From: Candidatus Rifleibacteriota bacterium
GTDB lineage: Bacteria > Muiribacteriota > Ozemobacteria > Ozemobacterales > Ozemobacteraceae
Reading direction: 5' to 3'
Assembly (NCBI GenBank): GCA_015232575.1
Contig: JADFZL010000003.1
Location: 128,001-192,000, forward strand
Length of the DNA stretch: 64,000 nt
Shown: one piece after another, positions 1 to 64,000 of the stretch
Layout of the letters: each line of letters begins with the position of its first letter
Numbering within the stretch: the stretch's first letter is position 1
Program-made: the position numbers and the translations under genes
The notes under the pieces: generated by a model
What the model was told of the DNA's origin: nothing
Databases searched by the model: none
The model's input: the letters and a program-made list of their open reading frames with translations, nothing else

Positions 1-8
1 AAAAAAAA

Positions 9-1289
9 GTGGTTTCGGTTGACACCAAACAACAGGATTCAGTTGATGTTGAAGCAAGTCTGAAAAAAGTTTCTGCTGAATCTGAAATGGTATCAAAAAA
101 TCGAACCATCTCTTCAGATGAAAAGGTTGTCAAAGAACTTGATTCAATAGCGGATACCAGTATTGAGAATAAAGCTAAGACTGAAAATTCACAGAGCGAT
201 TTAGAAAAGAACCTGCAGAACCTTCAGAAAGAGAATTCGGCTGAAAGTAACTCTGATAAAATTAACCTTTCAGAATTGAAATTAAATTCGGCTGAAAATA
301 ATCGTAATGATAAACGTGATGAAAACGCTAAAACTGACGCAACTGGAAAACAAATATCAGAAGTGAATTCAGAGTCGTCTGATGAAAGTTCTTCCAAAAA
401 AATAACTTCAGAAGTCACTTTCAATGATGAATCAGGAAACCAGCAGCCTAAGTTAAGCAAAAGTGAAAGACACCAGGAAAAGGTTAGTTCAGAGCATTTG
501 AATCAGGTTAATTTGTCGGCAAATACAGATCAGGTGAAGGCGAATCAGACTTCTTCCGTTACATTGGGTTTATTTCAGGGCGAATTAGCAAATACCGAAA
601 GCGAAATTTCATCTGAACTGACTCAAAAAGAGAGTTCCTCTCAGGTAAAATCTGAAAAGAGCGCTATTGAAAACAGTCTGAAAAACACGAAGATTCAGTT
701 TGAAGGCAAGCCATCAGATTTGAAAAACGGTCCAAATAATCAAAATGAATCATCTAACGGTCAGGGAAACATGAATTCTCAAACTTCATCGCTGAATGCC
801 TTAGGTGCTAAGCCTTCTGAAGGTGGAGATACTGTAAGGTCAGCAATAATGAATCAGATGATTGAAAAAATTCAGATGGTTCAGGATCTGCAAAATGTGA
901 AAACTCTTACCGTTAATTTGCGTCCCGAAATACTTGGAAAAGTTGATATACACCTTACATCCAGAGATGGGATAGTAAATGCAAGAATAGTTGCAGAAAG
1001 TGCCATGGTTAAAGAGCACCTGGAAGCGTTGGTTCCTCAGATTAAAAACACTCTGACTGATCAGGGTATTAATCTTAACAATATATCGGTGGATGTTTTT
1101 GCAAAACCTTCCGATGGTCGAAATAAGGGAAGTTTTTCGAAAAATCCGAATAAGGAACCCAGGCTCAGCGGTATCGGCGGAACAAAATTGGCCAGAAATA
1201 TACTGAAAACAGATGAACTTGAAAGTGGCCAGGAAAATGAGCTTGAGAAAACGGGTCAGACTAAAAAAGGAATAGATTTAAAAATCTAG
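9..1289 (+). CDS. fliK: flagellar hook-length control protein FliK (likely 5'-truncated by window edge)
   Basis: C-terminal Flg_hook-like segment (LTVNLRPEILGKVDIHLTSRDGIVNARIVAESAMVKEHLEALVPQIK); S/N/E/K-rich low-complexity N-region; sits directly upstream of flgD-flgE. Confidence 0.6.
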   Translation: MVSVDTKQQDSVDVEASLKKVSAESEMVSKNRTISSDEKVVKELDSIADTSIENKAKTENSQSDLEKNLQNLQKENSAESNSDKINLSELKLNSAENNRNDKRDENAKTDATGKQISEVNSESSDESSSKKITSEVTFNDESGNQQPKLSKSERHQEKVSSEHLNQVNLSANTDQVKANQTSSVTLGLFQGELANTESEISSELTQKESSSQVKSEKSAIENSLKNTKIQFEGKPSDLKNGPNNQNESSNGQGNMNSQTSSLNALGAKPSEGGDTVRSAIMNQMIEKIQMVQDLQNVKTLTVNLRPEILGKVDIHLTSRDGIVNARIVAESAMVKEHLEALVPQIKNTLTDQGINLNNISVDVFAKPSDGRNKGSFSKNPNKEPRLSGIGGTKLARNILKTDELESGQENELEKTGQTKKGIDLKI

Positions 1290-1299
1290 GAGGTAAAAA

Positions 1300-1713
1300 A
1301 TGGCACTTGAGATTACTGATGTAAAACCCCTGGGAACTTCTGGAGTCAAAGGAACACCTAAGCGTGAGCTTGATCAGGATGCCTTTTTGACATTGCTTAC
1401 AAAGCAACTTCAGAATCAGGATCCGATGAAACCGATGGATAATATGGATTTTGTCGGACAGATGGCACAGCTCTCCTCGCTTGATCAGACAGCCAAATTG
1501 AATACAAATATGACCAAACTTCTTAATCAGTCAGCTTCCAGCTATAAACTTCAGGCGATGTCTCTGCTGGGCAAAGCGGTTGTAGCACAGCCGGCCGGAA
1601 GTCCTGATCCGATTTCGAACAAGGTCGATTCGGTGATGTTCGAAGATGGCGAAGCGATATTCCAGGTTGGTGGTCAAGATCTGAAACTCGATGAAATTGT
1701 TATGGTGAGCTGA
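1300..1713 (+). CDS. flgD: flagellar hook assembly/capping protein FlgD
   Basis: FLTLLTKQLQNQDPMKPMDNMDFVGQMAQLSSLDQ is the classic FlgD N-terminal signature; AGGAGGT Shine-Dalgarno 6 nt upstream. Confidence 0.85.
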   Translation: MALEITDVKPLGTSGVKGTPKRELDQDAFLTLLTKQLQNQDPMKPMDNMDFVGQMAQLSSLDQTAKLNTNMTKLLNQSASSYKLQAMSLLGKAVVAQPAGSPDPISNKVDSVMFEDGEAIFQVGGQDLKLDEIVMVS

Positions 1714-1798
1714 TTAAACAGTTTAGTTTACTTACGAAAGGACGGTGATCAAGAAAAACAGATATTTCGGATTATGAATAATTTACAGGAAAAAATGA

Positions 1799-2203
1799 AT
1801 GATTACACGCCAGCTTATAAACCAGATTTCCGGGCAGGGTATTGTTTCCCGGGGCGAAAACAAAACTAATAAGAGTGCAGTCAATGCTTTAAATGGACAG
1901 ATTTTCGGAAATATACTGCAGAAATCTCTGGTTTCAAATCGCAGCGGGTTAAATATCAGTGCTCATGCAGACAAACGAATCGCAGAACGAAACATGGATT
2001 TTTCCAGTGATGTTCAAAAAGTATTAAATGATGCAGTGAATGAACTTCAGGCAAAGGGGGCAAAAGAGTCGCTGATACTGACAAAAGGTGGTGCTTTTCT
2101 TGTTAATGTTCCATCCAGAACACTTATTACAGCAATTACACCCGATGAGATGCACGACAAAATTATTACTCAGATTGACAGTGTAAGTATTAAAACCCAG
2201 TAA
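1799..2203 (+). CDS. small flagellar operon protein (TIGR02530-like, between flgD and flgE)
   Basis: 134 aa; position between flgD and flgE as in Firmicutes/Thermotogae; motif ISAHADKRIAERNMDFS resembles the H-A-x-x-R-L-x-E-R-N-I segment of that family (recollection, not searched). Confidence 0.4.
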   Translation: MITRQLINQISGQGIVSRGENKTNKSAVNALNGQIFGNILQKSLVSNRSGLNISAHADKRIAERNMDFSSDVQKVLNDAVNELQAKGAKESLILTKGGAFLVNVPSRTLITAITPDEMHDKIITQIDSVSIKTQ

Positions 2204-2597
2204 GAGTGACTGAAAAAAATGTCAGATGGCGATTACTAAAAAGAAATATATGAGAATAAGGCAAACAAAAAGTCCAGTGATTTACAACTGAAAAGTTCTT
2301 TAAAAAGTTATTCCATAAGGAGCAGACTAAGGTTCAATAGTTTCTCAAAGCGGAGGCAGACGATATTAAGGGCCGGACCCATAGAAAAGGGGAAGCCTGG
2401 ATCACCCGAACGACAGACGGTGATCACCTTGAGCAACTTTTTTGAACCAAAAAAGTTACGCTTTCAGGGGGAAACACATGATGTGCTTTTCCCCCTGGGG
2501 GTTTTCCGCTCGACCTGGACAGGTTGAGCCGGCATACGGTTTAAGGGAATAAACCGGAAGCCTGAAGGCGACTATGCCGCAAGGACAGGGTATCAAT

Positions 2598-5432
2598 ATG
2601 ATGAGATCTCTTTTCACAGGTGTTTCAGGCCTTAAGCAGCACCAGATTCGAATGGATGTGCTTGGAAACAATATAGCAAACGTTAACACACTGGCATTTA
2701 AAAAAGGTCGAGCTTTGTTTCAGGATCTTATGTCACAGACAGTGAGACATTCACAGCAATCAATGGGAAATATCGGTGGAACGAATCCTCAACAGATAGG
2801 ACTTGGAGTAAGGCTTGGCGCAATCGACACCCTCATGGATCAGGGCGCAATTGAAGGAACTGGTAAAAGTACTGACCTTGCTATTGAAGGTAACGGCTTT
2901 TTCGTAATAAAAAACGGATATGGCACCTACTCGTATACCCGTGATGGAAACCTTTCAGTTAACCCGAACTATGATTTAGTTGGAAGTAATACTGGTTTTA
3001 AAATGCAGGGTTGGCTTGCAACTCAGGATCAGGCGACAGGTGAACTCTCAATCAAACAGAATGCTGTAAATCCTTATGATTTGAATCTTACCAAATATCT
3101 GAAAAAAATGGCTCATAAGACCACAAATATCTCTTATGCCTCAAATCTTGACAGCTCTTCTGCTGAACGCGATGTAAAAATGGGCATGGAAAAGTTGGTT
3201 TTCAAAGATACCACCGGGGAATTTCAGAATCTCCAGGTTAAATTCAAAAAAATCGATGCACAGCATTGGGTCTGGAGTGCCACTGACGATACTGAAGGAA
3301 ACGTGGCAAACGGAAGCATTACCACAGATGCCGAAGGCAAAGTTATTGATACAACCGTTGAACCGATGGGTATTGGTGCAACAGTAGGAAAGCCTTACTT
3401 TACTTACGATCCTGATGGAACACCACTTCCGGCAACAGCAACAACTCTCATGAACAGCATGGGAAACACGGGTGATGGTTTTGCATCTGGAATTCAGGTC
3501 GATGGAACTGAGATCAAAGATGAAACAATAAAAGTAGTTTTTGACGGTGGTGATGCTGATCACGCAAATTCGTACCGTGTTGTCGGTTCAGAACGTGGAT
3601 TCATTGGTTCTGGCGTCATAGCCGGATCTCCAGCTAAGGCTGATGGCGTGGGAAACAAGCAGTTGGTTCTTGCAAACTGGACACCGGCAGCAACAGCATT
3701 CGATGTAGTTTTTCAGCGGGAAAGATATTCTGGTGATACTACTCCAGAGAACATTACAGCTACAATTCAATTCAATGCAGGACAACTGGTTGATGGAGTT
3801 GCAGAGACTAACAAATCGTTTACAACTTCAGCAATTATTGACAGAATGAATACTTCTTTAAAAGACAATGGTATACCGGCAACTGCATATTACGACTCTG
3901 TTCTTGGACAAATTTCAATATCAACAAATGCAACCGGAAGTAACCGCACCCTTCAGGTCTTAAATAGATCAGGACAGATTTCTGACCTGGGATTTACCCA
4001 GGATATTACAACTCAGGGAACTGGCATCTCTGCACCTGAGGCATGGGCTGAACTTCCAAATGAATTGAGTTCAAACCCATTTATCAGTTTCAATCCAACG
4101 TTTTCCTTCACAATTACCGACAAAGATGGAAGATCAGCTGCAGTAACATTTGATGCATCTGTTGGCGGCGTTGTTCAGACATACAATAAGAGTGATGTTC
4201 TGTCAAAAATTAATACTGCTCTGAGAAGTAACGATGTCAAGATTTCTGCTGAATTAATTGATTCCAACAATGATACTGAACCAGATCGCCTTGTACTTGT
4301 TGGGACCGACAAAGGTGCCGGAGAAAAAATTATTATATCAGGCGATCAGGCTACATTGCTTGCAAAACTTGGATTCAGGCCTAACACTGCTGCTGGTACA
4401 ACATTCCAGGCATATACCGGAACTCCAGGCGTTGCATCATTCAGTCAGGGCGGAGTTGACTTTACATTAACAGAAGGCAGTATACCCTGGAAGCCAAATG
4501 ATTCAATGGAAATGACCACAACCGCACAGAAGGGACAGGCTGAATCGGTTAACGTTTATGTTCCGACAGTCGATCAGGACACTCTTAATTTCAAAACTAC
4601 TGTTAATACACCACTTGGCCCTGAAACATTCACTATTACTGGTGCTGTCGAAAGAGGGGCAATTCATGACACAAGTATCAGAGTTTTTGATACACTTGGA
4701 AACGATCATGAGCTGGTCACTTCCTGGGAACATACTAATACTGAAACTAAAGAATGGGCTTATAAAATCACCTATTCTGAAGATGATCCCGAAATTACTG
4801 CCTGGCTCAAAGATCCTGCAAATGGTGTTGTTGATCCCGAAGATCCGACTGCAGATGATCTTGAACGTGCAAATGATGCATTGATTACCGAACGAAAAGG
4901 TACAATTTATTTTGGTACAAACGGAAAGATAGATCTTGGAAAATCAAATATTCCTGATATCCAATTTACTCCAAAGGGAAGCGATAAAATAAGTGTTTCT
5001 CTTGATATGGCACTTGCTACCCAGTATAGTTCAGCCTTTACAACCGCTGCCAGAGAGCAGGATGGTTATGAAATGGGAATGCTTGAGTCTGTAAGTTTTG
5101 AATCAGACGGAACAATCAGAGGTATTTATTCAAACGGACAAAAGCATCCAATCGGAAGAGTCGCACTTGCAACCTTTCAGAATTCATCGGGACTTGAAAA
5201 AACCGGAAAAAATCTTTACAATTCCTCTCCCAACTCCGGAACTCCTCTTATTGGTCAGGCGGGCTCTGGCGAACGCGGAACAGTGGTTCCTTCATCTCTC
5301 GAAATGAGCAATGTCGATATCGCGGAAGAATTCACGAACCTTATCATTACCCAGAGAGCATTCCAGGCTAACTCCAGAATTATTACCACATCAGACGAAA
5401 TTCTCCAGGAACTTGTAAACCTGAAACGTTAA
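2598..5432 (+). CDS. flgE: flagellar hook protein FlgE, giant variant (~944 aa)
   Basis: N-term MMRSLFTGVSGLKQHQIRMDVLGNNIANVNT and C-term NVDIAEEFTNLIITQRAFQANSRIITTSDEILQELVNLKR are canonical FlgE/FlgG rod-hook termini; a ~500-aa central insertion; ORF track start 2574, but MMRS at 2598 fits the family. Confidence 0.85.
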   Translation: MMRSLFTGVSGLKQHQIRMDVLGNNIANVNTLAFKKGRALFQDLMSQTVRHSQQSMGNIGGTNPQQIGLGVRLGAIDTLMDQGAIEGTGKSTDLAIEGNGFFVIKNGYGTYSYTRDGNLSVNPNYDLVGSNTGFKMQGWLATQDQATGELSIKQNAVNPYDLNLTKYLKKMAHKTTNISYASNLDSSSAERDVKMGMEKLVFKDTTGEFQNLQVKFKKIDAQHWVWSATDDTEGNVANGSITTDAEGKVIDTTVEPMGIGATVGKPYFTYDPDGTPLPATATTLMNSMGNTGDGFASGIQVDGTEIKDETIKVVFDGGDADHANSYRVVGSERGFIGSGVIAGSPAKADGVGNKQLVLANWTPAATAFDVVFQRERYSGDTTPENITATIQFNAGQLVDGVAETNKSFTTSAIIDRMNTSLKDNGIPATAYYDSVLGQISISTNATGSNRTLQVLNRSGQISDLGFTQDITTQGTGISAPEAWAELPNELSSNPFISFNPTFSFTITDKDGRSAAVTFDASVGGVVQTYNKSDVLSKINTALRSNDVKISAELIDSNNDTEPDRLVLVGTDKGAGEKIIISGDQATLLAKLGFRPNTAAGTTFQAYTGTPGVASFSQGGVDFTLTEGSIPWKPNDSMEMTTTAQKGQAESVNVYVPTVDQDTLNFKTTVNTPLGPETFTITGAVERGAIHDTSIRVFDTLGNDHELVTSWEHTNTETKEWAYKITYSEDDPEITAWLKDPANGVVDPEDPTADDLERANDALITERKGTIYFGTNGKIDLGKSNIPDIQFTPKGSDKISVSLDMALATQYSSAFTTAAREQDGYEMGMLESVSFESDGTIRGIYSNGQKHPIGRVALATFQNSSGLEKTGKNLYNSSPNSGTPLIGQAGSGERGTVVPSSLEMSNVDIAEEFTNLIITQRAFQANSRIITTSDEILQELVNLKR

Positions 5433-5453
5433 TAGTTAATGGTATTTAAATAT

Positions 5454-5483
5454 AGAGCCAGACCATTACTTTGGTCTGGCTCT
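5454..5483 (+). promoter_or_regulatory. stem-loop (11-bp stem AGAGCCAGACC/GGTCTGGCTCT) between flgE and flbD; intra-operon attenuator or mRNA-stabilising hairpin
   Basis: perfect inverted repeat read directly; no T-run after it, so not a strong terminator. Confidence 0.4.
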
Positions 5484-5496
5484 GTGGCATAAAAAA

Positions 5497-5748
5497 ATGA
5501 TAAAAGTTACCAGATATAACGGAAGTCAAGTTTTCATAAACGCGGAATTGATTCAGTCAGTTGAAGCAATTCCAGATTCTCTTATTACTCTGATAAATGG
5601 AAAAACTCTTATGGTAAAGGAAAATCTTAAATCTGTTATCAGAAAGATTATCCGGTACAGAAAAAAAATTGCACACGTACCAGCTTACCCACCTTCGAAA
5701 TCACACATTGATAAGGTCGAAGAGGAGTGCATTCCCGAAAAAAAGTAG
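5497..5748 (+). CDS. flbD: flagellar protein FlbD
   Basis: MIKVTRYNGSQVFINAELIQSVEAIPDSLITLINGKTLMVKENLKSVIRKI matches the FlbD family (MIKLTRLNG..F.LN.DLIE.IE..PDTVITL.NG); follows flgE as in spirochete/Firmicute operons. Confidence 0.7.
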   Translation: MIKVTRYNGSQVFINAELIQSVEAIPDSLITLINGKTLMVKENLKSVIRKIIRYRKKIAHVPAYPPSKSHIDKVEEECIPEKK

Positions 5749-5931
5749 TTATTTGAATGTTCCAACTTTTTTGCTGTCGTGAAGATTTCTCACATTCGTT
5801 CGAGATGACATAGAATAGTCACTGGTGTGGATCAGTTTTTCTCTTTCTTTTTCCATCTCTTTTTTCTCAGAGTCTCCGCGTTTCAGCGTGAGGCTTCTCT
5901 TCTTTTCTTTCTCATCGAATGCCGTTAACAA
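5749..5931 (-). CDS. hypothetical small K/E-rich protein (60 aa), immediately downstream of the response regulator
   Basis: ORF only; highly charged low-complexity sequence; 6-nt gap to the upstream gene. Confidence 0.2.
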   Translation of the reverse strand: MLTAFDEKEKKRSLTLKRGDSEKKEMEKEREKLIHTSDYSMSSRTNVRNLHDSKKVGTFK

Positions 5932-5936
5932 GGTTT

Positions 5937-7466
5937 TCAGATCGGAAGTTTGTATTTTTCAATCTTTGTGCGTAGCGTATTTCTGGTAATACCAAGAAAA
6001 ATAGCTGTCTGCACCTGATTGTTTTTATTCATAGTAAGCGCCTGCATAAGCAATTCCCGTTCGATTATTCCCATAATTTTTTCGTGAGCTTCACCGGGTG
6101 ATTGCTGTAAAAGCACTTCCCTTACAAATGACGAAACCTGGTTCTGAATGGAATTCTGCACCGCAGTATTGCCTTCAGGGGCAGGACCAATCATTTTTGT
6201 GTGTTCATGTGTTGTAGGAGTTTCTTCTTTCTTTTCCTGGTCGAAATTTGAAATATTCGGTGATGGTTTTACGAAAAGAGAATGGTGAAAAACTCTTCGG
6301 GGGGAAGTTATTATTTCCGGCGGAAGATCTTCGGCCATTATCACCTGATCCCGGCTTAATGTATAAGCCTGATCAACAGAGTTCTTAAGCTCGCGGACGT
6401 TTCCGGGCCATGAATATGAAGACAGAAGTTTTATTGCTTCATCAGAAAGCTGTTTGGGCGGACCTTTTCGATTTCCAGACAGTTGTGCCATAAAGTAATT
6501 AGCAAGGACCGGTATATCTTCAACTCTGTTACGAAGAGGTGGCAATCTGATTTCTATTACTTTTATTCTGTGGAAAAGGTCGTCCCGGAATCTGTTTTCC
6601 TGAATATATTTGCGTAAATCTTTGTTTGTCGCTGCAATAATTCTGACATCAACTTTGATTTTGCGACTTCCACCGACCCTGACAATTTCTCTCTCTTCGA
6701 GTACTCTAAGAAGGTTTGCCTGCATTTCAAGGCTCATGTCACCAAGTTCATCTAAAAAAAGCGTTCCGCCCTGGGAAAGTTCGAATACGCCTGCTTTAGA
6801 ATTCTGTGCACCAGTAAAGGCACCCTTTTCATATCCAAAAAGCTCTGATTCCATGAGACTCTCAGCTACTGCTGTACAATTTATTGCCCAGAAAGGTTTC
6901 GATGACCGATTTGAATTATTGTGAATTGCCTGAGCAACAAGTTCTTTTCCTGAGCCAGATTCACCTGTTATCAGTACTGTAACGTCTTCAGCTGAAACTT
7001 TTCCGATGAGCTTGTAAACTTCCTGCATTGCCGGACTGTTTCCGATTAAACCGCCTGCTTTTAAAACGGCTGAAGGTTCAGTAAGCTCATTTCTTGTTGT
7101 ATTTCTTGCATGTAAACCTCTTGCAATAAGAGCAAGACAATCGTCTATATTAAAAGGCTTTGAGAGAAAATCATAAGCTCCAAATTTCATTGCAGTGACG
7201 GTTGTTTCCATATCGCTGTAGGCTGTCATCACAATTACTTGAGCATTTGGATCAATTTCACGGATTTTCTTAAGCACGGTAATGCCGTCCATTTCAGGCA
7301 TTCGAATATCCAGAAGTGTAATATCTGGCTTGAATGAAGAAAAAAGTGCCAGGCCTCTCAAGCCTGTCTCTGCAAGACCAACCTGATAACCGGCTCTCTG
7401 GAGTGCTCTCTCAAAAGCCCATCTTACGCTGTGTTCATCATCAATTACAAGTATCTTTGCGTTCAA
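5937..7466 (-). CDS. sigma-54-dependent response regulator (NtrC family: REC + AAA+ sigma-54 activator + Fis-type HTH)
   Basis: REC domain (VIDDEHSVR...DIRMPEMDG); Walker A GESGSGKE; GAFTGA sigma-54 contact motif; C-terminal HTH QTAIFLGITRNTLRTKIEKYKL; no cognate kinase adjacent. Confidence 0.9.
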   Translation of the reverse strand: MNAKILVIDDEHSVRWAFERALQRAGYQVGLAETGLRGLALFSSFKPDITLLDIRMPEMDGITVLKKIREIDPNAQVIVMTAYSDMETTVTAMKFGAYDFLSKPFNIDDCLALIARGLHARNTTRNELTEPSAVLKAGGLIGNSPAMQEVYKLIGKVSAEDVTVLITGESGSGKELVAQAIHNNSNRSSKPFWAINCTAVAESLMESELFGYEKGAFTGAQNSKAGVFELSQGGTLFLDELGDMSLEMQANLLRVLEEREIVRVGGSRKIKVDVRIIAATNKDLRKYIQENRFRDDLFHRIKVIEIRLPPLRNRVEDIPVLANYFMAQLSGNRKGPPKQLSDEAIKLLSSYSWPGNVRELKNSVDQAYTLSRDQVIMAEDLPPEIITSPRRVFHHSLFVKPSPNISNFDQEKKEETPTTHEHTKMIGPAPEGNTAVQNSIQNQVSSFVREVLLQQSPGEAHEKIMGIIERELLMQALTMNKNNQVQTAIFLGITRNTLRTKIEKYKLPI

Positions 7467-8458
7467 GAATTCTTTTCCTCCTGATCTTCTTCAAGTAAAT
7501 CATTTTTATCATCGCTCTCTTCGTTTGCCTCGAATTCGTCTTCTGAAAAGGACGTGCTTCCGCGGCGGTTAATATTATCAAGCGGGTCAAAAATTCTGTC
7601 ACCATATAGAAATATTATTTTGTAATCTGGCTGTTTTTTATTTATTTCCCGGATAATCATCTGCTTGACATCATCGACAGAGTATCTCAGAGAAAGGTGA
7701 AAAAGAAGAAGGTTTTTTACTCTTCCTTTTTGAGCTGTTTCCATAACTTCAGAAAGTATTGAATGCTGCTGAAAATTTCTTTCATCGTCGTCGGGGTGAA
7801 GATATGTGCTTTCATGGCAGAGAAGGAGACTGTCTTTGAACATGTTATGGTCTATCGGACGTGAATCTCCACCATACGTGAAAATTATCTGTTCAAAAGA
7901 TTCAGATACGTTGTCCTTGCCTGAACTCCATATTGCTTTATTTATTTCTTCCTGAGATTTTCCGACAAATTCTGCTTTCAATCTGCGTCTGAATTCGACT
8001 ATGTTATATCCCAGACTGAGCTGTTTATGAGAATGCATCGTTCGGAAAGTCTTGATAAAAGTCTTTCCACGCTTCTGGTCAAGTTCAATTTTTTCTTCAA
8101 CGTCAAGCGGTTTCCATTTCAAATTGAAAGAAAGTTCGCTCTGAGTAAGAGAAAGATAGTTCTGAACCCTTTCTATGAGAATATTGTTTTTTGGATAATA
8201 AATATCCAGGCCGGCCGTTTGGTCGCCAGCTCCGAGATTTCTTATGTTTACAAGGTTTACAAGTCCAGCTATGTGGTCAATATGTCCGTGTGATAAAAAT
8301 ATCTTTCTTATTCCAAATACCCTGTTAAGAAGGCTGGTAGCAACGCCTTCTCCAGCATCGAATAACAGATTGAAACGTCGAAGGTATATCCATGTAGAAA
8401 ACAGTGCCCGGGAAAACCCTTTAAAAGGTTCCTGCATTGGAAGAATTAATCGGCTCAT
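7463..8458 (-). CDS. metallo-beta-lactamase-fold hydrolase (RNase Z/ElaC-like) with acidic C-terminal tail
   Basis: HGHIDHIAGL (HxHxDH) motif; start corrected to the ATG overlapping the pilT stop (TGATG); its own stop overlaps the regulator start (ATGA); D/E-rich tail. Confidence 0.6.
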   Translation of the reverse strand: MSRLILPMQEPFKGFSRALFSTWIYLRRFNLLFDAGEGVATSLLNRVFGIRKIFLSHGHIDHIAGLVNLVNIRNLGAGDQTAGLDIYYPKNNILIERVQNYLSLTQSELSFNLKWKPLDVEEKIELDQKRGKTFIKTFRTMHSHKQLSLGYNIVEFRRRLKAEFVGKSQEEINKAIWSSGKDNVSESFEQIIFTYGGDSRPIDHNMFKDSLLLCHESTYLHPDDDERNFQQHSILSEVMETAQKGRVKNLLLFHLSLRYSVDDVKQMIIREINKKQPDYKIIFLYGDRIFDPLDNINRRGSTSFSEDEFEANEESDDKNDLLEEDQEEKNS

Positions 8459-9516
8459 CAGATTTCCTTGAAAGCAGTCGGATTTTTTACTTTGGATAGT
8501 GCAACATCGTAAGAGATTATTCCTTTTTGATATAAATCTTTGAGACATTTGTCCATTGATATCATTCCATGCTCTGAACCTGTTTGGATAAATGTATCAA
8601 TCTGACTCAGTTTGTTTTCTCTGATCAGCCTTCTTACTGCTGGTGTGGCAATCAGGATTTCATAAGCAAGAACACGACCTTTCTTCTCAACATTTGGAAG
8701 AAGTTGCTGACAGACAATTCCCTGAAGAGAACTTGCAAGCTGAACCCTTATCTGATCCTGTTGATGAGGCGGGAATACATCAACTATTCTGTCGATAGTC
8801 TGTTGGGAGTCATTTGTATGAAGAGTTGTAATTACAAGATGACCCGTTTCAGCAGCAGTTATTGCAGTAGAAATAGTCTCAAGATCGCGCATTTCTCCCA
8901 CTACAATGATATCGGGATCTTGTCTGAGAACATGTCTCAAAGCAATATTAAAACTGTGTGTATCTGAATAAACCTCCCGTTGAAGTATAACCGATTTCTT
9001 GTGCTGGTGCAAATATTCTATTGGGTCTTCGACAGTAATAATTCTGCAGCGCCGTTCCTGGTTGATCTGATCAACCATTGAATTAAGAGTCGTTGTTTTA
9101 CCCGAACCAGTCGGACCAGTGACAAGTACCAGACCGTTTGGCCTGCGAACAATTTCAAGAGCAGCTTCAGGCAGTCCGAGCTGAGTAATTGAAAGAACTT
9201 CTGGTGAGACAATTCTGAATGAAGCTTCGGTATAATTTCTTTCTTTAAATATGTTTACTCTGAATCGTCCAATTTCTTTGAGAGTAAATGAGAAGTCGAG
9301 TTCCCAGTCTTTTTCAAATTTTACTATCTGATCAGTATTTAATGCTGAGTAGACCAATGTCTGACAGGTTTCCTGATCAAGATTGTCGAAAGGCAGAGCA
9401 ATAATTTCGCCGTTAATTCTGGCCATTGGAGGTAATCCGACTGAAAGGTGCAGATCAGAAGCGTGTCGCTCCTGACAATGCTTTAATAATTTATCAAGAC
9501 TTAAAGTTAAAAACAT
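8458..9516 (-). CDS. pilT: type IV pilus retraction (twitching motility) ATPase PilT
   Basis: ASDLHLSVGLPP; Walker A GPTGSGKTTT; Walker B DIIVVGEMRD; His box TLHT; start taken at MFLTLSLDKLLK (internal Met of the longer ORF), with an AGGAAAAAG RBS upstream. Confidence 0.85.
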   Translation of the reverse strand: MFLTLSLDKLLKHCQERHASDLHLSVGLPPMARINGEIIALPFDNLDQETCQTLVYSALNTDQIVKFEKDWELDFSFTLKEIGRFRVNIFKERNYTEASFRIVSPEVLSITQLGLPEAALEIVRRPNGLVLVTGPTGSGKTTTLNSMVDQINQERRCRIITVEDPIEYLHQHKKSVILQREVYSDTHSFNIALRHVLRQDPDIIVVGEMRDLETISTAITAAETGHLVITTLHTNDSQQTIDRIVDVFPPHQQDQIRVQLASSLQGIVCQQLLPNVEKKGRVLAYEILIATPAVRRLIRENKLSQIDTFIQTGSEHGMISMDKCLKDLYQKGIISYDVALSKVKNPTAFKEI

Positions 9517-9575
9517 AATTATCTTTTTCCTGTATTTAAATTGAATAAGACTTATTTGAAAAAGCTTATTCGGTA

Positions 9576-10499
9576 TCAATTTTTAAGTAGGTTTTTAATT
9601 CTTTCTGGCGGCCATGCTATTTCATCAACACGCATTATATTAGAAATATTAATAGACAATGGCTTTCCATTAAAGAGAATACCTATTGAATCACTGGCTA
9701 TCTTAACAGGATCCTCTATTGATTTGAACGACTCAGCAACTTTTCCAGAAATTTTGATTTTGTTGTTCGTATGCATTATTGCAGTAATTGATTCATCTTC
9801 AAATGGAATTTTTCCATTGACAAAAAGTGTTTTGTCTTTTATTTGCATTAAATCATTTTCAACCGCACAAACTCTCTCTATATTATAATTCCAAATAACT
9901 ATGCTTCCGGGTTTTAGATCATTTTTTGCAGGATTATGCGTGATTAATATGGTATCGTAAGGTTGTATCAGCGGTGAATAATAATCAGCAAATATTCTCT
10001 CTGCACGACGGTTGCCGGTACCGAGGATTGTCAATATGTGCAGCTGAAAAAAAATTACCGTTACAAGCATTGCCGCAAATATAGGATAACTGATGAGGGA
10101 AAAAGCGCCTGCTTTCTTTAACGGCTGAGTATAGACATCAAAATATATAAAAAAGAGAAAGATTGCTGCGCCAATAAAAATATATTGGCTGAAAGGTGAA
10201 TATATATAATAATACCCATAAAATGCTGTAAATGCTGTAACTACGAGCGCTGACGCACCTTTAACCTTCTGGCCGAGCACAAGGTGTCCAAGTCCGGGGC
10301 ATAGAAAAGATAAAAATAGCACTTGCAGTGCTGTATTTCTTAAAGTATCGGGTATTTTGGATGTGACGGTATTAGAAGATAGTTTTTGAACGAAATTCTG
10401 CCACTTCAGCGAAATATTCGAAATAAAATTCCTATCCTTCTTTCGAGGCGGCTCAAAATCCATTACATCACTGTTTTTAGTGTTGCGAAAACCACACAA
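9576..10499 (-). CDS. membrane protein with C-terminal signal-peptidase-I-like (S26) domain; catalytic Lys position apparently Glu
   Basis: ~5 predicted TM helices, then YSPLIQPYDTILI (cf. SMxPTLxxGD) and NIERVCAVENDLMQIKDKTLFVNGK (cf. YIKRVIGLPGDTVEIKDG.LYINGK) and a C-terminal WPP; TTG start per the ORF track, with an internal ATG 12 codons in. Confidence 0.3.
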   Translation of the reverse strand: MCGFRNTKNSDVMDFEPPRKKDRNFISNISLKWQNFVQKLSSNTVTSKIPDTLRNTALQVLFLSFLCPGLGHLVLGQKVKGASALVVTAFTAFYGYYYIYSPFSQYIFIGAAIFLFFIYFDVYTQPLKKAGAFSLISYPIFAAMLVTVIFFQLHILTILGTGNRRAERIFADYYSPLIQPYDTILITHNPAKNDLKPGSIVIWNYNIERVCAVENDLMQIKDKTLFVNGKIPFEDESITAIMHTNNKIKISGKVAESFKSIEDPVKIASDSIGILFNGKPLSINISNIMRVDEIAWPPERIKNLLKN

Positions 10500-10730
10500 C
10501 GGGCATAACAGTGTGTCTGAACGAATTACATTACCGCATTTTGTACAATTAATACTTGTTCGCCACCTTTCTTCACCGGATGTATTAAAACAAGGTCATT
10601 TTTTAATTTAATGGTATAGGAATTTTCATTTTAGTTATGCGTGCTTCCTAAAATCATAATATGAATTCAAACTGTCTTGTAACGATTTCAGATTCATTGT
10701 TTTCCAGGGTGCATTACCGTATTTTATGCT

Positions 10731-10796
10731 GTCATTTCGACCGAAGGTAGAAATCTCGTCTTTTCTATTTGATCTCTCCCTTCGGTCGAGATGACA
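10731..10796. repeat. palindromic intergenic repeat, family 1, copy A (~66 bp imperfect hairpin)
   Basis: gtcatttcgaccgaaggtagaaatctcg...gatctctcccttcggtcgagatgaca; related copies at 33155-33218, 45515-45579 and 57497-57545. Confidence 0.8.
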
Positions 10797-10863
10797 ATAA
10801 ATAGTCCGCCCGGAGGGCGTTAATTTAACAGCCAGTAGAGTTGATAATTTAATAGATTATTTG

Positions 10864-11064
10864 TCAATATTTTGTTTTTACAGTATTGTCAATTGTTACC
10901 GGGTTATAATATTCACTCGAAAACTTTTTTTCCTTAACTTTTCCGCTTAAGAGCTCCTGAAACATTTTCATATAATCATCGCAGGCCTTTCCGAAGCCTT
11001 CCAGCGTGATATTTACCTGCCCATCAGGAGCTATTGTAACTTGTATTTCTTCCTTCTTTGGCAT
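10864..11064 (-). CDS. small DUF2997-like protein
   Basis: MPKKEEIQVTIAPDGQVNITLEGFGKACDDY resembles the DUF2997 pattern (M..i.i.i..dG.v.i...G..G..C); this family typically partners DUF1257 and a Ycf46-like AAA ATPase. Confidence 0.35.
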   Translation of the reverse strand: MPKKEEIQVTIAPDGQVNITLEGFGKACDDYMKMFQELLSGKVKEKKFSSEYYNPVTIDNTVKTKY

Positions 11065-11128
11065 ATCGTTCTCCTTTAACTCTTTCAGTTTAATTGTTTT
11101 CTAACCTTCGGTTTAGAAATGTTCATAA

Positions 11129-11935
11129 TCATTTGACAAAAAGACCCTTGACCCAACTGAAAACTTTTGAAAAAAGACTCTTGTTTATTGCTCTGCAATA
11201 AGCATCATTATATTTTTTATTTACCGGCGCAAGTTTGTTTGCGCGTGAAAAAGATTCTTCGGCGGCAGAATGCAGGTTTAGTCTGTTCTGAATAACACCA
11301 AGCAGATAATATATTTCTGGTAAATCCGATTTTTTTGACAGAGCTTTCTGTAAGACCGGAATTGCTTTCTCGAATAATGGGGTGTTACTGTAACTCTGGG
11401 CAATTTTAAAGAATACCAGCCAGTCGTTTGGCAACAATTCAATTGCTTTCATCATGCAGAATTCGGCATTATTGCCTTTCGTAAGTGCAATAATTTCACC
11501 TCTTGCGATCCATGAAAACCATGAAACATTATCATTTTTCATTGCTCCATCAGAAAAAGCCATGGCATCTTTGAGATTAGCATCTCTTGCTGATGCAAGT
11601 GCCCTTGCTGAAATAATATTCGCGCTTTTTGGAAATAACTTATTTGCTTTTATTGACCAGGTAAGTGCTTCAGGAATTTCTTCAAGATCAAGAAGGCAGA
11701 GAAGCTGTCCAAACCAGGCTTCCTCAATATTTGGATCTATTCCAAGAACTTTTGAATAGTATTTCAAAGCTCTTTCATATTCAAGTTTCCGGTAGTTCTC
11801 ATCTGCAAGACGTAGAACATGCCCGGGATTTGTTAAATCAACTCCGGCCGTTTCAGAATTTCCAGGAAGCTTGTCAAATCCATCTGTTTTCCTGTTTTCC
11901 GGAGAATCAAATTCCAGCCACTTGAATCTGCTCAA
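11129..11935 (-). CDS. TPR-repeat protein
   Basis: multiple TPR-like helical repeats (ALKYYSKVLGIDPNIEEAWFGQ...). Confidence 0.5.
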   Translation of the reverse strand: MSRFKWLEFDSPENRKTDGFDKLPGNSETAGVDLTNPGHVLRLADENYRKLEYERALKYYSKVLGIDPNIEEAWFGQLLCLLDLEEIPEALTWSIKANKLFPKSANIISARALASARDANLKDAMAFSDGAMKNDNVSWFSWIARGEIIALTKGNNAEFCMMKAIELLPNDWLVFFKIAQSYSNTPLFEKAIPVLQKALSKKSDLPEIYYLLGVIQNRLNLHSAAEESFSRANKLAPVNKKYNDAYCRAINKSLFSKVFSWVKGLFVK

Positions 11936-12013
11936 ACTTTTTCACCTGCCATTCGATCTATAACATTCATATCCTGATCAAAAAATCCAAATCCAAAATC
12001 ACAAATCTTTTGA

Positions 12014-12129
12014 CACTGTAGCAACGTTACTGAAGAAAAGATATATCTCACGCAGAGATGCAGAGGCACAGAGAAAAGCAGAGGGAAAATCGTGTTATTT
12101 TTATATCTGCTTAGCAACATTGCTACAAT
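12014..12129. mobile_element. MITE-like element, family 3, copy 1 (terminal inverted repeats CACTGTAGCAACGTTACTGA / TAGCAACATTGCTACA)
   Basis: shares termini and the internal ATATCTCACGCAGAGA core with 59562-59654; no coding capacity. Confidence 0.65.
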
Positions 12130-12210
12130 CTCAATCTCTTATCCCTTATCTTACAATCTTAAATCTTACAATCCAAAATCTTACAATCCAAAATCTCTTA
12201 ATCTTGAAGC
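12130..12210. repeat. short tandem repeat (ATCTTACAATCC, period ~15, 3-4 units)
   Basis: atcttacaatcttaa / atcttacaatccaaa / atcttacaatccaaa read directly. Confidence 0.6.
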
Positions 12211-12270
12211 TTGAAAATCTGCGTAATCTGCGGACAAAAATCTTTTCTCGTCTCGTCTTTTCTTTTAATC

Positions 12271-12723
12271 CTATTTCCAGCGGCTTACCGTAAGCCGAAT
12301 TGTTTTATCCTCAGAAACTTCTTCTTTTGTAACCGCAAAGCCTTTTCTTTTCATTTCGGCTGTAATTTTCTGGTAAGCATACTGTTGGGCTATTCCATTG
12401 AGAAGATTCTTTCCGAGGAATTCAAGTTCAGCCTCACTTTTATTTACCCCATTGACCCGCATTTGGCAGTCACCTCTGCCCGTCTTTTCAAATACAACTG
12501 AAAAGCCGTTTCCCTGAAAACAAACACTTTCGCCCTCATCAATTGTGTCTGCCAGAGCGTAATTCGAAGACAATGGAATCTCAGCTTCGCATTCCGAATT
12601 GACCTCAGTCATTTGATCACTGCCGACACGACTCATTCCATAGGCTATTCCGGCGACCGTTGCAGCAGCAACAAAGGCGGGCCAGCCGACTATTACCGGC
12701 ACCATAACTACAAATCCTGACAT
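12271..12723 (-). CDS. DUF1257-like (Ycf35-like) protein with N-terminal TM helix
   Basis: C-terminal LLNGIAQQYAYQKITAEMKRKGFAVTKEEVSEDKTIRLTVSRW resembles the conserved DUF1257 C-terminus (recollection); adjacent to the AAA ATPase. Confidence 0.35.
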   Translation of the reverse strand: MSGFVVMVPVIVGWPAFVAAATVAGIAYGMSRVGSDQMTEVNSECEAEIPLSSNYALADTIDEGESVCFQGNGFSVVFEKTGRGDCQMRVNGVNKSEAELEFLGKNLLNGIAQQYAYQKITAEMKRKGFAVTKEEVSEDKTIRLTVSRWK

Positions 12724-12735
12724 AGTATCCTCCTT

Positions 12736-14367
12736 TTATATCTCAAGTGCACGATGAGTGCCAATACGCTGAAAACCGTGCTGTCCAGCTGATGCAGGTC
12801 TTGCTCTTTCCATTGCCCAGTTTCTCAATTCATCAATTTCTTCTTTCATTGTTTTTGAAAGAGGGAATGTTTCTTCGAGAGCGCTTATTATATATTCGGA
12901 ATTCAGTTCATTGCCCGAATTGAAAGCTTCGTAAAGAGCAGACGATATCGCCTCTTCAATTTCTGAGCCAGAAAAGCCCTCAGAAGCCTTTGCAAGGTCT
13001 TCCATATTGAAATTTCCCGGGTTTCTGCTTTTCTTTTTTATATGAATTTCAAAAATCTTTTTTCTTTCTTCAGAATTTGGAAGGTCAACAAAGAAAATGT
13101 CATCAAATCTTCCTTTTCTGAATAACTCAGGTGGCAAATCTTTTATTCTGTTCGAGGTAGCAATTACAAAAACCGGAGAAGTTTTTTCCTGAAGCCAGGT
13201 AATAAATGTTCCAAAAACACGGCTTCCGACGCCACTGTCGCCCTGACCACCTGACTGCATGCCAGAAAAGGCTTTCTCGATTTCATCTATCCAGAGTATT
13301 GCCGGAGCTACTGATTCAGCTGTTTTTATTGCACGTCTTACATTTTCTTCACTTGAACCGACCAGACTTGAAAAAATTCGCCCCATGTCAAGTTTTAGAA
13401 GCGGAACATTCCAGAGACTGCTTATTGCCTTGGCTACAAGACTTTTGCCACATCCCTGTACACCCAGAAGTAATATTCCCTTTGGCGGAGTGCATCCGAA
13501 GGCTCTGGCCTTTTCGGAAAAAGCATGAGATCGCTTCAGCAGCCAGTCTTTAAGGTTTTCAAGACCGCCAACATTGCTTATTGCTTCTGTTGTTGGATAA
13601 TATTCAAGAATGCCGCTTTTTTTGATTATCTGTTCTTTTTCGCTGTGTATGGCCTTTAGATCTTCTCCGTCCAGACGTCGCCTGGAGATCAAAGTTCTGG
13701 CGAGAACATTTTCAATCTCATTTAGAGTCAGACCCTGACAGGCTTTTGCAAGTTTTTCAAGCTCAATTGGATTAAGGTTTATTTTTACCTGAGGATTATT
13801 TTTTACAAGACCTATCATTTCATCAATCTTATTTGATACTTCGGCAGGTGTCGGGAAACCGAATTCAGCTACTGTTATTTCTTTTTCCAGTTCGCAGGGA
13901 ATTTTAAGTATTGGTGAAATAATTATAAGCGTTCTTGGACTATCCCTCAAAAATGAGGCCAATTCACGCATTCTTCGTATAATTGATACGTTGTCAAGAT
14001 ATGGGTGGTAATCCTTAAAAATATAAATGGCATTTTCAAGACTTTCGAATATTCCTTCGATAGCTTCCTGTGGGTCGCGTGTTGATTGCGATATATTCTT
14101 TTTGCTCTGAAAGTCTGTTCCGTAAGGAAGCAATCCACGGGTGATTGACCATGTATAACATTTCTTGTTCTGAGCCCTCGATAATTGGAAAATAAGTTTT
14201 TCGATTCTCTCTTCTTCATGAGAAACAATGTAAAGAATTGGATACTTGGCTCTTATGAGAACATCAATATTTGAATAAAATCCGGAATTCATTACCGGTT
14301 CTTTTTCAGGTAATGGGGTTGGATTTTGATTTGGTTTACTTTTTGTTGGATTGCTTTCTGCGGACAT
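12736..14367 (-). CDS. AAA+ family ATPase, Ycf46-like (single C-terminal AAA domain)
   Basis: Walker A GVQGCGKSL; Walker B ILWIDEIEKAF; sensor/arginine region ATSNRIKDLPPELFRKGRFD; ~280-aa N-terminal domain. Confidence 0.8.
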   Translation of the reverse strand: MSAESNPTKSKPNQNPTPLPEKEPVMNSGFYSNIDVLIRAKYPILYIVSHEEERIEKLIFQLSRAQNKKCYTWSITRGLLPYGTDFQSKKNISQSTRDPQEAIEGIFESLENAIYIFKDYHPYLDNVSIIRRMRELASFLRDSPRTLIIISPILKIPCELEKEITVAEFGFPTPAEVSNKIDEMIGLVKNNPQVKINLNPIELEKLAKACQGLTLNEIENVLARTLISRRRLDGEDLKAIHSEKEQIIKKSGILEYYPTTEAISNVGGLENLKDWLLKRSHAFSEKARAFGCTPPKGILLLGVQGCGKSLVAKAISSLWNVPLLKLDMGRIFSSLVGSSEENVRRAIKTAESVAPAILWIDEIEKAFSGMQSGGQGDSGVGSRVFGTFITWLQEKTSPVFVIATSNRIKDLPPELFRKGRFDDIFFVDLPNSEERKKIFEIHIKKKSRNPGNFNMEDLAKASEGFSGSEIEEAISSALYEAFNSGNELNSEYIISALEETFPLSKTMKEEIDELRNWAMERARPASAGQHGFQRIGTHRALEI

Positions 14368-14472
14368 CGGCTTTCCTCATTTCCATTGTGTTTACTCTAT
14401 ATACATTCTAACTTTTTTACTGATAAAAAGTAAAGTTGAGTTTTGCATATTTTAAATCTCAAAAATATTCCC

Positions 14473-14505
14473 AAAAAAAAACCCCCGGATTTTGAAAACC
14501 GGGGG
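14473..14505 (-). terminator. rho-independent terminator (CCCCCGG...CCGGGGG followed by a T9 run on the minus strand)
   Basis: aaaaaaaaacccccggattttgaaaaccggggg; lies ~230 nt downstream of the 14737-15342 gene. Confidence 0.7.
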
Positions 14506-14736
14506 CAAAGTGAGAGGATCTTTTGAGAGGAATCGGTACCTCACGGAAACCGCGAGGTAAATATAGCAATACTTCAAATGAATACGTAAATCTCGAATAA
14601 ATTCGAGGTATTCACGAAGTAAAATTTCAAAGACCGATGTAATTATATAAGCAATTTGCGTGCCAACATAAAACAACCATTTTCAGCCATTTCCAATAGT
14701 GTAAAAAAAATGCACACGTGCAAAAAATGCACGCGA

Positions 14737-15342
14737 TTATATGACCGACAAAGGAACTGAAAGCAGTGATGACAAACGCTTTCCAAGTAGTTCGAGCTTT
14801 TTTAACTCACTTGTACCAGATGAATTGATTGGAATAATTTCGCCTTTAACTGTTTCCAGAGAAAGAATGAAATAATCGTTCTTCCCAGAGATAATAAGCT
14901 TTTTAATGCTTTTTATGTATAATACAAGTCTTGCATTTGTTTTGATATATCCTTTAAAGCCGCATATATCGTTTATTATTATCTGGTCATCAGCGGGGTT
15001 ATATTCAATAACAGGGTAAAATCCGTAATGAATCATCATTGGAATAACAAGTTCTTTCAGGAAATACCTTATAAAAAAGAAAATAAGGAGCATTGATACA
15101 CCAAAAACAATCAATACCGGTGTTGCGGTTTTGTTCTGATGCAGGAAGAAAATGGTTGCAAGTGTTGGAATTCCACAACAAATCAAGAGAATCAGTTCTG
15201 TTGATTTGCTGATAGAATGGTCTGTCAGTGGAATCTTCTGAGAAATCTTTGCCAGCAGTTCTTTATTCAAAAGAATTTTCCTGTGTAGTTTTAAGTATCT
15301 TCCCAATAATTCAGGGCAACTGCATTTTTTATTCATCTGCAT
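14737..15342 (-). CDS. hypothetical membrane protein
   Basis: two or three hydrophobic helices; no recognisable motifs. Confidence 0.4.
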   Translation of the reverse strand: MQMNKKCSCPELLGRYLKLHRKILLNKELLAKISQKIPLTDHSISKSTELILLICCGIPTLATIFFLHQNKTATPVLIVFGVSMLLIFFFIRYFLKELVIPMMIHYGFYPVIEYNPADDQIIINDICGFKGYIKTNARLVLYIKSIKKLIISGKNDYFILSLETVKGEIIPINSSGTSELKKLELLGKRLSSLLSVPLSVI

Positions 15343-15544
15343 TGCTCAGTTGGCAAATATCTGATAGATTAGAGCCTGCAAGATTCGTTGATTATAGCAT
15401 TTTTTTCCAAATTGAACTATCAGGAATATTAGCAGTGCAGGACAAACAGGGGCGACCGCGTCTGAAAAGGTTATCTTATGATCGTTTGATGAAACGGATA
15501 CGTTTGCCAGGATTATTTGCAGAAGAATCCATCTGGAGGAATTT

Positions 15545-17404
15545 ATGACAGCAGATGTAATATTGATCGGTTTGAATACCAGGCACACTCATTGTAGTCT
15601 ATCCCTGGCCTTGTTGCAGGCTTTCTGGGAAAAAGATCCTTCGAATCCGAGAATAGAACGAATTGATTTTGATTTGAATCAGGGAAACGATTCGATTATT
15701 CAGAATATTGTTCTGAAAAAGCCCCGGTTGCTTGGTTTTTCTGTATATATATGGAATCTTATTTCCGCTGCAGCAATAAGCGGTTCAGTTAAAGCAGCTC
15801 TTCCTGATGTTAAAATTATTTTTGGAGGTCCGGAAGTCTCATTTGATTCAGAAAGAATTTTTTCATTGGCTCCCTGGGTTGACCTCATAGTCAACGGGGA
15901 AGGGGAAGAAACTTTTTCTGAGATACTTTCTTCTTTTTTTGCAGATAAGTCAATGTTTGATGGAATTGCAGGTACTTCAGTTTTCAGAAATGGACAGTTG
16001 ATACAAAATCCTCAAAGGAAGCTTATTTCGGACCTTGATTCTTTACCTTCAGCATTTTCGGCTGGATATTATGGAACAGGAAAAGGTTTTACGTATTACG
16101 AAGCCTCACGTGGATGTCCTTTTAAATGTGCATATTGTTTAAGTTCAGTATTGGGTCCGGTAAGGAATTTTTCACTTCAGAGAGTTAAAGACGATCTTGA
16201 CTGGTTTTTCCAGTCAGATTATTCTCAGGTTCGTTTTGCTGATCGGACATTCAATCTTGATAATCAAAGAGCTGAGAATATTGTCAAATACATTCTCGAG
16301 AAAAATTATAAAAAAATCTGTTTCCATTTTGAGTTGAAACCGGAAATTCTTACTGATTCATTTATCGAATTGCTTGGACATGCAGACCCCGGTTTATTTC
16401 ATCTCGAAATCGGTGTTCAGAGCACCAATCCCGAATCACTTGAAGCTGTATCAAGAAAAAGTGATCCTCAGAAACTGGCAGAAAGAATTCAATGTTTGAG
16501 AGACAGAACAAAGTGCCATGTTCATCTGGATTTACTTGCCGGTTTGCCGGGTGAAAATTTTGAACTTTTCAAAAAAACTTTAAATGATGCACATTCCTGG
16601 AAAGTTAGTACTATTCAGGTTGGATTAGTAAAAGTGTTAAAGGGAACTGCACTTGAAAATTCTGTAAGGGATGGATCACTTTCTGTTGCGCCTTTTCCGC
16701 CGTATTCCGTTCAGAGGAGTAAATGGCTCACTTCAGAGGAAATAATTCGAATTCAGGATATCGGAAAGCTGGTTGAAGGTATTGGAAACTCTGAAAGGTA
16801 TAATTTAAGTCTGAATTTTATCTGTAATTTCCTTTTCAAATCTGACTGGGCTGAATTTTATGATTCTCTTGCGTTTTTCTGGAGAAAAACCGGAAAGCAG
16901 TTTTTTGCACTGAGTCCGGAAAATATTAAAAAGGCATTGAGTGAACATCTCAGTGAGGTGTCAAAAGATTCTGACATTACTTGTGCCGCCGATTCGCTTT
17001 TAACACATGAATTGCGTTTAATTCAGAAAGTTCCGGCAGGAAAAGCCGGACCAGTGCCGATTGTTCCTAATCTTTCCGGCCGTCCGCTTGTGAAAAAAAC
17101 GAATGGTTATAAAACATTCTGGTACAATGTTGATGTTCAGGAACTAATAGAATGTAACAAAATAGCAATTTTACCATCTCCAGTTGTTTATCACTACCAG
17201 ACAGATCTTTCGCTTCCTCCTGACAGCAGTATGTATTTTCTTCCGATTGAGGATCGTTTTTTAATGGCACTTGCAGATCAGGTTGATACTGTTGATACCA
17301 TTTGTGAGATCTGGAATCAGCAGAAACGCGCATCCAGAAGTTCTGATTTTTTTCTAAACTCTCTGGACAAACTTATTGAAAAAGGTTTACTATCTAAGCG
17401 ATAG
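15545..17404 (+). CDS. B12-binding domain radical SAM protein (DUF4080-type)
   Basis: N-terminal B12-binding Rossmann segment; CPFKCAYC (Cx3Cx2C) radical SAM cluster motif; ~620 aa, typical of the family. Confidence 0.85.
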   Translation: MTADVILIGLNTRHTHCSLSLALLQAFWEKDPSNPRIERIDFDLNQGNDSIIQNIVLKKPRLLGFSVYIWNLISAAAISGSVKAALPDVKIIFGGPEVSFDSERIFSLAPWVDLIVNGEGEETFSEILSSFFADKSMFDGIAGTSVFRNGQLIQNPQRKLISDLDSLPSAFSAGYYGTGKGFTYYEASRGCPFKCAYCLSSVLGPVRNFSLQRVKDDLDWFFQSDYSQVRFADRTFNLDNQRAENIVKYILEKNYKKICFHFELKPEILTDSFIELLGHADPGLFHLEIGVQSTNPESLEAVSRKSDPQKLAERIQCLRDRTKCHVHLDLLAGLPGENFELFKKTLNDAHSWKVSTIQVGLVKVLKGTALENSVRDGSLSVAPFPPYSVQRSKWLTSEEIIRIQDIGKLVEGIGNSERYNLSLNFICNFLFKSDWAEFYDSLAFFWRKTGKQFFALSPENIKKALSEHLSEVSKDSDITCAADSLLTHELRLIQKVPAGKAGPVPIVPNLSGRPLVKKTNGYKTFWYNVDVQELIECNKIAILPSPVVYHYQTDLSLPPDSSMYFLPIEDRFLMALADQVDTVDTICEIWNQQKRASRSSDFFLNSLDKLIEKGLLSKR

Positions 17405-17467
17405 TGTTATTCAGTCCGGTCGTTGAGCAAATTAGAAACATGGTTAAACCCTGAAATTCTTGCCAAC

Positions 17468-17700
17468 GGCAGAGAGCACAAAATGCTCGACTGCAGGGAG
17501 TGATAGAGTTGTCCTATTGTTTATTCATCTGATAGAACTTGAGGGGAGAGCACAAAGTCCTCGACCACGGGGAGTGAGACGGATATACTATTGCTTATAT
17601 GTCCGATAGCACTTCAGCGGAGAGCACAAAGTGCTCGACCGCGGGGAGTGAGACGGTCGAACTTGTTCGACCGGCGAGAGGGGGCGCGTGCCCCCTCTCT
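17468..17700. repeat. family 2 repeat: three tandem 74-nt units, each with a GAGCACAAAGTGCTC hairpin, followed by two perfect GC hairpins (CCGGTCGAACTTGTTCGACCGG; GAGAGGGGGCGCGTGCCCCCTCTC); ends 20 nt before the fmdB start
   Basis: units start at 17470, 17544 and 17618; a second copy (one unit plus hairpins) lies at 40160-40250 upstream of pncB. Confidence 0.8.
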
Positions 17701-17720
17701 AAAAAGCAGGGGGTCAGAAA

Positions 17721-17987
17721 ATGCCTTTTTATTCATATCGTGCAAAAAACGTTGAACAATCTTGCCAAAATTGTGCAGAGGAGTTCGATTGCTTTCAGAA
17801 AATTAATGAAATGCCGGTTGAAACATGTCCGGAGTGTGGAAATCAAGTTGTGAGAATTATGCATGCAACTCCAACCGTTAAAGACAGTTCAGAAAAGAAA
17901 ACTTTGTCAGATGATAACCTGAAAAAACACGGGTTCAAAAAATTTGTAAATCGTGGACATGGCAAGGGTTATGACGAGGTTGTCTGA
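17721..17987 (+). CDS. FmdB-family zinc-ribbon protein
   Basis: MPFYSYRAKN..CQNC....CPECG matches the FmdB/TIGR02605 pattern (MPIYEYRC..CGHxFE...........CPxCG). Confidence 0.6.
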   Translation: MPFYSYRAKNVEQSCQNCAEEFDCFQKINEMPVETCPECGNQVVRIMHATPTVKDSSEKKTLSDDNLKKHGFKKFVNRGHGKGYDEVV

Positions 17988-18074
17988 ATAATTCCGGAAA
18001 AAATATCTTTTAGAGGTTTATCTTGCCAGGTAATTCTGGAACTTTCTCCTGCTAAAATTTTCAGACTTCTTAGA

Positions 18075-18479
18075 ATGGGTTCTGAAATCAGGATTATTGT
18101 ACCAATGTCGGAAAAAAAATCTGTCGGTACTGCCAGAACTTTGCTGGTTGATTGGCTGCGAAATGAAGCTTCTGTGCATTTAAATAGTCGTGTGAAATAT
18201 TTCTCCGAAAGAATGGTTATCAGATATAATCAGGTTGTTATTAAAGACACCAGAAGCCGCTGGGGAAGTTGTTCAGGCAAGGGAAACATTAATTTCAACT
18301 GGCGGATAATAATGGCTCCGGAAGAAGTAATTGATTATATTGTAATTCATGAACTTGCACATATTACCAATATGGATCATTCAAAATCTTTCTGGAACGT
18401 GGTAAAAAATTACTGTGCTGAATATAAAAACCACCAGATGTGGCTGAGGGTTAATGGTGAAAAACTGTTTTTTGTCTGA
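18075..18479 (+). CDS. YgjP-like (DUF45/M48 family) zinc metallohydrolase
   Basis: RWGSCSGKGNINFNWRIIMAPEEVIDYIVIHELAHITNMDHSKSFW contains the HExxH...H motif of the family. Confidence 0.55.
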   Translation: MGSEIRIIVPMSEKKSVGTARTLLVDWLRNEASVHLNSRVKYFSERMVIRYNQVVIKDTRSRWGSCSGKGNINFNWRIIMAPEEVIDYIVIHELAHITNMDHSKSFWNVVKNYCAEYKNHQMWLRVNGEKLFFV

Positions 18480-18573
18480 CGAAAACCACAAAACCCCGAT
18501 CAGAAAAATGATTCTGACCGGGAATATAGTGAATAATACCAATTCTATATAGCTCGTTCATTCAGTTTTCTGT

Positions 18574-18596
18574 AGGGGCTTGATTTATCAAGCCCT
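18574..18596. repeat. family 4 hairpin repeat (AGGGCTTGATAAATCAAGCCCCT) between convergent genes; second copy at 36960-36985
   Basis: near-identical 23-25 nt hairpin in two places. Confidence 0.6.
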
Positions 18597-18632
18597 GGCT
18601 GGCCCACGAGTTATTGGGATTGGTATCACCGG

Positions 18633-18962
18633 TTAGGCTGAAAGTTGATTTGTAAACCTTTTTTCCAGTTTAAGGATTCTGAAGACGCTTTTTATGTCTT
18701 CGGAAGCTCCGATAACTGAAACACGACCGCCTGATTTTTTCATCAAATTACCTGTCGAAACGAGCAGATCAATTCCGTTTGAATCAAAAATCTTAACCCT
18801 CTCAAGGTCGAAAACAATCTCTTTTGCAGATTCAGCAAGCAATGGTTGGATTGCAGATCTGAGATGAGTAATGTTGCTTGCATTAATATTCTCAGATAAT
18901 TTTACTATTGTTTTGCCTTCCTCTTTACTAATTTCGTAAAGCCGTTCCATGGTGTCCTCCAA
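18633..18962 (-). CDS. STAS-domain anti-sigma-factor antagonist (SpoIIAA-like)
   Basis: 109 aa; STAS fold pattern with a DSNGIDLL phosphorylatable-Ser region. Confidence 0.7.
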   Translation of the reverse strand: MEDTMERLYEISKEEGKTIVKLSENINASNITHLRSAIQPLLAESAKEIVFDLERVKIFDSNGIDLLVSTGNLMKKSGGRVSVIGASEDIKSVFRILKLEKRFTNQLSA

Positions 18963-19332
18963 TTATTACATTTAGTTCTTTCTACTTTTAGAAAACTATA
19001 GCCCCCATAATACCGAAAAAAAAAGAATAAGTTTTTAAAAAAAATAATATTTTTCTAGCTAAAGAGGACGCACGATCGAGCACCTTGTGCTTCCCATCTA
19101 CTAGAAAGCCTCTAAGCGTTAACCATATTTTAAATTCGCATAAAAAAAAAATAAAAAAAGAAAATTCCAATACTATCGAGTTAGTTAAAATGTAAAATAC
19201 ATAAACAAACAAGTGATTATTCAATAAATGTAACGACAGAATAAACAAAGCAATATTCATGCCATTGTTTTTTCAACTCAATTAGACATTCATTAGAAAA
19301 ACATTTATAATCAGCGAAAACAGTCTGGAGAA

Positions 19333-19872
19333 ATGATTATGATTAAAAGCTTTAAAGGTAAAAAGCCTGAAATAAGTAATTCTGCATTTATTGCAGAGAA
19401 TTCTGTTATTATTGGTGACGTTAAGATCGGCGATAATGCAAGCATCTGGTATGGGGTAACTTTAAGAGGAGATATCAACCGAATTGTCGTGGGCAATGGT
19501 ACAAACATTCAGGAAGGAACTGTTGTCCATGTTGATAAATGTGTTCCCGGTAAAGATGGACATGGGAATACCATAATTGGAAATAATGTAACAATAGGTC
19601 ATGGCGCAATTATTCACGCATGTGAAATCGGTGATAACAGTCTAATTGGCATGAGTGCAACCGTTCTTTCGGGCGCAAAAATTTCAGAAAATTCCCTGGT
19701 AGCTGCTGGAAGCCTTGTGAGAGAGGGACAAGAATTCCCACCCGGTGCTTTCATTGCTGGAAACCCGGCAATTCAGAAAAAATGTCTTTCGCCAGAACAG
19801 ATAAATAAGCTCAAGGAGTCTGCTGAGAACTATTCCATTTTGGCGGCTGAATATCTGAAAGCTGGAAATTAA
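19333..19872 (+). CDS. gamma-class carbonic anhydrase family / hexapeptide-repeat protein (YrdA/PaaY-like)
   Basis: left-handed beta-helix hexapeptide repeats; SIWYGVTLRGDINRIVVGNGTNIQEGTVVH. Confidence 0.8.
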   Translation: MIMIKSFKGKKPEISNSAFIAENSVIIGDVKIGDNASIWYGVTLRGDINRIVVGNGTNIQEGTVVHVDKCVPGKDGHGNTIIGNNVTIGHGAIIHACEIGDNSLIGMSATVLSGAKISENSLVAAGSLVREGQEFPPGAFIAGNPAIQKKCLSPEQINKLKESAENYSILAAEYLKAGN

Positions 19873-20198
19873 TTTGCAGCTCGGCGTGAATAGCTGATAC
19901 AACTTAATAGGATAATAGTCGATTTATATATGCTCAGTGGCTTCCAGGCGCTTGCGAACAATGCCGAAAGATTCCGAGTCTACGAATTGTCCTGAAATAT
20001 TGAGTTGATACGTCGATTTTATAAAGATTGCTGAAAAAACGCCATCAATATGTCAGATTTTCTTCACTTTTACTTGTTCGAATTTTCCTTTATTCATACT
20101 TAATTTCTTACTGGGATAGGTTTTTGAAGGTAAATTCATACTCTGGCAGAAAAATTGCGAGTATTCTTCTGTATAAAAAAAGTAAAGGAGAATATAGT

Positions 20199-22049
20199 AT
20201 GAATGGTATTTTGAAGTCTTTGTTTGCAGCAGCGATAATGTTTTCTTTTAATTCAACAGTTGATGTTTCAGCAGCTCCAGTTAAAAAAACCGTTGCAATT
20301 GACGGAACTCACATAGTAAACAAGAGAGTTGAAAAACTTGTAAAAAAAGTTAAGCGTCAGACAAAAAAAGAGTATGCCGCTAAGCACAGAGCCCCGGAAC
20401 CTGAAAAAAAGATATACAAACTTGGTGACGAAGAATCTTTCTGGGCAACAAATGTAAAAGAAAATAAACAGTATCAGTTAAAAGCTACACTCAAAGCAAT
20501 TGGTCCAAACAGCTATATTTTTCTGGAAAATGGCAAGTCAGTTTCAGATGCAGACCTGAAAAGAATCAGCGATGATTTTGAAAATAAGGTATATAAAACT
20601 AATGTTAAGTATTTTGGAGCCGAATGGAATCCTGGAATTGACAATGATGTAAGAATGACTCTTCTTCTGCTTGATATTCAGGATAATTTTTCACCGGAAG
20701 GCGATCAGGGTTATGTAGGTGGTTACTTTTTTGCTGGTGATGAATTTCTCCAGTCTGATATTCCAGCTGACGTAGATGTAAAGAGTAATGAACGTGAGAT
20801 GCTCTATCTCGATATTTATCCATCAGATCCAACCAGCGGAGATTATCTTGCAGTAGTTGCTCATGAACATCAGCACATGGTTCACTTTGCACACGATCCG
20901 AATGAATTTACATGGTTGAACGAAGGTTGTTCGATGATATCAATGTATCTGAATGGCTACGGGCATCAATCACAGATTAAAAGTTTCATGGAACAGCCCG
21001 ATGTAAGTCTTACAGCGTGGTCTGATAAAAGTTCAATTGCAAATTATGGTATCAACTATCTGTTCAATTTTTATCTTCTTGAAAGATTCCTCAAAACCGA
21101 TGCATCGAGAGTTGATTTTTATACTAACCATGTAGACAACAAGCTTCAGGGCGTTGATTCGTTTGATGAGAAACTCAAAAAATCTTTTGGAACAGACTTT
21201 CAGAAATTTTTTACAGAGTTCGCAGTAACAAATTTTGTAAACAATCCAAAACTTGGAAATGGTGAATTTTCATATACTGATTCAGCATTAAATAAATTTA
21301 AACTGCCGGTTTGCAAGCATGTAAAGGCTTTTCCTGCAGAGATTACCGAACAGGTATACCTCTGGAGTGCTGATGGAATTAAAGTTGATCTTTCGACAGC
21401 AAAGAGTTCTTTGAAAATAGAATTTGCAGGTTCTTACGCAGCTTTTACAGAAGGAAAGCATATTGCTTATGAAGTAATTGCAGTTTTAACTGACTCCCGC
21501 GATAGAACCACTCCTGAAATGAAAAAAATCACCCTTGCTCCATCTGCAGATAAAAAAATTCAGTCAGGCGCTCTTGATCTGGTTCTGGATGGAAAGTTTG
21601 ATACAATGACTATAGTTGTAAGTGCACAGGCTCCAATGGGAATTCCAGATGCGGCTTATGCAAAGGCTCCAGCGATTCCATACGCGATTGAAATTAAAGA
21701 TGCCGGAACTCAGATTGCTAGAAGCGAAAATTCTGTTGTCAGTGTGTCAGCTCTTGTCAGCGATTACGAAAATGCTGCAGCATCTCTTAACAGCAGCAAT
21801 GAAGAAATTCAGCTTCAAGCTTATAATACTCTTGAAAGTGTGACTTATGAACTCAGTCGCAGTGTAACAGCAGATTGCGAAATTAGAAGCACAAAATCAA
21901 TTGATGAAATTATCGAAGCAGTTGAAAAAGCAGAATCAAAAGAATCTTTGAAGCCACTTGTTAAGAAAATAGTTGATGTCTTAAATAATAAAAATCTTCA
22001 GGATAACCTCAAGATCGAAGACAAAATCCAGACATTGAAATCACTGTAA
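20199..22049 (+). CDS. secreted zinc metallopeptidase (HExxH = HEHQH)
   Basis: signal peptide MNGILKSLFAAAIMFSFNSTVDVSA; AVVAHEHQHMVHF...NEG gluzincin-like motif; start moved to 20199 (GGAG RBS), the ORF track start 20028 being non-secretory. Confidence 0.55.
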   Translation: MNGILKSLFAAAIMFSFNSTVDVSAAPVKKTVAIDGTHIVNKRVEKLVKKVKRQTKKEYAAKHRAPEPEKKIYKLGDEESFWATNVKENKQYQLKATLKAIGPNSYIFLENGKSVSDADLKRISDDFENKVYKTNVKYFGAEWNPGIDNDVRMTLLLLDIQDNFSPEGDQGYVGGYFFAGDEFLQSDIPADVDVKSNEREMLYLDIYPSDPTSGDYLAVVAHEHQHMVHFAHDPNEFTWLNEGCSMISMYLNGYGHQSQIKSFMEQPDVSLTAWSDKSSIANYGINYLFNFYLLERFLKTDASRVDFYTNHVDNKLQGVDSFDEKLKKSFGTDFQKFFTEFAVTNFVNNPKLGNGEFSYTDSALNKFKLPVCKHVKAFPAEITEQVYLWSADGIKVDLSTAKSSLKIEFAGSYAAFTEGKHIAYEVIAVLTDSRDRTTPEMKKITLAPSADKKIQSGALDLVLDGKFDTMTIVVSAQAPMGIPDAAYAKAPAIPYAIEIKDAGTQIARSENSVVSVSALVSDYENAAASLNSSNEEIQLQAYNTLESVTYELSRSVTADCEIRSTKSIDEIIEAVEKAESKESLKPLVKKIVDVLNNKNLQDNLKIEDKIQTLKSL

Positions 22050-22058
22050 ATAATTAAT

Positions 22059-22105
22059 TCTCTCAATAAAAAAACCGCCGATAGGCGGTTTTTTTATTGA
22101 GAGAA
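22059..22105. terminator. bidirectional rho-independent terminator (long palindrome TTCTCTCAATAAAAAAACCGCCG ATAG CGGCGGTTTTTTTATTGAGAGAA)
   Basis: GC stem flanked by A7/T7 runs immediately after the peptidase stop. Confidence 0.85.
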
Positions 22106-22278
22106 TCTTGCATTAGAAATTAACGAGGGTTATTACGGCAAAACAATAATAAAGTGGTCATTTTACTTTTGCTCTCTCCCCGGAGTTGCAGCGGGAGAGT
22201 GTCGTGGTTAGTTGCATTGAAGAACACTGAACATATCAATCATTATGAAAATCAGTAAGTCTGAAAATTCTAGGTGAA

Positions 22279-23445
22279 TTATTTCTGTTTTTGTATTATT
22301 GATGACCGAAAGCTTGAAATATACTTTTGTGCCCGAATTGCTTCGTTCGAGCCTGGAAATTGTTTAATAACTTCACGGAGGTAATGAATAGCGTCGGTGG
22401 CAGCATTTGAGAGACCAGAAATCTGTTTTGCTCTTGAATAATATATTTCAGCGATAGCGAAGAGGGTTTCGGGGCTTTTGGCAATATTATTTGCCTTAAA
22501 GAGATATTTGGTCGCCAGACCGAGATTTCCAGTTTCTTTTGCTTCAAGGCCTTTTGAAATTAATTCATTTACATTCGTAGGAATTTCAATCTTTGTTTCT
22601 GAGGAATTTTTGACTATATCTGAATTTTCATTGCCTGCTTTTTTTATATTCTGAAACGTTTTTATCTGAGGTTTTTCAATAGTAGTTTTTCCGTCTACCA
22701 AAGTCAATTTAAGCGAGTTTTCGAGATTCTTTTTCCATTCTTCAATTTTTTTTATGCGAGCTCGTGTAAGAGCTTTCTTTTCTTCTGAGATATCAGAGGA
22801 AACATATTTGTTGAGTCCAATTAAGGCCTTTGAAAAGTCACCCATAAGAGCAAGATAAACAGAGTGATAGAAAAGAGAATCAGGTTGATTGTTTGACATA
22901 GCTACAGAATAATAATTCAGACCTGTTTTTATTATTCCCTGATCAATTCCGTCCAGGAAATCAGGGTCCAGGTCTGCACATTCAATAAATTTCGGGAAGG
23001 CTATTTCAAATTTTCCAAGAGATTTGTCTTTAAGGACTTCAAGAAACAGTTCTCTTGCCTTTTTCTGGTCTGCATTTAAATAAGCTGATTTATTGCGCTT
23101 TTCGAGAGCTATTTTTACTTCGAGCAGTTCAATTTTGAATGAAAGTGATGGATAATTAGGAAGAATATTTTTGACTTTTTTAAATGTGTCAAGAGATTCA
23201 TCAAGTCTGTTGATTTTTTCGAGAAGTGTTCCCATGGCATATAGAATTTTGGGGTCATTGGGAAATTTTGTCAACCCTTCAGAAAGAGTGTTAATGGCAT
23301 CTTGCAGGTTGTTTTTTGCTTCGTCACGTGCTTTAGTCAGAAAAGTGTCAGGACCTGTTCCTGGTTTCGCTGCATAAGTAAAGTTTAAATCGGAGAACTG
23401 AGAAAAAAGAATACAGCCAGCAAGAAAAATAAAGCGTTTTTTCAT
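22279..23445 (-). CDS. TPR-like lipoprotein (last gene of the pseudopilin operon)
   Basis: signal peptide with LAGC lipobox; TPR-like helical repeats. Confidence 0.5.
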   Translation of the reverse strand: MKKRFIFLAGCILFSQFSDLNFTYAAKPGTGPDTFLTKARDEAKNNLQDAINTLSEGLTKFPNDPKILYAMGTLLEKINRLDESLDTFKKVKNILPNYPSLSFKIELLEVKIALEKRNKSAYLNADQKKARELFLEVLKDKSLGKFEIAFPKFIECADLDPDFLDGIDQGIIKTGLNYYSVAMSNNQPDSLFYHSVYLALMGDFSKALIGLNKYVSSDISEEKKALTRARIKKIEEWKKNLENSLKLTLVDGKTTIEKPQIKTFQNIKKAGNENSDIVKNSSETKIEIPTNVNELISKGLEAKETGNLGLATKYLFKANNIAKSPETLFAIAEIYYSRAKQISGLSNAATDAIHYLREVIKQFPGSNEAIRAQKYISSFRSSIIQKQK

Positions 23446-23467
23446 AGGAATGCTCCAGAACTCTATT

Positions 23468-24052
23468 TTATATCTTTCTTTTTATTTCGACTTGTTTTTC
23501 AATGTATTCGATTCGATCCTGATTGCTGTCGCGTTCGTCAAAGGCGTATCCCATGACTTTAATTGTAGCTGTTTCTCTTGTTAAGCCAAGATCTGTATCA
23601 GTATTGGTATAAAAAGATGAAATTGAGAAACTGCTGACCTCGTATCTCCAGGGGTGGGGGCCTGACGTTAGTTCCTTGAAACTCCAGGGCATTGATGCGG
23701 AATTAAGATCTGAACGAAACATTTCAAGAGCTTGCGGATAAAAATTAGTTGGTGTTGTATCAGTTGCAATCAGACTATTTCCACGTGGGTTAAAAAATGG
23801 GCATACACCTCTGTAGAGTGATGATGCAGCATAGGCATCACGCGGAAGAATGCGAAGCTTCAGCAATGCATGCTGAATTCCTCCCATAGCCATGTAATAT
23901 GCTTTTTTCTGAGTGTGTGAAGCCAGTGACTGTTTTTTCACTCTTGATCTGAAAGTCGAAAGAGTAAAAAGAAATGTCATAAAAATCACGCAGAAAAGGA
24001 GTGTTAATGGAACAGCCATTCCATTTTTCGAAGAAGAATTTCGCTCTGTCAT
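23468..24052 (-). CDS. hypothetical membrane-anchored protein (possible degenerate minor pseudopilin)
   Basis: N-terminal hydrophobic helix AVPLTLLFCVIFMTFLFTL; start overlaps the upstream pseudopilin stop (ATGA). Confidence 0.35.
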   Translation of the reverse strand: MTERNSSSKNGMAVPLTLLFCVIFMTFLFTLSTFRSRVKKQSLASHTQKKAYYMAMGGIQHALLKLRILPRDAYAASSLYRGVCPFFNPRGNSLIATDTTPTNFYPQALEMFRSDLNSASMPWSFKELTSGPHPWRYEVSSFSISSFYTNTDTDLGLTRETATIKVMGYAFDERDSNQDRIEYIEKQVEIKRKI

Positions 24053-24603
24053 AATCGCGCTTTCCTCGTATAAAGATAGATAGGGTGGCGATCATAGTCT
24101 TTCACATCTGCTCCGTGAGGTTTCCAGCGAACGGTCAGTTTGATATCCTTCAGGTCGACATCAGAAGGAGATGATAGTTTTTCTTTATCGAGTTGGTATA
24201 TCGATCTGCTTGTGTCAGCGACAATTATAGCGGATAGAGTGCTTATTTGCTCAATTCCGTTGAGGCATGGTGGATGGTAATCAATTCTGGGTACAACAAA
24301 ATTATACGCTGATGATGCCTGACTGACTTCATTCACCTCCACTTTATAAAGAATATCTGTAAATTTAAGCGTAATAGTGACATCTGTCGGGCTTGCAATA
24401 TTGGAATCAGTAAAATCCATTTTCATGAGAATTGTGTCCATAATGTCGCAGGCAAATTGCATTGCTTCTGATTCACTTCTTTCATATTTTGTACTTTTTG
24501 ATGATGTGGTAAGCATATCAACAATTGGAAGGAGCGCTGCACCCATAATTAAAACTGCAATCATAATTTCAACAAGTGTTACGGCAGATGTTGCTTTTAT
24601 CAC
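24049..24603 (-). CDS. prepilin-type N-terminal cleavage/methylation domain protein (pseudopilin) with Ala at -1
   Basis: MIKATSA|VTLVEIMIAVLIMGAALL: Glu at +5 and a hydrophobic alpha-1N helix, but Ala rather than Gly before the cleavage site. Confidence 0.6.
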   Translation of the reverse strand: MIKATSAVTLVEIMIAVLIMGAALLPIVDMLTTSSKSTKYERSESEAMQFACDIMDTILMKMDFTDSNIASPTDVTITLKFTDILYKVEVNEVSQASSAYNFVVPRIDYHPPCLNGIEQISTLSAIIVADTSRSIYQLDKEKLSSPSDVDLKDIKLTVRWKPHGADVKDYDRHPIYLYTRKARL

Positions 24604-25286
24604 AGGTGACCTCCCTGCTGGAATTCAACTTCGAAAGGAGCTTCTATTTTTTCGATTACCCTTGTTTCGGGATATTTGGGACTCTGGGCTTCAATTTTAA
24701 GTTCAACGAAATTCCTCATATTTACAGCCAGAAGAGTTTGATCAGTAACAGGTAATATCCGCAAATCAATTTTAAATGGATCTTCGCATATAACCTGGGA
24801 TACTTCTCCGATTAATGAAGGATCTCCAGATACAAATGATCTTCTGTAGACAAGCTTCTTATTTTTTACTTCAAGATAACCTTCCATAATCAGAGGATCT
24901 TTTGCCGGCTCGCCAATAATATCTTTTGAACCGGGAAGGCACATGAAAAATCTCAACAAAGGGGTATTGTTGCTGCAATTTGTAAGAGAAAAAGGATTTC
25001 CTGCATGATAAAGCTTTTTAGGTCTGTCATCTCCGAATGGTTCTGTTCCGCGCTGGGAAACAATTGAAGGAATGGAAACCTTATTGAGTTCCTGACGCAA
25101 AAAATCAAGTCCGATTCTCATTTTATTTGTTGTTTGTGCAACCCACATTCCCCGTTCATTTACCCTTCGGAAGTGCATAAAAAGATCATATAACCCGGAA
25201 AGAAGCATAACAAGAACAAGAGCCGCAATAATTATCTCTACGAGTGTAAAAGCATCTTTTGAAGAAAAAGTTTTTTTACTCTTCAA
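24600..25286 (-). CDS. prepilin-type N-terminal cleavage/methylation domain protein (pseudopilin) with Ala at -1
   Basis: MKSKKTFSSKDA|FTLVEIIIAALVLVMLLSGL: FTLVE with Glu +5; Ala at -1. Confidence 0.65.
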   Translation of the reverse strand: MKSKKTFSSKDAFTLVEIIIAALVLVMLLSGLYDLFMHFRRVNERGMWVAQTTNKMRIGLDFLRQELNKVSIPSIVSQRGTEPFGDDRPKKLYHAGNPFSLTNCSNNTPLLRFFMCLPGSKDIIGEPAKDPLIMEGYLEVKNKKLVYRRSFVSGDPSLIGEVSQVICEDPFKIDLRILPVTDQTLLAVNMRNFVELKIEAQSPKYPETRVIEKIEAPFEVEFQQGGHL

Positions 25287-25289
25287 TTG

Positions 25290-26327
25290 CTAGAACCCTT
25301 TCTCTTTCATATAATCTTCCATCGTTTTGCCTTCTTTTTTGAGTTTTTCATTCAATTTTTCCTGACCAGGCAACTCGCCACGTTTTTGTTTTTCGAGAAG
25401 ATTTTTCTTTATTTCTTCGAGAACTTCTTCACGTTCTTCCTGAGTCGTGGCATTTTCGAGTTTGTCTCTTGCCTCTGTTATCATTGAATCAATCTTTTCT
25501 TTTTCTTCGGTGCCAAGTTTTTCGGTCTGGCTTCCGATGAGTTCTTCAAGATCTTTCTGTGTAAATTCACCAGCTTCAATTGTATCAAGGAGTTTATCTT
25601 TGGAAGATCTATTGAGATAATCGAATTTATGTGTGATAATGAACTCTTCGTTTGAATCAGCAATGTAATCAAGAGCTCGCATGTAAACTTCGGCTGCTTT
25701 GTCTTTCAGGTTAGAGCTTTCATAAAGGAAAGCAAGTTGTAACATAGGTTCTTTGTTCCAGTCTTTTCCCTGGAGCGAACTTTGCAGAGCTTCTTCATAA
25801 ATCTTCATCGCCTGTTTCAGTTCTTCATAGTTTTTATATCTGAGTGTCGGATTCAGGCGAAATGCCTGGAACAAAGTAACCGCCAGTTTTAATCTCTGCT
25901 TTGAATCTTGATTTTTGAGATAAGTGTTAAACTTTTCCTCACCTTTTTGATTAAACTTTTCCTGTAAATTTTTTACCTTCTTTTTATAGTCTTTTAATTT
26001 CTGGTTGTATTCCTCACCCTTTTCAGTGGAAGGTCTTGATCTGGCTACTATTTCAAAGTTTTCTTTAGCCTGAAGATAGTCTTCGAGTCTGGTAAGAATC
26101 TGTGCAAATACATATCTGAAAACGGCATTGTCAGGCTCTTTTTTGATGGCCTCAAGCATAAGTTTGCTTGCCTTTTCAAGATCATTTGCCTTGAAGGCTT
26201 CTTCTGCCTGTTTCATAAGTTCAGATGCTTCCTGATTTGTCCCCTTAGCTGAAACAGGCAGAAAACTACCTGAAAGTAGAATTACAGCAGACAGAAAAAT
26301 AATTACAATGCAGCTTTTCGATTTCAT
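25290..26327 (-). CDS. secreted TPR-like/coiled-coil protein
   Basis: signal peptide; TPR-like N-half; K/E-rich coiled-coil C-half. Confidence 0.5.
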   Translation of the reverse strand: MKSKSCIVIIFLSAVILLSGSFLPVSAKGTNQEASELMKQAEEAFKANDLEKASKLMLEAIKKEPDNAVFRYVFAQILTRLEDYLQAKENFEIVARSRPSTEKGEEYNQKLKDYKKKVKNLQEKFNQKGEEKFNTYLKNQDSKQRLKLAVTLFQAFRLNPTLRYKNYEELKQAMKIYEEALQSSLQGKDWNKEPMLQLAFLYESSNLKDKAAEVYMRALDYIADSNEEFIITHKFDYLNRSSKDKLLDTIEAGEFTQKDLEELIGSQTEKLGTEEKEKIDSMITEARDKLENATTQEEREEVLEEIKKNLLEKQKRGELPGQEKLNEKLKKEGKTMEDYMKEKGF

Positions 26328-26332
26328 AGGCT

Positions 26333-29300
26333 TTACCTTTTATGACGTTGATCTTCGAGAGTTCTGATAATTTCCATGTTTGGACTCCATATTCTGAAAT
26401 GCACCTTCAAAGTTCTGTTATTTGGAATTGTTACTTTATCTGAAGCTTCGAGTTTAATTGAACATTCTTCCCCGTCATCGTTAGGATTTGGGAAAGTATA
26501 TTCTCTCCAGTAAAATTTATCAACTGGAACAACTCCGCCAGAAGGATAGGTTGGAGTATCCATCAAAGTAATCATTGATGTGACTTTTCCGTTATCATCT
26601 TTAAATTTCGAGTCTGAGGTTAGTTTTACGGAAACTCCGCATGGGAAACTCGAGTCGGTATTTTTGAATGCGTTGATGTTGTCCCATGTCCAATAGCGGA
26701 AAACCAGCGGAATTTTTGAATCATGGTGAAATGCTGTTTTGTTTGCGGCAACGGTATCACCGCCATTCCAGTAATTCGGGGGTTTTATTTCTGAAATTGT
26801 CAAATTAGTTTCTGGAACGGCAAAAAGCCAGGGTCTGAAGAATCCCTTTTCCACATTATCCTGAGTTGGAAAATAACCTGTTTCCTGATCGGCAGTTAAT
26901 AGATAATTAAAGAGCCACTGGCTATCAGAATATTGAGTATCCTGATCTGTATAAGACTTCATTCCAATGTTTGAATCAGTAGCAATGACAACAGAAGCTG
27001 TTCTGGCCTGGGTAAAGGCTTCCCAATATTTAGGCGACTGGCCTTCACCAGCAAACAGGTTTCCATACAAAGTTGCTTTGTGAATCTTTGTATTCAGTAT
27101 TTCAAGAGCGATATTAGGCTTTCCTTCATCGACAAGTGAACTCAGAAACATAAACTCACCCCAGTTTCCTGCAGGTGAAGTGTAAGTAAGTCTTCCGCCT
27201 TTAACTGGCAGGGTACTCGTCGGAGCATTTAGGTTTCCTGTTGGCTGTGTCCACGAGCTGACAAAGTTGTCTGGAAGGTCAACTCCTGAAAAAGTCAGAG
27301 AGGCTATTGCAAGAACATTATCAGCACTTGGAGTCTGGTTACCTGAACCGTCAGTTACAGTTGGAAACATTTTGATCGCTTTTGCGCTCCATGGGTAGAA
27401 GTGTATTCCATCAGAAAAGACCGGTGTTCCATCGGTTGGCAAGGTTGCCGGAGCTGTAAAATTTCCACGGGCGGCATCGCCGAATGGAAGTATATAATTA
27501 TCTGATGTTTGTGCGAAATTGTATCCCATTGGCTCATTTAAATCGGAAAGAGGGACTTCAAATTCAATTGAGGAATGTCCTTCCCATGTTTCGTCGGCTG
27601 CGGAATATAAATCTTTTAGACTAGAAACCGGTGCTCCATTCCTGTCAAGAATTTTTGGCACGGCTTTCGAAGGATCTACTGAAATATTTTTCCAGACAAA
27701 TCGCTGCGCCGGAACAACGGTAACACCGAGTAAAGAAGGAAAAGGAGAATTTTCATTGCTGCTGCCTTTTAAACCAACATAAACAGGTACACATACGTTA
27801 TAAGTGAAAGTTGCTCCGATTAATGGTGTTTCACCAGGTGGCCAAAAACCTTCATCAGAAGGGATTAGATATCTTGCAAATTCACTATTTTTGTTATTGC
27901 CACTTTTTCGTTCCCCTGCCTCAAATATTTCAAGAGTTTCAAGAGATTTAGTTCCCATAATATCACTATTATATTTCAATTTGTTTGAATCATTTGTCGA
28001 GAGCAAAGGGTTATTGTCTAGGACTTTGAATTTGATCTTATCTGCTGTGGAACTCTGGGCAAGGGTCTTACCGGTTGCCCCTTTGATTTCGCCGGTTGTT
28101 GCGACCCATGAAAAGGAAGCGGGTGGTTGGGTATCTACTACAGTTACATAAACAATGGTATTGCGTCCGGGAGAAGAATACCCAATTGCAGGATATGAAC
28201 CACGGACAAAAATTCCGCCGACGTCATAGTCGTTTTCATCAAGTGACCATTCATAATAGTCATCCAGGTTTGTTGTTGCCGATGAAATCTGTGTCAATTC
28301 TGGTTTTAGTTTTCTTGTTCCTTCAATCCAGACCCACACCCAGTCAGAGTAAGACTCCAGGTTTGTCTGGCAATCTACTTTCCAATAGTCGGGGGCTGTA
28401 GGAGTATTGAAGTTTACACTTACAAAGGTAGATGCTTTATTAATCTGTGTCGAAGAAGCAGGCGGAGTAATAAAAAAATTTGTATTGTAGACACCAGAAC
28501 TATACCAAGTTGGATTTCCCTGGCAAGCGATGTAGCAGGATGCTAAAATGATCTTCTCTTTTTCTGCAATTGGCCCTTTTGAATAGTTAGGGTTTGAACC
28601 AATATCTTTAAATGCGCGAGTGACAGGGGCGGCCCCTATATCTTTTTTTGTGCCAATTGCCAGAGGTGTTAAAATCTTTTCTTTAAGCCAGGCCTCCAGT
28701 GCGCTCTTGTGACTTGGTTTTGATGCGGTAAAAGAAGTAGTCTCTGGTACATAGGAGAGAACATCTCCACCAAAATCAGGGGTGGCAGGGGTACTTAGTA
28801 TTTTATCAAATACCGCTTCAACGTTTAATCCTGGAATTTTAGCATTGATCTGAGGGATGATAAAAGCCTTATTTTGTTGCCACGAATAGCCAAGCATATT
28901 ACGCGCAGTTTTTTCGTCATATTCCAATGACCAGTTTGCATTTACAGCCGGACCTGTGCCCGATTCGTCTACGACGACCATGCAGCTTGGACTCTGCTCT
29001 GCATTAAGCGGAAATATTCTAAAAGTTGGTTCCCCTGGAGGACCGGATCCAGGATCGTAATCACCACGGCCATTTCCTGTTATTGTCCAGGTTGGTTTAG
29101 GAGCATCAGCAAAGGTAGTTGCGTACTGGTTTTTTGCCTCACCTTCTTCCCAAAAAATAGGTCGAGGAGGATCAATAGGGATAGCGCTTTGAATAAGACC
29201 TTCAAAAACTACCTTTGTACCGCATGGTACAACAAGGAATTTCATGTCGTTCTCATCCCATGCCTTGAAGAATTTCCCGCCAGCAAAGGGCGTATTTTCA

Positions 29301-29467
29301 AGATCCGCTGGAAGTGTTGTTTTTTCTGAACTTCCAATAGGTCCTGATCCATTTGGATAACTTATTACACCAGTGATAGGATCCTGGGGACCCTTACCAT
29401 CACATGCAAAAAGGTGGGAACTGGCAACCAGCAAAAAAGCTATAAGCAGATGAAAAAAATATTTCAT
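26333..29467 (-). CDS. large (1044 aa) lipoprotein of unknown function, first gene of the pseudopilin operon
   Basis: MKYFFHLLIAFLLVASSHLFAC signal peptide + lipobox (start moved to the internal Met with a GGAGG RBS); G/P/N/T-rich beta-type sequence; no recognisable catalytic motif. Confidence 0.5.
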   Translation of the reverse strand: MKYFFHLLIAFLLVASSHLFACDGKGPQDPITGVISYPNGSGPIGSSEKTTLPADLENTPFAGGKFFKAWDENDMKFLVVPCGTKVVFEGLIQSAIPIDPPRPIFWEEGEAKNQYATTFADAPKPTWTITGNGRGDYDPGSGPPGEPTFRIFPLNAEQSPSCMVVVDESGTGPAVNANWSLEYDEKTARNMLGYSWQQNKAFIIPQINAKIPGLNVEAVFDKILSTPATPDFGGDVLSYVPETTSFTASKPSHKSALEAWLKEKILTPLAIGTKKDIGAAPVTRAFKDIGSNPNYSKGPIAEKEKIILASCYIACQGNPTWYSSGVYNTNFFITPPASSTQINKASTFVSVNFNTPTAPDYWKVDCQTNLESYSDWVWVWIEGTRKLKPELTQISSATTNLDDYYEWSLDENDYDVGGIFVRGSYPAIGYSSPGRNTIVYVTVVDTQPPASFSWVATTGEIKGATGKTLAQSSTADKIKFKVLDNNPLLSTNDSNKLKYNSDIMGTKSLETLEIFEAGERKSGNNKNSEFARYLIPSDEGFWPPGETPLIGATFTYNVCVPVYVGLKGSSNENSPFPSLLGVTVVPAQRFVWKNISVDPSKAVPKILDRNGAPVSSLKDLYSAADETWEGHSSIEFEVPLSDLNEPMGYNFAQTSDNYILPFGDAARGNFTAPATLPTDGTPVFSDGIHFYPWSAKAIKMFPTVTDGSGNQTPSADNVLAIASLTFSGVDLPDNFVSSWTQPTGNLNAPTSTLPVKGGRLTYTSPAGNWGEFMFLSSLVDEGKPNIALEILNTKIHKATLYGNLFAGEGQSPKYWEAFTQARTASVVIATDSNIGMKSYTDQDTQYSDSQWLFNYLLTADQETGYFPTQDNVEKGFFRPWLFAVPETNLTISEIKPPNYWNGGDTVAANKTAFHHDSKIPLVFRYWTWDNINAFKNTDSSFPCGVSVKLTSDSKFKDDNGKVTSMITLMDTPTYPSGGVVPVDKFYWREYTFPNPNDDGEECSIKLEASDKVTIPNNRTLKVHFRIWSPNMEIIRTLEDQRHKR

Positions 29468-29663
29468 ATCTCCCTCCCCAATTTCTTTTTTCACTTTAAA
29501 ACATCGTTTCAAAAACACTTGTAAGATGATATTTCAGTCACTATTAAAAAGGATCTTTTCATTCTTCTACAAAAAACACTTTTCTATTATCAGTATATCA
29601 CTTTCTTCAAAAAATGAGTATACGAAATCTCCTAATGATTTGTAAAGAAAGTCTGAAGTGAAA

Positions 29664-30173
29664 TTAAAAAAAGGCCGGGAATATTAGAATTATTGTTCGA
29701 AGGGCAATATTGGCAAGCATTCCGGCGACAAGGTCATCCATTACAATGCCAGTACCACCTTCATAGCTTTCAAAAAGGTTGATTGGAAAAAATTTCAGGA
29801 TATCAAAAATTCGAAAAAGGATAAAAGCAGCCAGATAGACTGCAAAATTGACTTTCCAGATAAAGAGCAGAGTTGCCCACATTCCGACAATTTCATCGAC
29901 AATTACAAACGATGGATCTTCTATTCTGCTTATCTGCTGAGCCCTTTCGGCAAGTGCAATAGAAATGATTGTAGTTATGGAAAAAAGAAGGATTTGTATG
30001 TACCAGCTGAACTCGCTGGTAAGATAAAATGCCAGCAAACCCCACAGGCTTCCAAAAGTTGCAGGAACAACAGGCATGTAGCCAATGCCAAGGCCCGACG
30101 ACAGAAGATAGACTGTCTTGTTTGCGCTGGAGCTATTCGTCCAGGAGATGCCAATTTTTTTTGAAGTAGTCAT
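29664..30173 (-). CDS. pgpA: phosphatidylglycerophosphatase A
   Basis: GLGIGYMPVVPATFGSLWG motif and size typical of PgpA. Confidence 0.75.
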   Translation of the reverse strand: MTTSKKIGISWTNSSSANKTVYLLSSGLGIGYMPVVPATFGSLWGLLAFYLTSEFSWYIQILLFSITTIISIALAERAQQISRIEDPSFVIVDEIVGMWATLLFIWKVNFAVYLAAFILFRIFDILKFFPINLFESYEGGTGIVMDDLVAGMLANIALRTIILIFPAFF

Positions 30174-30738
30174 AGCCTGATAGTACTGTTATTACAACAG
30201 ATATGTAAAGGAGAATTGTAAGAATATTAGAATAATACGGATAAAAACTTCCCTTGAATTCTGTCAGGTTATACGTTTCTATAATCACTTTGAATGATAT
30301 AAAAACGAGAGTGGTAATAATTGAAACCATCTGTGCGGTAGTTTTCCATTTTCCGAATGAACTTGCTTCGATAGGCATTCCTTTGGGAATACCTATCAAT
30401 CGCAGACCAGTAACTGCGAATTCCCGTGCAATGATTATAGCAGCACACCACGCTGGAATATGCGATATAAATCTGTATTCAACAAGTACAATAAGTGCTG
30501 TACTGACAAGAAGCTTGTCGGCAATCGGGTCTATGAACTTTCCGAAATTTGTTACTTCCTGATAATAGCGTGCAAGCATGCCATCGTAATAGTCGGTAAT
30601 AGCCGCGATAATGAAAATAGCTGTGGCACTTACTTTTCCCCAGTCAGAAATCAGTTTTTCCCCGTTCCAGGTGAAGGAAATTACAAAGATGGGAATGGCA
30701 CATACTCTAAAAAGGGTTAGCTTTGTTGCAAGAGTCAT
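30133..30738 (-). CDS. pgsA: CDP-diacylglycerol--glycerol-3-phosphate 3-phosphatidyltransferase
   Basis: CDP-alcohol phosphatidyltransferase motif DYYDGMLARYYQEVTNFGKFIDPIADK; start at MTLATKL overlaps the rimO stop (ATGA). Confidence 0.8.
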   Translation of the reverse strand: MTLATKLTLFRVCAIPIFVISFTWNGEKLISDWGKVSATAIFIIAAITDYYDGMLARYYQEVTNFGKFIDPIADKLLVSTALIVLVEYRFISHIPAWCAAIIIAREFAVTGLRLIGIPKGMPIEASSFGKWKTTAQMVSIITTLVFISFKVIIETYNLTEFKGSFYPYYSNILTILLYISVVITVLSGYDYFKKNWHLLDE

Positions 30739-32018
30739 TCTTCTTTTTCCGCATAGAGGTCGTAGGAATCGGCTTTTGTTATTCGTACAGTGCAAAAATC
30801 GCCGGGCAATAATTCTCCATCGTGAGGAAAACTGGTTTCAAGATCAATTTCGGGTGAGTCGCCGTGGGTGCGTCCGAATACCTGGTCATTTTCAATTCTG
30901 TCAACGATTACTTCATATTTCTTTCCGACCATTTTCTGATTTATCTCGTTTGCAATAAGCCCCTGTAAAGTCATCAATTCATCAAGGCGATTCTTTCTTG
31001 TTGGATTAGGTACTTTAGGGCTGATTTTATATGCAGGGGTGCCTTCTTCAGGGGAATAGGGGAATGCGCCGAGACGATCGAATGGTTTTCTCTCGATGTA
31101 ATTGATTAATTCTTCAAAATCAGCTCTGGTTTCACCGGGAAACCCTACTATGAGAGTCGTGCGAAGAGTTCCAGCAGGATAATTTTTGCGAATGTGCGAA
31201 ACTATTTGAGTCAGCTGTTTTTTTGTTACGCCGCGATTCATAAGGGTTAGAATTCGTTCTGAAACATGCTGAAAAGGTATATCAAAATATTGAAGAACCT
31301 TTGGTATAGAGAAAAGTTCATCAATTATTGCCGGAGTAAGTCTTTTTGGATGCAGATACTGCAGGCGTATCCATTTAATGCGGCTGATTGTCGAAATTTC
31401 CTTCAGAAGTTCAGGCAGAAGATACTTTGCATTGTTGTCTCTGCCGTAATTTGTTGTGTCCTGGGCAACAACAATAAGTTCTCTTGCGCCTGTATCAGCT
31501 AATTCCTGAGCTTCCTTAATAAGATTATCAATTGAAAAGGATTTAAATGGTCCTCTGATGTCGGGAATGGCGCAATAGGCACATCTGTTATCGCAACCTT
31601 CTGCTATTTTAAGAAAACCGACATGAGGCAAAGTCAGATATCTTCGTTTTGGCGAACAGCTGTGCTTCTGCTTCTGCGGTTTTAATATTGTATCCAGTTC
31701 AGAGCCGGTAAAGAAAGTGAAAATATGATCAATCTCTGGAATTTCAGTCTGAATAGTATCAAAATATCGTTTAATAAGGCATCCAAAAACGATGACTTTC
31801 ATCTCTGGATTATCTTTTTTCAATTCAACGACTTTCATTATCTTTTCAAGTGATTCTTCTTTTGCGTCGCGAATGAATCCACAGGTGTTGATAAGGACAA
31901 AATCAGACTTATTTATTTCCTGAGAATACGAATAACCTTTCGATATCAGGTCAGCAATCAGCTTTTCTGAATCGACAGTATTTTTAGGACATCCAAGTGA
32001 TATAAGGTGAAATTTCAT
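30735..32018 (-). CDS. rimO: ribosomal protein S12 methylthiotransferase RimO (MiaB-family radical SAM with TRAM domain)
   Basis: MKFHLISLGCPKNTVDSE N-terminus; CAYCAIP radical SAM cluster; C-terminal TRAM. Confidence 0.75.
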   Translation of the reverse strand: MKFHLISLGCPKNTVDSEKLIADLISKGYSYSQEINKSDFVLINTCGFIRDAKEESLEKIMKVVELKKDNPEMKVIVFGCLIKRYFDTIQTEIPEIDHIFTFFTGSELDTILKPQKQKHSCSPKRRYLTLPHVGFLKIAEGCDNRCAYCAIPDIRGPFKSFSIDNLIKEAQELADTGARELIVVAQDTTNYGRDNNAKYLLPELLKEISTISRIKWIRLQYLHPKRLTPAIIDELFSIPKVLQYFDIPFQHVSERILTLMNRGVTKKQLTQIVSHIRKNYPAGTLRTTLIVGFPGETRADFEELINYIERKPFDRLGAFPYSPEEGTPAYKISPKVPNPTRKNRLDELMTLQGLIANEINQKMVGKKYEVIVDRIENDQVFGRTHGDSPEIDLETSFPHDGELLPGDFCTVRITKADSYDLYAEKEE

Positions 32019-32077
32019 CAGTAGAAGGATATACGTTTCTTAAAATATATGCAAGTATTTTTGAGTAGTTGAATCTG

Positions 32078-33055
32078 TTATTTAATTTGTTGTTTCGTGT
32101 CTGAATCTTCTGATCTTTTGCCTTTTGCGATTTCTTCAGCAACTGATGACCAGTTGATTCTAGATAAAGATTCAGTAAATTCCTTGTCCGTGGTTAGTTT
32201 TCTGACTTTTGGATGAGCGAGAAGGTTTGCGATTTTTCCATCTTTTATAAGCATTTGAATTTCCTGATCGTTTCGAAGATCAGAAATTGTATTGTTATTC
32301 AAGAGAGGGGAAAATTCATTTTTTAATTTCTGAGTATCAATTTTTTGGAAGTCTATTCCATTTTTGCAGTCCATGGCAATCTTAATAATTGGCATAGGAT
32401 CTACATCTAATCCAGGAATTTTTGATGGAATCATAAAGTTGCTGATTTTCATGGCAGTTGAATTATCATTTCCACCGATGCTTTTATTTGATGGCATAAT
32501 AGAAATAATAACCAGAAAAATTATACTTATTACAATTCCTTCCAGGATACCAAGTAAACCACCAGAAATTTTATGAAAAGCAAGCGGTGGTTTTCGATAT
32601 ATTTTCATAGATGGAATGATAAAGCCTGCTATGGTATAAAGCGGAAAAAAGATAAGGTAAAAGCCTGCTATCTGACCCGCCATTCCTTCCAAGTGAATCA
32701 GCGAACCTGCCTGAGCCCTGAAAATAAGGGCTATTGCGACTGAACCTAATATTCTTGTAAGAAAAAAAACTTCACGAATTATACCATTCAGATAACCCAG
32801 GATTGCAAAAAGAAGAATCGTTAACAGAGTAAAAAGGTCAGACCATGATGAAAAAGTAATGTTTTTTGAGGAAAACATATCTACTGTCATGGTAATAATA
32901 GCCAGTAAATAGGCTGTAATAATGAGTGGTTTTAAAAGAAATTTGAAGAAACCTTCGGTTTCAGGCGGAGGTGTATCAATAATTCTGACTATGGATGCGG
33001 CAGTCTGTGCAGCATTTTGTTTTATTTCGTTTTCCGGTACTGTTTGATTACTCAA
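32078..33055 (-). CDS. CvpA-family (colicin V production) membrane protein with C-terminal extension
   Basis: LLTILLFAILGYLNGIIREVFFLTRILGSVAIALIF resembles the CvpA TM core. Confidence 0.45.
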   Translation of the reverse strand: MSNQTVPENEIKQNAAQTAASIVRIIDTPPPETEGFFKFLLKPLIITAYLLAIITMTVDMFSSKNITFSSWSDLFTLLTILLFAILGYLNGIIREVFFLTRILGSVAIALIFRAQAGSLIHLEGMAGQIAGFYLIFFPLYTIAGFIIPSMKIYRKPPLAFHKISGGLLGILEGIVISIIFLVIISIMPSNKSIGGNDNSTAMKISNFMIPSKIPGLDVDPMPIIKIAMDCKNGIDFQKIDTQKLKNEFSPLLNNNTISDLRNDQEIQMLIKDGKIANLLAHPKVRKLTTDKEFTESLSRINWSSVAEEIAKGKRSEDSDTKQQIK

Positions 33056-33154
33056 AATATATTAACCCTCACCCTTGCCCTTCGCATGCGTTAACTTAAA
33101 GTAGGCAAAATCTTAAATAATGAGACAAACTTTTTATTAACTTTGTGGTAGATT

Positions 33155-33218
33155 GTCATCTCGAGCGAATGTGAGATATCTCAATAATGCGAGCTTTCTT
33201 CCTTCGGTCGAAATGACA
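33155..33218. repeat. palindromic intergenic repeat, family 1, copy B
   Basis: gtcatctcgagcgaatgtgagatatctc...gagctttcttccttcggtcgaaatgaca. Confidence 0.8.
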
Positions 33219-33264
33219 AAATCGGAATTCTGATGCTTAAGTTAACGCACATGTCAGTAAATTT

Positions 33265-34533
33265 TCAACTTAAAAAGCTGATAATATCCTTATAAGTAAC
33301 GAATACAAGCATTGTCAGAAGAAAGATCATTCCCAGGAAGTGAATTTTTTCTTCCCATTCAGGTGTGATAATAAGTTTTGTTCCGATTATTGAATTGATG
33401 AATCCAAGAATGACTTCCAGAAGGACGAATACAATTCTTCCGCCGTCAAGAACGGGGAAGGGGAACAGGTTAATGAGGCCAATATTTATTGAAAGAAGTG
33501 CTGTCAGTGAAAGCAGATCAGCTAACCCTTTGTGAGCCTGTTGTTTAATCATGTGCATTATTTTCACCGGACCCGCAAAATCAGCTTCTGTTTCACCAAA
33601 AATCATTCCGGCGATTCCCATAACTGTCTGCATGATTATTGCCCCAGTTCTTTCGAATGCTTTGCTTAAGGCTTTTCCTGATGAAAGTGATTTGAAATCA
33701 TAGATATTAGGAGCAAGAGAAACGCCAATTTTCCCTGTTCCTTCTGAACCGGCAGGAGTTACAGGAATTTTCAGGTTTTCTCTGCTGTAAATCAGGTAAT
33801 TTCCGTTGTTATGTGACGTTGAACCCTGAATAAGACCTCCGCCAAATCCAGGTCTTGGAATTGGATGGTCGCGTATTACATCGAGAATAATCTCTTTTCC
33901 GCCATGTTTCTGTACTACAGAAATTCCTTCGCTCCACTCTTCAAGCTTGACACCGGCTACGGCAGTAATAATGTCACCTTTTTTAATTCCGGCAAGTTCT
34001 GCAGGTTTTCCTTTGGAAAGATCAAGTACGGCCATATTGGAAAGAGGGCCGCCTGAAACGGTAAAAATGATAAAATAAAGAACCACTGCCCAGAAAAGAT
34101 TCATAATTGAACCGGCAGCGAGAACAAGAACTTTAACCCATCTTGATTTTGACGGATAACCTCTAGGGTCAGTTGGATCAAGGAGCGGAATTACATCGTC
34201 GGGATCTGGTTCTGGCTGAGGTTCTGTGGTCGGTTTTGCTTCAGGATTCTCACTCTGTTTCTGGGCTTCATCTGAAGGTTTTTCTTCTTCTTCCGGAGCA
34301 TCCATGCCGGCAAGGCGAACAAAACCACCAAGTGGGAAGGGCCTTAATGAATAAAGAGTTTCACCCCATCTGAATTTCAGAAGTCGATTTCCAAAACCGA
34401 TTGCAAATTCTATTACCCAAATTCCGGTTAACTTTGCTGTTATGTAATGACCGAATTCATGTACCAGGGCAATACTTCCAAGAACAAAGCAAATTGATAA
34501 AAAAGTAGTAATAATCATTAAAATAATTGTCAT
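33265..34533 (-). CDS. rseP: RIP metalloprotease RseP (site-2 protease, M50 family)
   Basis: HEFGHYITAK HExxH motif; PDZ domain; NLFPFPVLDGG LDG motif. Confidence 0.85.
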   Translation of the reverse strand: MTIILMIITTFLSICFVLGSIALVHEFGHYITAKLTGIWVIEFAIGFGNRLLKFRWGETLYSLRPFPLGGFVRLAGMDAPEEEEKPSDEAQKQSENPEAKPTTEPQPEPDPDDVIPLLDPTDPRGYPSKSRWVKVLVLAAGSIMNLFWAVVLYFIIFTVSGGPLSNMAVLDLSKGKPAELAGIKKGDIITAVAGVKLEEWSEGISVVQKHGGKEIILDVIRDHPIPRPGFGGGLIQGSTSHNNGNYLIYSRENLKIPVTPAGSEGTGKIGVSLAPNIYDFKSLSSGKALSKAFERTGAIIMQTVMGIAGMIFGETEADFAGPVKIMHMIKQQAHKGLADLLSLTALLSINIGLINLFPFPVLDGGRIVFVLLEVILGFINSIIGTKLIITPEWEEKIHFLGMIFLLTMLVFVTYKDIISFLS

Positions 34534-34592
34534 TCCAGTTTATCCAATCTTTATTGATAATTAATATGAGTGAAGTTTGAGAGAAGGGTTAA

Positions 34593-35369
34593 TCAGAGCG
34601 CCAGATACAAATATGCAATCGGAGCAACAAAAATAAGGCTGTCGATACGGTCGAGAATACCACCGTGAGCGCCGAGAATAGTTCCAGAGTCCTTTATTCC
34701 TGCTTCCCGCTTAAGAACAGATTCGAACAGATCAGACAACTGTCCGAAAATTCCAATTGAGATTCCCAGACTTATGGCTTTGTTTATTCCGAGTGGGAGA
34801 AATCTCGTTTTGGAAAGGAGGAAAACTGTAAGAATCACTGCAAACAGGCCGCCAACACTGCCGGAAATTGTCTTTTTCGGACTTATTTTTGGAGCTAGTG
34901 CCGGACCTCTGAATGTCATTCCTACTGCGTATGCCCCGGTATCAAGTGCCCAGACAGCAGCCAGGACAGCAAAAAGTACTTCACCGCCTTTAATATGGCC
35001 GAGAATCAGAAAAAAGGACAGGCAAAAGGGTATGTACAAAATATTTACCATTCCGAGCGAAAACCTTTTATAGCCATTTTCATTAAAACCTTTCAGAACA
35101 ATCATAGAGCCAAGTGCCATTACAGAAATTCCAGCTGAAACAGCAAGGCCTTTTTCAAGCCAGAGTGCACTTGCTAACATGATTATTGTACCAAGAAAAA
35201 ATTCCGGATATGGCGATGATTTCTGGTCTGTTGAAAACATTCTGTACAATTCAAATTGTCCGATCAGTGAAACAATGAGAAGCAATGTGAATCTGAAATA
35301 GTCTCCGGCTGTCAGAAAAAAGTAAACAGCTGGAATACCTATGAGAGCTATTATTATACGTGAAATCAT
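34593..35369 (-). CDS. cdsA: phosphatidate cytidylyltransferase
   Basis: SGSVGGLFAVILT...GGILDRIDSLIF signature. Confidence 0.85.
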   Translation of the reverse strand: MISRIIIALIGIPAVYFFLTAGDYFRFTLLLIVSLIGQFELYRMFSTDQKSSPYPEFFLGTIIMLASALWLEKGLAVSAGISVMALGSMIVLKGFNENGYKRFSLGMVNILYIPFCLSFFLILGHIKGGEVLFAVLAAVWALDTGAYAVGMTFRGPALAPKISPKKTISGSVGGLFAVILTVFLLSKTRFLPLGINKAISLGISIGIFGQLSDLFESVLKREAGIKDSGTILGAHGGILDRIDSLIFVAPIAYLYLAL

Positions 35370-36155
35370 TTACTTGCCAGCCTTAATCTGTTCACTTGTT
35401 TTTCCGAAACGCCTTTCTCTTTTCTGATAGCTGCTGACCGCAGTCAGGAACTGAATTTCATCAAAATCGGGCCAGTTAACATCGGTAAAATAGAATTCTG
35501 AATATGCTGATTCCCACAGGAGGAAATTGCTTATGCGCATTTCTCCGCTTGTTCTGATAATCAGATCAGGGTCTGGAATGTGAGGTGCGTAGAGCATTTC
35601 AGCAACCAGTTTTTCGTCTATTTTCTCTGGTGGAATTTTCTGTTCGGCGATTTTTTTTAATGCATCAATAATTTCTGCTCTGCCGCCGTAATTAATACAG
35701 AGATTGAGCATTGTTCCGGTATTATTGGCCATTAACTCTCTTGATTTTCTGGCTTCTTCGATAATTTCAGCAGCTAATCCTTCTTTTCTTCCCATCATGT
35801 TAAAACGGAAGCCTTCATCGTGAAGTTCCTGGCGCTCACGGGCAATATATGTGCGAATGAGGCGCATCAGAGCGGAAACTTCAAAGCTTGGTCTGGTCCA
35901 GTTTTCGGAAGAAAAAACGAAGAGACTTATACAGCCGACTCCAATTTTATCAGCAATTCGGACAATTTTTTTTACATTCTTTGCGCCTGCCTGATGGCCG
36001 CGTATTCTGGAGAGACCCTGAGATTTAGCCCATCTTCCGTTTCCATCCATGATTATGCCGATGTGACGGGGGACTGAAGAAACATTAATTTCCTTGATCA
36101 GTGTTTCAATTTCCTGTGGATACAGAATGGCCGAACGAGTTGCTTGTTGCTTCAC
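35370..36155 (-). CDS. uppS: isoprenyl transferase (undecaprenyl diphosphate synthase); GTG start
   Basis: HIGIIMDGNGRWA and FSSENWTRP motifs. Confidence 0.9.
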   Translation of the reverse strand: MKQQATRSAILYPQEIETLIKEINVSSVPRHIGIIMDGNGRWAKSQGLSRIRGHQAGAKNVKKIVRIADKIGVGCISLFVFSSENWTRPSFEVSALMRLIRTYIARERQELHDEGFRFNMMGRKEGLAAEIIEEARKSRELMANNTGTMLNLCINYGGRAEIIDALKKIAEQKIPPEKIDEKLVAEMLYAPHIPDPDLIIRTSGEMRISNFLLWESAYSEFYFTDVNWPDFDEIQFLTAVSSYQKRERRFGKTSEQIKAGK

Positions 36156-36156
36156 C

Positions 36157-36327
36157 TTATTGTCCGGATCCCTTCACAATGGCTTCCACGGGGCAAACAT
36201 CTTCGCATTCTCCGCAATTGTTGCATTTAGAGGTAATTATGAAAGGTTCGCCTTCTTTAATGGCGTTCTGTGGACAAATTGACAAGCAACTGCCGCAGCC
36301 CATGCAGTCTTCAGTGATCTTGTACAT
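36157..36327 (-). CDS. 2[4Fe-4S] ferredoxin (56 aa), absent from the ORF track (below its length cutoff)
   Basis: hand translation of the minus strand gives MYKITEDCMGCGSCLSICPQNAIKEGEPFIITSKCNNCGECEDVCPVEAIVKGSGQ*, i.e. two Cx2Cx2Cx3CP motifs; it fits exactly between the frr stop (2-nt gap) and the uppS start (1-nt gap). Confidence 0.7.
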   Translation of the reverse strand: MYKITEDCMGCGSCLSICPQNAIKEGEPFIITSKCNNCGECEDVCPVEAIVKGSGQ

Positions 36328-36329
36328 AA

Positions 36330-36890
36330 CTACCGTCCCAGTATTTCTTTTTCTTTTGCTTCAAGCAAATGATTGATTTTTTCAATGAAACTGTCGGTAA
36401 TTTTCTGAACGCGATCGGTGGTTTTTTTGCATTCGTCCTGAGTAATTTCACTCTTTTTTTCAAGAGCTTTGAGCGCGTCATTTGCCTCGCGGCGGACGTT
36501 TCTGATTGCGACTCTAAATTCTTCAGCTTTTTTCTTGCATGATTTTACGAGATCATTACGGCGCTCTTCAGTAAGTGGCGGTATGGGAAGGCGGATGAGT
36601 TGTCCGTCATTCATCGGATTAAGTCCGAGGTCTGATTTTTGAATGGCTTTCTCGATTTCACCAAGAAGGTTCTTTTCCCATGGTTGAATTATTATGGTTT
36701 TTGCATCTGGTGCTGAAACGGAGGCAACATGATGCAGCGCGGTATCTGTTCCATAATAGTTTACTACTATTCTGTCTAACAATGACGGTGTTGCTCTCGA
36801 AGTCCGCATTGTAGAATATTCTTTTCTCAGGACTTCTACTGACTGTTCCATTTTGGTTTCAGATTCTTTAACAATTTTTTCAAGAGACAT
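36330..36890 (-). CDS. frr: ribosome recycling factor
   Basis: 186 aa; LDRIVVNYYGTDTALHHVASVSAPDAKTIIIQPWEK. Confidence 0.9.
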   Translation of the reverse strand: MSLEKIVKESETKMEQSVEVLRKEYSTMRTSRATPSLLDRIVVNYYGTDTALHHVASVSAPDAKTIIIQPWEKNLLGEIEKAIQKSDLGLNPMNDGQLIRLPIPPLTEERRNDLVKSCKKKAEEFRVAIRNVRREANDALKALEKKSEITQDECKKTTDRVQKITDSFIEKINHLLEAKEKEILGR

Positions 36891-37074
36891 AAAATTCCTC
36901 CGGGCATTTTAGTATTTCAGGCATTTATATTAATCAAAATTTATTTACGAATCAGCTTCGGGCTCGATAAATCAAGCCCCTACAAAAGCATGATGAACAA
37001 ATTTTGCAGAATTGGTAGTATATTATCATTTTTCGACAAATTTGCAACCATATAAAGGTTTATTTTATTATTTT

Positions 37075-37788
37075 TCAATAGACTCGAGTGCCGATCTTGT
37101 CACCGATACAGGCTTTTAATAAATTTCCTCTTTCGGCGAGTGAAGTAACAATTAATGGCAGCTTGTTTTCACGGCATAAAGCAATTGCCATTAAATCCAT
37201 AACGCCAAGTTGTTTGTCAAGAACTTCACTGTAGGTTATGGTTTCAAACTTTTTTGCATCAGGATTTTTTTCGGGATCTGAATCATACACTCCGTCGACT
37301 TTTGTTGCTTTGATAAGTACGTCGCAACCTGTTTCAATTGCACGGAGGGCAGCTGCGGTATCAGTGCTGAAGAAAGGATTTCCTGTTCCGCCTGCGAAAA
37401 AACAGACATATCCATCAGAAACAGCTTTTCTGACATTATCAATCTGGTAGGATTCACAGATTCCCGGCATTGCAACTGCAGAGAAAACGCGTGTTTTAAC
37501 ATGTTTTTCGAGATGGTCTGCGAAACATATTGCGTTCATTACGGTTGCGAGCATTCCTATATAATCACCATGAAATCTTTTAAGTGCTGGAAGGGCGTTT
37601 CTACCGCCCCTGAAAAGATTTCCTCCGCCAAGAACAACTGATGGAGTGATTTTCTTCTCAACGAGTTCGGCAATCATTTCAGAAAAATTTTCAAGACTTG
37701 ACTTGTCGAAACCGGTTCCTGAATCACCGCCAAGCATTTCCCCGGAAAGTTTTACCAGAGGTTTGGAAAATTGAAATTTTTTATTCAT
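37075..37788 (-). CDS. pyrH: UMP kinase
   Basis: VKLSGEMLGG...VLGGGNLFRG amino-acid-kinase fold motifs. Confidence 0.9.
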   Translation of the reverse strand: MNKKFQFSKPLVKLSGEMLGGDSGTGFDKSSLENFSEMIAELVEKKITPSVVLGGGNLFRGGRNALPALKRFHGDYIGMLATVMNAICFADHLEKHVKTRVFSAVAMPGICESYQIDNVRKAVSDGYVCFFAGGTGNPFFSTDTAAALRAIETGCDVLIKATKVDGVYDSDPEKNPDAKKFETITYSEVLDKQLGVMDLMAIALCRENKLPLIVTSLAERGNLLKACIGDKIGTRVY

Positions 37789-37838
37789 TGCATAAAAATA
37801 CGCCGGGCTGTGAGCCCGGCTTATTATCCTTTATCAGA

Positions 37839-38798
37839 TTATGCGCAACTTTCGCAGCAGCAACAGGATTTTTCTTCGGTTTTTTCTTCAGTAGGCTGAG
37901 AAGATTTTTCACCAACATTCCAGCGATTGAAAGCAACTATTTTCACAGTAGTTCCAATCTTTTTGGCTGTTTCTTCTGCGATAGCATTGATATTTTTGCT
38001 GTCGTCTTTGATATATAGCTGTTCGAGGAGGCAGGAATCTTTGTAAAATTTATCAATTCTGCCTTCAACGATTTTCTGAAGGATGTTTTCGGGTTTGCTT
38101 GCATTTTTCGGATCGTTTTTGATCTGTCCGAGAACTACGTCTCTTTCTCTTTCAACAATCTTTGCAGGAACATCTGTTCTTCCGACGAATTCAGGTTTCA
38201 TGGCAGCGATCTGAAGAGCGACATTGTGTGAGAAATCAATCAGATCAGTGCTCTTTGCAGCTTCAGCAGTTCCACATTCAACGATGGTTGATACGGCAAG
38301 AGCGCCATCACCATGGATATAACTGTCGATGATACCATGTTTTCCCTGAGGAATTGTGAGGTGTGCAAAACGGCCGATTGCGATGTTTTCACCGATTTTG
38401 GCAATAAGATTTTTTCTAACTTCTTCGACCTTGTGTCCGTCGGGAAGTGTAACAGTTTCGAGTTTGGAAATTTCTGTCACTTCTGGATGAGCAAGTAAAT
38501 ATTTTGAAAGTGAATTGCACAGATCAATAAAAAGTTCATTTTTTGCAACAAAATCAGTTTCACAGTTAACTTCAAGGATTACACCATTTCTTCTGTCGGG
38601 TGTGAGAGTGATTGAAACCAATCCCTGGGAAACTGCTCTGCCAGATTTTTTGTCTGCTGAAGCGAGACCCTTTTTTCTGAGAAAATCGACGGCTTCTTCA
38701 ATATTTCCATTGCAGGAAGTAAGTGCTTCTTTGCACTTCATCATGCCAGCACCAGTTTTATCACGGAGTTCACGCACCATTTCAGCGGAGATTATCAT
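37839..38798 (-). CDS. tsf: elongation factor Ts with Cys-rich C-terminal tail
   Basis: MIISAEMVRELRDKTGAGMMKCKEAL UBA-like N-terminus; tail ...EEKSCCCCESCA. Confidence 0.9.
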   Translation of the reverse strand: MIISAEMVRELRDKTGAGMMKCKEALTSCNGNIEEAVDFLRKKGLASADKKSGRAVSQGLVSITLTPDRRNGVILEVNCETDFVAKNELFIDLCNSLSKYLLAHPEVTEISKLETVTLPDGHKVEEVRKNLIAKIGENIAIGRFAHLTIPQGKHGIIDSYIHGDGALAVSTIVECGTAEAAKSTDLIDFSHNVALQIAAMKPEFVGRTDVPAKIVERERDVVLGQIKNDPKNASKPENILQKIVEGRIDKFYKDSCLLEQLYIKDDSKNINAIAEETAKKIGTTVKIVAFNRWNVGEKSSQPTEEKTEEKSCCCCESCA

Positions 38799-38844
38799 AT
38801 ATTTTTCACCTTCATAAAAATTTAATTTTTTATTTACAAATAAA

Positions 38845-38878
38845 CATTACCCTGCCTGTAACGGCAGGGTAATATGTT
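38845..38878 (-). promoter_or_regulatory. 13-bp stem-loop in the rpsB-tsf intergenic region (probable partial terminator/attenuator)
   Basis: ACATTACCCTGCC tgtaac GGCAGGGTAATATGT; on the minus strand it is followed by a T-rich tract. Confidence 0.45.
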
Positions 38879-39003
38879 TGTAACTGCCCACCGTCTTGAA
38901 ATCAATAACTCGACGGAAATACCTAACGCATACTCAGCAGTTTTACAGAACTGAAATTGCGCTGGAATTCCAAAAGTATTGATTGAAAATATTGTAGATC
39001 AGA

Positions 39004-39822
39004 CTATTCGATTACGATTTTATCCTGCATTTCATCAGCCAGATTTGCTTCCTTTTTAGAAGGAACAGTTTCCATTTTTTCAACGGCATCCTTTAACTGG
39101 CCAACTTCTTCAACCTGAGTCTGAACATCTGAGAAGGATTTTCCTTCAAGTGCCTCAAGTACTGAATCTGCGACAAGACTTGCAACCAGCTTAACAGCTC
39201 TGATAGCGTCATCGTTGCCTGGAATTACGTAGTCAATCTGATCCGGGTCGCAGTTTGTATCAACTACTGCTACGATCGGAATACCGACTTTGCGGGCTTC
39301 TGCTACAGCGATAGCTTCCTTGTGGGGATCAATAATGAAGAGTGCGCTGGGCATTCCCTTCATATTCTTAATTCCGCCAAGGCTCTTTTCAAGTTTTTCG
39401 CGTTCTTTTCTCATAGAGGCGGCTTCTTTTTTCGGATAAGACTCGATTTTGCCGCTGTCAATAAGATCGTCAAGTTCTTTAAGTCTTTGAATTCTCTTCT
39501 GAATGGTGACGTGGTTGGTCAACATTCCTCCGAGCCATCTGTAATTTACATAAAACATGTTGCAGCGCTGGGCTTCGGCTTTGATGATATCTTGTGCCTG
39601 ACGCTTAGTGGAAACCATAAGAATGGGTTTTCCATCTCTCACAACACTTTTAATAAATTCACATGCTTCATCCAGAAGTTTTGTTGTCTTCTGAAGATCA
39701 ATAATATAGATGCCATTACGGCTGGTAAAGATGTATTTTGCCATTTTGGGATTCCAACGCCGAGTTTGGTGCCCAAAATGAACACCAGCCTCAAGTAGGC
39801 TTTTCATTGAAACCAGTGCCAT
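39004..39822 (-). CDS. rpsB: 30S ribosomal protein S2
   Basis: [27 protein letters not shown]; start moved to the internal Met with a GGAGGT RBS. Confidence 0.9.
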
Positions 39823-40159
39823 TTCCTTTGTACCTCCAAGTATTTTATTTTTCCGTTCCAAGACGTGGGCGGACATTTATTCTACAGTATAATCTTAATT
39901 CCGTCAAGTAAACACGCTAATTTAAATAATATTTTTTTTATCTTTCGACTGAAATTATCTTCTAGAGCCATGTTCAGTTATTCATTAACGATAAATTCTG
40001 ACGAAATAATTATTGGAAAATCATAAATATTTATTTGTTTTGAAAATTTCTGGAAAAGAATTATACTACATATTACATTTTTACGAAAGTATAATTTATT
40101 AGTACATGAATTTTTATTCTGGCATGCGTGATAAAGTATGTTTAGACGTTAAAATGGTT

Positions 40160-40250
40160 TCAAGCAGCGTAGAGCGCAAGGTGCTCGATCGCAGGGAGTA
40201 AGCCGGTCGAACTTGTTCGACCGGCGAGAGGGGGTGCGTGCCCTCTCTCC
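40160..40250. repeat. family 2 repeat, copy 2 (one unit plus two GC hairpins), ending 20 nt before the pncB start
   Basis: agagcgcaaggtgctcgatcgcagggagtaagccggtcgaacttgttcgaccggcgagagggggtgcgtgccctctctc; cf. 17618-17700. Confidence 0.8.
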
Positions 40251-40270
40251 AAAAAATCAGGAGCTGAAAT

Positions 40271-41713
40271 ATGAATCTTGCAATGTTAACTGATTTGTAC
40301 CAATTTTCCATGTTGTATGGTTATCATTTGAGTGGAACTGATCGCAAAATGGCAAATTTTGATGTCTTTTTCCGGCGGCATCCGTTTAATGGCGGATTTG
40401 CCGTTTTTGCTGGATTAGCCGATCTTCTTGCAGCGCTTCAGAATTTTCATTTTTCTGATTCAGATCTTGAATATATTAAAAGTCTGGGGTTGAAAGATGC
40501 TGGCTTTATCGAGAAGTTAAAGAATTTTCATTTTTCAGGTGATATCTTTTCCTTTCCAGAAGGAAGCATCTGTTTTCCTGGCGAGCCGCTTATGAGATTT
40601 TCAGGACCATTGTTTGAAGTTCAGTTGCTTGAAACGCTTGTTCTGAACATTATAAATTTTCAAACACTGATAGCCACTAAATCAGCCCGCATTTTTGAGG
40701 CATCAGGTAAAAGCGCAGTTGTTGAATTTGGATTGCGCCGTTCGCATGGTCCGGATGGTGGACTATCAGCTTCAAGAGCAGCATATATCGGTGGATGTGT
40801 AGCAACTTCAAATGTTCTTGCCGGACAGAAATATGGAATTCCTGTCAAAGGAACAATGGCGCATTCCTGGATTATGTCATTTCCGAATGAATTAATTTCA
40901 TTCAGAGAGTATGCAAAAGCTTTTCCAGATTCATCTGTTTTTCTGGTTGACACATACAACACATTAGCTGATGGTGTTCCAAACGCAATAACCGTAGGAC
41001 TGGAAATGAAAAAACACGGTCACACGCTCAAAGGAATCAGACTTGATTCAGGCGATCTTGCATATTTAAGTGTTGAAGCCAGAAAAATGCTTGATGAAGC
41101 AGGATTGACTGAAACAAAAATTCTTGCAAGTAACGATCTTGATGAGTGGATAGTTGATGCGTTAAGGCATGAAGGTGCAAAAATTGATATATGGGGAATC
41201 GGCACAAAACTGGTAACTGGTTCACCTGATTCCGCGCTGGGTGGAGTTTTTAAATTGTCGGCAATTGAGAATGAAGATGGAGTGATTATTCCAAAAATAA
41301 AAGTTTCCCAGAATGAAGAAAAAACGACTAATCCCGGATTGAAGAGCGTATATCGTGTTTACGACACGTCCGGCATGATGACTGGAGATATAATCTGCCT
41401 GGCAGATGAGATTCCAACAGATGAATCTTTTAAACTTGCCATACATCCTCTTAATGAATATAAATTTTTCCGTGTAACTCCTGAATATTCAATTAAGGCG
41501 ATGATGAAAAAGGTTTTTTCAAATGGAGTAATCGTTGATGGAACTGAAAAACTTTCCGATATAAGGAATAGAGTGTTAGGAGAGCTGGAGAAACTTCATT
41601 CAAGTCACAAGCGACTCGTTAATCCGCATTATTATAAAGTTTCACTTTCTCAGAAATTATTCAGATTACGAAAGTCCCTGCTTGAAAAGGGATTAAATAT
41701 CCAAAAAGAATAA
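40271..41713 (+). CDS. pncB: nicotinate phosphoribosyltransferase
   Basis: MNLAMLTDLYQFSMLYGY N-terminus and overall NAPRTase pattern. Confidence 0.85.
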   Translation: MNLAMLTDLYQFSMLYGYHLSGTDRKMANFDVFFRRHPFNGGFAVFAGLADLLAALQNFHFSDSDLEYIKSLGLKDAGFIEKLKNFHFSGDIFSFPEGSICFPGEPLMRFSGPLFEVQLLETLVLNIINFQTLIATKSARIFEASGKSAVVEFGLRRSHGPDGGLSASRAAYIGGCVATSNVLAGQKYGIPVKGTMAHSWIMSFPNELISFREYAKAFPDSSVFLVDTYNTLADGVPNAITVGLEMKKHGHTLKGIRLDSGDLAYLSVEARKMLDEAGLTETKILASNDLDEWIVDALRHEGAKIDIWGIGTKLVTGSPDSALGGVFKLSAIENEDGVIIPKIKVSQNEEKTTNPGLKSVYRVYDTSGMMTGDIICLADEIPTDESFKLAIHPLNEYKFFRVTPEYSIKAMMKKVFSNGVIVDGTEKLSDIRNRVLGELEKLHSSHKRLVNPHYYKVSLSQKLFRLRKSLLEKGLNIQKE

Positions 41714-41830
41714 TTCTCACAGGAAATCATTGTTAAGCTTGAAGAACTGTTATATAATTACACGACTTAATTACAGCTTGAAATGTTTTTGTTTCTTATT
41801 AAAAATTCGAAAGTGATGTTCAGATAACTA

Positions 41831-44635
41831 ATGATTGAAGAAATCTTAATAAGTTTACAGGATAAACTAAGATCTGGGGATTATCTTGATAATGAGACTG
41901 CAGTTGATAAGCTTAGTTCTCTGTTGCAGTCTCAGAATGCTGAAAAACAGAGAAAAATTATTGCCACTCTTTTGCCTTCAGCGCTTTCATCAAAATTTGA
42001 AAATATTCAGAAGAAGACGATTCAGGTCGTTTTTAATTATCCATCGATATTGAAAGATGTTTTGCCTTCATTGAGGTTGTCTTCTGATTCAACTGTTCGA
42101 TTCTGGTCACATTTCATGCTCATTGAGCTTGGGTTTCTTTCTCAGGATGAATTGATTGATATTGTAAATAGTCGTGAAAGCGATGAAATTCGAAAACTTG
42201 TACTTGAATCTCTCGCAAAAAAGCCTGATAAAACAATCATTTTAACTGTTCTGGAAAAGATCAGTGATCCGAGCTGGGTTATCAGAAAACAATCAAAAAA
42301 AATACTCATTCAGCAGGGCGATTCAATTTATCAGATAATTCAGGAATATTTTCTTTCATGTCCCAGCAGACAGAAATATGAATGTATAAAGATAATTCCT
42401 CTGATACTCAAGGATAAAGCAGTTCTTCTATTTAAAAAAATGCTTGAATCTGATAAGAATGGTCAGGTGAAACCATATATCTGTGCCGGGTTGGGAGAAA
42501 TCCGTAATGAAGAAACTCAAAACATTTTGCTTGGGCTGCTTGAAGATCCTTCACTCCTTGTAAGAGAAGAGGCTGTTAAAGCACTGTCAAACTGGGGAAG
42601 AGAGATTGTAAGACCTCTTTTTTCAATTATGTCAACCGCGCCCCAGGATCTGATGGCAACGACGATGTCTTTGATGGGAAGAGTTCTTCAGCTGGATGTT
42701 GTTAAGGAATTGAAAGATTTCTTCGGACATCTTAACCAGGAAATGAAATTTTTTATGCTTACTGCTATTGCTGAAGTAAGAAATCAGGCAATTGTTCATG
42801 AACTCCTGGATTTTCTCAGAGATGAATCTGTTTTCATTCAGGAATATTCGATTAAAATTCTTGTCAGGCTTGGTGTTCATGCTATTGATCCGCTGCTTGC
42901 CCAGATAGATCAGGAAGACGAAAAACTTGTAATTCCTGTTCTTAAAGTTGTTGGGGAAATAGGTTCTAAAGATGCTTTACGACCCCTTCTTTTTCTGATA
43001 GATAACAGCAAGAATCCACTTGTTAGAACATGTGCAGTAGAGGCGATTTCAAAACTTCAGAAATTTGAGCTTATTGCCGGGCTGCTATTGTTAAAACTTG
43101 ATGACAAAGACTTGACAATTCGGCACACAATCATTGAAAACCTTTCAAAACATGAAAGAAGTGCTTTTATCAAAGATCTTCTTGTTTGTACAATGGATAG
43201 AAATACTGACGTTGCACTTGGGTCAAGAGAAATTCTCAGACGCCGTGATTATCCGGGCGTTCCGGGTTTTCTTATTCTTTATGAAGGTGCGACTGATTTT
43301 GAAAAAGATAAGATTGTTTCCATGGTGTCAAAATTATCAGACGATCAGATTGATTCTGTCCTGCGAAAGGAAAAGATCCAGATAGACAGCTTTAATCCTG
43401 AAAACGTTGAAACACGCGTGCTGAGTAGAAAATATAATAAAGAGAATATTACCGATATCAAGGAACTTTTGTATTATCTGCATGAAGAAGGCGGATCAGA
43501 TCTACATCTCAGCATCGGTTTGCCACCAAGTATAAGAATTCATGGTGAACTGGTAAGAACAACTTTTGAAAATATTACTCCTGAAAAGAGCCGGTATCTG
43601 ATTTTTTCTCTGCTCAATGAAGCGCAGAAGCTCGCTTTTTCTGAACGCATGGAAATCGATTTTTCATTTGAAATACTTGACTGTGCAAGATTCAGAGCCA
43701 ATATTTTTACGCAAAAAAATGGTGTTGCCGGTGTATTTAGAATTATTCCCAATACAATTCCAAATTTTGAAGCTCTCTCACTTGATCGTGAAATTATGGC
43801 CAAAGTCTGCAATCACAGGTCTGGTCTGATATTGGTTACCGGATCAACTGGTTCAGGAAAATCTACAACTTTGGCCGCAATGATTGATCACATCAATCGT
43901 ACAAGATATGATCACATAATTACAATTGAAGATCCTATCGAATTTGTCCATCCTCACAAACGTTGCGTTGTTTCTCAGAGAGAACTTGGCAGTCATACTC
44001 ATAATTTCTCAAATGCTCTGCGCAGTGCATTGCGTGAAGATCCCGACGTTATTCTCGTCGGGGAAATGCGTGACCTTGAAACAATGCATCTGGCAATATC
44101 AGCAGCAGAAACAGGACATCTTGTTTTTTCAACTCTTCATACTATTAATGCTTACGAGTCTATTAACCGCGTTCTTGGCTCGTTTCCGGGGGATCAGCAG
44201 GAAACTGTAAGAATGCAACTCGCCGGAACTCTCAGGGCGATTCTTTCCCAGAGACTTATTCCAGCTTATCTTTCTGCTGGACGCGTTCTTGCTTATGAAG
44301 TACTGATTGCATCAACACCAGTAAGACGCTGTATAAAGGAAGCAAAGATTGATCAGATTATTTCTGTCATGCAGACTGGTCGGGCAGATGGCATGATAAC
44401 CATGGATGCCTGTCTTGAAGACCTGGTCATTCGCAAGAGAATTACTTTCGACGATGGTCTGAAATATGCCGAAGACAAGAAAACCTTTGAAGTAAAGGTA
44501 CAGGAAAGACTTGGATTGCGAGCGAAGAGTAAAAGCGATTCACCGCCAGCCGCACAGGCAGCACAAAACCAGCCACCGGGCGTTGCAAAGCCTGTAAAGT
44601 CAGAATCGCCACAGGTAAAGGGCAAAGGTCACTGA
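41831..44635 (+). CDS. fusion protein: N-terminal ~530-aa HEAT/PBS-lyase-type repeat domain + C-terminal PilT-family ATPase + P/A/Q-rich tail
   Basis: HEAT-like repeats (VREEAVKALSNWG; VRTCAVEAISKL; IRHTIIENLSK); then GGSDLHLSIGLPP, GSTGSGKSTT, DVILVGEMRD, TLHT, as in PilT. Confidence 0.75.
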   Translation: MIEEILISLQDKLRSGDYLDNETAVDKLSSLLQSQNAEKQRKIIATLLPSALSSKFENIQKKTIQVVFNYPSILKDVLPSLRLSSDSTVRFWSHFMLIELGFLSQDELIDIVNSRESDEIRKLVLESLAKKPDKTIILTVLEKISDPSWVIRKQSKKILIQQGDSIYQIIQEYFLSCPSRQKYECIKIIPLILKDKAVLLFKKMLESDKNGQVKPYICAGLGEIRNEETQNILLGLLEDPSLLVREEAVKALSNWGREIVRPLFSIMSTAPQDLMATTMSLMGRVLQLDVVKELKDFFGHLNQEMKFFMLTAIAEVRNQAIVHELLDFLRDESVFIQEYSIKILVRLGVHAIDPLLAQIDQEDEKLVIPVLKVVGEIGSKDALRPLLFLIDNSKNPLVRTCAVEAISKLQKFELIAGLLLLKLDDKDLTIRHTIIENLSKHERSAFIKDLLVCTMDRNTDVALGSREILRRRDYPGVPGFLILYEGATDFEKDKIVSMVSKLSDDQIDSVLRKEKIQIDSFNPENVETRVLSRKYNKENITDIKELLYYLHEEGGSDLHLSIGLPPSIRIHGELVRTTFENITPEKSRYLIFSLLNEAQKLAFSERMEIDFSFEILDCARFRANIFTQKNGVAGVFRIIPNTIPNFEALSLDREIMAKVCNHRSGLILVTGSTGSGKSTTLAAMIDHINRTRYDHIITIEDPIEFVHPHKRCVVSQRELGSHTHNFSNALRSALREDPDVILVGEMRDLETMHLAISAAETGHLVFSTLHTINAYESINRVLGSFPGDQQETVRMQLAGTLRAILSQRLIPAYLSAGRVLAYEVLIASTPVRRCIKEAKIDQIISVMQTGRADGMITMDACLEDLVIRKRITFDDGLKYAEDKKTFEVKVQERLGLRAKSKSDSPPAAQAAQNQPPGVAKPVKSESPQVKGKGH

Positions 44636-44691
44636 TAAGTGCTATTCAAATAAGGAAATGTTTTTCGGTCGGTCTATTACATGAATTTATT

Positions 44692-45333
44692 CTATGAGTC
44701 TTTTATAGGTATGTAATACTCAGCCGTGCCTGTGCAAAATTCGCACATTTCATCAGTTTTGTTCTTTGCAAGAAATGATTCTTCACATTTGTTGCAAACT
44801 TGTGCGGGCAGTATTGGCGGTTTGCCAAACGTTTTTACATTGACTTTCTCTGTTCTGAACAGCTCACGTCCGATAGTTTTGAATTCCTTCTTGATAAGTG
44901 CACCAGAAGCTTTTCTGAGTTCCATATTCGTTTCAACTTCAATGGCTCTTTTTCGATTAAAAAAATTATGTATTTCGGGAGTTTTTTCTTTGTTGATTTT
45001 TGAAAGATCGACAGAAACTCTCACTCCTCTACCGTCTTTTCGGTCGTAAAGTGTGACTGCAAATCGTCCAAGATTTGTCAGAGCTTGCAGGTATTTATTA
45101 CCGGTTGTGCAGCCAACCATTATCTGCACAACATCTACAAGGCACGCGGAGGTTTCAACCACTGCGAGAATTTTATCATGAACTTTTCCAAGAAGATCAA
45201 GTGCACAATCAACCATTTCAACCCCGATTTCAAGCCCTGGCGCGTCCTTTGTATGAAATTCAGTAATTCTTCTGAAAAATTTGTCTTTTTCTGCTTCTGT
45301 ATACATTAGAATCCCCTTTAGCATAATTTTCAC
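44692..45333 (-). CDS. FmdE/FwdE-family protein with C-terminal zinc ribbon
   Basis: FwdE-like core; C-terminal CNKCEE...CEFC. Confidence 0.55.
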   Translation of the reverse strand: MKIMLKGILMYTEAEKDKFFRRITEFHTKDAPGLEIGVEMVDCALDLLGKVHDKILAVVETSACLVDVVQIMVGCTTGNKYLQALTNLGRFAVTLYDRKDGRGVRVSVDLSKINKEKTPEIHNFFNRKRAIEVETNMELRKASGALIKKEFKTIGRELFRTEKVNVKTFGKPPILPAQVCNKCEESFLAKNKTDEMCEFCTGTAEYYIPIKDS

Positions 45334-45514
45334 ATTTTGTTAAAGCCAAGCTTATATCGTATAATCGTATCTACTCAATTTTTACTCAATATTGTATTAG
45401 AAATCTCTTTTTTTGTCCAATGCAAAAACTTTTTTTTATCGTCAATGCCAATGAGCTTAGTACGCAAAACCTTATATAAGGGGGCATATTTGCGTGTTAA
45501 CTATTATGTGAGCT

Positions 45515-45579
45515 GTCATCTCGAACGAATGTGAGAGATCTCCGCAAGTGCGAGATTTCTCCCTTCGGTCGAAATGACA
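45515..45579. repeat. palindromic intergenic repeat, family 1, copy C
   Basis: gtcatctcgaacgaatgtgagagatctc...gagatttctcccttcggtcgaaatgaca. Confidence 0.8.
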
Positions 45580-45624
45580 CATATAAATGACCCCTTAATT
45601 AAGATTTACTGTACACAGATCGAA

Positions 45625-46908
45625 TTAGAGACTTCCAAATATCATTCCGCAGAGAGTTGAAAAAATAACCACCAGCAGCAGATAAACCGCTGCTTTTTCT
45701 TTCCCTGCAATTGATGACAGTGCCAGTATGCTTGGAAGACTTACTGACGGGCCTGCCAAAAGAAGAGCTAGTGCGGGTCCCTTGTGCATTCCCCATCGCA
45801 CGAACAAATCAACAACATTAACTCCGACAATTGAACCAAAGTAAAGTATTGCGCCGATAAATGAAGAAACCAGGTTTGCCATCAGAGTATTGGTTTTCAT
45901 ATAGCTAAGATGGTCAACAACTGCCGGAGCACCACCAAAGAAAAAACCGGAGTAAAATATACCGAGAAAGACCATTGGAAGTATCTCGGTAGCCTGCCTC
46001 CAGGTTTTTTTCAGCCATTTTTGAGTTTCATCAAGAGTAAACCATTTTCGCAAAACAAAAAGTACAAGAATTATTTCGAGAGTAAGCATCAGAATTTTTC
46101 CTGCGAACGCTGCTGCTTGTAATGCTGCATCTGGTGTCATGGATGAAAAAAAACCAGCGGGTATGATGTTCGAAGATATGAACGAGAGTGCATCTGTTGA
46201 GGAAATCATTACAATAATCAGAAGACCGAAAAAAGTCCAATCCTGAAGTGGTGTTCTCTGATTTTTCTTCGTATTTTCAGGGAGAGCCTGAGCTAAATCA
46301 GATTTTCTGTAAATATATCCGATTATCAGTCCAATTGCTATCGAACAGAAGAACACTGATAAGATTCTAGCCCAAAGCATTGCATAGGGCAATACCTTCC
46401 AGGTATAAATCAGAGAAATAAGGTTTATTGCAGGCGAAGCGTAGAGGAAAGTAAATGCAACTCCAAGTCCGGCACCGCTCTGATATATGCTCATGAAAAT
46501 GGGAAGAATTCCGCATGAGCAAACTGTCAGAACGCCACCAGCGATTGCTGCAAGCGGATATGAGATATATCTGGATGTATCCCTGCCAAGTGTTTTTATT
46601 ACTGTTTCTTTTGAAAAAAAAGTAGAAATGGCCGAAGCTACAAAAAAAGCCGGAATCATAGCGGAGACAAGATGAGTTGAAAGGAACTCTATTAGATCTT
46701 TTGAGCCTGCAATCGAAGCGGCTGCAAAAAAGTTTGTGGAAGACGGAGTGCCAGAGTAGATAAACCATCGATATATGAAAGCAGCCACGAGTCCAATCCA
46801 GCCGAAGAGCAGAACACTTTTTTCCAGATTGCTTTTTGGAGCTCTTCCGCCTTTATTTTTCTTTTCGCTGACAGGAGTCTCACAAGATGGAATTTCAATT
46901 CCAGACAT
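45625..46908 (-). CDS. predicted permease, UPF0718/DUF318 family (duplicated 2 x ~6 TM)
   Basis: polytopic membrane protein; pattern typical of YraQ-like permeases. Confidence 0.55.
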   Translation of the reverse strand: MSGIEIPSCETPVSEKKNKGGRAPKSNLEKSVLLFGWIGLVAAFIYRWFIYSGTPSSTNFFAAASIAGSKDLIEFLSTHLVSAMIPAFFVASAISTFFSKETVIKTLGRDTSRYISYPLAAIAGGVLTVCSCGILPIFMSIYQSGAGLGVAFTFLYASPAINLISLIYTWKVLPYAMLWARILSVFFCSIAIGLIIGYIYRKSDLAQALPENTKKNQRTPLQDWTFFGLLIIVMISSTDALSFISSNIIPAGFFSSMTPDAALQAAAFAGKILMLTLEIILVLFVLRKWFTLDETQKWLKKTWRQATEILPMVFLGIFYSGFFFGGAPAVVDHLSYMKTNTLMANLVSSFIGAILYFGSIVGVNVVDLFVRWGMHKGPALALLLAGPSVSLPSILALSSIAGKEKAAVYLLLVVIFSTLCGMIFGSL

Positions 46909-46953
46909 TTTTTTGCTCCCTGATAAAAGTATTTTTGATTTCGATATGAAATA

Positions 46954-47736
46954 TTATTTGGTTATAAAAGTATTTTTCATTATTGAATAAAGTTCGCGAA
47001 CTCTTTCAAACTCGACATTCGCTCTAAGCAATACTCGTTCGTTTAAGAGGTTTTTCCTGAATTCATTCATAAGGTCTGAATGTCTATTTGACAAAACTTG
47101 AAAAATAACGGCTGAAGGTGATGCTGAGGCTGATTTGACTTCTTCCAGCAATACAGAAAATTCACTTGAAAAACGTTGTACTTTCTGTAAATTAATTTTT
47201 GGGGAATCTGGTGACTGTAATTTGGCTTCGAGCAAAACTTCTGAAGGTCTTAAGCTTAGAAGAACCAGTTCTGCATGTGCTACTGACTGTTTAAAAGGAT
47301 CATTATAAGCAATACAGACAATATAATTCATCTGTGCCACAATTTTTTCGAGCAGGAAGTGGGCTGATTCAAATTCACCTTTTTCAATATTTTCGGATAT
47401 TTTTCCAAGTTTCTCAGTCATCACATTGAATTCAGAAGACCACAACTCCTTGTTGATTGAGGCTGATGCTGGCTTTTTTGAATGTGCGGAATTAAAATTC
47501 ACCCACTTTTTCATTGCTTTTCTTACCTCTTGCATCGCCAGTTCAGCATTTTTATTTTTGATAACGGCTGCTGAATTTTTCAGGATAAGTGAAATTTCAA
47601 GAGCTTCCCTGGCAAATCTTTCAATTGGACCATCGCCGTTTATAACTGAAATAACAGATACATCGCACGTAAGCGCAGTTTGAATCTGAAAGGTGAGAAG
47701 CAATAAATAAACAGCAAGATAAGGTTTTATTTTCAT
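46954..47736 (-). CDS. hypothetical secreted protein
   Basis: signal peptide MKIKPYLAVYLLLLTFQIQTALT; no motifs. Confidence 0.4.
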   Translation of the reverse strand: MKIKPYLAVYLLLLTFQIQTALTCDVSVISVINGDGPIERFAREALEISLILKNSAAVIKNKNAELAMQEVRKAMKKWVNFNSAHSKKPASASINKELWSSEFNVMTEKLGKISENIEKGEFESAHFLLEKIVAQMNYIVCIAYNDPFKQSVAHAELVLLSLRPSEVLLEAKLQSPDSPKINLQKVQRFSSEFSVLLEEVKSASASPSAVIFQVLSNRHSDLMNEFRKNLLNERVLLRANVEFERVRELYSIMKNTFITK

Positions 47737-48215
47737 TTCACTCCATCTTCCCGTAACTCAATATAATTTCCGGGTAAAGTAAGACAAATATTTCAGCAAT
47801 AAAACCAACCGGAAAATCGCTATATTTTTATCGAAAATAGCACCTATTTCTTAATAAAACAAGTTTTTTTTCAATAAACGTCGAACAGATTGTTGTTGCA
47901 AAATTGCGGCATCAGCGATTGAAGGAAGGAGGGCACGTCGATGTTATGGATATGTTGTATACACTCAATGAATAATGGAAATGCAAAAGCGGCTTTCAGC
48001 CGTTTAAGAAAAACACAGCAGGCCGCTGCGTCTAGGAGTTGTCTCACATTATTGGGACAATATTCGATCTTAAGTAAATGACAGAGCGGGTTAAGATGAG
48101 GGTGGATTTGTTGGGCACATCCGGTCGGAAAAAGCAATGAGTCTAAAAATGCTTGACAGTGGGAAGATCCTGTGCTGTATCTCTTCCTGAGTTAACCGGA
48201 TAAGCATTTTCTACA

Positions 48216-48253
48216 AATATATATCAATTAAAAAAACAAATTGATATATATTT
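48216..48253. promoter_or_regulatory. perfect 15-bp AT-rich inverted repeat (AAATATATATCAATT n8 AATTGATATATATTT); candidate protein-binding site
   Basis: read directly; lies in a 588-nt non-coding region. Confidence 0.4.
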
Positions 48254-48281
48254 GTAAACTAAATTGCATGCAATAAACACT

Positions 48282-48313
48282 GGATCTCTATTTGCTTTCC
48301 AAAATAGAGATCC
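48282..48313 (-). terminator. 14-bp stem-loop immediately downstream of thrC (GGATCTCTATTTTG / CAAAATAGAGATCC)
   Basis: perfect hairpin 12 nt after the thrC stop; weak U-tract. Confidence 0.5.
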
Positions 48314-48324
48314 ACTTGAAAAAT

Positions 48325-49548
48325 TCATGTATTAAGGAACTTTTCTACTGCCGTGAAATTTGGTTCGACTGGTTTTGGAAGGTCAAACAGAGATAAAGCG
48401 GAATCAATATCTTTTAATCCGTTTCCAGTTATTAGTACTACAACAGATTCGTCAGGTGAAATCTTTTTTGATTTTGAATATTTTGTGTATCCGGCGAAAG
48501 CTGTTGCAGCAGCAGGTTCGGCAAATACTCCTGATTGTTTCGGAAGATTGAGAATTGCCTGTTTAATTTCATCATCTGTAACAGAGATACAATCTCCTTT
48601 GCTTTCATTGAGTGCGCGAAGTGCTTTCAGTCTGTTACGCGGAATTCCAACTGCAATTGAGTCGGCGATAGTATCAGGATTCTGAGCTTTGAATTCACCG
48701 CTCTTGAAAGCTATTTCCATGGGATTGCATCCTGCTGCCTGAACGGCAATTATCTGTGGTAGACGATCTGAAATTCCAAGCTGCATTAGATCATAAAAAC
48801 CTTTGTATATGGCTGAAGTTATACAACCGTCTCCGAGTGAGACAAAAATTTTATCCGGAACCTTGTAGCCAAGTTGTTCCCATATTTCATATCCTACTGT
48901 TTTTTTTCCTTCAACAAGGTATGGATTATATCCGCAATTGCGGTTATAGTAGCCGTATTTTTCAGATGTTTCAATAGAAAGTTCGAATGCACGATCGTAT
49001 GTATCATCAACTATAACTGTTTTTGCTCCGTAGAGAAGAAGCTGCGCTATCTTGGCTTTAGGAGCTCTTTTGGGAACAAAGATGTATGCAGGAACACCAA
49101 GCGAAGCAGCGAATCCAGCCAGTGAACTTGCAGCATTTCCGGTGGATGCACAACAAACAGCTTTTGCACCAGCTTCAAGTGCTTTTGAAATTCCTACTGC
49201 GGATGCGCGGTCTTTCAGTGAAGCTGTTGGGTTGCGTCCTTCATCTTTAATATATACTTTTCTCAGTCCAAATTCTTTTTCAGCATTTTTTAAATGGTAA
49301 AGCGGTGTCATACCGACTGACAGTGGCGATATTGGCGTATAAGAATTCAGAGGAAGCAAAGATCTGTACCGCCAGAGAGTTGCTTCTGAATTTTTCTTCA
49401 GATCATCAATCTTAAAATTGATCTTTGAATAATCGTACAACACATCAAGTATTCCTTCTGAACCGCACTTTTTGCAGACAAGCAGATTTGGTTCAGGTGA
49501 ATATTCCATTGAACATTTCATACATTTGAGTGATTTTATGGTTGACAC
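48325..49548 (-). CDS. thrC: threonine synthase with N-terminal zinc ribbon
   Basis: CMKCSMEY...CKKCGSEG ribbon; PLP-lysine motif SLKDRASAVG; TGNAASSLA. Confidence 0.85.
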   Translation of the reverse strand: MSTIKSLKCMKCSMEYSPEPNLLVCKKCGSEGILDVLYDYSKINFKIDDLKKNSEATLWRYRSLLPLNSYTPISPLSVGMTPLYHLKNAEKEFGLRKVYIKDEGRNPTASLKDRASAVGISKALEAGAKAVCCASTGNAASSLAGFAASLGVPAYIFVPKRAPKAKIAQLLLYGAKTVIVDDTYDRAFELSIETSEKYGYYNRNCGYNPYLVEGKKTVGYEIWEQLGYKVPDKIFVSLGDGCITSAIYKGFYDLMQLGISDRLPQIIAVQAAGCNPMEIAFKSGEFKAQNPDTIADSIAVGIPRNRLKALRALNESKGDCISVTDDEIKQAILNLPKQSGVFAEPAAATAFAGYTKYSKSKKISPDESVVVLITGNGLKDIDSALSLFDLPKPVEPNFTAVEKFLNT

Positions 49549-49594
49549 AGTGTTCTCCTAATATTTTGGCAGTTATTTAAGTGGTTTAATTCTG

Positions 49595-50242
49595 TTAAAA
49601 GCTTACTGAGTGGTCTATAGCAAGCAAATGGTTCTTGATATCCCATTTATCGCCAGCTTTCTTGTATTCCCGGGCAAAATAAATTTCAAGTGATTCATTC
49701 TTTTTTGTTTTGAATTTGAGTCCAATTCCGGGAAGAGTTGCATTGAACATAAATTTGTCAATATCATAATAGAGTTTGTTAAGTAACATAACCGATATTT
49801 TATTCTTTTTTGTCGGAATATAAATTCTTACTCTGTTTGCATAGCGATGTTTTAAGTATCTGTTTTCGAATTGTCTGTACTCATAGCGATGTCTTATTTC
49901 ATAATTTGCTTTTCCAATTTTGTTAAAATACTCAAGATTCATGTGATAACGATGTTCCGATGGAGCTCCTGTATTTGTTGATCCTAACTGAATGTGTCGA
50001 TATCTTGGGGTCAAAACCCATCTTTTGCCGATCTTTTTGCTGATTCCAACGTCAACACTGTACTGATCCTGGTCGGCAAACGATTCATCAGATTTTCCGG
50101 CCAGCTCCATTTTAAATGACATTGTATTGTTAATTTTGTATGAGAATTTCTCTGTTAACTGAAGTTTGTCATCAGAAGCTCCGAACAGATTGCAGTTAAT
50201 GATTACCAGCATGCAAATCAGAAATGTAATCTTTGTTTTCAT
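49595..50242 (-). CDS. secreted/outer-membrane beta-barrel-like protein
   Basis: signal peptide; alternating aromatic beta-strand pattern; ends in F. Confidence 0.35.
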   Translation of the reverse strand: MKTKITFLICMLVIINCNLFGASDDKLQLTEKFSYKINNTMSFKMELAGKSDESFADQDQYSVDVGISKKIGKRWVLTPRYRHIQLGSTNTGAPSEHRYHMNLEYFNKIGKANYEIRHRYEYRQFENRYLKHRYANRVRIYIPTKKNKISVMLLNKLYYDIDKFMFNATLPGIGLKFKTKKNESLEIYFAREYKKAGDKWDIKNHLLAIDHSVSF

Positions 50243-50290
50243 ATAAACCTTTCTGTTAATAATGATATGGTGTGATAAAATTAATCTTTC

Positions 50291-51340
50291 TTATGCAGGA
50301 CTGCACCTTTTCTCCTGGAAATGGGCTGCAAGGATGAAATGATTTGGATGTGTCTGAATTTCTCCGCCACTGTCGCGTAGATCTGTTTCGAGTAATCTGA
50401 TAGTTTCAATATAAAAAAGTCTTCCTTCGATAGTGACATTTTTTATCTGATAGAATTCCAGCGAAAATCCGGCCCAGATGTCGAATAGATAACGCTTTGC
50501 CGGAACAATCAGGACTCCTAATACCAGCAGCATTCCTACCCATAACAATGTTCCTGCTGCCGAGGCAACCATGTCCAGGGCAAAAAGTGTAGTTACAAGT
50601 ACAATTCCAATTCTTGCCTGATAGTTCATTGATGGTTTTTTATTCAAATCAGTAGAGGAAAATTCTTCAGAATTAGAAATATAATTTATAGCTGCCCATC
50701 CAATTGAAATTGCAATTATGGACGTAAATAGATTGATTCCGAGGCTCCAGACAGAGGAAACGGCTGAAAGTGTCATTTTCATATTAAATGTTTCTGCGAA
50801 TGAAAGGAAAACAAGCAGGAAAGTAAAGCAGAAAATGATTGATCCGATTGCTTTCGCTATGGTATCTGCAAAAGATTCACCGCGAAAATCCTGATTTTTA
50901 AACATTGACTCAATTTTTTCGATAAAAAAAGCGTTTCGGAAAATTCCCATAATGTTTTTTGCCAGTAAATTTCCGCAGAAAAACGCCAGTCCGGCCAGTA
51001 TTGCTACTGTCCATACACGGCCCAGAGTTTCAAAAAGCATTCCTGCAATGTTTTTATTTTTATGAACGTTGGCAATCCAGGATGCAGCAAGAAACCAGAC
51101 TGTTCCTGAAAGTAAAATTCCTATATAATCAGAAGCGCCTTTTTGATTTTTGTCTTCAACTTTAGAAAAATCAAAAGGGCTGTTGAAATGTTCGTTTATT
51201 CCAAGTTCTGTCAATTTAGAAGTGCTGAAAATTGAAACCAGTTTACCAGACACGAAAGCGATAACAAGAATCAAAAAATCAAAAAGAATAAGCTTCATAT
51301 CTTCAGGAACTTGTTTCCAGAATGCTAATAGACTTGCCAT
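50291..51340 (-). CDS. MscS-like mechanosensitive-channel family membrane protein (short C-terminus)
   Basis: multiple TM helices, then GFSLEFYQIKNVTIEGRLFYIETIRLLETDLRDSGGEIQTHPN (cf. MscS G.V..I....T......DG....IPN); start at MASLLAFWKQ. Confidence 0.4.
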   Translation of the reverse strand: MASLLAFWKQVPEDMKLILFDFLILVIAFVSGKLVSIFSTSKLTELGINEHFNSPFDFSKVEDKNQKGASDYIGILLSGTVWFLAASWIANVHKNKNIAGMLFETLGRVWTVAILAGLAFFCGNLLAKNIMGIFRNAFFIEKIESMFKNQDFRGESFADTIAKAIGSIIFCFTFLLVFLSFAETFNMKMTLSAVSSVWSLGINLFTSIIAISIGWAAINYISNSEEFSSTDLNKKPSMNYQARIGIVLVTTLFALDMVASAAGTLLWVGMLLVLGVLIVPAKRYLFDIWAGFSLEFYQIKNVTIEGRLFYIETIRLLETDLRDSGGEIQTHPNHFILAAHFQEKRCSPA

Positions 51341-51569
51341 AGGACACCCCTTCACAACGAAAATTATTTCAGGAAAGTAGATAAAACAGCCTTTTACATA
51401 CATGAATCAGGAATAACGTAAGATAAATGAATTTCATGAAAATTGTCAAATATTAAGTTGCCAGTTTCAGAGAAAACGCCCTTAATTGCCTGAATTGAAG
51501 AAGGAAAGCGACCTTTTTAACGTGATCTTTACTACCCCACCGTCCATTCCCTTAATTGCTGGTTTTATC

Positions 51570-51598
51570 TTGACATTTTTGGAAAAATTCATTAGAGT
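51570..51598 (+). promoter_or_regulatory. sigma-70-like promoter (TTGACA N17 TAGAGT) upstream of the GC-rich gene
   Basis: read directly; GGAGGAAGG RBS 7 nt before the ATG at 51730. Confidence 0.4.
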
Positions 51599-51729
51599 TT
51601 TTATATGTTTATACTGTTCCCTAATTTATTTGTTGGGACAGCTGGTTGGTATTGCTGATTTTGATTGTGGGGCAGTATTGGTTCAGGGCATAACGGTTAG
51701 AGCCGGAGGATGAAAATGGAGGAAGGCAA

Positions 51730-53268
51730 ATGTTGACTTTGAACAAATGTAGCAGGACTTTGCTGGCTGGGATTTTGGTCTTGGTATTTGTTGCTTCTCA
51801 AACTATTGCTTGGGGCGCAACTCGCGAAGAACTGATGGATAAATTCTGGAAACTTGATCAGACCTCTCAGTCCATTATGAAAGAAATATCAGCTTTGGCT
51901 GATAGGTACAAGACGGTCAAGGTATTCAGTGTCAGCGGGGACGAGATCTTCCATAACCTTCTCAAAAAGGGTTACAAGGTTGCCATCATGGTGCGCGACC
52001 TTAAAAAGGAGACGCTTGGAGAGGCAAATACTGCTGAAATGCACGACCAGTTTGCCCAGATTTGTGAGAAGAAACAACTGACCGATGATCAATTATTTCG
52101 AGTTCTGATCAGTACCCTGTCACATCTGGTCATTTATGAATATGTTAGTTTTCATTATCACCTTGCCACCATGGATGAAACCCTCATTAAACGGATGAAT
52201 GAAACTAATGTCTATGGCAGTACCGGGCATTTTGACCGTATTCAGAAGGCCTGGCTGTCCATCAATGCCCGACAACAATTTGCCAAGGCTCTCGAACTTA
52301 TCCACAATTCATCTGCTCAGCTTGACAGAATGCAGACAAATGGTGCTTTCTATCTGAGCGCTCTTCGGAAAAGGCTGGACACTTACCTTGTAGATGAACT
52401 TCGCAAATCGAGTGGCAGTTGGAACTGTCTTGGCGACTATGTGCTTGCTGCCAAGGATTTGCTGGCCAATCGAAATCGCAAACATCTGAACTGGATGGAA
52501 TATCAGCTTTCCAGGGTTTTTGGCAATGCTGTCGGTGCCATAAATATCCAGAAATTTATGAGCAATATTCCCGCTGAAGAAATGCAGCGCTTAAAAGATA
52601 AAGTTCTTAAGCCGGGTGATGTGATTCTTGAAAAGACTTCCGGAGCAATCACCGACAAATTTATTCGTGGTCATTTTGGTCATGTTGCCGTATATTTTGG
52701 CCGCCCGGATCAGCTTAAAGGGATTACCCTTTCCAATGGAACACCACTCCTGGAAACAGATGTGGTTAAGCGTTACCTCAAACGCATTGAAGATGGAGAG
52801 ACCACAGTTGAAGCCATTCGCCCCGGTACCAACCTTGCGGATATCTCAGAGTGGACTGTTACCGATCTTGCCATACTGCGCCCGACTTCTTATCCAAAAG
52901 ACAAAATTGGGGATGCCCTCTATCGATTGATCAACTACGTGGGTACCGTTTATGATTTTGCTTTTGATGTCAACACGGCCTCCATTGTAGTTTGCTCCGA
53001 AACTCCTTACCAAGTCTTCAAAGGGATCAACTTTCGCACTGCCAGATCGGCAGGACGTTACACGATATCTCCTGATGATGTGGCGGTATTGGCCGGTCCG
53101 GAGTCTTCTACTTCCAATCGTCCTTTCCAGCTGATTTATTTCAATCATGAAACCAAACCGGTTCCCAGAAATGAAATGATGGGACTATATATCAAGTTGC
53201 TTGAGATTGAAAAAAGCCGATACAACGACGTTCCAAAAAACAATCACGATTATAGCAGCCTAAAATAA
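51730..53268 (+). CDS. secreted protein with C-terminal YiiX/YebB-like permuted papain-fold (NlpC/P60-superfamily) domain; atypical GC-rich codon usage
   Basis: signal peptide; GDVILEKTSGAITDKFIRGHFGHVAVYFG ... IVVCSETPY (His then Cys, permuted order); the gene uses ctg/gcc/cgc/ggc codons unlike its neighbours. Confidence 0.45.
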   Translation: MLTLNKCSRTLLAGILVLVFVASQTIAWGATREELMDKFWKLDQTSQSIMKEISALADRYKTVKVFSVSGDEIFHNLLKKGYKVAIMVRDLKKETLGEANTAEMHDQFAQICEKKQLTDDQLFRVLISTLSHLVIYEYVSFHYHLATMDETLIKRMNETNVYGSTGHFDRIQKAWLSINARQQFAKALELIHNSSAQLDRMQTNGAFYLSALRKRLDTYLVDELRKSSGSWNCLGDYVLAAKDLLANRNRKHLNWMEYQLSRVFGNAVGAINIQKFMSNIPAEEMQRLKDKVLKPGDVILEKTSGAITDKFIRGHFGHVAVYFGRPDQLKGITLSNGTPLLETDVVKRYLKRIEDGETTVEAIRPGTNLADISEWTVTDLAILRPTSYPKDKIGDALYRLINYVGTVYDFAFDVNTASIVVCSETPYQVFKGINFRTARSAGRYTISPDDVAVLAGPESSTSNRPFQLIYFNHETKPVPRNEMMGLYIKLLEIEKSRYNDVPKNNHDYSSLK

Positions 53269-53388
53269 TCTCAGGCCATAGTTTTAGAAACTTTGAGAAG
53301 ATTGGAAAAAGATCAAAATGGTTATATAAGAAATGCCGCTAGTGATTCTCTGAATAAAAAGTAATTCATTAGATTTACCTGCCAAAAC

Positions 53389-53437
53389 ATAAAATAAACT
53401 CCATCTGAGCAAGTCCTCAGGGGAGTTTATTTTATTT
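53389..53437 (+). terminator. rho-independent terminator (AAAATAAACTCC...GGAGTTTATTTT + T-tract)
   Basis: 12-bp stem with inner hairpin, followed by tttatttg. Confidence 0.6.
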
Positions 53438-53623
53438 GCACTGGTTGCTGATCTTACAATTTTTATCTACTCAATAACCTGGGGCAATTAAAAGTAGACT
53501 CGGCTTTCAGCTGCGAATTACCCCGAAATATTTAGTAGATACCATTTTTACTCTAATGGTTATTAAATCATAAAGCGATAATTCATTCTATTGATGACAC
53601 TTTGTAATAACTTTGCATCATTT

Positions 53624-54409
53624 CTAAACGGAAATGCGCTTGCCTGAAGGGCCGCGGTGAGGGAGGCCCCATTCTGTAACACCTGCCATGGCTTCTTCAT
53701 TCAGAATCGGACCTTCAATGCATAACCGGATACCATTTCCATCAAGACAGCATTGTCCGCAGATTCCTATGCCGCATTTCATGTATCTTTCAAATGATAA
53801 TTGAACCGGAATTTGATGTTCTTTTGCAATTTGTCTGACAGCAAGAAGCATTGGTTCGGGCCCTGAGCCATATATTACTGAAGGTTTCTTTTGGAGAAGC
53901 ATCTCTTTAAGAGGCTCTGTTGCGATTCCTGATTTTCCGTAGGAACCGTCTTGAGTCATCGGATACCAGAATTCCTTTTCATTCATTTCATTTCGGAATG
54001 GGATATCATCTCGAGTTTTTGCTGCGGCGATCCATTTGAAATTAAAATTATTCTTTTTCAGGATTTGTGCAAGATATTTCAGCGGCGCGTTTCCACAGCC
54101 ACCTCCGACGATTATTGAGTTATCAGAGAGCTGAAATGTATTTCCGAACGGGCCGCGAACTCCAAGCCAGTCATTCTTTTTTAGCTGCATCATAGCATTT
54201 GTGAATTTCCCGATTGCTTTTACTGTGATTTCAATTCCAGATGCGTTTGTACCAGATATTGCAAAAGGTTTTTCATCGACTCCGGGAATCCATATCATTA
54301 CAAATTGTCCGGCATTTGCCTGTAATTGTACCGGAAGGAAAAAACTTTTCAGCGTGTCTGAATGTTGATAAATGTCAGAAATTTTCCAGGTCTGCATTGT
54401 TTCAGGCAT
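53624..54409 (-). CDS. pyrK: dihydroorotate dehydrogenase electron-transfer subunit
   Basis: FAD/NAD-binding ferredoxin-reductase fold; C-terminal CGIGICGQCC 2Fe-2S motif; overlaps pyrD. Confidence 0.8.
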   Translation of the reverse strand: MPETMQTWKISDIYQHSDTLKSFFLPVQLQANAGQFVMIWIPGVDEKPFAISGTNASGIEITVKAIGKFTNAMMQLKKNDWLGVRGPFGNTFQLSDNSIIVGGGCGNAPLKYLAQILKKNNFNFKWIAAAKTRDDIPFRNEMNEKEFWYPMTQDGSYGKSGIATEPLKEMLLQKKPSVIYGSGPEPMLLAVRQIAKEHQIPVQLSFERYMKCGIGICGQCCLDGNGIRLCIEGPILNEEAMAGVTEWGLPHRGPSGKRISV

Positions 54410-55334
54410 GGGCTTTCCCCTTTAAATCAAAGATATTTGAAAGTTCATTGGTAGTGGCATATTCTGCGAGTTTTTTGTTAATCTGGGAAAAAATATCAAG
54501 GCCGTTTTTATGAATTCCTGAACCTATTCCGATTGCTGAAGCACCAGCAAGAATAAGCTGAATTGCATCCTCAGATGATGATACTCCGCCTGTGGCTATG
54601 ATCGGAATTTTTACTGCAGAAAAGATTTCATACACGGCTTTAACGGTAAGAGGAAAGATTGATGGACCGCTGACTCCGCCGAATTTGTTTGAGAGAACAG
54701 GATTTCTGGAATTTATGTCAATGAGCATTCCGGGACCAACTGTGTTTATTGCTGTAATTGCGTCGGCTCCGGAAGCTTCGCAGCATTTTGCCGTTTCGCT
54801 CAGAGAGGCGCATTGAAGCGAAAGTTTCACAGAGACTGGAATTTTTCCTGATTTGGATTTTACTGTTTTTGTGATCTTTTCAAGTTCTTTGATATCAGAA
54901 ACAAATGGGCGGCCGAATTCTGATGCGACATTCGGGCATGAGACATTCAGTTCAATAAGTGCAATACCAGAAGGTTTCTGCGAGATTTTTTCAGCAACAA
55001 TTCCAAATTCTTCGACGGTTTTTCCGAAGATAGATGCAAAAATAGAAGTCCTGGGTGCAACTGAAGTGAATTCAGTAATTTCTTTCAACATTTCTTCGTA
55101 TCCTGGGTTAGAGAGGCCAACGGCGTTCAGGTAACCGTGTTCATACGGAATAATTGCAGGGCAGGGGTGACCTTTTCTTTCTTCGATGCTGAAAGACTTT
55201 GTTGTTACGGCTCCGGCACCGGATTCAGAGACTCTCCGCATGCTGGATGCGGAAAGTCCCATAATTCCAGAGGCAAGAACCAGCGGCGATGACATTGTAA
55301 AACCGCACAGTGATGCAGAAATTTTCTCAGCCAT
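54402..55334 (-). CDS. pyrD: dihydroorotate dehydrogenase (class 1B catalytic subunit)
   Basis: TIM-barrel DHOD motifs (GLSNPG; NTVGPGM; IIATGGV). Confidence 0.9.
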   Translation of the reverse strand: MAEKISASLCGFTMSSPLVLASGIMGLSASSMRRVSESGAGAVTTKSFSIEERKGHPCPAIIPYEHGYLNAVGLSNPGYEEMLKEITEFTSVAPRTSIFASIFGKTVEEFGIVAEKISQKPSGIALIELNVSCPNVASEFGRPFVSDIKELEKITKTVKSKSGKIPVSVKLSLQCASLSETAKCCEASGADAITAINTVGPGMLIDINSRNPVLSNKFGGVSGPSIFPLTVKAVYEIFSAVKIPIIATGGVSSSEDAIQLILAGASAIGIGSGIHKNGLDIFSQINKKLAEYATTNELSNIFDLKGKAHA

Positions 55335-55336
55335 TT

Positions 55337-55822
55337 TTATGGAAGTGCTGCCTCAAGCTCAGCGCGGGAAAAATGTCTTTCGCAGTAATTGCAGCCATAA
55401 GTAAGTGGTTCTCTTTCGAGAAGGTGAAAACATGTGTTGATGCTTTTTTCAAAGTTTGTAATACATGATGGATTAGGACACTTCAGCACCTTGTCAACAA
55501 GTTCCGGAACATCAAGAACGATCTTTTTTTCAACTGCAAAATTTTCAATTCTTTTAATTGTGACACCAGGACAAATAAGCGAAAGATGTTGAAGAAAACT
55601 TGGCGGCAACTCTTTTATCTGAAATTTAAGCAGATCTTTCCGACCAAGCCGCTTGCTGAGGTAATTCATTCCAAGTGAAATAATAATAGTCGATAATTCT
55701 TCATGACGGTGGGCAATTTCAAGAATTTTGACTCCATAACCCGATGGAATATGGTCGATGACGATTCCATTTTCAATTTTAGGAATTAGAAGTACATTTG
55801 CGTTATTATGATTATCAGTCAT
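55337..55822 (-). CDS. pyrI: aspartate carbamoyltransferase regulatory subunit
   Basis: IENGIVIDHIP; C-terminal zinc domain CPNPSC...CNYCE. Confidence 0.85.
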   Translation of the reverse strand: MTDNHNNANVLLIPKIENGIVIDHIPSGYGVKILEIAHRHEELSTIIISLGMNYLSKRLGRKDLLKFQIKELPPSFLQHLSLICPGVTIKRIENFAVEKKIVLDVPELVDKVLKCPNPSCITNFEKSINTCFHLLEREPLTYGCNYCERHFSRAELEAALP

Positions 55823-55823
55823 G

Positions 55824-56738
55824 TTAAGCTCCTATGTGATGAAGAAGTAGTGCCTGTCGCATGGTGAGACCGTATCCGACCTGTGGAAAATATCCGGCAT
55901 AAGGTGTTGAATCGATTTCAGGTGAAATTTCATTGACTCGAGGCAGTGGATGCAGAATTTTCAAAGTGCTTTTTGCACCTTTAAGGATGTTGTGATCAAT
56001 TTTGTATGAATCTTTTACTTTTTCATACTCCATGGGGTCTGGAAATCTTTCACGCTGAATTCTTGTCATGTAAACTATATCACACTCAATAATTGCCTGT
56101 TTGAGATCAACTGTTTCAACGCATTTGAAAGATTTTGTGTTGGAAGCTGTTTTAACGTATTCTGGCATTTTTAACGTATCTGGAGATACAAACATGAATT
56201 CGATTCCATCAAATTTCGAAAGGGCATGTACAAGTGAATGTACCGTTCTGGAGTATTTGAGATCACCAGCCAGAGCTATTTTAAGCCCTGAAATCCGTCC
56301 AAAAAATCTGCTGATAGTGTACAGGTCGAGAAGAGTCTGCGTTGGATGCTGGTTAGCTCCGTCTCCGGCATTAATAACCGGAAGGCGGCTCACTTCGGCC
56401 GAAAGTCTTGCTGCGCCTTCCCTCGGATGTCTTATTACGATTGCGTCGCAATACTGTTCGACAGTTTTGATTGTGTCAGCGAGAGATTCTCCCTTTGCTG
56501 TGGATGTTGAGACAACGTCAGAAAAACCAATGACGTTTCCGCCAAGTCTCAGCATTGCAGCTTCAAAGCTTAATCTAGTTCTTGTACTTGGTTCGAAAAA
56601 TAGTACTCCGAGAATTTTTCCTGCCAGCATTTTCGCTTTATCTTTGAGCGGAATCTGCTCTATTTTTTCAGCATAATTAAGGTAGTCGTTAATGTTTTTA
56701 ATACTCAAATCATCAATTGAAATAAGGTCTTTTTTCAT
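55824..56738 (-). CDS. pyrB: aspartate carbamoyltransferase catalytic subunit
   Basis: FFEPSTRTRLSFE and HPTQ motifs. Confidence 0.9.
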   Translation of the reverse strand: MKKDLISIDDLSIKNINDYLNYAEKIEQIPLKDKAKMLAGKILGVLFFEPSTRTRLSFEAAMLRLGGNVIGFSDVVSTSTAKGESLADTIKTVEQYCDAIVIRHPREGAARLSAEVSRLPVINAGDGANQHPTQTLLDLYTISRFFGRISGLKIALAGDLKYSRTVHSLVHALSKFDGIEFMFVSPDTLKMPEYVKTASNTKSFKCVETVDLKQAIIECDIVYMTRIQRERFPDPMEYEKVKDSYKIDHNILKGAKSTLKILHPLPRVNEISPEIDSTPYAGYFPQVGYGLTMRQALLLHHIGA

Positions 56739-57430
56739 AGTATTTCCTGAAGCTCCCTTTTGGTTTTTTCAAGCCATTGTACAGGTTCTTTGCTTTCGAG
56801 AAGGCTTCTTCCAACGATCAGATAATGTTTTTTGATAGATGGAAAATCAGCAGGATTTCCGCCCTGTTTTCCGAAGCCGGGTGAATAGAATTCCGAATTG
56901 GAAGGAAATTGAACCTTTTTGATAAGGTTTTCAACTATTTCACCTTTGGTAAGTGGCACTACGAAAGAAGTTACACCGCTTTCAACTGCTGACGAATACA
57001 TTTTTTCAACAGCCGAATCTTTAATGAATCCGCCTTCAGATTCAAGATATGATTTATGCGTCATTACACCGCCAACTATTACTTTCAATGACTCAGCCTT
57101 TATTGCTTCAATCCATGATTTTTCAGTGAGCGGGCCGGCTTGCGGAAAAATGATAACTTCGTTAATTCCGGATTTTGACATAACGCTTGCATAGAGTTCT
57201 CCAGTGTCTGGAATATCTGTTCCTGCTTTCTGGTGATCGTAAATAACAGGCTTATCTGAGTATTTTCGTATAATTTCAACAGCTTTTGGCAGCCCGTAAG
57301 TTAAGCCAAGTGAAAATCCAAGTTTATAACCATAAATGAATGGATGTTTTCCTGTTTCGCGGATGAGTACTTCTAATTTTGAAATGTCCTGAAAGTCTAG
57401 TGCCGGAATGATCATTACCTGTTTTTTCAT
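56735..57430 (-). CDS. pyrF: orotidine 5'-phosphate decarboxylase
   Basis: IPALDF...GYKLGF...YDHQKAGTDIPDTG (Asp-x-Lys-x-x-Asp-type active-site region); operon context. Confidence 0.7.
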   Translation of the reverse strand: MKKQVMIIPALDFQDISKLEVLIRETGKHPFIYGYKLGFSLGLTYGLPKAVEIIRKYSDKPVIYDHQKAGTDIPDTGELYASVMSKSGINEVIIFPQAGPLTEKSWIEAIKAESLKVIVGGVMTHKSYLESEGGFIKDSAVEKMYSSAVESGVTSFVVPLTKGEIVENLIKKVQFPSNSEFYSPGFGKQGGNPADFPSIKKHYLIVGRSLLESKEPVQWLEKTKRELQEIL

Positions 57431-57496
57431 GTTACTTTCTCCTGATATATTTTCGGGTTTGAGCTGGTCGTGATATGTTCAATGTATTGATTCATG

Positions 57497-57545
57497 TTAT
57501 TTCGACCGAAGGGAGAAATCTGGCATTTTCTACGTCGAGATGACA
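57497..57545. repeat. palindromic intergenic repeat, family 1, copy D (internally deleted) between pyrE and pyrF
   Basis: gttatttcgaccgaagggagaaatctgg...gtcgagatgaca; closest to copy A. Confidence 0.7.
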
Positions 57546-57589
57546 ACGAATCATGATTTCTACAACAAAAAGACGGTTCCACCCAAATC

Positions 57590-58195
57590 TTAATTGTTAA
57601 TAAACCGTCTGATGATTTCAGATCTTGGATCAGACTTTGATTCAAGATATTCAATTATTGAATGAACGGTTATCAGAGACTTGTACTCAAAATTAATCTT
57701 AGTATTTCTGGCGGTGCGGTCAACTATGACAAGATTTCTGATCTTTGTACAACCAAAAGTTTTATTCAGGTGATTAATCGCTTCTTCTTTTGTTTTTCCG
57801 TTTGTCATTACATCGTCTATTATGACTATTTCATCGTTTTTTGTGGGAAGTTTTCCGATGTAATTTCCGCCTTCACCGTGATCTTTTGATTCTTTGCGGT
57901 CATACAGAACTGGAATGTCTTTCTGAAAAAGGTTCCAGAGTGAGATTGATGCAGATGTGGCAAGAGTTATTCCTTTATAGGCGGGTCCGAATAAAATTGT
58001 TGCATCGGGAAAAAAGTCTAATAAAGCATTTGCAAGAAAGTTTCCCATTGTGGAAGATTCCTTACCGGTTTTAATCTGTCCAAGGTCAATAAAAAAAGGG
58101 GAGGAAACACCAGATTTCAGTGTAAACTCCCCAAATTTTAGAGCGCCAGAATCAATCAGCAGTTGTACAACTTCACAGGGATTGACAGTTTTCAT
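57590..58195 (-). CDS. pyrE: orotate phosphoribosyltransferase
   Basis: FGEFTLKSGVSSPFFIDL; PRPP motif VIIDDVMTNGKT. Confidence 0.85.
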   Translation of the reverse strand: MKTVNPCEVVQLLIDSGALKFGEFTLKSGVSSPFFIDLGQIKTGKESSTMGNFLANALLDFFPDATILFGPAYKGITLATSASISLWNLFQKDIPVLYDRKESKDHGEGGNYIGKLPTKNDEIVIIDDVMTNGKTKEEAINHLNKTFGCTKIRNLVIVDRTARNTKINFEYKSLITVHSIIEYLESKSDPRSEIIRRFINN

Positions 58196-59465
58196 AAACC
58201 TCCTTTGAATTGTTGAAATTCAGCCATTTTTCTTTACATAACGAGACTGTTCCGTTTACGATTGCAGTATCAACCTTCCATGGAAACGAAAATTTCTGCC
58301 ATGGGTTATAGCCAGCTTTTGTAACAATAGTTGCGGATTTATCGCCAGGAATGGTTTTCTTGTACAAGACAAGATCAGCAAAATTTCCGATTTTTATACC
58401 ATCGCGATCTTTTATTGAATAATGCTTTGCAGAATTGCTGCATGCAAGTTCAATTAATTTTGATATTCCGATTAATTTTTCTTCGTAAAGCTTTAAAAGA
58501 AGCGATCCGAAAGATTCTATTCCCGGAACTCCGGAAGGTGGGGCAGGGGACTGTTTTTCTTCGGGTGAATGCGGTGCATGGTCGCTTCCTATGAATTGAA
58601 TGCTTCCATCATTGATTGCAGCAAGTAAAGCCAGGCGGTCTGTTTCTTCTCTGATTGGCGGATTCACCTGAAGCATTCCAAAAGATTTCATAACATCATC
58701 TTGTGTAAAGAATAAATAATGGGGCGCAGTTTCAGCAGCAACTGACACGCCTTTCTTTCTCATTTTGCTTAACCAGTCAAGTTCTTCAATGGTCGAAACA
58801 TGCAGAAGAATGATTTCAGGAAGGGGTGATGACGGATTTTTTTCTGAAAAGATTTTTAGTGCATGTTCAATTCTTGAAAGTCCGGAAAGAATTGCTGTTC
58901 GCGGACGTTTTTCGTGGTGGGGGCAATTTTCCTGTGATAAAAAATAATCTTCATCTTCAACATGAAAAGTGAAGCGATTGTAGTTTTCAAAAAGTTCTGC
59001 AAGTTCGTTTGCTGACTTAACGACCTTTGAGCCGCCTGCTGCAGAGAAGAAAATCTTTATTGAAGCATACTTGGCGTTTTTATAATTTCCGGGAAGAACG
59101 TGCAATCCCCAGTTTACCAGTGAGTATTTCTGAAAAAGTTTGTTTTTAATACAGAAAACCTCCCCGTTATTGCAGGGAGGTTTATTATTCGGCATATCCA
59201 GAACGGTAGTAACACCACCGTATAAAGCGGCCCGCGAGCCGTTTTTAATTCCTTCTTTGTAAAACTGACCCGGTTGTCGGAAATGAACATGCGGGTCAAT
59301 GCACCCAGGCATTAGAAGCTTGTCAGAAGCATCAATAGTTGAGGAAAACTGCCAGGAATTATTGACTTCTGGCGAAATGTCAGCGATTCTGCAATTTTTT
59401 ACGAGAATATTCCCGCGAAGAACTGAGTTTGATATATCTAACCAGCTTGCATTCTTAATCAACAT
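58173..59465 (-). CDS. pyrC: dihydroorotase (amidohydrolase family)
   Basis: MPGCIDPHVHFRQPG metal-binding HxH; heads the pyr operon. Confidence 0.7.
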   Translation of the reverse strand: MLIKNASWLDISNSVLRGNILVKNCRIADISPEVNNSWQFSSTIDASDKLLMPGCIDPHVHFRQPGQFYKEGIKNGSRAALYGGVTTVLDMPNNKPPCNNGEVFCIKNKLFQKYSLVNWGLHVLPGNYKNAKYASIKIFFSAAGGSKVVKSANELAELFENYNRFTFHVEDEDYFLSQENCPHHEKRPRTAILSGLSRIEHALKIFSEKNPSSPLPEIILLHVSTIEELDWLSKMRKKGVSVAAETAPHYLFFTQDDVMKSFGMLQVNPPIREETDRLALLAAINDGSIQFIGSDHAPHSPEEKQSPAPPSGVPGIESFGSLLLKLYEEKLIGISKLIELACSNSAKHYSIKDRDGIKIGNFADLVLYKKTIPGDKSATIVTKAGYNPWQKFSFPWKVDTAIVNGTVSLCKEKWLNFNNSKEVYENCQSL

Positions 59466-59561
59466 TCATTTGAATCCTGAAAATCAATTACCTCAAAATT
59501 GCCGATAATTATAACATCCAATGATATTTAATGCAACGTTTTTCAGCCAGTAAAAAAAGGG

Positions 59562-59654
59562 CACTGTAGCAATGTTGCTGAAAAATGAATATATCTCACG
59601 CAGAGACGCTCGTATTTTTTTTAATTGTATCTGCTCAGCAACATTGCTACAGTG
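59562..59654. mobile_element. MITE-like element, family 3, copy 2 (20-bp perfect terminal inverted repeats CACTGTAGCAATGTTGCTGA / TCAGCAACATTGCTACAGTG)
   Basis: read directly; internal AATATATCTCACGCAGAGACGCTCG core shared with 12014-12129. Confidence 0.7.
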
Positions 59655-59974
59655 TCAAAAAAAGTGTTTTAATTTCATATTTTTTAATTGCCATCTTTCT
59701 CAGGCTGAGTATTTATGATTTTGCCGGCAATTACCCATCAGAATTCTTTGAAATATGCATTAATAGAATATTGTTCTTAAAAAACATTTGCGAAAATCAT
59801 TATCTGAAAACCATTTATTTATAATGGTCTTGAGACTATTGGATAATTGTGGTGGTTTTGTCTGCGTAAGTTTCTGACGCTGGTAATTTTCTATTCTGAA
59901 TGTTATTCTTCAGTAAGAACTTTCAAGGATAATATGAATATTTATAAAAGGAACTTGAAGTTAAAGGGCGATAA

Positions 59975-60538
59975 ATGATGGACTTATTTGTTCGGATTCT
60001 GATCACAATCGTTTTGTTTTTTTCTTCTGTGTTGATTCTGGAACCTCTCATTTATAGTGGTATGAGTACTCCACAGGGAAAAAATACTGATACAAAAGCT
60101 GTAATGAGTAATTTGAAGTGCGCGTTAATAAACTTCAAGCATGATCTGGGGCGGTATCCATTTGATGGGGAATCGTTGACTGAGATTGGAGTAAATGCTG
60201 CAAATGATGTTTTTCTTGGGTTGAAACCAAATGAGAACATTCTGATCACTTTGAAGCAATTTCAAAAAATAGACCGCAATCAAATTATGGGGCTTGATTT
60301 TGATAGATTCGTAAAACTCTGGAAAGGACCTTACCTTGACTTTCCTTATGATGATTTGATGTTAGATGCTTGGGGCACAAAAATTCGGTATTGCTGTTTT
60401 GCCAACACTCTTTGTTTGCATTCCGCCGGGGCAGATAAAACATTCGATCTCATTGTGAAAGTATTTTCTTCAAATTACGAGGGAGACGATATTTTGCTGA
60501 AAATTGACAAGTTTACTATCCCAAACTCAGATCAATAG
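59975..60538 (+). CDS. GspG/PulG-like pseudopilin globular domain protein lacking a prepilin leader
   Basis: KAVMSNLKCALINFKHDLGRYPF and WKGPYLDFPYDDLMLDAWGTKIRY...SAGADKTF align to the GspG core; the N-terminus MMDLFVRILITIVLFF has no G|FTLxE motif and an in-frame TAA lies directly upstream. Confidence 0.5.
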   Translation: MMDLFVRILITIVLFFSSVLILEPLIYSGMSTPQGKNTDTKAVMSNLKCALINFKHDLGRYPFDGESLTEIGVNAANDVFLGLKPNENILITLKQFQKIDRNQIMGLDFDRFVKLWKGPYLDFPYDDLMLDAWGTKIRYCCFANTLCLHSAGADKTFDLIVKVFSSNYEGDDILLKIDKFTIPNSDQ

Positions 60539-60752
60539 CGTTAGTTTCTGTTTATTATTTTCAGTATTCGTCGGAAGTAATTTCGCATATCACTTCGTTT
60601 ATCAAAATTAGTATGAATAATATTCATACTAAACATGAAATCTATGAATTTGATTCTTGATGTGTGATGATGGCATTATATTCCTGATCAAATATTCAGC
60701 AGAAACTCAGTAAAGATATGTAATCTGCAAAAATAAATCAGGAGAAAAGTTT

Positions 60753-62267
60753 ATGAATAATATTTTTAAAAAGTTTCCATTTACTATTACATTGAATGGC
60801 GGGTTTTCTGGTTCATGGTTTGCCAGCGGCGCAAAAAGCAGTGGATATTCGCCGGTTGATGGAAGAGTGCTTCCGGAAGTTACTGTAAATACTTCTGATG
60901 ATCTCGGAAGAATCGTAACACAATGTCATGAAACATTCCCTGTCTGGAGAAAAGTTCCTGCACCAGCACGCGGGCAGATAGTCAGAGAATATGGTGAAGA
61001 AATACGGAAATACAAAGAACCTCTTGCACAGATAATAACTATGGAAATGGGCAAACCCATGAGAGAAAGTCTTGGCGAAGTTCAGGAAGTCATTGATATA
61101 TGCGATTTTGCTGTTGGCTTGAGCAGGCAGATTGGTGGTCCGTCGCTTCCAAGTGAAAGAAAATCACATCGAATGTTCGAACAGTGGCATCCGCTTGGTA
61201 CAATTGGAGTAATAAGTGCTTTTAATTTTCCGATGGCTGTATGGGCATGGAACATGGCTATCGGAATGATTTGCGGAAATACGGTTCTCTGGAAACCTTC
61301 TTCGAAAACTCCGATCTGCGCAATTGTTCTCACTCGAATTATGGAAGAAATTCTAAGAAAGAATAATCTTCCGACTGCAATATGCAGTCTGGTAACAGGT
61401 TCTGGCGCTGCAATTGGAAACATGATCAGCTCGGATGAACGCATCTCTATGGTTTCCTATACAGGATCAACAAATATTGGTCGGCAGCTTGGAAAAATTG
61501 TACAGGAAAGATTTGGAAAACTCATACTTGAACTTGGCGGAAACAACGCTTCGATCGTTACCTCTAATGCAGATATTGACATAGCTCTTCGCTCAATTTA
61601 CTTTGGGGCACTTGGTACGGCTGGGCAGCGTTGTACAAGTACTCGCAGAGTAATAATTCATGAAAAGATTTATGATCAGCTTCTTTCGAAACTTACTGAT
61701 ACATATCGAAAGGTCAAAATCGGAGATCCTTTTGAATCAAAGAATTTTCTTGGACCCCTGGTTGACCGTTCTGCTGTAAAAGCTATGCAGAATGCGCTCG
61801 TGCAGGTTCGAAAAGAAGGCGGAAAGATACTTTATGGCGGGGAAAAACTTTCTGAAAAAGGCGGTTGTTATATTACACCGGCAATTGTTGTAGTATCTGG
61901 TAATCTTCCTGTTGTAAAAGAAGAAACTTTTGCTCCGATACTTTACGTGATGAAATTCCGCGAACTGGATGAAGCTATTTCTATTCACAATGATGTTCCA
62001 CAAGGTCTCAGCAGTTCAATTATTACAAATAATATCTGCGAAAGCGAAAGATTCATATCAGAATGTGGCAGTGACTGTGGCATAGCAAATGTAAATACAA
62101 CAACAAACGGGGCAGAAATTGGCGGTGCCTTCGGCGGCGAAAAAGCAACAGGCGGAGGCCGTGAAAGCGGATCAGATTCCTGGAAGGGATATATGAGACG
62201 CCAGACTTGTACAATCAACTACAGCGGAACAATAGAGCTTGCTCAGGGCATTCAACTGGATTTTTGA
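60753..62267 (+). CDS. aldehyde dehydrogenase family protein (ALDH7/antiquitin-like semialdehyde dehydrogenase)
   Basis: ELGGNNA, catalytic GQRCTS Cys, Rossmann GSTNIGRQ. Confidence 0.8.
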   Translation: MNNIFKKFPFTITLNGGFSGSWFASGAKSSGYSPVDGRVLPEVTVNTSDDLGRIVTQCHETFPVWRKVPAPARGQIVREYGEEIRKYKEPLAQIITMEMGKPMRESLGEVQEVIDICDFAVGLSRQIGGPSLPSERKSHRMFEQWHPLGTIGVISAFNFPMAVWAWNMAIGMICGNTVLWKPSSKTPICAIVLTRIMEEILRKNNLPTAICSLVTGSGAAIGNMISSDERISMVSYTGSTNIGRQLGKIVQERFGKLILELGGNNASIVTSNADIDIALRSIYFGALGTAGQRCTSTRRVIIHEKIYDQLLSKLTDTYRKVKIGDPFESKNFLGPLVDRSAVKAMQNALVQVRKEGGKILYGGEKLSEKGGCYITPAIVVVSGNLPVVKEETFAPILYVMKFRELDEAISIHNDVPQGLSSSIITNNICESERFISECGSDCGIANVNTTTNGAEIGGAFGGEKATGGGRESGSDSWKGYMRRQTCTINYSGTIELAQGIQLDF

Positions 62268-62548
62268 AGTGTTTTTTCTGAAAGGAATTAATAATGAATT
62301 CTACGTCTCCGCTCAAAGACCGGAATAACTTTGTAGCTATTTGAGCGGATAAATTTTGTACAAATCTAAGGAATTGTTAAGATGCAAGATGATTATTTCG
62401 AGGTTACCGAACTATCAGTGCTACTTCTCTCTGAATTATGGGTATGTTAATGATTATTTTTTTTAAAATTCTGAAATGATAAGTTTATTCTTTAACGATT
62501 CCTAATAATCGGCAATACATTGAATATGGCCGTTTCCAAGTTTCAAAG

Positions 62549-63853
62549 TTAGTTTCTTAAGAAGCAGATTTTAACGAGAGATATGGCATTTCTGACTTTT
62601 TTCAATATTATAAACTCGTATTTTTCGGAAATTACTTTTTCCCCTATGCCTGGGATTTTTCCAGACAGATTTTGCAAATATCCAGCAAGTGTTTCATAGT
62701 TTTTATCTTTGGGTATTGGCGCAGGAAGAAATTGATTAATTTTTTCAATTGATGCAGATCCCAACGCAGAAAAAATGTTATCGGTAATCTTGTTTAAGAT
62801 GCATGAATCAGAATCTGAATCTGATTCATCGTGAATCTCACCAACCAGTTCTTCAAGAATATCCTCCATGGTGATAATACCCTCAAAACTGCCAAATTCA
62901 TTCACAACAATTGCCATATGTTGACGATTCTTTTGAAATTCCCGAAGAAGTTCACCGATTTTCTTTGATTCAGGAATAAAGAGGCTTGGTCGCAAAATAT
63001 CCTTTAAGTTTATGTTTTCAGACTTTCGCAGAGCGATTAATAGATCTTTTAAATATATAATTCCAATAATATTATCAGAATTGTTTTCAAAACACGGTAT
63101 TCTTGAATAACCCTCTTCAATTACTTTTTCAATTTTACTCTTCTCGGTTTCGTTGATGTTAATTGATAAAACATTAAACCGTGGGATCATTATTTGTCTT
63201 GCACTTTGATCTGAGAATTTAAAAGCATTATTAATTATATCAAGCGCTTCCGAATTAACCACTCCACCCTTTGCACCTTCCTGTACCAGATATTTCAACT
63301 CTTCACTGCTGTGGAATTCTGATTCATGAGAGGCGGAAATTCCCAATTTTCCCAGCAATATAGTGGCAATTCCATTTAATGTCCAAATAAAAGGTTTAAA
63401 GAGAATAAAGAAGAAGTGCAGGGGATAAACAACCGACAAAGTTGTTTTTTCCGAGCGCTGTATTGCAATTGATTTTGGTGCCAGCTCTCCAAATACTATG
63501 TGCAGAATTGTAATAATGGAAAATGACAATGGTAATGCAATAGCGTGAGCAATTTTGGGAGAAATCTCCAAGCCAAAAGATTGCATGGCACTTACAATGA
63601 TTTTGGATACTACTGGTTCTCCAATCCAGCCCAAGCCCAGACTTGCCAGAGTAATTCCAAGTTGAGTTGCAGCCAGGTATGAGTCCAAATGTAGAATCAC
63701 ATGTTTTCCAAGAATTGCAAATCTGTTTCCTTGTTGAGCTTTAACCTCCAATTGTGAAGCCCGAACCTTTACAATAGCAAACTCGGCGGCAACAAAAAAA
63801 CCATTCAGTAAGACTAAAAATAGGGTGAAAAATATTTCAACAGTTATGCTCAT
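62549..63853 (-). CDS. HlyC/CorC-family transporter (DUF21 TM domain + CBS pair + CorC_HlyC)
   Basis: N-terminal DUF21 membrane domain; two CBS motifs; C-terminal transporter-associated domain. Confidence 0.8.
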   Translation of the reverse strand: MSITVEIFFTLFLVLLNGFFVAAEFAIVKVRASQLEVKAQQGNRFAILGKHVILHLDSYLAATQLGITLASLGLGWIGEPVVSKIIVSAMQSFGLEISPKIAHAIALPLSFSIITILHIVFGELAPKSIAIQRSEKTTLSVVYPLHFFFILFKPFIWTLNGIATILLGKLGISASHESEFHSSEELKYLVQEGAKGGVVNSEALDIINNAFKFSDQSARQIMIPRFNVLSININETEKSKIEKVIEEGYSRIPCFENNSDNIIGIIYLKDLLIALRKSENINLKDILRPSLFIPESKKIGELLREFQKNRQHMAIVVNEFGSFEGIITMEDILEELVGEIHDESDSDSDSCILNKITDNIFSALGSASIEKINQFLPAPIPKDKNYETLAGYLQNLSGKIPGIGEKVISEKYEFIILKKVRNAISLVKICFLRN

Positions 63854-64000
63854 TATATTTATGCTCCGTTAATGTGCCATTGCAATAACAGGCTCGTCAG
63901 AAAGTGTATGCTATGTTTAATCCAATTGATAATGCGTCTTTCAAAGATTCATCAGTTCCGGGGTTGGCGATCCATTGACAGTCTGGCTGGAGTATCAGAT

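Follow-up and report, generated by a model that had tools for sequence, protein, structure and literature searches.

The DNA directly upstream of the fmdB start codon raises the question of whether its array of 74-nt tandem units and GC-rich hairpins, which recurs upstream of pncB, is a regulatory leader serving the genes it precedes or a dispersed repeat lying among them. The analysis covers a 64-kb stretch of one MAG, referred to here as the window, and the evidence for the family comes from three loci within it. With a probability of roughly 0.6, the element belongs, as a new sequence family, to the non-coding, modular interspersed repeats of the BOX, MIRU and REP-BIME kind and is restricted to its lineage.

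A full copy follows a fixed order, beginning with a left AT-rich arm (L, 30 nt), continuing with n units of 74 nt, and ending with two hairpins, HP1 and HP2, with n = 3 in copy 1 at the fmdB locus and n = 1 in copy 2 at pncB. The 74-nt module comprises the hairpin P1 (GCG-GA-GAGCAC-AAA-GUGCUC-GAC-CGC), a purine-rich single-stranded linker bearing a Shine-Dalgarno-like GGGAGU, and a second hairpin. In the full copies, the arms of HP1 are CGGTCGAAC-TT-GTTCGACCG and those of HP2 are GAGAGGGGGC-GCGT-GCCCCCTCTC, while the second hairpin of internal unit 2 is an AT-rich version, CGGAUAUA...UAUGUCCG, lying in register with HP1. Alignment of the leftward regions places the start of the L arm at 17437 (ATGGTTAAAC...) and at 40135 (ATGTTTAGAC...). 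Copy 1 occupies the intercistronic region from the radical-SAM gene to fmdB, which is accompanied by ygjP, and comprises the following features, where TRF denotes Tandem Repeats Finder and CM R1 the covariance model of the 91-nt terminal block.

17437-17699, plus strand: copy 1 as a whole, made up of the L arm, three units and HP1/HP2
17437..17466, plus strand: L arm of copy 1, AACATGGTTAAACCCTGAAATTCTTGCCAA, matched in alignment by 40135-40164 and, at 19128, by the start of the relic
17467..17540, plus strand: unit 1, 74 nt, the most decayed unit (TRF; CM R1, 27.6 bits; pair counts)
17541..17614, plus strand: unit 2, 74 nt (TRF; CM R1, 30 bits; MFE hairpin; pair counts)
17615..17653, plus strand: first half of unit 3, with P1 at 17617-17642 and the purine-rich linker GGGGAGTGAGA
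17654..17673, plus strand: HP1, a perfect 20-nt palindrome, CGGTCGAACTTGTTCGACCG (pattern scan, inverted-repeat search)
17676..17699, plus strand: HP2, a perfect 10-bp GC hairpin, GAGAGGGGGC-GCGT-GCCCCCTCTC (inverted-repeat search)
17700..17720, plus strand: fmdB ribosome-binding region, TAAAAAGCAGGGGGTCAGAAA, with the same consensus at many window genes
17721..17987, plus strand: FmdB-type Zn_ribbon_8 gene, 88 aa (Pfam PF09723, E = 5.7e-10)

Tandem Repeats Finder reported one array at 17472-17656, with a period of 74, 2.5 copies, 81% matches and a score of 237, in agreement with the tandem 74-nt array that the preliminary description had placed before two GC hairpins upstream of FmdB. The strings quoted there for every unit are exact in unit 3 only, units 1 and 2 having diverged: unit 1 carries GAGCACAAAATGCTC and CGACTGCAGGGAGTGATAGAG, and unit 2 carries GAGCACAAAGTCCTC, with a C.C mismatch, and CGACCACGGGGAGTGAGACGG. 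Unit 1 has P1 at 17469-17494, with GCA..UGC outer pairs and a 5-bp inner stem, followed by the GGGAGT linker and a degenerate second hairpin. Unit 2 has P1 at 17543-17568 with two mismatches, the linker GGGGAGTGAGA, and, as HP1', an AT-rich hairpin at 17580-17605 (CGGATATA...TATGTCCG) of 8 bp including one U.G pair. The perfect palindrome at fmdB, given earlier as 22 nt, measures 20 nt, the quoted CCGGTCGAAC...CCGG being the 24-nt palindrome of the pncB copy (40202-40225). The two hairpins had also been called a perfect GC pair, which is correct for HP2 at fmdB and incorrect for HP2 at pncB, where two pairs are G.U. Copy 2 lies in the 394-bp gap between the divergent genes rpsB and pncB.

40135-40249, plus strand: copy 2 as a whole, made up of the L arm, one unit and HP1/HP2
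40135..40164, plus strand: L arm of copy 2, AGTATGTTTAGACGTTAAAATGGTTTCAAG (alignment with the arm of copy 1)
40165..40201, plus strand: the single unit, with P1 at 40167-40192 (one G.U pair) and the linker AGGGAGTAA
40202..40225, plus strand: HP1 of copy 2, a perfect 24-nt palindrome, GCCGGTCGAACTTGTTCGACCGGC (pattern scan, inverted-repeat search)
40226..40249, plus strand: HP2 of copy 2, GAGAGGGGGT-GCGT-GCCCTCTCTC, with two G.U pairs, which form on the plus strand only
40271..41713, plus strand: pncB, the nicotinate phosphoribosyltransferase gene (Pfam NAPRTase_N/C)

A repeat search of the window aligned 17615-17705 with 40165-40255 on the same plus strand, giving 89% identity over 91 nt. 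The near-identical block reported earlier at pncB is therefore real in this stretch, and the element itself begins about 30 nt further left at both loci. The terminal block has a G+C content of 65-68%, compared with 39% for the window. A degenerate pattern built on the GC-rich half-unit occurs at four sites only in the window (17473, 17547, 17621 and 40171) and the HP1 pattern at two only, whereas shuffled windows averaged 0.00 matches to the former and 0.06 to the latter. Numbering the units u1 to u4, identities over 42 nt are 38 for u2-u3, 35 for u3-u4 and 29 for u1-u4. The two full copies are 22.5 kb apart, placing, together with the following relic, the same non-coding sequence at several unlinked intergenic sites.

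19073-19128, minus strand: third copy, truncated and decayed (nhmmer E = 1.2e-4, positions 2-57 of 61 of the L+P1 profile)

This third copy consists of the L arm and P1 (ATATGGTTAACGC...AAGCACAAGGTGCTCGATCG), lacks the linker motif, HP1 and HP2, and folds no better than shuffles (z = -1.1). The ATG of a STAS-domain gene, at 18950 on the minus strand, follows about 120 nt downstream.

The layout of copy 1, where a 37-nt GC-rich hairpin 'repeat' alternates with a 37-nt AT-rich segment, resembles a degenerate mini-CRISPR array, and the strong folding of the locus is compatible both with such an array and with an independent small-RNA gene. Either explanation is highly improbable. Homology between the two 'spacers', which have CTATTG.TTAT..TC.GATAG.ACTT in common, effectively refutes a CRISPR array; moreover, the 'repeats' are merely 71-90% identical, pncB has a single unit, and the window contains no cas genes. 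A small-RNA gene is disfavoured by the lack of a framing promoter-plus-terminator pair at the element and by the negative Rfam search.

The position of the full copies relative to the downstream genes is precise. HP2 ends at 17699 and 40249 and the start codons lie at 17721 and 40271, leaving 21 nt between them at both loci. Such identical spacing at two unrelated genes is unlikely under random insertion and hints at target preference or selection. The identical placement proposed earlier thus applies to both of these start codons, and to these two loci only, the third copy standing about 120 nt from its gene. The 21 nt following HP2 match the ribosome-binding-site (RBS) consensus of the genome (aTCAGGAG...aaaATG), seen at many window genes. 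Because this is the ordinary consensus, the right boundary of the repeat was placed at HP2, and 17700..17720 is judged on sequence grounds to be native and outside the repeat; the proposal that the element carries its own RBS was rejected for the same reason.

The 21-nt distance would suit an alternative in which the element is a dedicated cis-regulatory leader RNA, co-regulating fmdB-ygjP and pncB through RBS access. Such an RNA could be bound by a protein, small RNA or ligand or could act as a thermosensor, with the units adding GGA/GGGAGU sites (CsrA-like, or for 30S). We consider this unlikely overall, with several features in its favour. Both full copies are in sense orientation, which counts for little: at two of the three loci the copy lies between divergently transcribed genes and would face a gene start whichever way round it lay. 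The single-stranded GGGAGT linker motif is invariant in 4/4 units, including decayed unit 1, an invariance exceeding the expectation under neutral decay. In silico, Shine-Dalgarno (SD) accessibility is 0.57 at fmdB and 0.41 at pncB without the element and 0.27 at both with it; this predicted drop is only a hint, and it fits a generic effect of the repeat as well as a leader RNA. The identical 21-nt spacing, the invariant GGGAGT and the high G+C content are odd features for a repeat.

The full copies are most likely transcribed, since they lie in sense between a likely promoter or upstream gene and the RBS; copy 2 would then form part of the 5' leader of pncB and copy 1 part of the intercistronic region between the radical-SAM gene and fmdB. 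A terminator scan of both strands found none at the element, HP2 being followed by UAAAAA or CAAAAAA and not by a U-run, and a promoter scan of both loci found no promoter conserved between copies or units. Two candidate promoters inside the element were rejected, namely a weak -10-like TAAAAT in the pncB L arm, not conserved in the other copy, and a 9/12 match, TCGACC-17-TATACT, within unit 2, not conserved in the other units. Six-frame peptides of the element gave no match at E <= 10 among 5.8 billion proteins, indicating non-coding DNA.

The predicted structures are stable and their pairing is maintained. The fmdB locus (286 nt, plus strand) and the pncB locus (136 nt, plus strand) both fold far more stably than dinucleotide shuffles, with z = -5.6 and z = -3.9, respectively. 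Across the four-unit alignment, 89.7% of cells in the P1 and HP1 helices are paired and 6/17 pairs have changed in both partners, values that 0/500 shuffles attained; with the partner columns slid, pairing was 19-44%. Five of the six double changes fall within the HP1/HP1' helix, where they may reflect compensatory evolution, a swap of CGG...CCG-clamped hairpin modules, or templated quasi-palindrome correction. A hairpin is kept at the HP1/HP1' position despite differing sequence. The retention of hairpins through two-sided changes is consistent with a leader RNA, the covariation being confined to paralogous units within one genome. Pairs formed as wobbles on one strand only include four G.U on the plus strand and one on the minus strand, a suggestive bias toward the sense strand that also fits a leader RNA, weak and not significant as it is. 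A single-stranded DNA hairpin would give the same wobble pattern as an RNA hairpin.

Long-range pairing of the L arm with the RBS was rejected as a shared feature, being strong in copy 1 only and ordinary in copy 2. The helix reaches -14.8 kcal/mol in copy 1, where 2/37 other RBS regions pair equally well, and -7.6 kcal/mol in copy 2, where 15/37 do so, an inconsistency that argues against a leader RNA.

The same helices could instead operate at the DNA level, with the palindromes binding dimeric or nucleoid proteins, or with single-stranded DNA hairpins serving a HUH/RAYT or integron-attC-type enzyme; this is also improbable. The palindromes are near-perfect (GAGCAC-N3-GTGCTC, CGGTCGAAC-N2-GTTCGACCG and GAGAGGGGGC-N4-GCCCCCTCTC), covariation of palindrome arms fits RNA and DNA hairpins equally, and the 74-bp period approximates seven helical turns, which would set the P1 palindromes on one face of the DNA by arithmetic only. 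In addition, GTAG-type REP/REPIN-like families in the window imply that a RAYT-type enzyme may exist elsewhere in the genome. Sequence-specific operators are disfavoured by the change of bases between HP1 and HP1' with pairing kept, and the pncB arms differ by transitions that keep G.U on one strand only. Furthermore, among the four units only that at pncB has GTAG before P1, where the others have GGAG or CAGA; the elements stand singly and in direct orientation, unlike the inverted pairs of REPINs, and no recombinase gene was found in the 64 kb.

Comparison with related genomes bears on the choice between a conserved RNA and a dispersed repeat. The radical-SAM protein of the window is 100% identical to MBF0406817.1 and the pncB protein to MBF0406841.1, both from a Candidatus Riflebacteria MAG, and the proteins of the nearest relatives are 55-62% identical to those of the window. 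The comparison set comprised four orthologous loci from three assemblies of related Riflebacteria, totalling 92 kb. In these relatives, the FmdB-YgjP pair and the divergent rpsB|pncB pair are conserved, the FmdB-type N-terminus MPFY being common to loci L004 and L005. The element is missing upstream of the FmdB orthologues (L004 and L005) and upstream of the pncB orthologues (L006 and L007); at the latter two, rpsB and pncB stand 195-198 bp apart. A conserved cis-regulatory RNA was rejected on this ground, and the absence from the leaders of the same genes in 4/4 relative loci weighs against a dedicated leader RNA. Because the relatives are distant (55-62%), the empty sites indicate lineage restriction and not recent insertion. 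With filters off, CM R1 found only the known loci in the window and none in the 92 kb of relatives, and nhmmer agreed in finding none in the relatives. The best CM match in a relative (18 bits, L007 2981-3071, minus strand) falls on a different element of three hairpins that is no homologue.

Wider searches gave the same picture. The hairpin pattern had 0 exact matches in 185,579 species genomes, a set of representatives without the source lineage, in which the radical-SAM protein found only Roseburia matches at 20% identity. The unit and hairpin patterns had 0 exact matches in viral contigs, and blastn of the element against plasmids and phages gave no match. The sole JGI metagenome match of the unit pattern (L001) lies inside purL of a GC-rich organism and was dismissed as chance. 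Since exact-pattern scans demand exact matches, diverged relatives would be missed. To our knowledge, the phylum Riflebacteria is known only from metagenomes. The Rfam scan that the preliminary description had named as a check returned no family: Rfam 15 gave no match at gathering thresholds in the 64 kb and nothing relevant at E <= 10 at both loci, the best sub-threshold match, to ar14 on the other strand, reaching 21.8 bits where the threshold is 58.8. NAD+ riboswitches and guanidine-II likewise had no Rfam match at E <= 10, which is a further point against a leader RNA.

A dispersed repeat is preferred to an ancient regulatory RNA because of the high identity between copies, loops included, the variable modules, the decayed copy, the empty orthologous sites and the repeat-rich host. 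The 89% identity, extending to the loops, indicates recent common origin and not an old structure-constrained RNA; the third copy, without the linker and terminal hairpins and at some distance from its gene, and the lack of an evident functional link between fmdB and pncB also speak against leader regulation. The earlier suggestion of a mobile regulatory cassette or REP-like element accordingly divides into two. The REP-like, mobile half gains from the element being missing in the leaders of relatives, from the decayed third copy, from the varying unit number and from the other repeat families in the window. The regulatory-cassette half was not borne out, as an ordinary RBS consensus lies downstream, no Rfam family, promoter or terminator accompanies the element, and at two of the three loci the copy lies between divergent genes. 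The odd spacing, linker motif and G+C content leave a low probability that the element is a portable, modular riboregulator of 5' leaders under selection. In that case the repeat would bring an RNA platform of P1, the single-stranded GGGAGU site and two clamp hairpins to a constant 21 nt from ribosome-binding sites. Unrelated genes (fmdB-ygjP, pncB and others in the genome) would then form a single post-transcriptional regulon under an RNA-binding protein or 30S 'standby' binding, with the number of 74-nt modules tuning its strength.

The element has no terminal inverted repeats, since its ends do not pair and only internal hairpin arms were found. Its flanks are A-rich by eye (..agaaac| / |taaaaa and ..ataaagt| / |caaaaa) with no clear direct repeat, the junctions being approximate. 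The genes of the window are ordinary chromosomal ones, including flagellar hook genes, an rpsB-tsf-pyrH-frr-uppS-cdsA-rseP cluster and pyrimidine synthesis genes, and the 64-kb window contains no transposase, RAYT, recombinase, reverse transcriptase or Cas/cas gene. Mobility is without mechanistic support because terminal inverted repeats, a target-site duplication clear by eye and a window transposase, RAYT or recombinase are all lacking.

These same absences favour an alternative in which the element is not mobile and arose through ectopic gene conversion or segmental duplication among a few nearby loci, after which units were duplicated in tandem locally; the family would then comprise these few copies and no others. 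The three copies fall in a 23-kb span, two of them within 1.7 kb, and no copies appear in the searchable public collections, which, however, exclude the source genome. Conversion tracts would need shared homology in the flanks, and the flanks of the copies share none outside the element; the element is, in addition, compositionally foreign to its surroundings, and the window has several other dispersed repeat families. Local duplication is therefore judged unlikely.

Under the interspersed-repeat reading, copies would have spread to new intergenic sites by some mechanism, after which the 74-nt module would have been amplified locally through slippage or unequal recombination, and copies would later decay, as in unit 1 and the relic at 19073-19128. 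Transcribed full copies would fold into a row of stable mRNA hairpins with SD-like single-stranded linkers. Any effect would be generic and structural, by analogy with other repeats of this kind, such as altered mRNA decay and modestly reduced RBS access; a ligand-specific switch is not envisaged.

Among known repeat classes, the build is closest to composite and tandem intergenic elements. BOX elements are modular, with a variable tandem number of boxB, stem-loop folding and context-dependent effects on neighbouring genes, raising or lowering downstream expression by module and orientation (PMC3049150). The element has in common with BOX of Streptococcus pneumoniae and S. suis (boxA - boxB(n) - boxC) the fixed end modules and variable internal tandem count, as well as a composite, non-coding, intergenic and lineage-restricted nature, stem-loops predicted when transcribed, and no transposase of its own. 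The module measures 74 nt here and 45 nt in boxB, and the terminal block has 65-68% GC within a 39% GC window. The BOX ends, boxA and boxC, pair together and resemble the terminal inverted repeats of IS elements, whereas the ends of the present element do not pair. Kinship is judged by build, the element having no Rfam, plasmid or phage match and homology being unexpected across phyla. Classical MITEs are AT-rich (PMC3049150), and the element differs from them in being GC-rich and without terminal inverted repeats.

The element also bears comparison with the dispersed intergenic tandem repeats of mycobacteria. MIRUs, reportedly described by Supply and colleagues in 1997, are said to be mycobacterial tandem units of 40-100 bp dispersed intergenically. 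They are often found within operons, oriented as the flanking genes, with a unit number that varies by locus, and they carry short ORFs whose ends overlap the flanking stop and start codons. Dispersed intergenic tandem units, gene-wise orientation and locus-specific unit numbers are common to MIRUs and the element, but no ORF coupling stop and start codons is evident in the frames of the element, and hairpins with a terminal pair are not MIRU hallmarks. REPs usually follow genes or lie between convergent ones, begin with GT(A/G)G and form inverted pairs. With the REP/BIME/REPIN group, the element has in common short, GC-rich, imperfect palindromes, an intergenic location and possible effects on mRNA stability, and it differs in lying upstream of genes, in its direct tandems and in the lack of a RAYT in the window.

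Two further systems are similar in mechanism or layout. The STAB-SD of Bacillus thuringiensis cryIIIA and 5'-terminal stem-loops are 5' mRNA stabilisers, and the likeness is one of mechanism only, in that an upstream GGGAGU with stable hairpins could bind 30S or block 5'-end-dependent RNases; STAB-SD, unlike the element, is not repeated. The guanidine-II riboswitch (mini-ykkC) has two small GC hairpins close upstream of the SD with the defining loop ACGR. Paired short GC-rich hairpins directly 5' of the RBS are common to both, but the loops of the element are CUUG and GCGU, not ACGR, and its downstream genes are unrelated to guanidine handling.

The element is a real, well-structured and previously uncatalogued repeat family of a known kind, adding one family to the many small structured interspersed repeats, here in Riflebacteria. 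For annotation, it flags a non-coding stretch in which spurious ORFs might otherwise be predicted; for typing, the 74-nt array is a candidate VNTR; and it may be of use in quality control of MAG assemblies. If a strict preference for sites just before the RBS held genome-wide, the family would offer a natural example of a dispersed repeat supplying different genes with a standard 5' leader.

The loci of the relatives contain almost no small repeats, unlike the window, where the other small repeats comprise REPIN-like inverted pairs (TGTCATYTCGA...), a GTAG-motif inverted-pair family and a GTAG-hairpin.

The 1.4-kb segment carrying fmdB, the YgjP-like gene and the STAS gene is flanked by two copies of the modular hairpin repeat, copy 1 (17437-17699, +) and the truncated copy 3 (19073-19128, -), which stand in inverted orientation relative to each other. 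The second gene of this segment is as follows:

18075-18479, YgjP-like metallopeptidase ORF, 134 aa

The N-terminus of this ORF is short, with positions 92-205 of the 207 in the profile being matched, and an 87-nt gap separates it from the preceding fmdB. In relatives, the YgjP-like protein measures 175-226 aa and its gene directly adjoins FmdB. The gene in the window may be truncated, or another start may be used. The gene order around the whole segment is unlike that at L004 and L005, the FmdB loci of related Riflebacteria, and a rearrangement mediated by the repeats is possible.

The window also contains repeats with GTAG motifs, together with a tandem repeat next to one of them:

12001-12134 and 59562-59667, two-copy element of about 110-130 nt
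12148-12196, 15-nt tandem repeat ATCTTACAATCCAAA, 3.3 copies, adjoining the first copy of the two-copy element
18568-18595 (+) and 36960-36987 (inverted), GTAG-plus-hairpin motif CTGTAGGGGCTTGATTTATCAAGCCC, two copies in opposite orientations

The two-copy element is REPIN- or MITE-like, since its ends are inverted repeats with CTGTAGCAACGTTGCTACAG-type GTAG palindromes. The GTAG-plus-hairpin motif has a form typical of REP elements; the YgjP-like and STAS genes converge on its first copy, and the second is located between frr and pyrH.

A further family, separate from the modular hairpin repeat, forms inverted pairs, and thereby long hairpins, in most cases and looks REPIN-like:

5783-5810, 10730-10796, 33154-33218, 45514-45579 and 57495-57527, TGTCATYTCGA[C/G]CGAAGG.AGAAATCTC repeat family

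The octamer TTCGACCG is common to this family and to HP1, a terminal hairpin of the modular repeat, the chance of sharing such an octamer being roughly estimated at 5%.

Related Riflebacteria have GC-rich, multi-hairpin intergenic elements of their own:

L004 (FmdB locus of a relative), 11960-12050
L007 (pncB locus of a relative), 2981-3071 (-), with hairpins such as GTCCCAAAGGGAC, CCGGGGGTTTCAACCCCCGG and GTCCCGAAGGGAC

Both are unrelated in sequence to the modular repeat of the window, and their presence suggests that lineage-specific hairpin repeats are common across the phylum. In metagenomes, the unit pattern found a sole match, at 1065-1093 of the JGI sequence L001; it falls within purL-like coding sequence from a GC-rich organism and was rejected as a chance match.

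A separate observation concerns one protein-coding gene:

37839-38798 (-), EF-Ts gene

The encoded protein carries an unusual, Cys-rich C-terminal tail (...EEKSCCCCESCA).

Follow-up and report, generated by a model that had tools for sequence, protein, structure and literature searches.

A conserved Riflebacteria operon encoding a putative minor-pilin module and a giant lipoprotein

The operon was found in a metagenome-assembled genome (MAG) of Candidatus Riflebacteria, within a 64-kb stretch (the window) of a 558-kb contig. Six ORFs, all found as initially annotated, form one tight operon on the minus strand (22279–29467). The first gene, BIG (26333–29467), encodes 1044 aa counted from its ATG, which is preceded by the Shine–Dalgarno-like sequence GGGGAGGGAG. 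It is followed on the same strand by TPR345 (25290–26327), J228 (24600–25286; TTG start), I184 (24049–24603; GTG start, with GGGAGG as Shine–Dalgarno-like sequence), K194 (23468–24052), and TPR388 (22279–23445). From BIG to TPR388, the genes are spaced by 5, 3, −4, −4, and 22 nt. Both overlaps had been described as ATGA couplings, which applies to the I184/K194 junction, whereas the J228/I184 junction reads GTGA. The six genes thus form a translationally coupled operon. The gap 5' of BIG (196 nt) contains a promoter-like site (TTTACA-18-TATACT; 29617–29646, minus strand), which comes from a consensus scan only and does not imply function. At the other end, an intrinsic-terminator-like hairpin (22058–22105) combines a 20-bp palindrome with T/A runs on either side and could act in both directions; as a bidirectional terminator-like site, this strong hairpin would close both the operon and the convergent neighbouring gene.

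J228 and I184 are prepilin-type proteins, in line with the initial annotation. Both carry class III signal peptides, i.e., short and basic leaders of 12 aa and 7 aa that end in Ala (cleavage sites KDA↓FTLVE and TSA↓VTLVE, respectively), Glu5, and a hydrophobic alpha1N segment after the cleavage site. The N_methyl domain (PF07963) was matched by 16/16 J/I family members tested (best E = 2.8e-8), and J228 and I184 themselves scored just below the threshold of 21.2 bits (18.8 and 14.8 bits). In NCBIfam, J228 matched GspJ (E = 1.9e-4) and ComGF (E = 4.6e-4) over its N-terminal 60–70 residues only; with the GspJ model PRK08808, it reached 20.6 bits (cut-off 295) over residues 11–69 only. I184 matched PilV (E = 2.5e-7; 31.3 bits vs. 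a cut-off of 52.2), with further matches to ComGE, ComGC (weak), and XpsI. The N-terminal helix of J228 is most similar to GspJ/ComGF, and that of I184 to PilV/GspI/ComGE. Outside the N-terminal helix, the globular regions of all three pilin-like proteins matched no curated minor-pilin family, neither GspI, GspJ, or GspK over the globular domain nor PilV, PilW, PilX, or FimU (TIGR02523, PF14341, or related models). Pfam T2SSI, T2SSJ, and T2SSK gave no match at E ≤ 1 among the window proteins and none at E ≤ 0.1 among 16 J/I and 120 K members.

The Ala residues at position −1 are real. An upstream in-frame start that would create a Gly leader is excluded because a stop lies two codons 5' of J228 and the ORF of I184 contains no earlier start codon; in either case, the −1 residue would not be altered by a start further upstream. 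Their proposed meaning as the sign of a new system did not hold up, since Gly predominates in all three families: it occupies −1 in 23 of 26 J/I sequences across related loci (Ala in the other three) and in 101 of 110 K sequences, and the J228 orthologues carry it as well. Ala(−1) is a local substitution in the source lineage, not a hallmark. Furthermore, there is precedent in the pneumococcal Com pilins, the signal peptides of which normally end in Ala (PMC8727766), so that Ala(−1) is no marker of a new system.

The third pilin-like protein, K194, had been called degenerate. This does not agree with its well-conserved prepilin-type leader (...SKNG↓MAVPLTLLF), which ends in Gly(−1); Glu5 is absent. 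The predicted fold is pilin-like and agrees with the general pilin architecture, in which an N-terminal helix of ~50 residues packs on an antiparallel beta-sheet. Foldseek returned no pilin match, K194 matched no pilin HMM, and PilX_N was absent from all 120 K members. A single Glu5-less subunit in each set is the known signature of the capping minor pilin, as described for PilX (PMC7541494; bioRxiv 10.64898/2026.02.12.705559) and for ComGG of Streptococcus pneumoniae, an essential subunit without Glu5 from which the complex of minor pilins nucleates (PMC8727766). We infer that K194 takes a GspK/PilX/ComGG-type position, capping the complex.

BIG carries a lipobox (LFAC) with Cys22, which is invariant in 10 orthologues, and the lipobox Cys is also present in most paralogues. 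Each end of the protein has a conserved motif that is shared with paralogues of 745–1291 aa: C-x(2-4)-P-x-[DE]-P immediately follows the lipid Cys, and E-I-I-R-T-L-E-D-x-R-x-R lies at the very C-terminal end. BIG had been described as a giant lipoprotein with no recognisable domains, and this was borne out: there were zero Pfam or NCBIfam matches at E ≤ 1, no Pfam family in any of 10 paralogues, no relative of the BIG profile among PDB sequences, and no recognisable enzyme domain in any of these searches. Only 28 relatives were found among 1.84 billion (1.84e9) representative proteins. As the AlphaFold model of BIG has a pLDDT of 38, its fold is not assessable, and the argument for a role at the tip is therefore one of gene linkage. 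BIG adjoins the pilin trio in 12/13 informative Riflebacteria loci, despite varying gene order and orientation; Ca. Ozemobacter sibiricus (L008) has one additional BIG gene that lies beside a TPR gene, with the trio missing there. Such close linkage fits both earlier proposals for BIG, a PilY1-like tip adhesin or partner and a secreted substrate. Membership in the PilY1 family itself is ruled out: the C-terminal PilY1 beta-propeller domain (Pfam Neisseria_PilC / PilY1) was matched by neither BIG nor 10 paralogues, and BIG has a lipobox instead of the type I signal peptide of PilY1, a soluble periplasmic protein (PMC7541494).

Both remaining proteins are secreted and contain TPR domains. TPR345 (Pfam TPR_19/TPR_14), with a charged, coiled-coil-like C-terminal half, is the best conserved component (55–81% identity between genomes). 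TPR388 (Pfam TPR_19/TPR_2/TPR_6) had been annotated as a lipoprotein, which is doubtful: its Cys is residue 11, lies behind just 6 hydrophobic residues, and is missing in homologues. Cleavage by signal peptidase I (TYA↓AKP) is the more likely alternative. Neither protein resembles the TPR lipoproteins that act as secretin pilotins, as TPR345 has no lipobox and Cys11 of TPR388 is not conserved; the PilF/PilW model TIGR02521 gave 28.3 bits for TPR345 and 16.8 for TPR388 (cut-off 154), and the Tgl model NF033762 gave 15.6 bits (cut-off 225).

The genes are real and under selection, with orthologues at 33–81% identity on the protein level in over 12 independent MAGs. The operon is kept across the candidate phylum Riflebacteria, and the synteny comparison proposed with the initial annotation showed that the linkage of all six genes is conserved. 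A second module (TPR-TPR-J216-I188-K178-BIG869) has the same architecture at 20–33% identity, and two co-diverged paralogous modules thus exist. In L019, the second type fills the chromosomal slot held by the first type in L003, and in L001, both stand in tandem. This tandem locus contains a single TPR345 copy and two TPR388-type genes (TPR387 and TPR475); TPR388 is thus the module-specific TPR partner, with one copy for every paralogous module. As J-I-K-BIG is common to both module types, each trio keeps its own large protein. A parallel to the paired modules is found in Myxococcus xanthus, which has three minor-pilin/PilY1 clusters (PMC7541494).

Regarding the machinery of a filament, no PilB, PilC, PilD, or secretin was encoded among the ORFs of at least 150 aa scanned in the window, as initially annotated, and no major pilin or PilM-Q was found there. 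Likewise, the 10 kb around the module in 21 related loci contained neither a major pilin nor PilM-Q, and a secretin, peptidase, assembly ATPase, or platform protein was also missing; GspC-G and GspL-M of the gsp operon were found neither in the window nor within 10 kb in the related loci examined. However, two bona fide PilT/PilU-family ATPases are encoded in the window (466 and 462 bits; curated cut-off 319). As these are of the type IVa family, a retractile type IV pilus machine in the genome is very probable. A leaderless GspG-like gene and a HEAT::PilT fusion gene, which had been combined with the operon into a divergent, possibly undescribed fibre system, lie 12–30 kb away. Of this proposal, the description as divergent and undescribed can be upheld for the protein families, because no globular part belongs to a curated one; a self-contained system is rejected, as neither a major pilin nor core machine genes were found in the window or in the 10-kb surroundings of the module at the 21 loci.

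We consider the operon to be a phylum-specific core minor-pilin module that serves a type IV filament, in all likelihood a type IVa pilus, with BIG as a PilY1-like functional analogue, and assign this reading a probability of roughly 0.55. The most likely product of the module is the complex that starts or tips a type IV pilus-like fibre, the motor genes of which are located elsewhere; the fibre machine as such is assumed. J228, I184, and K194 would enter the inner membrane via their class III signal peptides and be cleaved by a prepilin peptidase from another locus. The trio would then form a small complex with the Glu5-less K194 on top, comparable to GspK, PilX, and ComGG, and this complex could prime major-pilin polymerisation on the distant machine and end up at the fibre tip. 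BIG would be the non-pilin partner of the trio and the functional analogue of PilY1/PilC/ComZ, i.e., a tip plug or adhesin. The two TPR proteins, presumably periplasmic, could serve as assembly or chaperone factors: TPR345 as a shared, highly conserved factor that may bind the C-terminal IRTLEExRxR peptide of BIG, and TPR388 as a module-specific one.

The closest known counterparts are the type IVa minor-pilin and PilY1 clusters, such as fimU-pilVWXY1E of Pseudomonas aeruginosa and those of Myxococcus xanthus (PMC7541494). They are likewise operons that encode several small prepilins, including one without Glu5, and one ~1000-aa non-pilin protein with a signal peptide; they lie apart from the core machine genes in genomes with PilT-family ATPases, and several paralogous clusters, each with its own large protein, can occur. 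BIG resembles PilY1 in being the one large protein encoded beside the minor pilins in both module types. On the other hand, three pilin-like genes are present here instead of four or five (the usual type IVa core set has four), which speaks against a type IVa assignment. All three proteins stay below the thresholds of the PilV, PilW, and PilX families, BIG matches neither a PilY1 nor a vWA domain and has a lipoprotein signal instead of a type I signal, and the operon includes two TPR proteins as integral members. The best reading is thus a known kind of gene set, minor pilins with a PilY1-like partner, of which the phylum-specific variant with the BIG lipoprotein is new.

As an alternative, J, I, and K could be the tip of a short pseudopilus (equivalents of GspJ, GspI, and GspK) in a T2SS-like system, with BIG as its dedicated cargo. 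BIG would pass through a secretin and be lipid-anchored on the surface like the pullulanase PulA in Klebsiella, a protein of the same size as BIG, and the TPR proteins would be cargo chaperones or pilotins. This is possible but unlikely. BIG is a conserved lipoprotein, its motif after the lipid Cys or its C-terminal peptide could be a sorting signal, and the GspI-GspJ-GspK tip (PDB 3CI0, 5VTM) together with PulA likewise comprises a pseudopilin trio, one of them Glu5-less, and an adjoining ~1000-aa lipoprotein. PilY1 has also been called "an analog of T2SS substrates" (PMC7541494). However, GspC, D, E, F, L, and M are not encoded nearby, there is no convincing GspG gene either, and none of the Pfam families T2SSI, T2SSJ, or T2SSK is matched. 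Known T2SS loci have the minor pseudopilin genes as part of the gsp operon, whereas the core genes are unlinked here. With its 194 aa, K194 is without the large alpha-domain found in GspK, BIG has no recognisable enzyme domain, and the PilT-family retraction ATPases in the window belong to pili and not to T2SS. Moreover, no T2SS cargo is known to diverge in one-to-one step with paralogous sets of pseudopilins, while here every trio has its own BIG.

Somewhat less probable again is that J-I-K-BIG, together with the TPR pair, forms an undescribed pseudopilus-driven device that exports and surface-displays one dedicated giant lipoprotein. In such a device, BIG would have a fold without known relatives, and its conserved P-x-[DE]-P and IRTLEExRxR motifs could be sorting or docking signals read by the trio and the TPR proteins.

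We regard it as improbable that the module supplies the minor pilins for a Com-type DNA-uptake filament with BIG as a ComZ-like DNA-binding tip. J weakly matches ComGF, and I does so for ComGE and ComGC; these matches, which recall ComGD-ComGG of the S. pneumoniae Com pilus (PMC8727766), point in this direction, as do the lack of Glu5 in K, as in ComGG, Ala(−1) as the norm in pneumococcal Com pilins, and the two alternative minor-pilin sets that cyanobacteria have for two filament types (bioRxiv 10.64898/2026.02.12.705559). The Com matches, however, are limited to the generic N-terminal helix and far under the cut-offs, comEA, comEC, and dprA are not adjacent to the module in the related loci examined, and BIG is unlike ComZ or any PDB chain. 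The Com system is also one of monoderm bacteria, with much smaller pilins (86–137 aa) and neither a large partner nor TPR proteins, and Ala(−1), its norm, is the exception in Riflebacteria, where Gly is the rule. An equally poor candidate is a static envelope complex that would, e.g., tether or sort a large lipoprotein, with the prepilin-like N-termini as inner-membrane anchors and no filament: at none of the loci is the module linked to filament machinery, K194 has neither an HMM nor a Foldseek pilin match, and TPR proteins and lipoproteins are typical of envelope assembly, but the genome encodes PilT-family ATPases, and ~150 sequences conserve a class III leader that ends in Gly or Ala(−1) as well as the pattern of two proteins with Glu5 and a third without it, which argues for peptidase processing and helix–helix assembly of the kind seen in real filaments.

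Lineage-specific sets are known from other bacteria as well. The Verru_Chthon cassette (proteins A–D; TIGR02596–TIGR02600 of TIGRFAMs) is uncharacterised and lineage-restricted, occurs in multiple copies, and combines prepilin-type proteins with one very large protein. The phyla differ, however, the large proteins gave no sign of homology, and the sole match was TIGR02599 to the N-terminal helix of I184 (E = 0.061; 12.6 bits vs. 256.5), so that the operon does not belong to this cassette. Thermus thermophilus PilA1-PilA3/ComZ and the cyanobacterial sets with the PilX beta-solenoid use a lineage-specific bulky tip element instead of PilY1 and include alternative core minor-pilin sets within one genome (bioRxiv 10.64898/2026.02.12.705559). 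In ComZ and PilX, the bulky domain is fused to a pilin, whereas BIG is a separate lipoprotein without a pilin N-terminus.

The operon comprises six minus-strand genes, all of which were found as claimed in the initial annotation and are at present annotated only as 'hypothetical protein'. In order of transcription, they encode BIG, a 1044-aa lipoprotein (26333-29467), the TPR protein TPR345 (25290-26327), the two prepilin-type proteins J228 (24600-25286, TTG start) and I184 (24049-24603, GTG start), a third pilin-like protein, K194 (23468-24052), and a second TPR protein, TPR388 (22279-23445), with intergenic spacings of 5, 3, -4, -4, and 22 nt. A promoter-like site was located at 29646-29617, GGGGAGGGAG lies ahead of the BIG ATG at 29467, and a 20-bp hairpin with T/A runs on either flank (22105-22058) stands at the end of the operon. 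Of the two ATGA couplings proposed earlier, the I/K overlap is indeed ATGA, while the J/I overlap is GTGA instead. With small corrections of this kind the initial observation was confirmed, and its interpretation is supported in part. We consider it somewhat better than an even bet (probability of about 0.55) that the operon is a phylum-specific core minor-pilin module, in which the three pilin-like proteins would prime a type IV filament and form its tip, K194 would serve as a cap lacking Glu5, and BIG would act in the way of PilY1/PilC/ComZ without being homologous to them.

The pilin-type character of the module, already proposed from the sequence, was borne out by class III (prepilin) signals in J228 (KDA/FTLVE, the slash marking the cleavage site) and I184 (TSA/VTLVE). 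The window copies score just under the threshold of the N_methyl HMM (18.8 bits for J228 and 14.8 bits for I184; threshold 21.2), and PF07963 was matched by all 16 of the 16 J and I family members from related loci (best E-value 2.8e-8). In their globular domains, no J or I member matched any curated family. Searches of the J and I profiles against PDB sequences returned generic N-terminal helix matches only, and hhalign aligned J with I over this helix only. Both window proteins do carry Ala at position -1, as initially noted. Among distinct J/I sequences from all loci, this residue is Gly in 23 and Ala in three, namely J228, I184, and J from the closest relative, and the same Gly/Ala alternation occurs in the K family. 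Genomes with Ala(-1) substrates include HQM10 and HQM08. Pneumococcal Com pilin signal peptides naturally end in Ala and are recognised by their prepilin peptidase (PMC8727766). Based on the -1 counts in J, I, and K and on this precedent, we rejected Ala(-1) as the hallmark of a new peptidase specificity; it is incidental and no hallmark of the system. No upstream start that would supply a Gly leader was found, as the J start is preceded by a stop codon at a distance of two codons and the I ORF has no earlier start codon; such a start would be irrelevant in any case, since it cannot alter the -1 residue.

K194, previously described as degenerate, turned out to belong to a family of 137 proteins, all named members of which come from Riflebacteria or Ozemobacteraceae. 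The family leader, [RK][KR]-G/[IML]-A-[IVL]-P-x-V-L-x-F, is sharply conserved, with Gly at position -1 in 101 sequences, Ala there in nine, and a hydrophobic residue at +5 in every case. The K profile matched nothing among PDB sequences, and hhalign found no relationship between K and I (probability 0.3%).

Against NCBIfam, J228 gave sub-threshold matches to GspJ and ComGF, and I184 to PilV, ComGE, and XpsI, all confined to the N-terminal 60-70 residues. The values obtained for K194 against PDB chains were 6.0 for S. sanguinis PilA (7o5y_B), 5.8 for EpsI (2ret_A), 5.6 for the Thermus competence pilin TT_C0855 (6qvf_A), 5.3 for GspI (3ci0_I), 5.1 for XcpV (5bw0_B), 5.0 for GspK (3ci0_K), and 4.4 for XcpX (5vtm_X). 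One rival reading is a T2SS-like pseudopilus tip, for which BIG would be the lipoprotein cargo in the manner of PulA; given the lack of any T2SSE-family ATPase within 10 kb of the module at 21 loci (380 kb), we regard this reading as unlikely. A competence-pilus minor-pilin set, to which the ComGF and ComGE matches would correspond, appears quite improbable.

BIG carries the lipobox LFAC, with Cys22 invariant across ten orthologues, and is 100% identical to the hypothetical protein HQM10_05720 of a Candidatus Riflebacteria MAG. It matched nothing in Pfam or NCBIfam at E<=1, and its profile had no relative among PDB sequences. Among 5.8 billion proteins, a word-indexed search yielded 10 relatives; searching 1.84 billion representative proteins exhaustively with a profile yielded 28, of which about 11 are orthologues. 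The remaining relatives (745-1291 aa) have a central stretch and the C-terminal ~130 residues in common, and ten of them were likewise without any Pfam domain. Two motifs are kept in orthologues and distant paralogues alike, i.e., P-x-[DE]-P no more than 8 residues after the lipid Cys and [IL]-[RQ]-[TS]-L-E-[ED]-x-R-x-R at the extreme C-terminus. These motifs (BIG at 26333-29467 and the family proteins P0001-P0037) persist between paralogues of about 20% identity and, judged from sequence, may be sorting or docking signals. AlphaFold with a 10-sequence alignment reached a mean pLDDT of 38, Foldseek with this model returned noise only, and a self-BLAST revealed no internal repeats. FRVxDNNP and FRYWxWDNIN in BIG might conceivably be cadherin-like domain ends. 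Membership of the PilY1 family was rejected, as BIG has no PilY1 domain and carries a lipoprotein signal, in contrast to the type I signal of PilY1 (PMC7541494).

The main argument for a joint function comes from co-divergence. When one genome was scanned for each species, BIG was found only in Riflebacteria and Ozemobacteraceae MAGs, at 13 loci. On the complete Riflebacteria chromosome OZ223236.1 (5.2 Mb), the module is located at 2.52-2.54 Mb. Tblastn with the six window proteins placed the J-I-K trio next to BIG at 12 of 13 informative loci, with variable order and orientation. Usually, BIG and J-I-K-TPR388 are convergent, and the gene upstream of which TPR345 is found is either J or BIG. 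At the exceptional locus (L008 4690-22990), Ca. Ozemobacter sibiricus carries a second copy of BIG that has a TPR neighbour and no trio; giant proteins of secreted or surface type (1109 and 2893 aa) flank this copy. There is also a second module type (TPR337-TPR459-J216-I188-K178-BIG869), which is more widespread and shares 20-33% identity with the first. The chromosomal slot between PfkB and DnaG/RpoD holds the second type at locus L019 and the first at L003, and one genome carries both types back to back (L001 10001-23108): BIG1035 and TPR387-K196-I186-J233, then J216-I176-K183-BIG882 and TPR475, with one TPR345-type gene for both. Each trio thus retains its own large protein and TPR388-type protein, and this co-divergence as a unit argues that J, I, K, and BIG act together. 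Myxococcus xanthus offers a parallel with its three minor-pilin/PilY1 clusters (PMC7541494).

TPR345 is the best conserved component (55-81% identity by tblastn across related loci) and is single-copy where two modules stand in tandem. TPR domains generally bind terminal peptides, and the conservation patterns together with this habit suggest that the shared TPR345 might bind the conserved C-terminal peptide of BIG; in the favoured reading, both TPR proteins would be periplasmic assembly factors. TPR388 is probably not the lipoprotein it was first taken for, and its candidacy as a lipoprotein pilotin was rejected on NCBIfam scores and homologue N-termini.

The cluster is not a complete fibre system. 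Scanned ORFs of at least 150 aa in the window did not include an assembly ATPase, a platform protein, a secretin, a prepilin peptidase, or a major pilin, and no class III motifs were present besides those of the operon. Two PilT/PilU-family ATPases do occur, both above the NCBI cut-off of TIGR01420. The first is a canonical 373-aa PilT (8458-9579, minus strand; 466 bits). Its neighbours (5937-10499, minus strand) are a metallo-beta-lactamase-fold protein and a sigma-54 response regulator (NtrC/PilR-like) on one side and, on the other, a 307-aa protein that resembles signal peptidase I only weakly (E=7.8e-5); neither pilB nor pilC adjoins it. The second is a 934-aa fusion (41831-44635, plus strand; 462 bits, cut-off 319), in which an N-terminal extension of ~540 residues with HEAT repeats (Pfam HEAT_2 E=9e-29) precedes a full ATPase, an unusual architecture for a retraction ATPase. 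The two ATPases suggest that a retractile type IVa pilus machine is encoded elsewhere in the genome. That the module is a static envelope complex merely borrowing prepilin-type membrane anchors would accord with the window's lack of assembly genes and, next to these ATPases, seems a poor prospect.

At the sequence level, the protein families of the module are undescribed, and the cluster follows the known logic of minor-pilin and large-partner clusters. What a type IV filament adheres to, senses, or takes up depends on such sets and their large tip partners, which to our knowledge have been described almost exclusively in Proteobacteria, Firmicutes, Thermus, and cyanobacteria. Here, a whole uncultivated phylum, met with in groundwater, sludge, gut, and magnetotactic enrichments, uses a conserved three-pilin set with globular domains outside all curated families, and where PilY1 would be expected the set has an orphan lipoprotein of ~1000 aa as its partner. 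As a tip protein, BIG would represent a new, lipidated class of pilus tip element, and it would have to be asked how a fibre can carry a lipoprotein; if BIG is cargo, a dedicated pseudopilin set would be linked to a single lipoprotein. Under either reading, the two co-diverged module types constitute a natural specificity experiment. A literature search on pili in Riflebacteria or Ozemobacter returned nothing relevant.

Regarding other genes of the window, a 187-aa protein (59975-60538, plus strand) lacks a class III leader and opens directly on a hydrophobic helix (MMDLFVRILITIVLFF...). Its T2SSG match is marginal (21.2 bits, cut-off 21; residues 34-70) and NCBIfam gave none. The protein may be GspG-like and leaderless, or the match may be due to chance. 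Convergent with the operon lies a secreted HExxH protein of 617-673 aa (20028-22049, plus strand; motif VVAHEHQHMVH), which weakly matches the MXAN_6640 putative metalloprotease family (40 bits, cut-off 140) and was not found beside the module in other genomes. The best NCBIfam match of a 268-aa TPR protein (11129-11935, minus strand) is MamA, membership of which was rejected at 47 bits against a cut-off of 200; magnetosome genes were not seen in the window, and the source and related MAGs (nDJH bins) are, we assume, from studies of magnetotactic bacteria. At 12271-14367 (minus strand), a DUF1257 protein adjoins a 543-aa AAA+ ATPase. Flagellar genes at 9-5432 (plus strand) encode a FliK-like hook-length protein and the hook protein FlgE, which is unusually long (952 aa) with a large insert between its D1 and D2 domains.

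Follow-up and report, generated by a model that had tools for sequence, protein, structure and literature searches.

A HEAT-repeat solenoid fused to a PilT-type ATPase is conserved in the candidate phylum Riflebacteria

The window analysed here, a stretch of 64,000 nucleotides, encodes a protein in which an alpha-solenoid of HEAT repeats is joined to a complete PilT-type ATPase. We think the chances are about even that this protein is a second, specialised PilT-type hexameric motor of Riflebacteria, whose HEAT arms would dock partners and which is possibly tied to cAMP signalling. Recent structural work portrays PilT and PilU as minimal two-domain motors with a single N-terminal domain and no accessory domain (PMC12607626). 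The fusion is of interest because PilT and PilU are described in these terms, yet the solenoid is kept throughout the candidate phylum. There is still debate about how these two motors are recruited and regulated and how they are linked to surface sensing. The fusions of Riflebacteria and other lineages offer a natural case of a retraction motor with a covalently attached adaptor. The hosts have yet to be cultured. A literature search on HEAT repeats with PilT or retraction ATPases, on Riflebacteria pili, and on HEAT repeats with class III cyclases found no paper on the fusion architecture; the literature under "PilT N-terminus" concerns the PIN domain, which is unrelated.

Architecture of the fusion protein

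The fusion gene is one uninterrupted open reading frame on the plus strand that starts with ATG, encodes 934 residues and contains no internal stops. The protein consists of four parts: the HEAT solenoid (residues 1–520), a linker (521–542), a PilT/PilU-family ATPase (543–890) and a tail (891–934). The features of the locus, and the second pilT gene of the window, are as follows.

41730–41758, plus strand: putative sigma-70-like promoter, TTGTTA-17-TATAAT (consensus scan, 10 of 12 positions matched; pattern only)
41831–44635, plus strand: whole HEAT::PilT fusion gene (single reading frame, 934 residues plus stop)
41831–43390, plus strand: N-terminal HEAT/alpha-solenoid, residues 1–520, about 30 helices (AF2; Pfam HEAT_2 and HEAT)
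43391–43456, plus strand: linker, residues 521–542 (FNPENVETRVLSRKYNKENITD), predicted flexible, conserved
43457–43750, plus strand: PilT N-terminal (N2D-type) domain, residues 543–640 (TIGR01420 starts at residue 543; alignment to PilT structures begins at their N-terminus)
43751–44500, plus strand: PilT C-terminal ATPase domain, residues 641–890 (Pfam T2SSE; PDB PilT4 6ojx; Foldseek)
43841–43867, plus strand: Walker A, GSTGSGKST, residues 671–679 (G671, T673–K677 and T679 invariant in the family)
43928–43942, plus strand: Asp box, EDPIE, residues 700–704 (invariant in the family)
44039–44074, plus strand: Walker B, DPDVILVGEMRD, residues 737–748 (invariant in the family)
44111–44143, plus strand: His box, TGHLVFSTLHT, residues 761–771 (H763 and H770 invariant in the family)
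44318–44341, plus strand: PVRRCIKE, divergent counterpart of AIRNLIRE, residues 830–837 (R833 and C834 invariant in the family)
44501–44632, plus strand: C-terminal tail, residues 891–934, predicted disordered (AF2, dN/dS)
44573–44623, plus strand: terminal motif of the tail, PPGVAKPVKSESPQVKG (pattern match among orthologues)
8458–9516, minus strand: canonical stand-alone PilT paralogue, 352 residues, all four boxes present

The protein is 100% identical to an NCBI entry from a Candidatus Riflebacteria MAG that is annotated as "PilT/PilU family type 4a pilus ATPase", and the database label for HEAT::PilT fusion proteins is "PilT/PilU family ATPase". Pfam matched HEAT_2 in four stretches (E = 9e-29), HEAT (4.6e-13) and T2SSE (2.7e-46), in agreement with the first-pass annotation, which had described a complete PilT ATPase fused to about 530 residues of HEAT repeats and had proposed a domain search. 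The Pro/Ala/Gln-rich tail that it reported is also present, with Lys and Ser contributing to its composition. The architecture is indeed unusual, as it had remarked: PilT and PilU normally carry one N-terminal domain (PMC12607626), and the fusion departs from the stand-alone format of about 350 residues by its length and its extra 520-residue solenoid. The putative promoter sits in the 117-nt gap that follows pncB.

In the AF2 monomer model the solenoid is all-alpha and confidently predicted (pLDDT ~90 across residues 1–520). Confidence falls below 50 for residues 527–545, consistent with a flexible linker, whose sequence is conserved among 34 orthologues (mean majority fraction 0.85). The tail is predicted to be disordered (pLDDT ~30, residues 897–934); a loose pattern match finds its terminal motif in 19 of the 34 orthologues. 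Because the pTM of the model is 0.46, the placement of the domains relative to each other is not predicted. A Foldseek search with the whole model returned PilT-family matches only and is therefore uninformative on the solenoid. An exhaustive profile search with the N-terminal region gave 22,996 matches, mostly generic HEAT proteins, and was usable only after a local filter for a PilT module.

The ATPase module is of the PilT type

The NCBIfam model for PilT/PilU, TIGR01420, scores 461.6 bits, above its curated cut-off of 319.1 bits. Residues 543–884 cover profile positions 2–342 of 343, and the PilT module is therefore complete. Within the N2D-type domain, 52 of 98 columns are invariant. Comparison with the PDB gives E-values of 1e-99 to 1e-103 for PilT (9e-103 for PilT4, 6ojx), 4.6e-78 for PilU and 1.4e-37 for DotB. 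The top Foldseek matches are to PilT, at 48–49% identity, compared with 37–38% for PilU and 22–24% for PilB. By sequence, PilT is the nearest relative of the module, ahead of PilU and DotB, and the lower pairwise similarity to PilU than to PilT speaks against placing it in the PilU cluster. The invariance of the catalytic boxes was scored over 23 members of the fusion family; on these residues the module is catalytically complete and apparently active.

One functional motif is divergent. The AIRNLIRE motif is required for in vivo PilT function in P. aeruginosa. Its counterpart in the fusion, PVRRCIKE, retains three of the eight residues and has two conservative changes. The stand-alone PilT of the window has AVRRLIRE at this position, and its protein stops directly after the core. 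This canonical pilT, whose presence the first-pass annotation had correctly noted, lies about 32 kb from the fusion gene on the opposite strand. The two ATPase modules are paralogous, with 47% identity.

Could the fusion instead be an assembly motor that does the work of PilB and has a HEAT arm in place of N1D? An accessory domain ahead of N2D is the layout of PilB and GspE (PMC12607626), and a PilB-type gene was found neither in the window nor in the approximately 55 loci compared. The motor itself argues otherwise. Models for PilB and GspE score 120–134 bits, far under their own cut-offs, against 462 bits for the PilT family, and the structural matches to PilB reach only the identities given above. 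Pfam gives no T2SSE_N (PF05157) match in the fusion, and there is no CxxC zinc motif within residues 543–890. We consider an extension motor very improbable.

The fusion is conserved across Riflebacteria

To ask for orthologous fusions, we considered the 35 species-level Riflebacteria genomes in which no contig end truncates the gene. In 33 of them, MAGs from many studies, it is one reading frame of 919–943 residues, and the fusion is thus conserved across the candidate phylum. The loci of L023 and L048 are interrupted. The first-pass annotation had allowed for a frameshift or stop near position 43400 that would separate the HEAT region from the ATPase; the junction is continuous in the window and in the 33 intact orthologues. 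Four HEAT-only database entries (P0052, P0089, P0090 and P0163) were rejected as natural stand-alone forms, being contig-end fragments or derived from a contig of 1.46x coverage.

Selection acts on both halves of the protein. In the solenoid, 105 of 520 columns are invariant. The dN/dS of the HEAT part is 0.017–0.025, the HEAT and ATPase halves both lie at ~0.02, and purifying selection on the HEAT part is as strong as on the ATPase. The tail evolves at a dN/dS of 0.1–0.35. These values, and the invariance of all catalytic residues, bear on whether a sequencing or assembly error has merged two genes, or whether the ATPase is a dead scaffold. The two interrupted loci and one HEAT-only fragment (P0089) are what such an origin would predict. 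The latter, however, stems from the 1.46x contig, on which rpsB and frr are broken as well, and 33 of 35 independent MAGs carry the single reading frame. As far as sequence can show, an artefactual or degenerate fusion is refuted; we give it next to no weight.

The usual neighbour is a HEAT-bearing cyclase

The fusion gene lies in a housekeeping context (rpsB-tsf-pyrH-frr-uppS-cdsA-rseP, pncB and FmdE). No pilus genes were found beside it in the window, nor at the Riflebacteria loci with tabulated neighbours. A search of the 64-kb window found no prepilin-like reading frames and no genes for pilins, PilB, PilC and PilMNOPQ, and the latter genes were not found in the examined flanks either, where no Pfam match marked a pilus gene. 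The stand-alone pilT is the sole pilus-related gene of the window.

In 31 of the 37 informative species loci, the direct neighbour encodes a protein of about 1,010 residues that combines HEAT repeats with a class III adenylate-type cyclase, whose catalytic motifs are intact. The adjacency is kept despite a relative orientation that depends on the clade. In the lineage of the window the cyclase is displaced, and the two genes are adjacent neither in the window nor in its nearest relative, L008. The HEAT arrays of the cyclase and the fusion are 23% identical in an alignment with ambiguous repeat register. We rejected a specific homology of the two arrays, the similarity being only generic, and found no cyclase-bearing protein among the 150 best HEAT relatives of the fusion.

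HEAT::PilT fusions also occur elsewhere. Genes of a second family, which encode about 820–840 residues, are always followed by a stand-alone PilT-like gene in an operon-like tandem, and at one of these loci three prepilin genes lie directly upstream. A distant orthologue of the fusion has a prepilin-like gene nearby. Two further HEAT::PilT fusions are singletons. The ATPase of P0178 is 53–57% identical to the Riflebacteria family, compared to 44–48% for stand-alone PilTs, and by this measure we place P0178 with the Riflebacteria fusions; pairwise identities leave P0297 and the P0055 family unplaced relative to them.

These neighbourhoods bear on the suggestion, made in the first-pass annotation, that the fusion may target the ATPase to a non-pilus substrate. 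The HEAT arms would then select another client, for example a complex with the HEAT-bearing cyclase or a cytoplasmic or membrane assembly, which ATP hydrolysis would remodel or regulate. Such a role would fit the housekeeping surroundings free of pilus genes, the conserved neighbour that is a signalling enzyme and no pilus part, the divergent AIRNLIRE counterpart with its invariant, family-specific cysteine, and the presence of a stand-alone PilT for retraction. On the other hand, the module lies far above the PilT/PilU cut-off along its whole length, and in the other HEAT::PilT families the fusion has PilT-type and prepilin genes as physical neighbours. The genes pilT and pilU are often unlinked from pilus clusters, and we know of no PilT-clade ATPase that works away from a secretion or pilus platform. 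The suggestion of a non-pilus substrate gained no direct support, and we regard such a client as rather unlikely, roughly a one-in-four prospect. Given the phylum-wide conservation and the usual adjacency of the cyclase, regulation or signalling is favoured over a new substrate.

Proposed function

We return to the proposed second, specialised PilT-type motor. By homology, we expect the PilT module to assemble into the usual hexamer and to have ATPase activity. Its most likely site of action is the type IVa pilus platform, where it would work together with the stand-alone PilT, either as an accessory motor like PilU or as a regulated retraction motor. In the structural model, each subunit would carry its 520-residue HEAT solenoid on a conserved, flexible tether of about 20 residues; the hexamer would therefore show six protein-binding arms. 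Their binding role is suggested by the general behaviour of HEAT arrays. The arms may stand in for the N1D of PilB/GspE-type ATPases and dock the motor onto a partner or regulator, or determine its location. The disordered tail, with its short terminal motif, is similar to that of PilU; it may contact PilT or serve in autoregulation. The complete module with its invariant boxes, the conserved HEAT part, the usual cyclase neighbour, the stand-alone paralogue in the window, and the prepilin and PilT-type genes beside other HEAT::PilT fusions speak for a motor of this kind; the lack of an adjacent pilus gene in the window and the tabulated loci, the failure to find a PilB-type gene in the window or the approximately 55 loci, the non-adjacent cyclase in the window and L008, and the divergent PVRRCIKE weigh against it.

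Gene adjacency points to the HEAT-bearing cyclase as the best candidate partner, and such a partnership would couple motor activity and cAMP signalling in either direction. The conserved pairing gives a concrete hypothesis of direct motor–cAMP coupling. Weighing against it, the HEAT array of the cyclase is only generically similar to that of the fusion, and cyclases are absent from the 150 closest relatives. In its strongest form, which we consider unlikely, motor and cyclase would be one physical module, the arms binding the cyclase or both proteins binding a common hub. If so, the mechanical or nucleotide state of the motor would set cAMP directly, or cAMP synthesis would gate the motor, a hard-wired coupling of motor to second messenger with no chemosensory relay. 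Since HEAT::PilT fusions recur in at least one or two further lineages, they would in that case mark a general class of retraction ATPases with adaptors that has gone unrecognised. If the arm merely localises a redundant paralogue, the fusion adds modestly to the known range of T2SSE ATPase architectures.

Comparison with known systems

The fusion shares with PilT (P. aeruginosa, 3jvv; Geobacter metallireducens PilT4, 6ojx) the N2D and CTD core of about 345 residues, at 48–49% identity, and the four nucleotide-binding boxes. It differs in the 520-residue HEAT solenoid and linker in front, the 44-residue disordered tail behind, PVRRCIKE in place of AIRNLIRE, and the lack of linkage to pilus genes in the window.

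Like PilU (P. aeruginosa, 9n32; M. xanthus MXAN_1995), the fusion accompanies a canonical PilT as a further PilT-like paralogue and has the disordered C-terminal tail typical of PilU (PMC12607626, PMC13584747). PilU is distinguished by such an extension of about 30 residues (PMC12607626); residues 897–934 of the fusion form one, and the stand-alone PilT has none. The tail of M. xanthus PilU appears regulatory (PMC13584747), and cAMP is altered in pilU mutants of P. aeruginosa (PMC12607626). The second HEAT::PilT family also recalls the pilT-pilU tandem. In contrast, PilU has no N-terminal extension, the fusion is less similar to PilU (37–38%) than to PilT, and in the window it is not in tandem with pilT.

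PilB, GspE, MshE and Thermus PilF (913 residues) likewise place regulatory or docking domains ahead of an N2D-CTD motor. These ATPases serve extension or secretion and carry a zinc motif as well as T2SSE_N/GSPII (MshEN-type) domains, whereas the fusion combines a HEAT array with a motor of the PilT clade.

SgmX of M. xanthus offers an analogy. This TPR solenoid protein is reported to stimulate the formation of type IV pili at the pole, and is an alpha-solenoid scaffold that controls the place and timing of pilus-motor action (PMC7519303, PMC7668184). SgmX is a separate TPR protein on the extension side, whereas the fusion builds its solenoid from HEAT repeats and carries it on the same chain as a PilT-type motor.

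In the surface sensing of P. aeruginosa by Pil-Chp and CyaB, pilus retraction motors are functionally linked to adenylate cyclase output. This link passes through a chemosensory system, and its genes are not neighbours. In most Riflebacteria, by contrast, the gene for a HEAT-bearing class III cyclase adjoins the motor gene itself, an arrangement that may reflect a coupling of the two.

A HEAT solenoid fused to a complete PilT-type ATPase

The first-pass annotation described HEAT repeats fused ahead of a complete PilT-type ATPase, an architecture it considered unusual, and a second, canonical pilT. Domain and motif searches bear out this description.

Motor genes of the window and catalytic boxes of the fusion
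41831-44635 (+): HEAT::PilT fusion ORF, ATG start, 934 aa, without internal stop
aa 671-679: Walker A, GSTGSGKST
aa 700-704: Asp box, EDPIE
aa 737-748: Walker B, DPDVILVGEMRD
aa 761-771: His box, TGHLVFSTLHT
8458-9516 (-): stand-alone pilT, 352 aa, all four boxes present, AVRRLIRE

Within the single ORF, Pfam identifies four HEAT_2 stretches (E 9e-29), HEAT (4.6e-13) and T2SSE (2.7e-46). The NCBIfam model TIGR01420 (PilT/PilU family type 4a pilus ATPase) scores 461.6 bits, with a cut-off of 319.1 bits, and residues 543–884 match model positions 2–342 of 343; the PilT module is therefore complete and not a fragment. It is a conserved module of the PilT clade with all catalytic residues. The closest solved structures are PilT (6ojx, E 9e-103; 3jvu, 7e-102; 2ewv, 4e-101), followed by PilU (9n32, 5e-78) and then DotB (1e-37). 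At the position of the PilT AIRNLIRE motif stands PVRRCIKE, whose R833 and C834 are invariant across the family. The paralogous stand-alone PilT is 47% identical to the ATPase module of the fusion. Sequence places the C-terminal module in the PilT/PilU family. A single N-terminal domain is the norm for PilT and PilU (PMC12607626); the fusion, neither stand-alone nor limited to a single N-domain, departs clearly from this accepted minimal layout. A PilB/GspE-type identity was rejected: T2SSE_N and the CxxC zinc motif are absent, and the scores of those family models fall far short of the cut-offs. We regard an extension motor as very improbable.

Such proteins are named "PilT/PilU family type 4a pilus ATPase" or "twitching motility protein PilT" in public databases, so the sequences are known; in the literature searched, we found no paper discussing the HEAT::PilT architecture.

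Predicted structure, linker and tail

An AlphaFold2 model was calculated from a 23-sequence alignment (mean pLDDT 78, pTM 0.46).

Regions of the fusion protein
aa 1-520: alpha-solenoid of about 30 helices, pLDDT about 90
aa 521-542 (window 43391-43456, +): interdomain linker FNPENVETRVLSRKYNKENITD, flexible by prediction, conserved
aa 527-545: linker, pLDDT below 50
aa ~545-895: PilT-like alpha/beta core, lower confidence
aa 897-934: tail, predicted disordered
aa 915-931 (window 44573-44623, +): terminal tail motif PPGVAKPVKSESPQVKG, at the end of the fast-evolving disordered tail

In the model a conserved solenoid is tethered flexibly to the ATPase module; with the low pTM, their relative placement is left unpredicted. 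In a Foldseek search of the PDB, PilT hexamer subunits rank on top (48–49% identity), and PilU reaches 37–38%. The linker has a majority fraction of 0.85, above that of the HEAT array. This conservation despite predicted flexibility suggests that it is more than a spacer, and it may be in contact with the motor or a partner. The tail sequence varies among orthologues, 19 of 34 of which end in PPGV(G/A)KP..(S/T)..PQVKG by loose pattern match; this terminal motif is a candidate docking peptide.

The fusion is conserved across Riflebacteria

The window protein has a 100% identical match at NCBI, encoded on a 558-kb contig of a Candidatus Riflebacteria MAG. Its full-length relatives form ~54 clusters (899–942 aa, 49–86% identity), all from Riflebacteria, Rifleibacteriota, Ozemobacteraceae or unlabelled metagenomes. 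A 23-member alignment is colinear from Met1 through the whole ATPase, and both halves contain many invariant columns. Scanning GTDB species representatives with a profile built from only the N-terminal region yielded 44 loci, essentially all labelled Riflebacteria or without a phylum label, four being otherwise named. When genes cut by a contig end are excluded, 33 of 35 loci encode one fusion ORF of 919–943 aa; the two interrupted copies are both in low-coverage MAGs. Where synonymous sites are unsaturated, dN/dS is 0.017–0.025 in the HEAT region, 0–0.015 in the ATPase domains and 0.10–0.35 in the tail. Orthologous fusions thus exist in related genomes, and the continuity questioned at the HEAT/ATPase junction is upheld, here and in orthologues, by a single ORF without a stop. 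Given the colinear alignment, the single ORFs and the dN/dS values, sequence comparison indicates that the fusion is genuine, old and maintained by selection as a whole; an artefact or a dead enzyme is scarcely credible.

P0089, the sole long-contig entry with HEAT repeats only, was discarded: its assembly has 1.46x coverage and splits rpsB and frr as well. The four otherwise named MAGs, labelled Erysipelotrichia (L029), Methylomirabilis (L036) and Avigastranaerophilus (L038, L039), have the fusion in its Riflebacteria form, and its synteny with rpsB and the cyclase gene is unchanged; the MAGs are probably mis-binned, mislabelled or contaminated.

Gene neighbourhood in the window

Genes of the window
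33265-39876 (-): housekeeping genes rseP, cdsA, uppS, frr, pyrH, tsf, rpsB
40271-41713 (+): pncB, directly before the fusion
44692-45333 (-): FmdE-like gene, beyond the fusion
beyond the fusion (-): ArsP-type permease
9-1289 (+): fliK, flagellar hook cluster
1300-1713 (+): flgD, flagellar hook cluster
1799-2203 (+): small putative flagellar protein, hook cluster
2574-5432 (+): FlgE-like hook protein, unusually long (952 aa), hook cluster
5937-7466 (-): sigma-54 response regulator, after the hook cluster, stand-alone pilT close by

The 117-nt gap ahead of the fusion start codon contains a sigma-70-like TTGTTA-17-TATAAT (41730-41758, pattern match only). With the hook cluster (9-5432), the host has flagellar genes in addition to PilT-type motors. 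No prepilin-like ORF, PilB-type gene or further pilus component marker (by Pfam) was found in the 64-kb window. The main alternative to a pilus-associated motor is the earlier suggestion that the ATPase was recruited to a client other than the pilus. In favour of this reading are the housekeeping surroundings and the divergence of PVRRCIKE from AIRNLIRE, whereas fusion families elsewhere lie in pilus-linked contexts; we consider it possible but rather doubtful.

The minus strand also carries a six-ORF run (22279-29518) of 388-, 345- and 1,061-aa ORFs, with TPR matches or none, and small ORFs of 194, 184 and 228 aa without any Pfam match.

A HEAT-cyclase gene usually adjoins the fusion

Across the phylum, most loci keep the fusion divergent from rpsB. 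An HTH_17 protein of 237 aa, which could be a local regulator, lies between the two in 28 of 44 species loci, co-directional with the fusion; pncB takes its position in the window. Among the 37 species loci whose flanks are long enough to judge, 31 have as direct neighbour of the fusion a gene for a HEAT-cyclase of ~1,010 aa: a HEAT array (~830 aa) followed by a class III nucleotidyl cyclase domain at the C-terminus (Pfam Guanylate_cyc, E 4e-25 to 8e-20).

Neighbours of the fusion in other genomes (L, locus)
L004:7162-7875 (+): HTH_17 protein, between rpsB and fusion
L004:10884-13910 (-): HEAT-cyclase
L001:6926-9979 (-): HEAT-cyclase
L005:4945-7974 (+): HEAT-cyclase
31 of the loci L008-L051: HEAT-cyclase, direct neighbour of the fusion

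The cyclase gene usually follows the fusion directly in convergent orientation; one clade (L005, L031, L034, L037-L039) has it immediately upstream, co-directional and separated by ~25–65 nt. The two genes have stayed neighbours although their relative orientation changed, which speaks for a functional link. The cyclase gene is not adjacent in the window, in its nearest relative (L008, 84% identity) or in the Ozemobacter sibiricus group (L017-L019). Presence of the tail motif does not follow this adjacency. MFTD, K-x-IGD and ND-x-x-GD-x-VN-x-A-x-R are kept in 18 of 18 aligned cyclase domains, which by these motifs appear catalytically intact, and the best-matching PDB entries are class III cyclases from bacteria. 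We take the Lys/Asp pair to be the counterpart of mammalian AC K938/D1018, marking adenylate specificity. No HEAT-bearing bacterial cyclase was found in the literature searched.

At a Ca. Ozemobacter sibiricus locus with a non-adjacent cyclase, the third gene downstream of the fusion (L006:12215-13039, +) encodes 274 aa with a faint match to PilZ (c-di-GMP receptor).

HEAT::PilT fusions outside Riflebacteria

A second family (P0055, P0094-P0111; 822–842 aa, ~19 clusters, source label "[bacterium]" only) shares this layout. Its solenoid shows hardly any similarity to that of Riflebacteria, and its ATPase module, 41–48% identical to the window protein, is no closer than stand-alone PilTs. In 3 of 3 loci examined, a same-strand stand-alone T2SSE ATPase gene (365–369 aa) directly follows the fusion.

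P0055-family fusion with the following stand-alone PilT-type gene
L002:8001-11653
L053:8001-11588, stand-alone gene split in two by a frameshift
L055:8001-11587, genes overlapping by 4 nt

Immediately upstream of the L053 fusion stand three prepilin-type genes in a row (GFSLIE, GYSLIE, GFSIIE; 4373-6640); a 1,280-aa protein is also encoded upstream.

An exhaustive profile search with the fusion's N-terminal region returned 22,996 HEAT proteins; a PilT module is present in just three of the top 150, namely P0051 (a family member), P0178 and P0297 (951 aa). P0178 (912 aa) is probably a distant orthologue, since its solenoid is colinear across 452 aa and its ATPase is 53–57% identical to the Riflebacteria family; a prepilin-like gene lies nearby. 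The HEAT::PilT architecture thus recurs, and in P0178 and the P0055 family, outside Riflebacteria, it is physically tied to pilus-type genes.

Proposed function

Whether the fusion is a pilus-associated, adaptor-bearing PilT-type motor is, in our judgement, roughly an even call. Such a motor would be a PilT-like hexamer bearing six peripheral HEAT arms, acting as a second, regulated retraction-type motor alongside PilT. By analogy with the N1D domains of PilB/GspE, the arms would serve in docking and regulation. The neighbouring cyclase suggests coupling of the motor to cAMP; even if the fusion is such a motor, we rate it less likely than not that motor and cyclase are functionally linked in a direct way. 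The hosts are uncultured and the evidence so far is of sequence and synteny; the fusion brings with it a testable signalling hypothesis. Among known systems, its predicted disordered tail is a PilU-like feature (PMC12607626, PMC13584747), and the raised cAMP of P. aeruginosa pilU mutants (PMC12607626) offers a precedent, in outline, for motor-cAMP coupling.

Follow-up and report, generated by a model that had tools for sequence, protein, structure and literature searches.

Two short intergenic elements in a Riflebacteria genome are very probably MITEs derived from a 1.5-kb IS with a DDE transposase

The intergenic region between two divergent genes, 58173-59465 on the minus strand and 59975-60538 on the plus strand, contains a short element with inverted-repeat ends, referred to here as copy A, which occupies positions 59560-59656 of the window, the term used for the whole 64-kb stretch of DNA that was analysed. 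The minus-strand gene encodes a dihydroorotase-like protein, the next relatives of which are only about 53% identical, and the other gene encodes a protein of 187 aa. Copy A is upstream of both, at a distance of 95 nt from the start of the dihydroorotase-like gene and 320 nt from that of its neighbour. The first-pass annotation had placed perfect 20-bp terminal inverted repeats (TIRs) at 59562-59654, and this description is exact, with the 20-nt arm CACTGTAGCAATGTTGCTGA standing at 59562-59581 on the plus strand and its exact reverse complement at 59635-59654. The borders of the element were taken from comparison with the ends of full-length IS relatives and extend 2 nt beyond these 20-bp arms at either end, giving an element of 97 nt (GGCACTGTAGC...GCTACAGTGTC) with the terminal sequences GGCACTG...CAGTGTC. 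Its left TIR (59560-59581, plus strand) reads GGCACTGTAGCAATGTTGCTGA and its right TIR (59635-59656) reads GACACTGTAGCAATGTTGCTGA on the minus strand, the two being complementary at 21 of 22 positions, of which the inner 20 are perfect. The same 8-mer, AAAAAAAG, abuts both ends of the element as a target-site duplication, at 59552-59559 on the left and at 59657-59664 on the right.

A second copy, copy B, is also intergenic and is found between two minus-strand genes, 11129-11935 and 12271-12723. It had previously been placed at 12014-12129 and described as having the same termini and core as copy A. The copy is real, with arms at 12014-12033 and 12111-12130 that match CACTGTAGCAATGTTGCTGA with 2 and 3 mismatches, respectively, but its borders are 12012-12132, corresponding to 121 nt (GACACTGTAGC...GCTACAATCTC) with the terminal sequences GACACTG...CAATCTC. 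Similarly, a 16-nt core, ATATCTCACGCAGAGA, is identical in A and B and is found at no other position of the window, but the termini differ, since the arms of copy B have diverged and agree with each other at only 18 of the 26 nt compared (17 of the 22 arm positions). The left TIR, at 12012-12033 on the plus strand, reads GACACTGTAGCAACGTTACTGA and the right TIR, at 12111-12132, reads GAGATTGTAGCAATGTTGCTAA on the minus strand. The flanking target-site duplication consists of AATCTTTT at 12004-12011 and AATCTCTT at 12133-12140, which agree at 7 of 8 positions. Abutting copy B on the right, at 12141-12200, is a tandem repeat of about four 15-nt units resembling ATCTTACAATCCAAA.

When the two copies are aligned they are 86% identical over 93 aligned positions and the likeness stops at the element ends, such that the interior and the junctions are common to both and the flanks are not. 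A 35-nt insertion had been proposed for copy B, in place of which the alignment gives a 28-nt insertion (12062-12089), rich in GCAGAG and present in copy B only, together with a 4-nt deletion, a net difference of +24 nt. The arms themselves are matched four times in the window with up to 3 mismatches, against an expectation of 0.02 from shuffled sequence, and none of 100 shuffles reached four. Target-site duplications had been suggested as something to look for at each copy, and they are found directly outside the IS-defined ends, at 8 of 8 positions for copy A and 7 of 8 for copy B. Among window 8-mers at the same spacing a full 8/8 agreement arises at a frequency of 2e-4 and agreement at 7 or more positions at 1.6e-3; when only AT-rich 8-mers are considered, in this window of about 39% GC, the corresponding frequencies are 1.4e-3 and 5-7e-3. 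With its perfect arms and perfect duplication copy A looks recent, whereas copy B looks older, its arms differing at five positions, its duplication being imperfect and indels being present.

A length below 600 bp, with neither a transposase nor other conserved coding capacity, is one of the marks of a MITE. That the elements are non-coding, as had been claimed for both, is borne out by their lengths of 97 and 121 nt and by the peptides from their open frames, for which a search of 5.8 billion proteins, meant to reveal copies miscalled as genes, gave nothing at E<=1. Two predicted open reading frames start inside the elements, one of 79 aa (59585-59824, plus strand) in copy A and one of 62 aa (11932-12120, minus strand) in copy B. 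Both are without homologues and, overlapping the MITEs as they do, are probably not genes.

Where else are such ends to be found? When the 19-nt arm ACTGTAGCAAyGTTrCTGA was scanned against 185,579 species genomes, four loci emerged. At one of these, L005, two arm matches, inverted with respect to each other, enclose a transposase gene at a spacing of 1.5 kb, and the region 4190-5702 represents an IS of 1,513 bp with 24-bp ends, GCGACTGTAGCAACGTTACTGAGT and GAGACTGTAGCAACGTTACTGAGT, that encodes a DDE transposase, split by one frameshift and 463 aa in length when joined. A longer element with matching TIRs and a transposase gene, which had been anticipated within the same genome, thus exists, although in a different, GC-richer organism, the L005 stretch having 54% GC. 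Between the window arms and the ends of L005, 18-21 of 24 positions agree, among them an uninterrupted stretch of 19 nt. This stretch belongs to the left arm of copy B, where 19 consecutive nt are identical to both L005 ends and where overall agreement is 20/24 with the left end and 21/24 with the right; for the right arm of copy A the values are 19/24 and 20/24, respectively. By comparison, the ends of the nearest protein relatives of L005, L023 and L024, agree with those of L005 at 19/24, so that the window arms are equally close. Since the inner half of the terminal repeat is variable across the transposase family, the 19-nt match between the left arm of copy B and L005 is specific.

A further locus, L004, belongs to a Planctomycetota MAG; its two arms are separated by about 200 bp and delimit a 206-bp MITE with the same ends. 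A metagenome scan adds two more MITEs, L009, which is the same insertion as L004, and L010, of 232 bp, the right arm of which agrees with the right arm of copy A at 22/24. These other MITEs with the same ends come from Planctomycetota-like DNA of 62-65% GC. The remaining genome loci, L002 and L003, are single-arm matches in coding-looking sequence and were attributed to chance, as were two single arms in low-GC metagenome sequence (L011 and L018), which lie inside open reading frames, the other metagenome single-arm matches, which have no partner arm, and the one single match from a scan of viral contigs, again with no partner arm. The viral contigs gave 0 matches to the core. No further copies of the window's own subtype were found in the genome or metagenome scan, the collections for which do not include the source MAG, and a tblastn search of the 64-kb window detected no transposase homologue of the L005 family. 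Between the 53-nt interior of the window MITE and the subterminal parts of L005 no similarity was seen beyond about 5 nt beside the right arm. A literature search for the arm sequence returned unrelated primers only.

The window has other repeats as well. A second dispersed family, TGTCAT(T/C)TCGA(C/G)CGAAxGxGAxAxxTC, is present on both strands at 5783-5810, 10730-10796, 33137-33218, 45497-45588 and 57484-57532, and includes a close inverted pair, 10730-10755 and 10771-10796; a motif resembling this repeat, TGTCATTCTGAG...CGAAGAATC, is found inside the L004 MITE. There is also a GC-rich 91-nt repeat, unusual at 39% GC, whose two copies (17472-17705 region and 40165-40255) are 89% identical. 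Just before the first of these are two tandem units of 74 nt, the second of which overlaps the copy by 5 nt.

How, then, did the same short sequence come to lie at two places in this genome? Copies A and B are very probably MITEs, that is internally deleted, non-coding derivatives of an IS of about 1.5 kb with GAGACTGTAGCAACGTTACTGAGT ends and a 463-aa DDE transposase. The IS-type ends, the 8-bp duplications and the common interior support the view, already taken in the first-pass annotation, that they are non-autonomous transposon derivatives. The same interior and the same junctions recur at two sites that are unrelated to each other and have separate duplications, from which it follows that the short form itself moved. 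Two independent IS remnants, each having lost its interior in place without the short form ever having been mobile, would be consistent with there being only two known copies and no full-length partner in the 64-kb window. Such an origin is nonetheless very improbable, as A and B keep the same internal 50-odd nt and the same arm junctions at 86% identity, which independent deletions would not give, and the 8-bp duplication of each copy is its own and different from that of the other.

For A and B as mobile MITEs, a full-length copy elsewhere would supply the transposase, a protein with an N-terminal zinc-finger/DNA-binding part and a C-terminal DDE catalytic part. The transposase would bind the terminal repeats of the short element, of about 22-24 bp, and insertion would take place at a staggered 8-bp cut, the repair of which would generate the 8-bp direct duplication. 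The 8-bp duplication is a property of the transposase family. Mobilisation in trans and the transposition chemistry are proposed on the basis of sequence comparison, which would also imply that a cognate transposase is, or formerly was, present in this Riflebacteria lineage.

The arms also give copy A a very stable predicted fold (-42.1 kcal/mol, z = -7.7), and the arm contains both a GTAG and the near-palindrome AGCAAyGTTrCT. When the minus strand is read, CCCTTTTTTT comes after the copy A hairpin. These features would suit a REP/BIME-like palindrome, spread by a RAYT (a tyrosine, IS200/IS605-like enzyme) acting on single-stranded hairpins, or an intergenic hairpin with a host function in transcript stabilisation or termination. 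Either is highly unlikely. The strength of the fold arises because the element has inverted repeats; REP elements are 20-40 nt in length and lack a target duplication, whereas A and B are 97-121 nt in length and have 8-bp duplications; and the same ends bound the DDE-transposase element of L005. With respect to termination, the T-run beside copy A is its target duplication, no gene ends upstream on that strand and a terminator scan returned nothing at either element. The idea of a structured small RNA gene or a cis-regulatory RNA, such as a pyrimidine-operon leader by copy A, is the least credible. It draws on the strong predicted fold, on the position of copy A 95 nt upstream of the dihydroorotase-like gene start and on the four transitions found between the two arms of copy B, three of which would give G-U pairs on the minus strand, but three of four on one strand is not significant. 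Rfam has no match in the window at gathering thresholds and only hairpin-like matches of 13-23 bits against cut-offs of 70-100 in a relaxed search of both elements, the genes beside A and B are unrelated, and in two relatives that retain the pyrimidine gene cluster the element is missing both in front of pyrC and from anywhere within 10 kb.

The same count of transitions was the reason for discarding selection on RNA pairing in copy B. A promoter directed outward from the right arm was also dropped, being predicted for copy B and not conserved in copy A. An empty site was sought in the nearest relatives, of about 53% protein identity, in which the upstream neighbour is not conserved, so that these do not provide a true empty site.

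The family to which the parent transposase of the MITEs belongs is a large one. At least 7,961 proteins in metagenomes are homologous to the joined L005 protein, and the majority are 463 aa long. The DNA of five homologues (L006, L007, L008, L023 and L024) places each in an element of 1,513-1,524 bp, those of L006, L007 and L008 being 1,515-1,524 bp, with inverted repeats of 22-26 bp that start GAG(A/T)CTnTAGCA. The other members of the transposase family are elements of 1.51-1.52 kb with GAGACTnTAGCA ends and 8-bp duplications. The 8-mers directly outside the ends are identical in L007 (ATTCTATC) and L008 (CGTAAGCG) and agree at 7/8 in L006 and 6/8 in L005; in L023 and L024, which are short metagenome contigs, the outer 8-mers are unrelated and no duplication is seen.

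To which of the established IS families could such a transposase be assigned? The NCBIfam ISL3 model gives 27-59 bits against a cut-off of 180, so the proteins fall outside the family as that model defines it, even though for the intact members this is the best near-full-length match to any model, at 55-59 bits over profile positions 2-319 of 370. The intact members score 32-50 bits with the IS256 model (cut-off 150) and 32-55 bits with the IS66 model (cut-off 180), and the Pfam profile DDE_Tnp_ISL3 (PF01610) is borderline at 21-26 bits against a cut-off of 23. The ISL3, IS256 and IS66 scores are therefore weak, nearly equal and all under the cut-offs of those models, as a consequence of which the parent family is, on profile comparison, an unclassified DDE clade near ISL3/IS256/IS66. 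The names given to the family proteins in their source records say nothing beyond 'transposase'. No match to the transposase was found in 72,556 plasmid records, and no relative with a solved structure was found by sequence.

In three of the elements, which form one subclade, the transposase is split into open reading frames of 155 aa and about 303 aa, at 4714-4727 in L005, about 730-745 in L023 and about 1680-1695 in L024. The site of the split is a G5-6A5-6 run, always 11 nt in length, at which a +1 shift is needed to give the 463-aa protein. Two of these three sequences are from short-read assemblies. Many database entries of 303 aa have the same split, and intact members of the family have the run at the same place. 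Rather than being an error, the split at the G/A run may reflect programmed frameshifting or slippage during transcription. A different pattern is seen in L006 and L007 (P0104 and P0117), which are called as 463-aa transposases and have out-of-frame internal stretches between two compensating shifts, suggesting either indel errors of long-read assembly or decaying copies.

The occurrence of near-identical 24-bp ends in a Riflebacteria MAG of 39% GC and in Planctomycetota-like DNA of 62-65% GC is such that spread between phyla would follow. In its widest form, and put forward only tentatively, the proposal would be of a very abundant, uncatalogued DDE IS clade, with GAGACTGTAGCA ends and scores under every NCBIfam IS cut-off that was tried, which has spread between phyla and in which the +1 shift of L005, L023 and L024 could be a recoding site governing how much 155-aa DNA-binding protein is made relative to transposase.

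For this genome the result explains two intergenic hairpins as insertions and otherwise matters little. It does provide a caution against reading such hairpins as regulatory RNAs, or against calling the short open reading frames that start inside them, such as 59585-59824, and it links a short repeat, from a candidate phylum that has been sampled poorly, with a defined transposase clade. The combination of GAGACTGTAGCA ends, an 8-bp duplication, a length of about 1.51 kb and a 463-aa protein represents a handle for annotating the clade and its MITEs in metagenomes, and the element ends could serve to mark horizontal exchange among bacteria that differ greatly. The MITE subtype, the host phylum for it and the parent clade all appear to be uncatalogued. 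As a kind of mobile DNA MITEs are already well known, and the two described here are an ordinary example.

In this respect A and B are like the established bacterial MITEs, including the Correia elements of Neisseria, the pneumococcal RUP and the Microcystis MaeMITEs, which are about 100-230 bp in length, non-coding, intergenic and with strong hairpin potential, and which have both a target-site duplication and TIRs in common with a full-length IS. They differ from those MITEs in their ends, GAsACTGTAGCAAyGTTrCTGA, in the 8-bp duplication, in the parent transposase clade and in their uncultured Riflebacteria host. The survey that lists the Microcystis MaeMITEs as bacterial MITEs sought only families of more than 20 copies (PMC2779907), as compared with the two copies seen here in 64 kb. 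With REP and BIME sequences the elements share the form of short intergenic palindromic repeats, although REPs have no target duplication and are linked to a tyrosine transposase, whereas A and B have 8-bp duplications and a DDE-transposase relative. With regard to the parent element, the ISL3 family consists of single-gene IS of about 1.3-1.5 kb that encode a protein with an N-terminal zinc finger and a DDE domain, and that have inverted repeats of about 24 bp, with ends of the GGCTCTT type, and an 8-bp duplication. The parent clade resembles ISL3 in its length of 1,513-1,524 bp, its inverted repeats of about 24 bp, its single gene for a transposase in which a zinc-finger region at the N-terminus accompanies a DDE domain, and its 8-bp duplication. 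It departs from ISL3 in scoring far under the 180-bit NCBIfam cut-off, with the IS256 and IS66 models scoring about equally, and in having ends that start GAGACTGTAGCA, unlike the GGCTCTT-type ends of ISL3.
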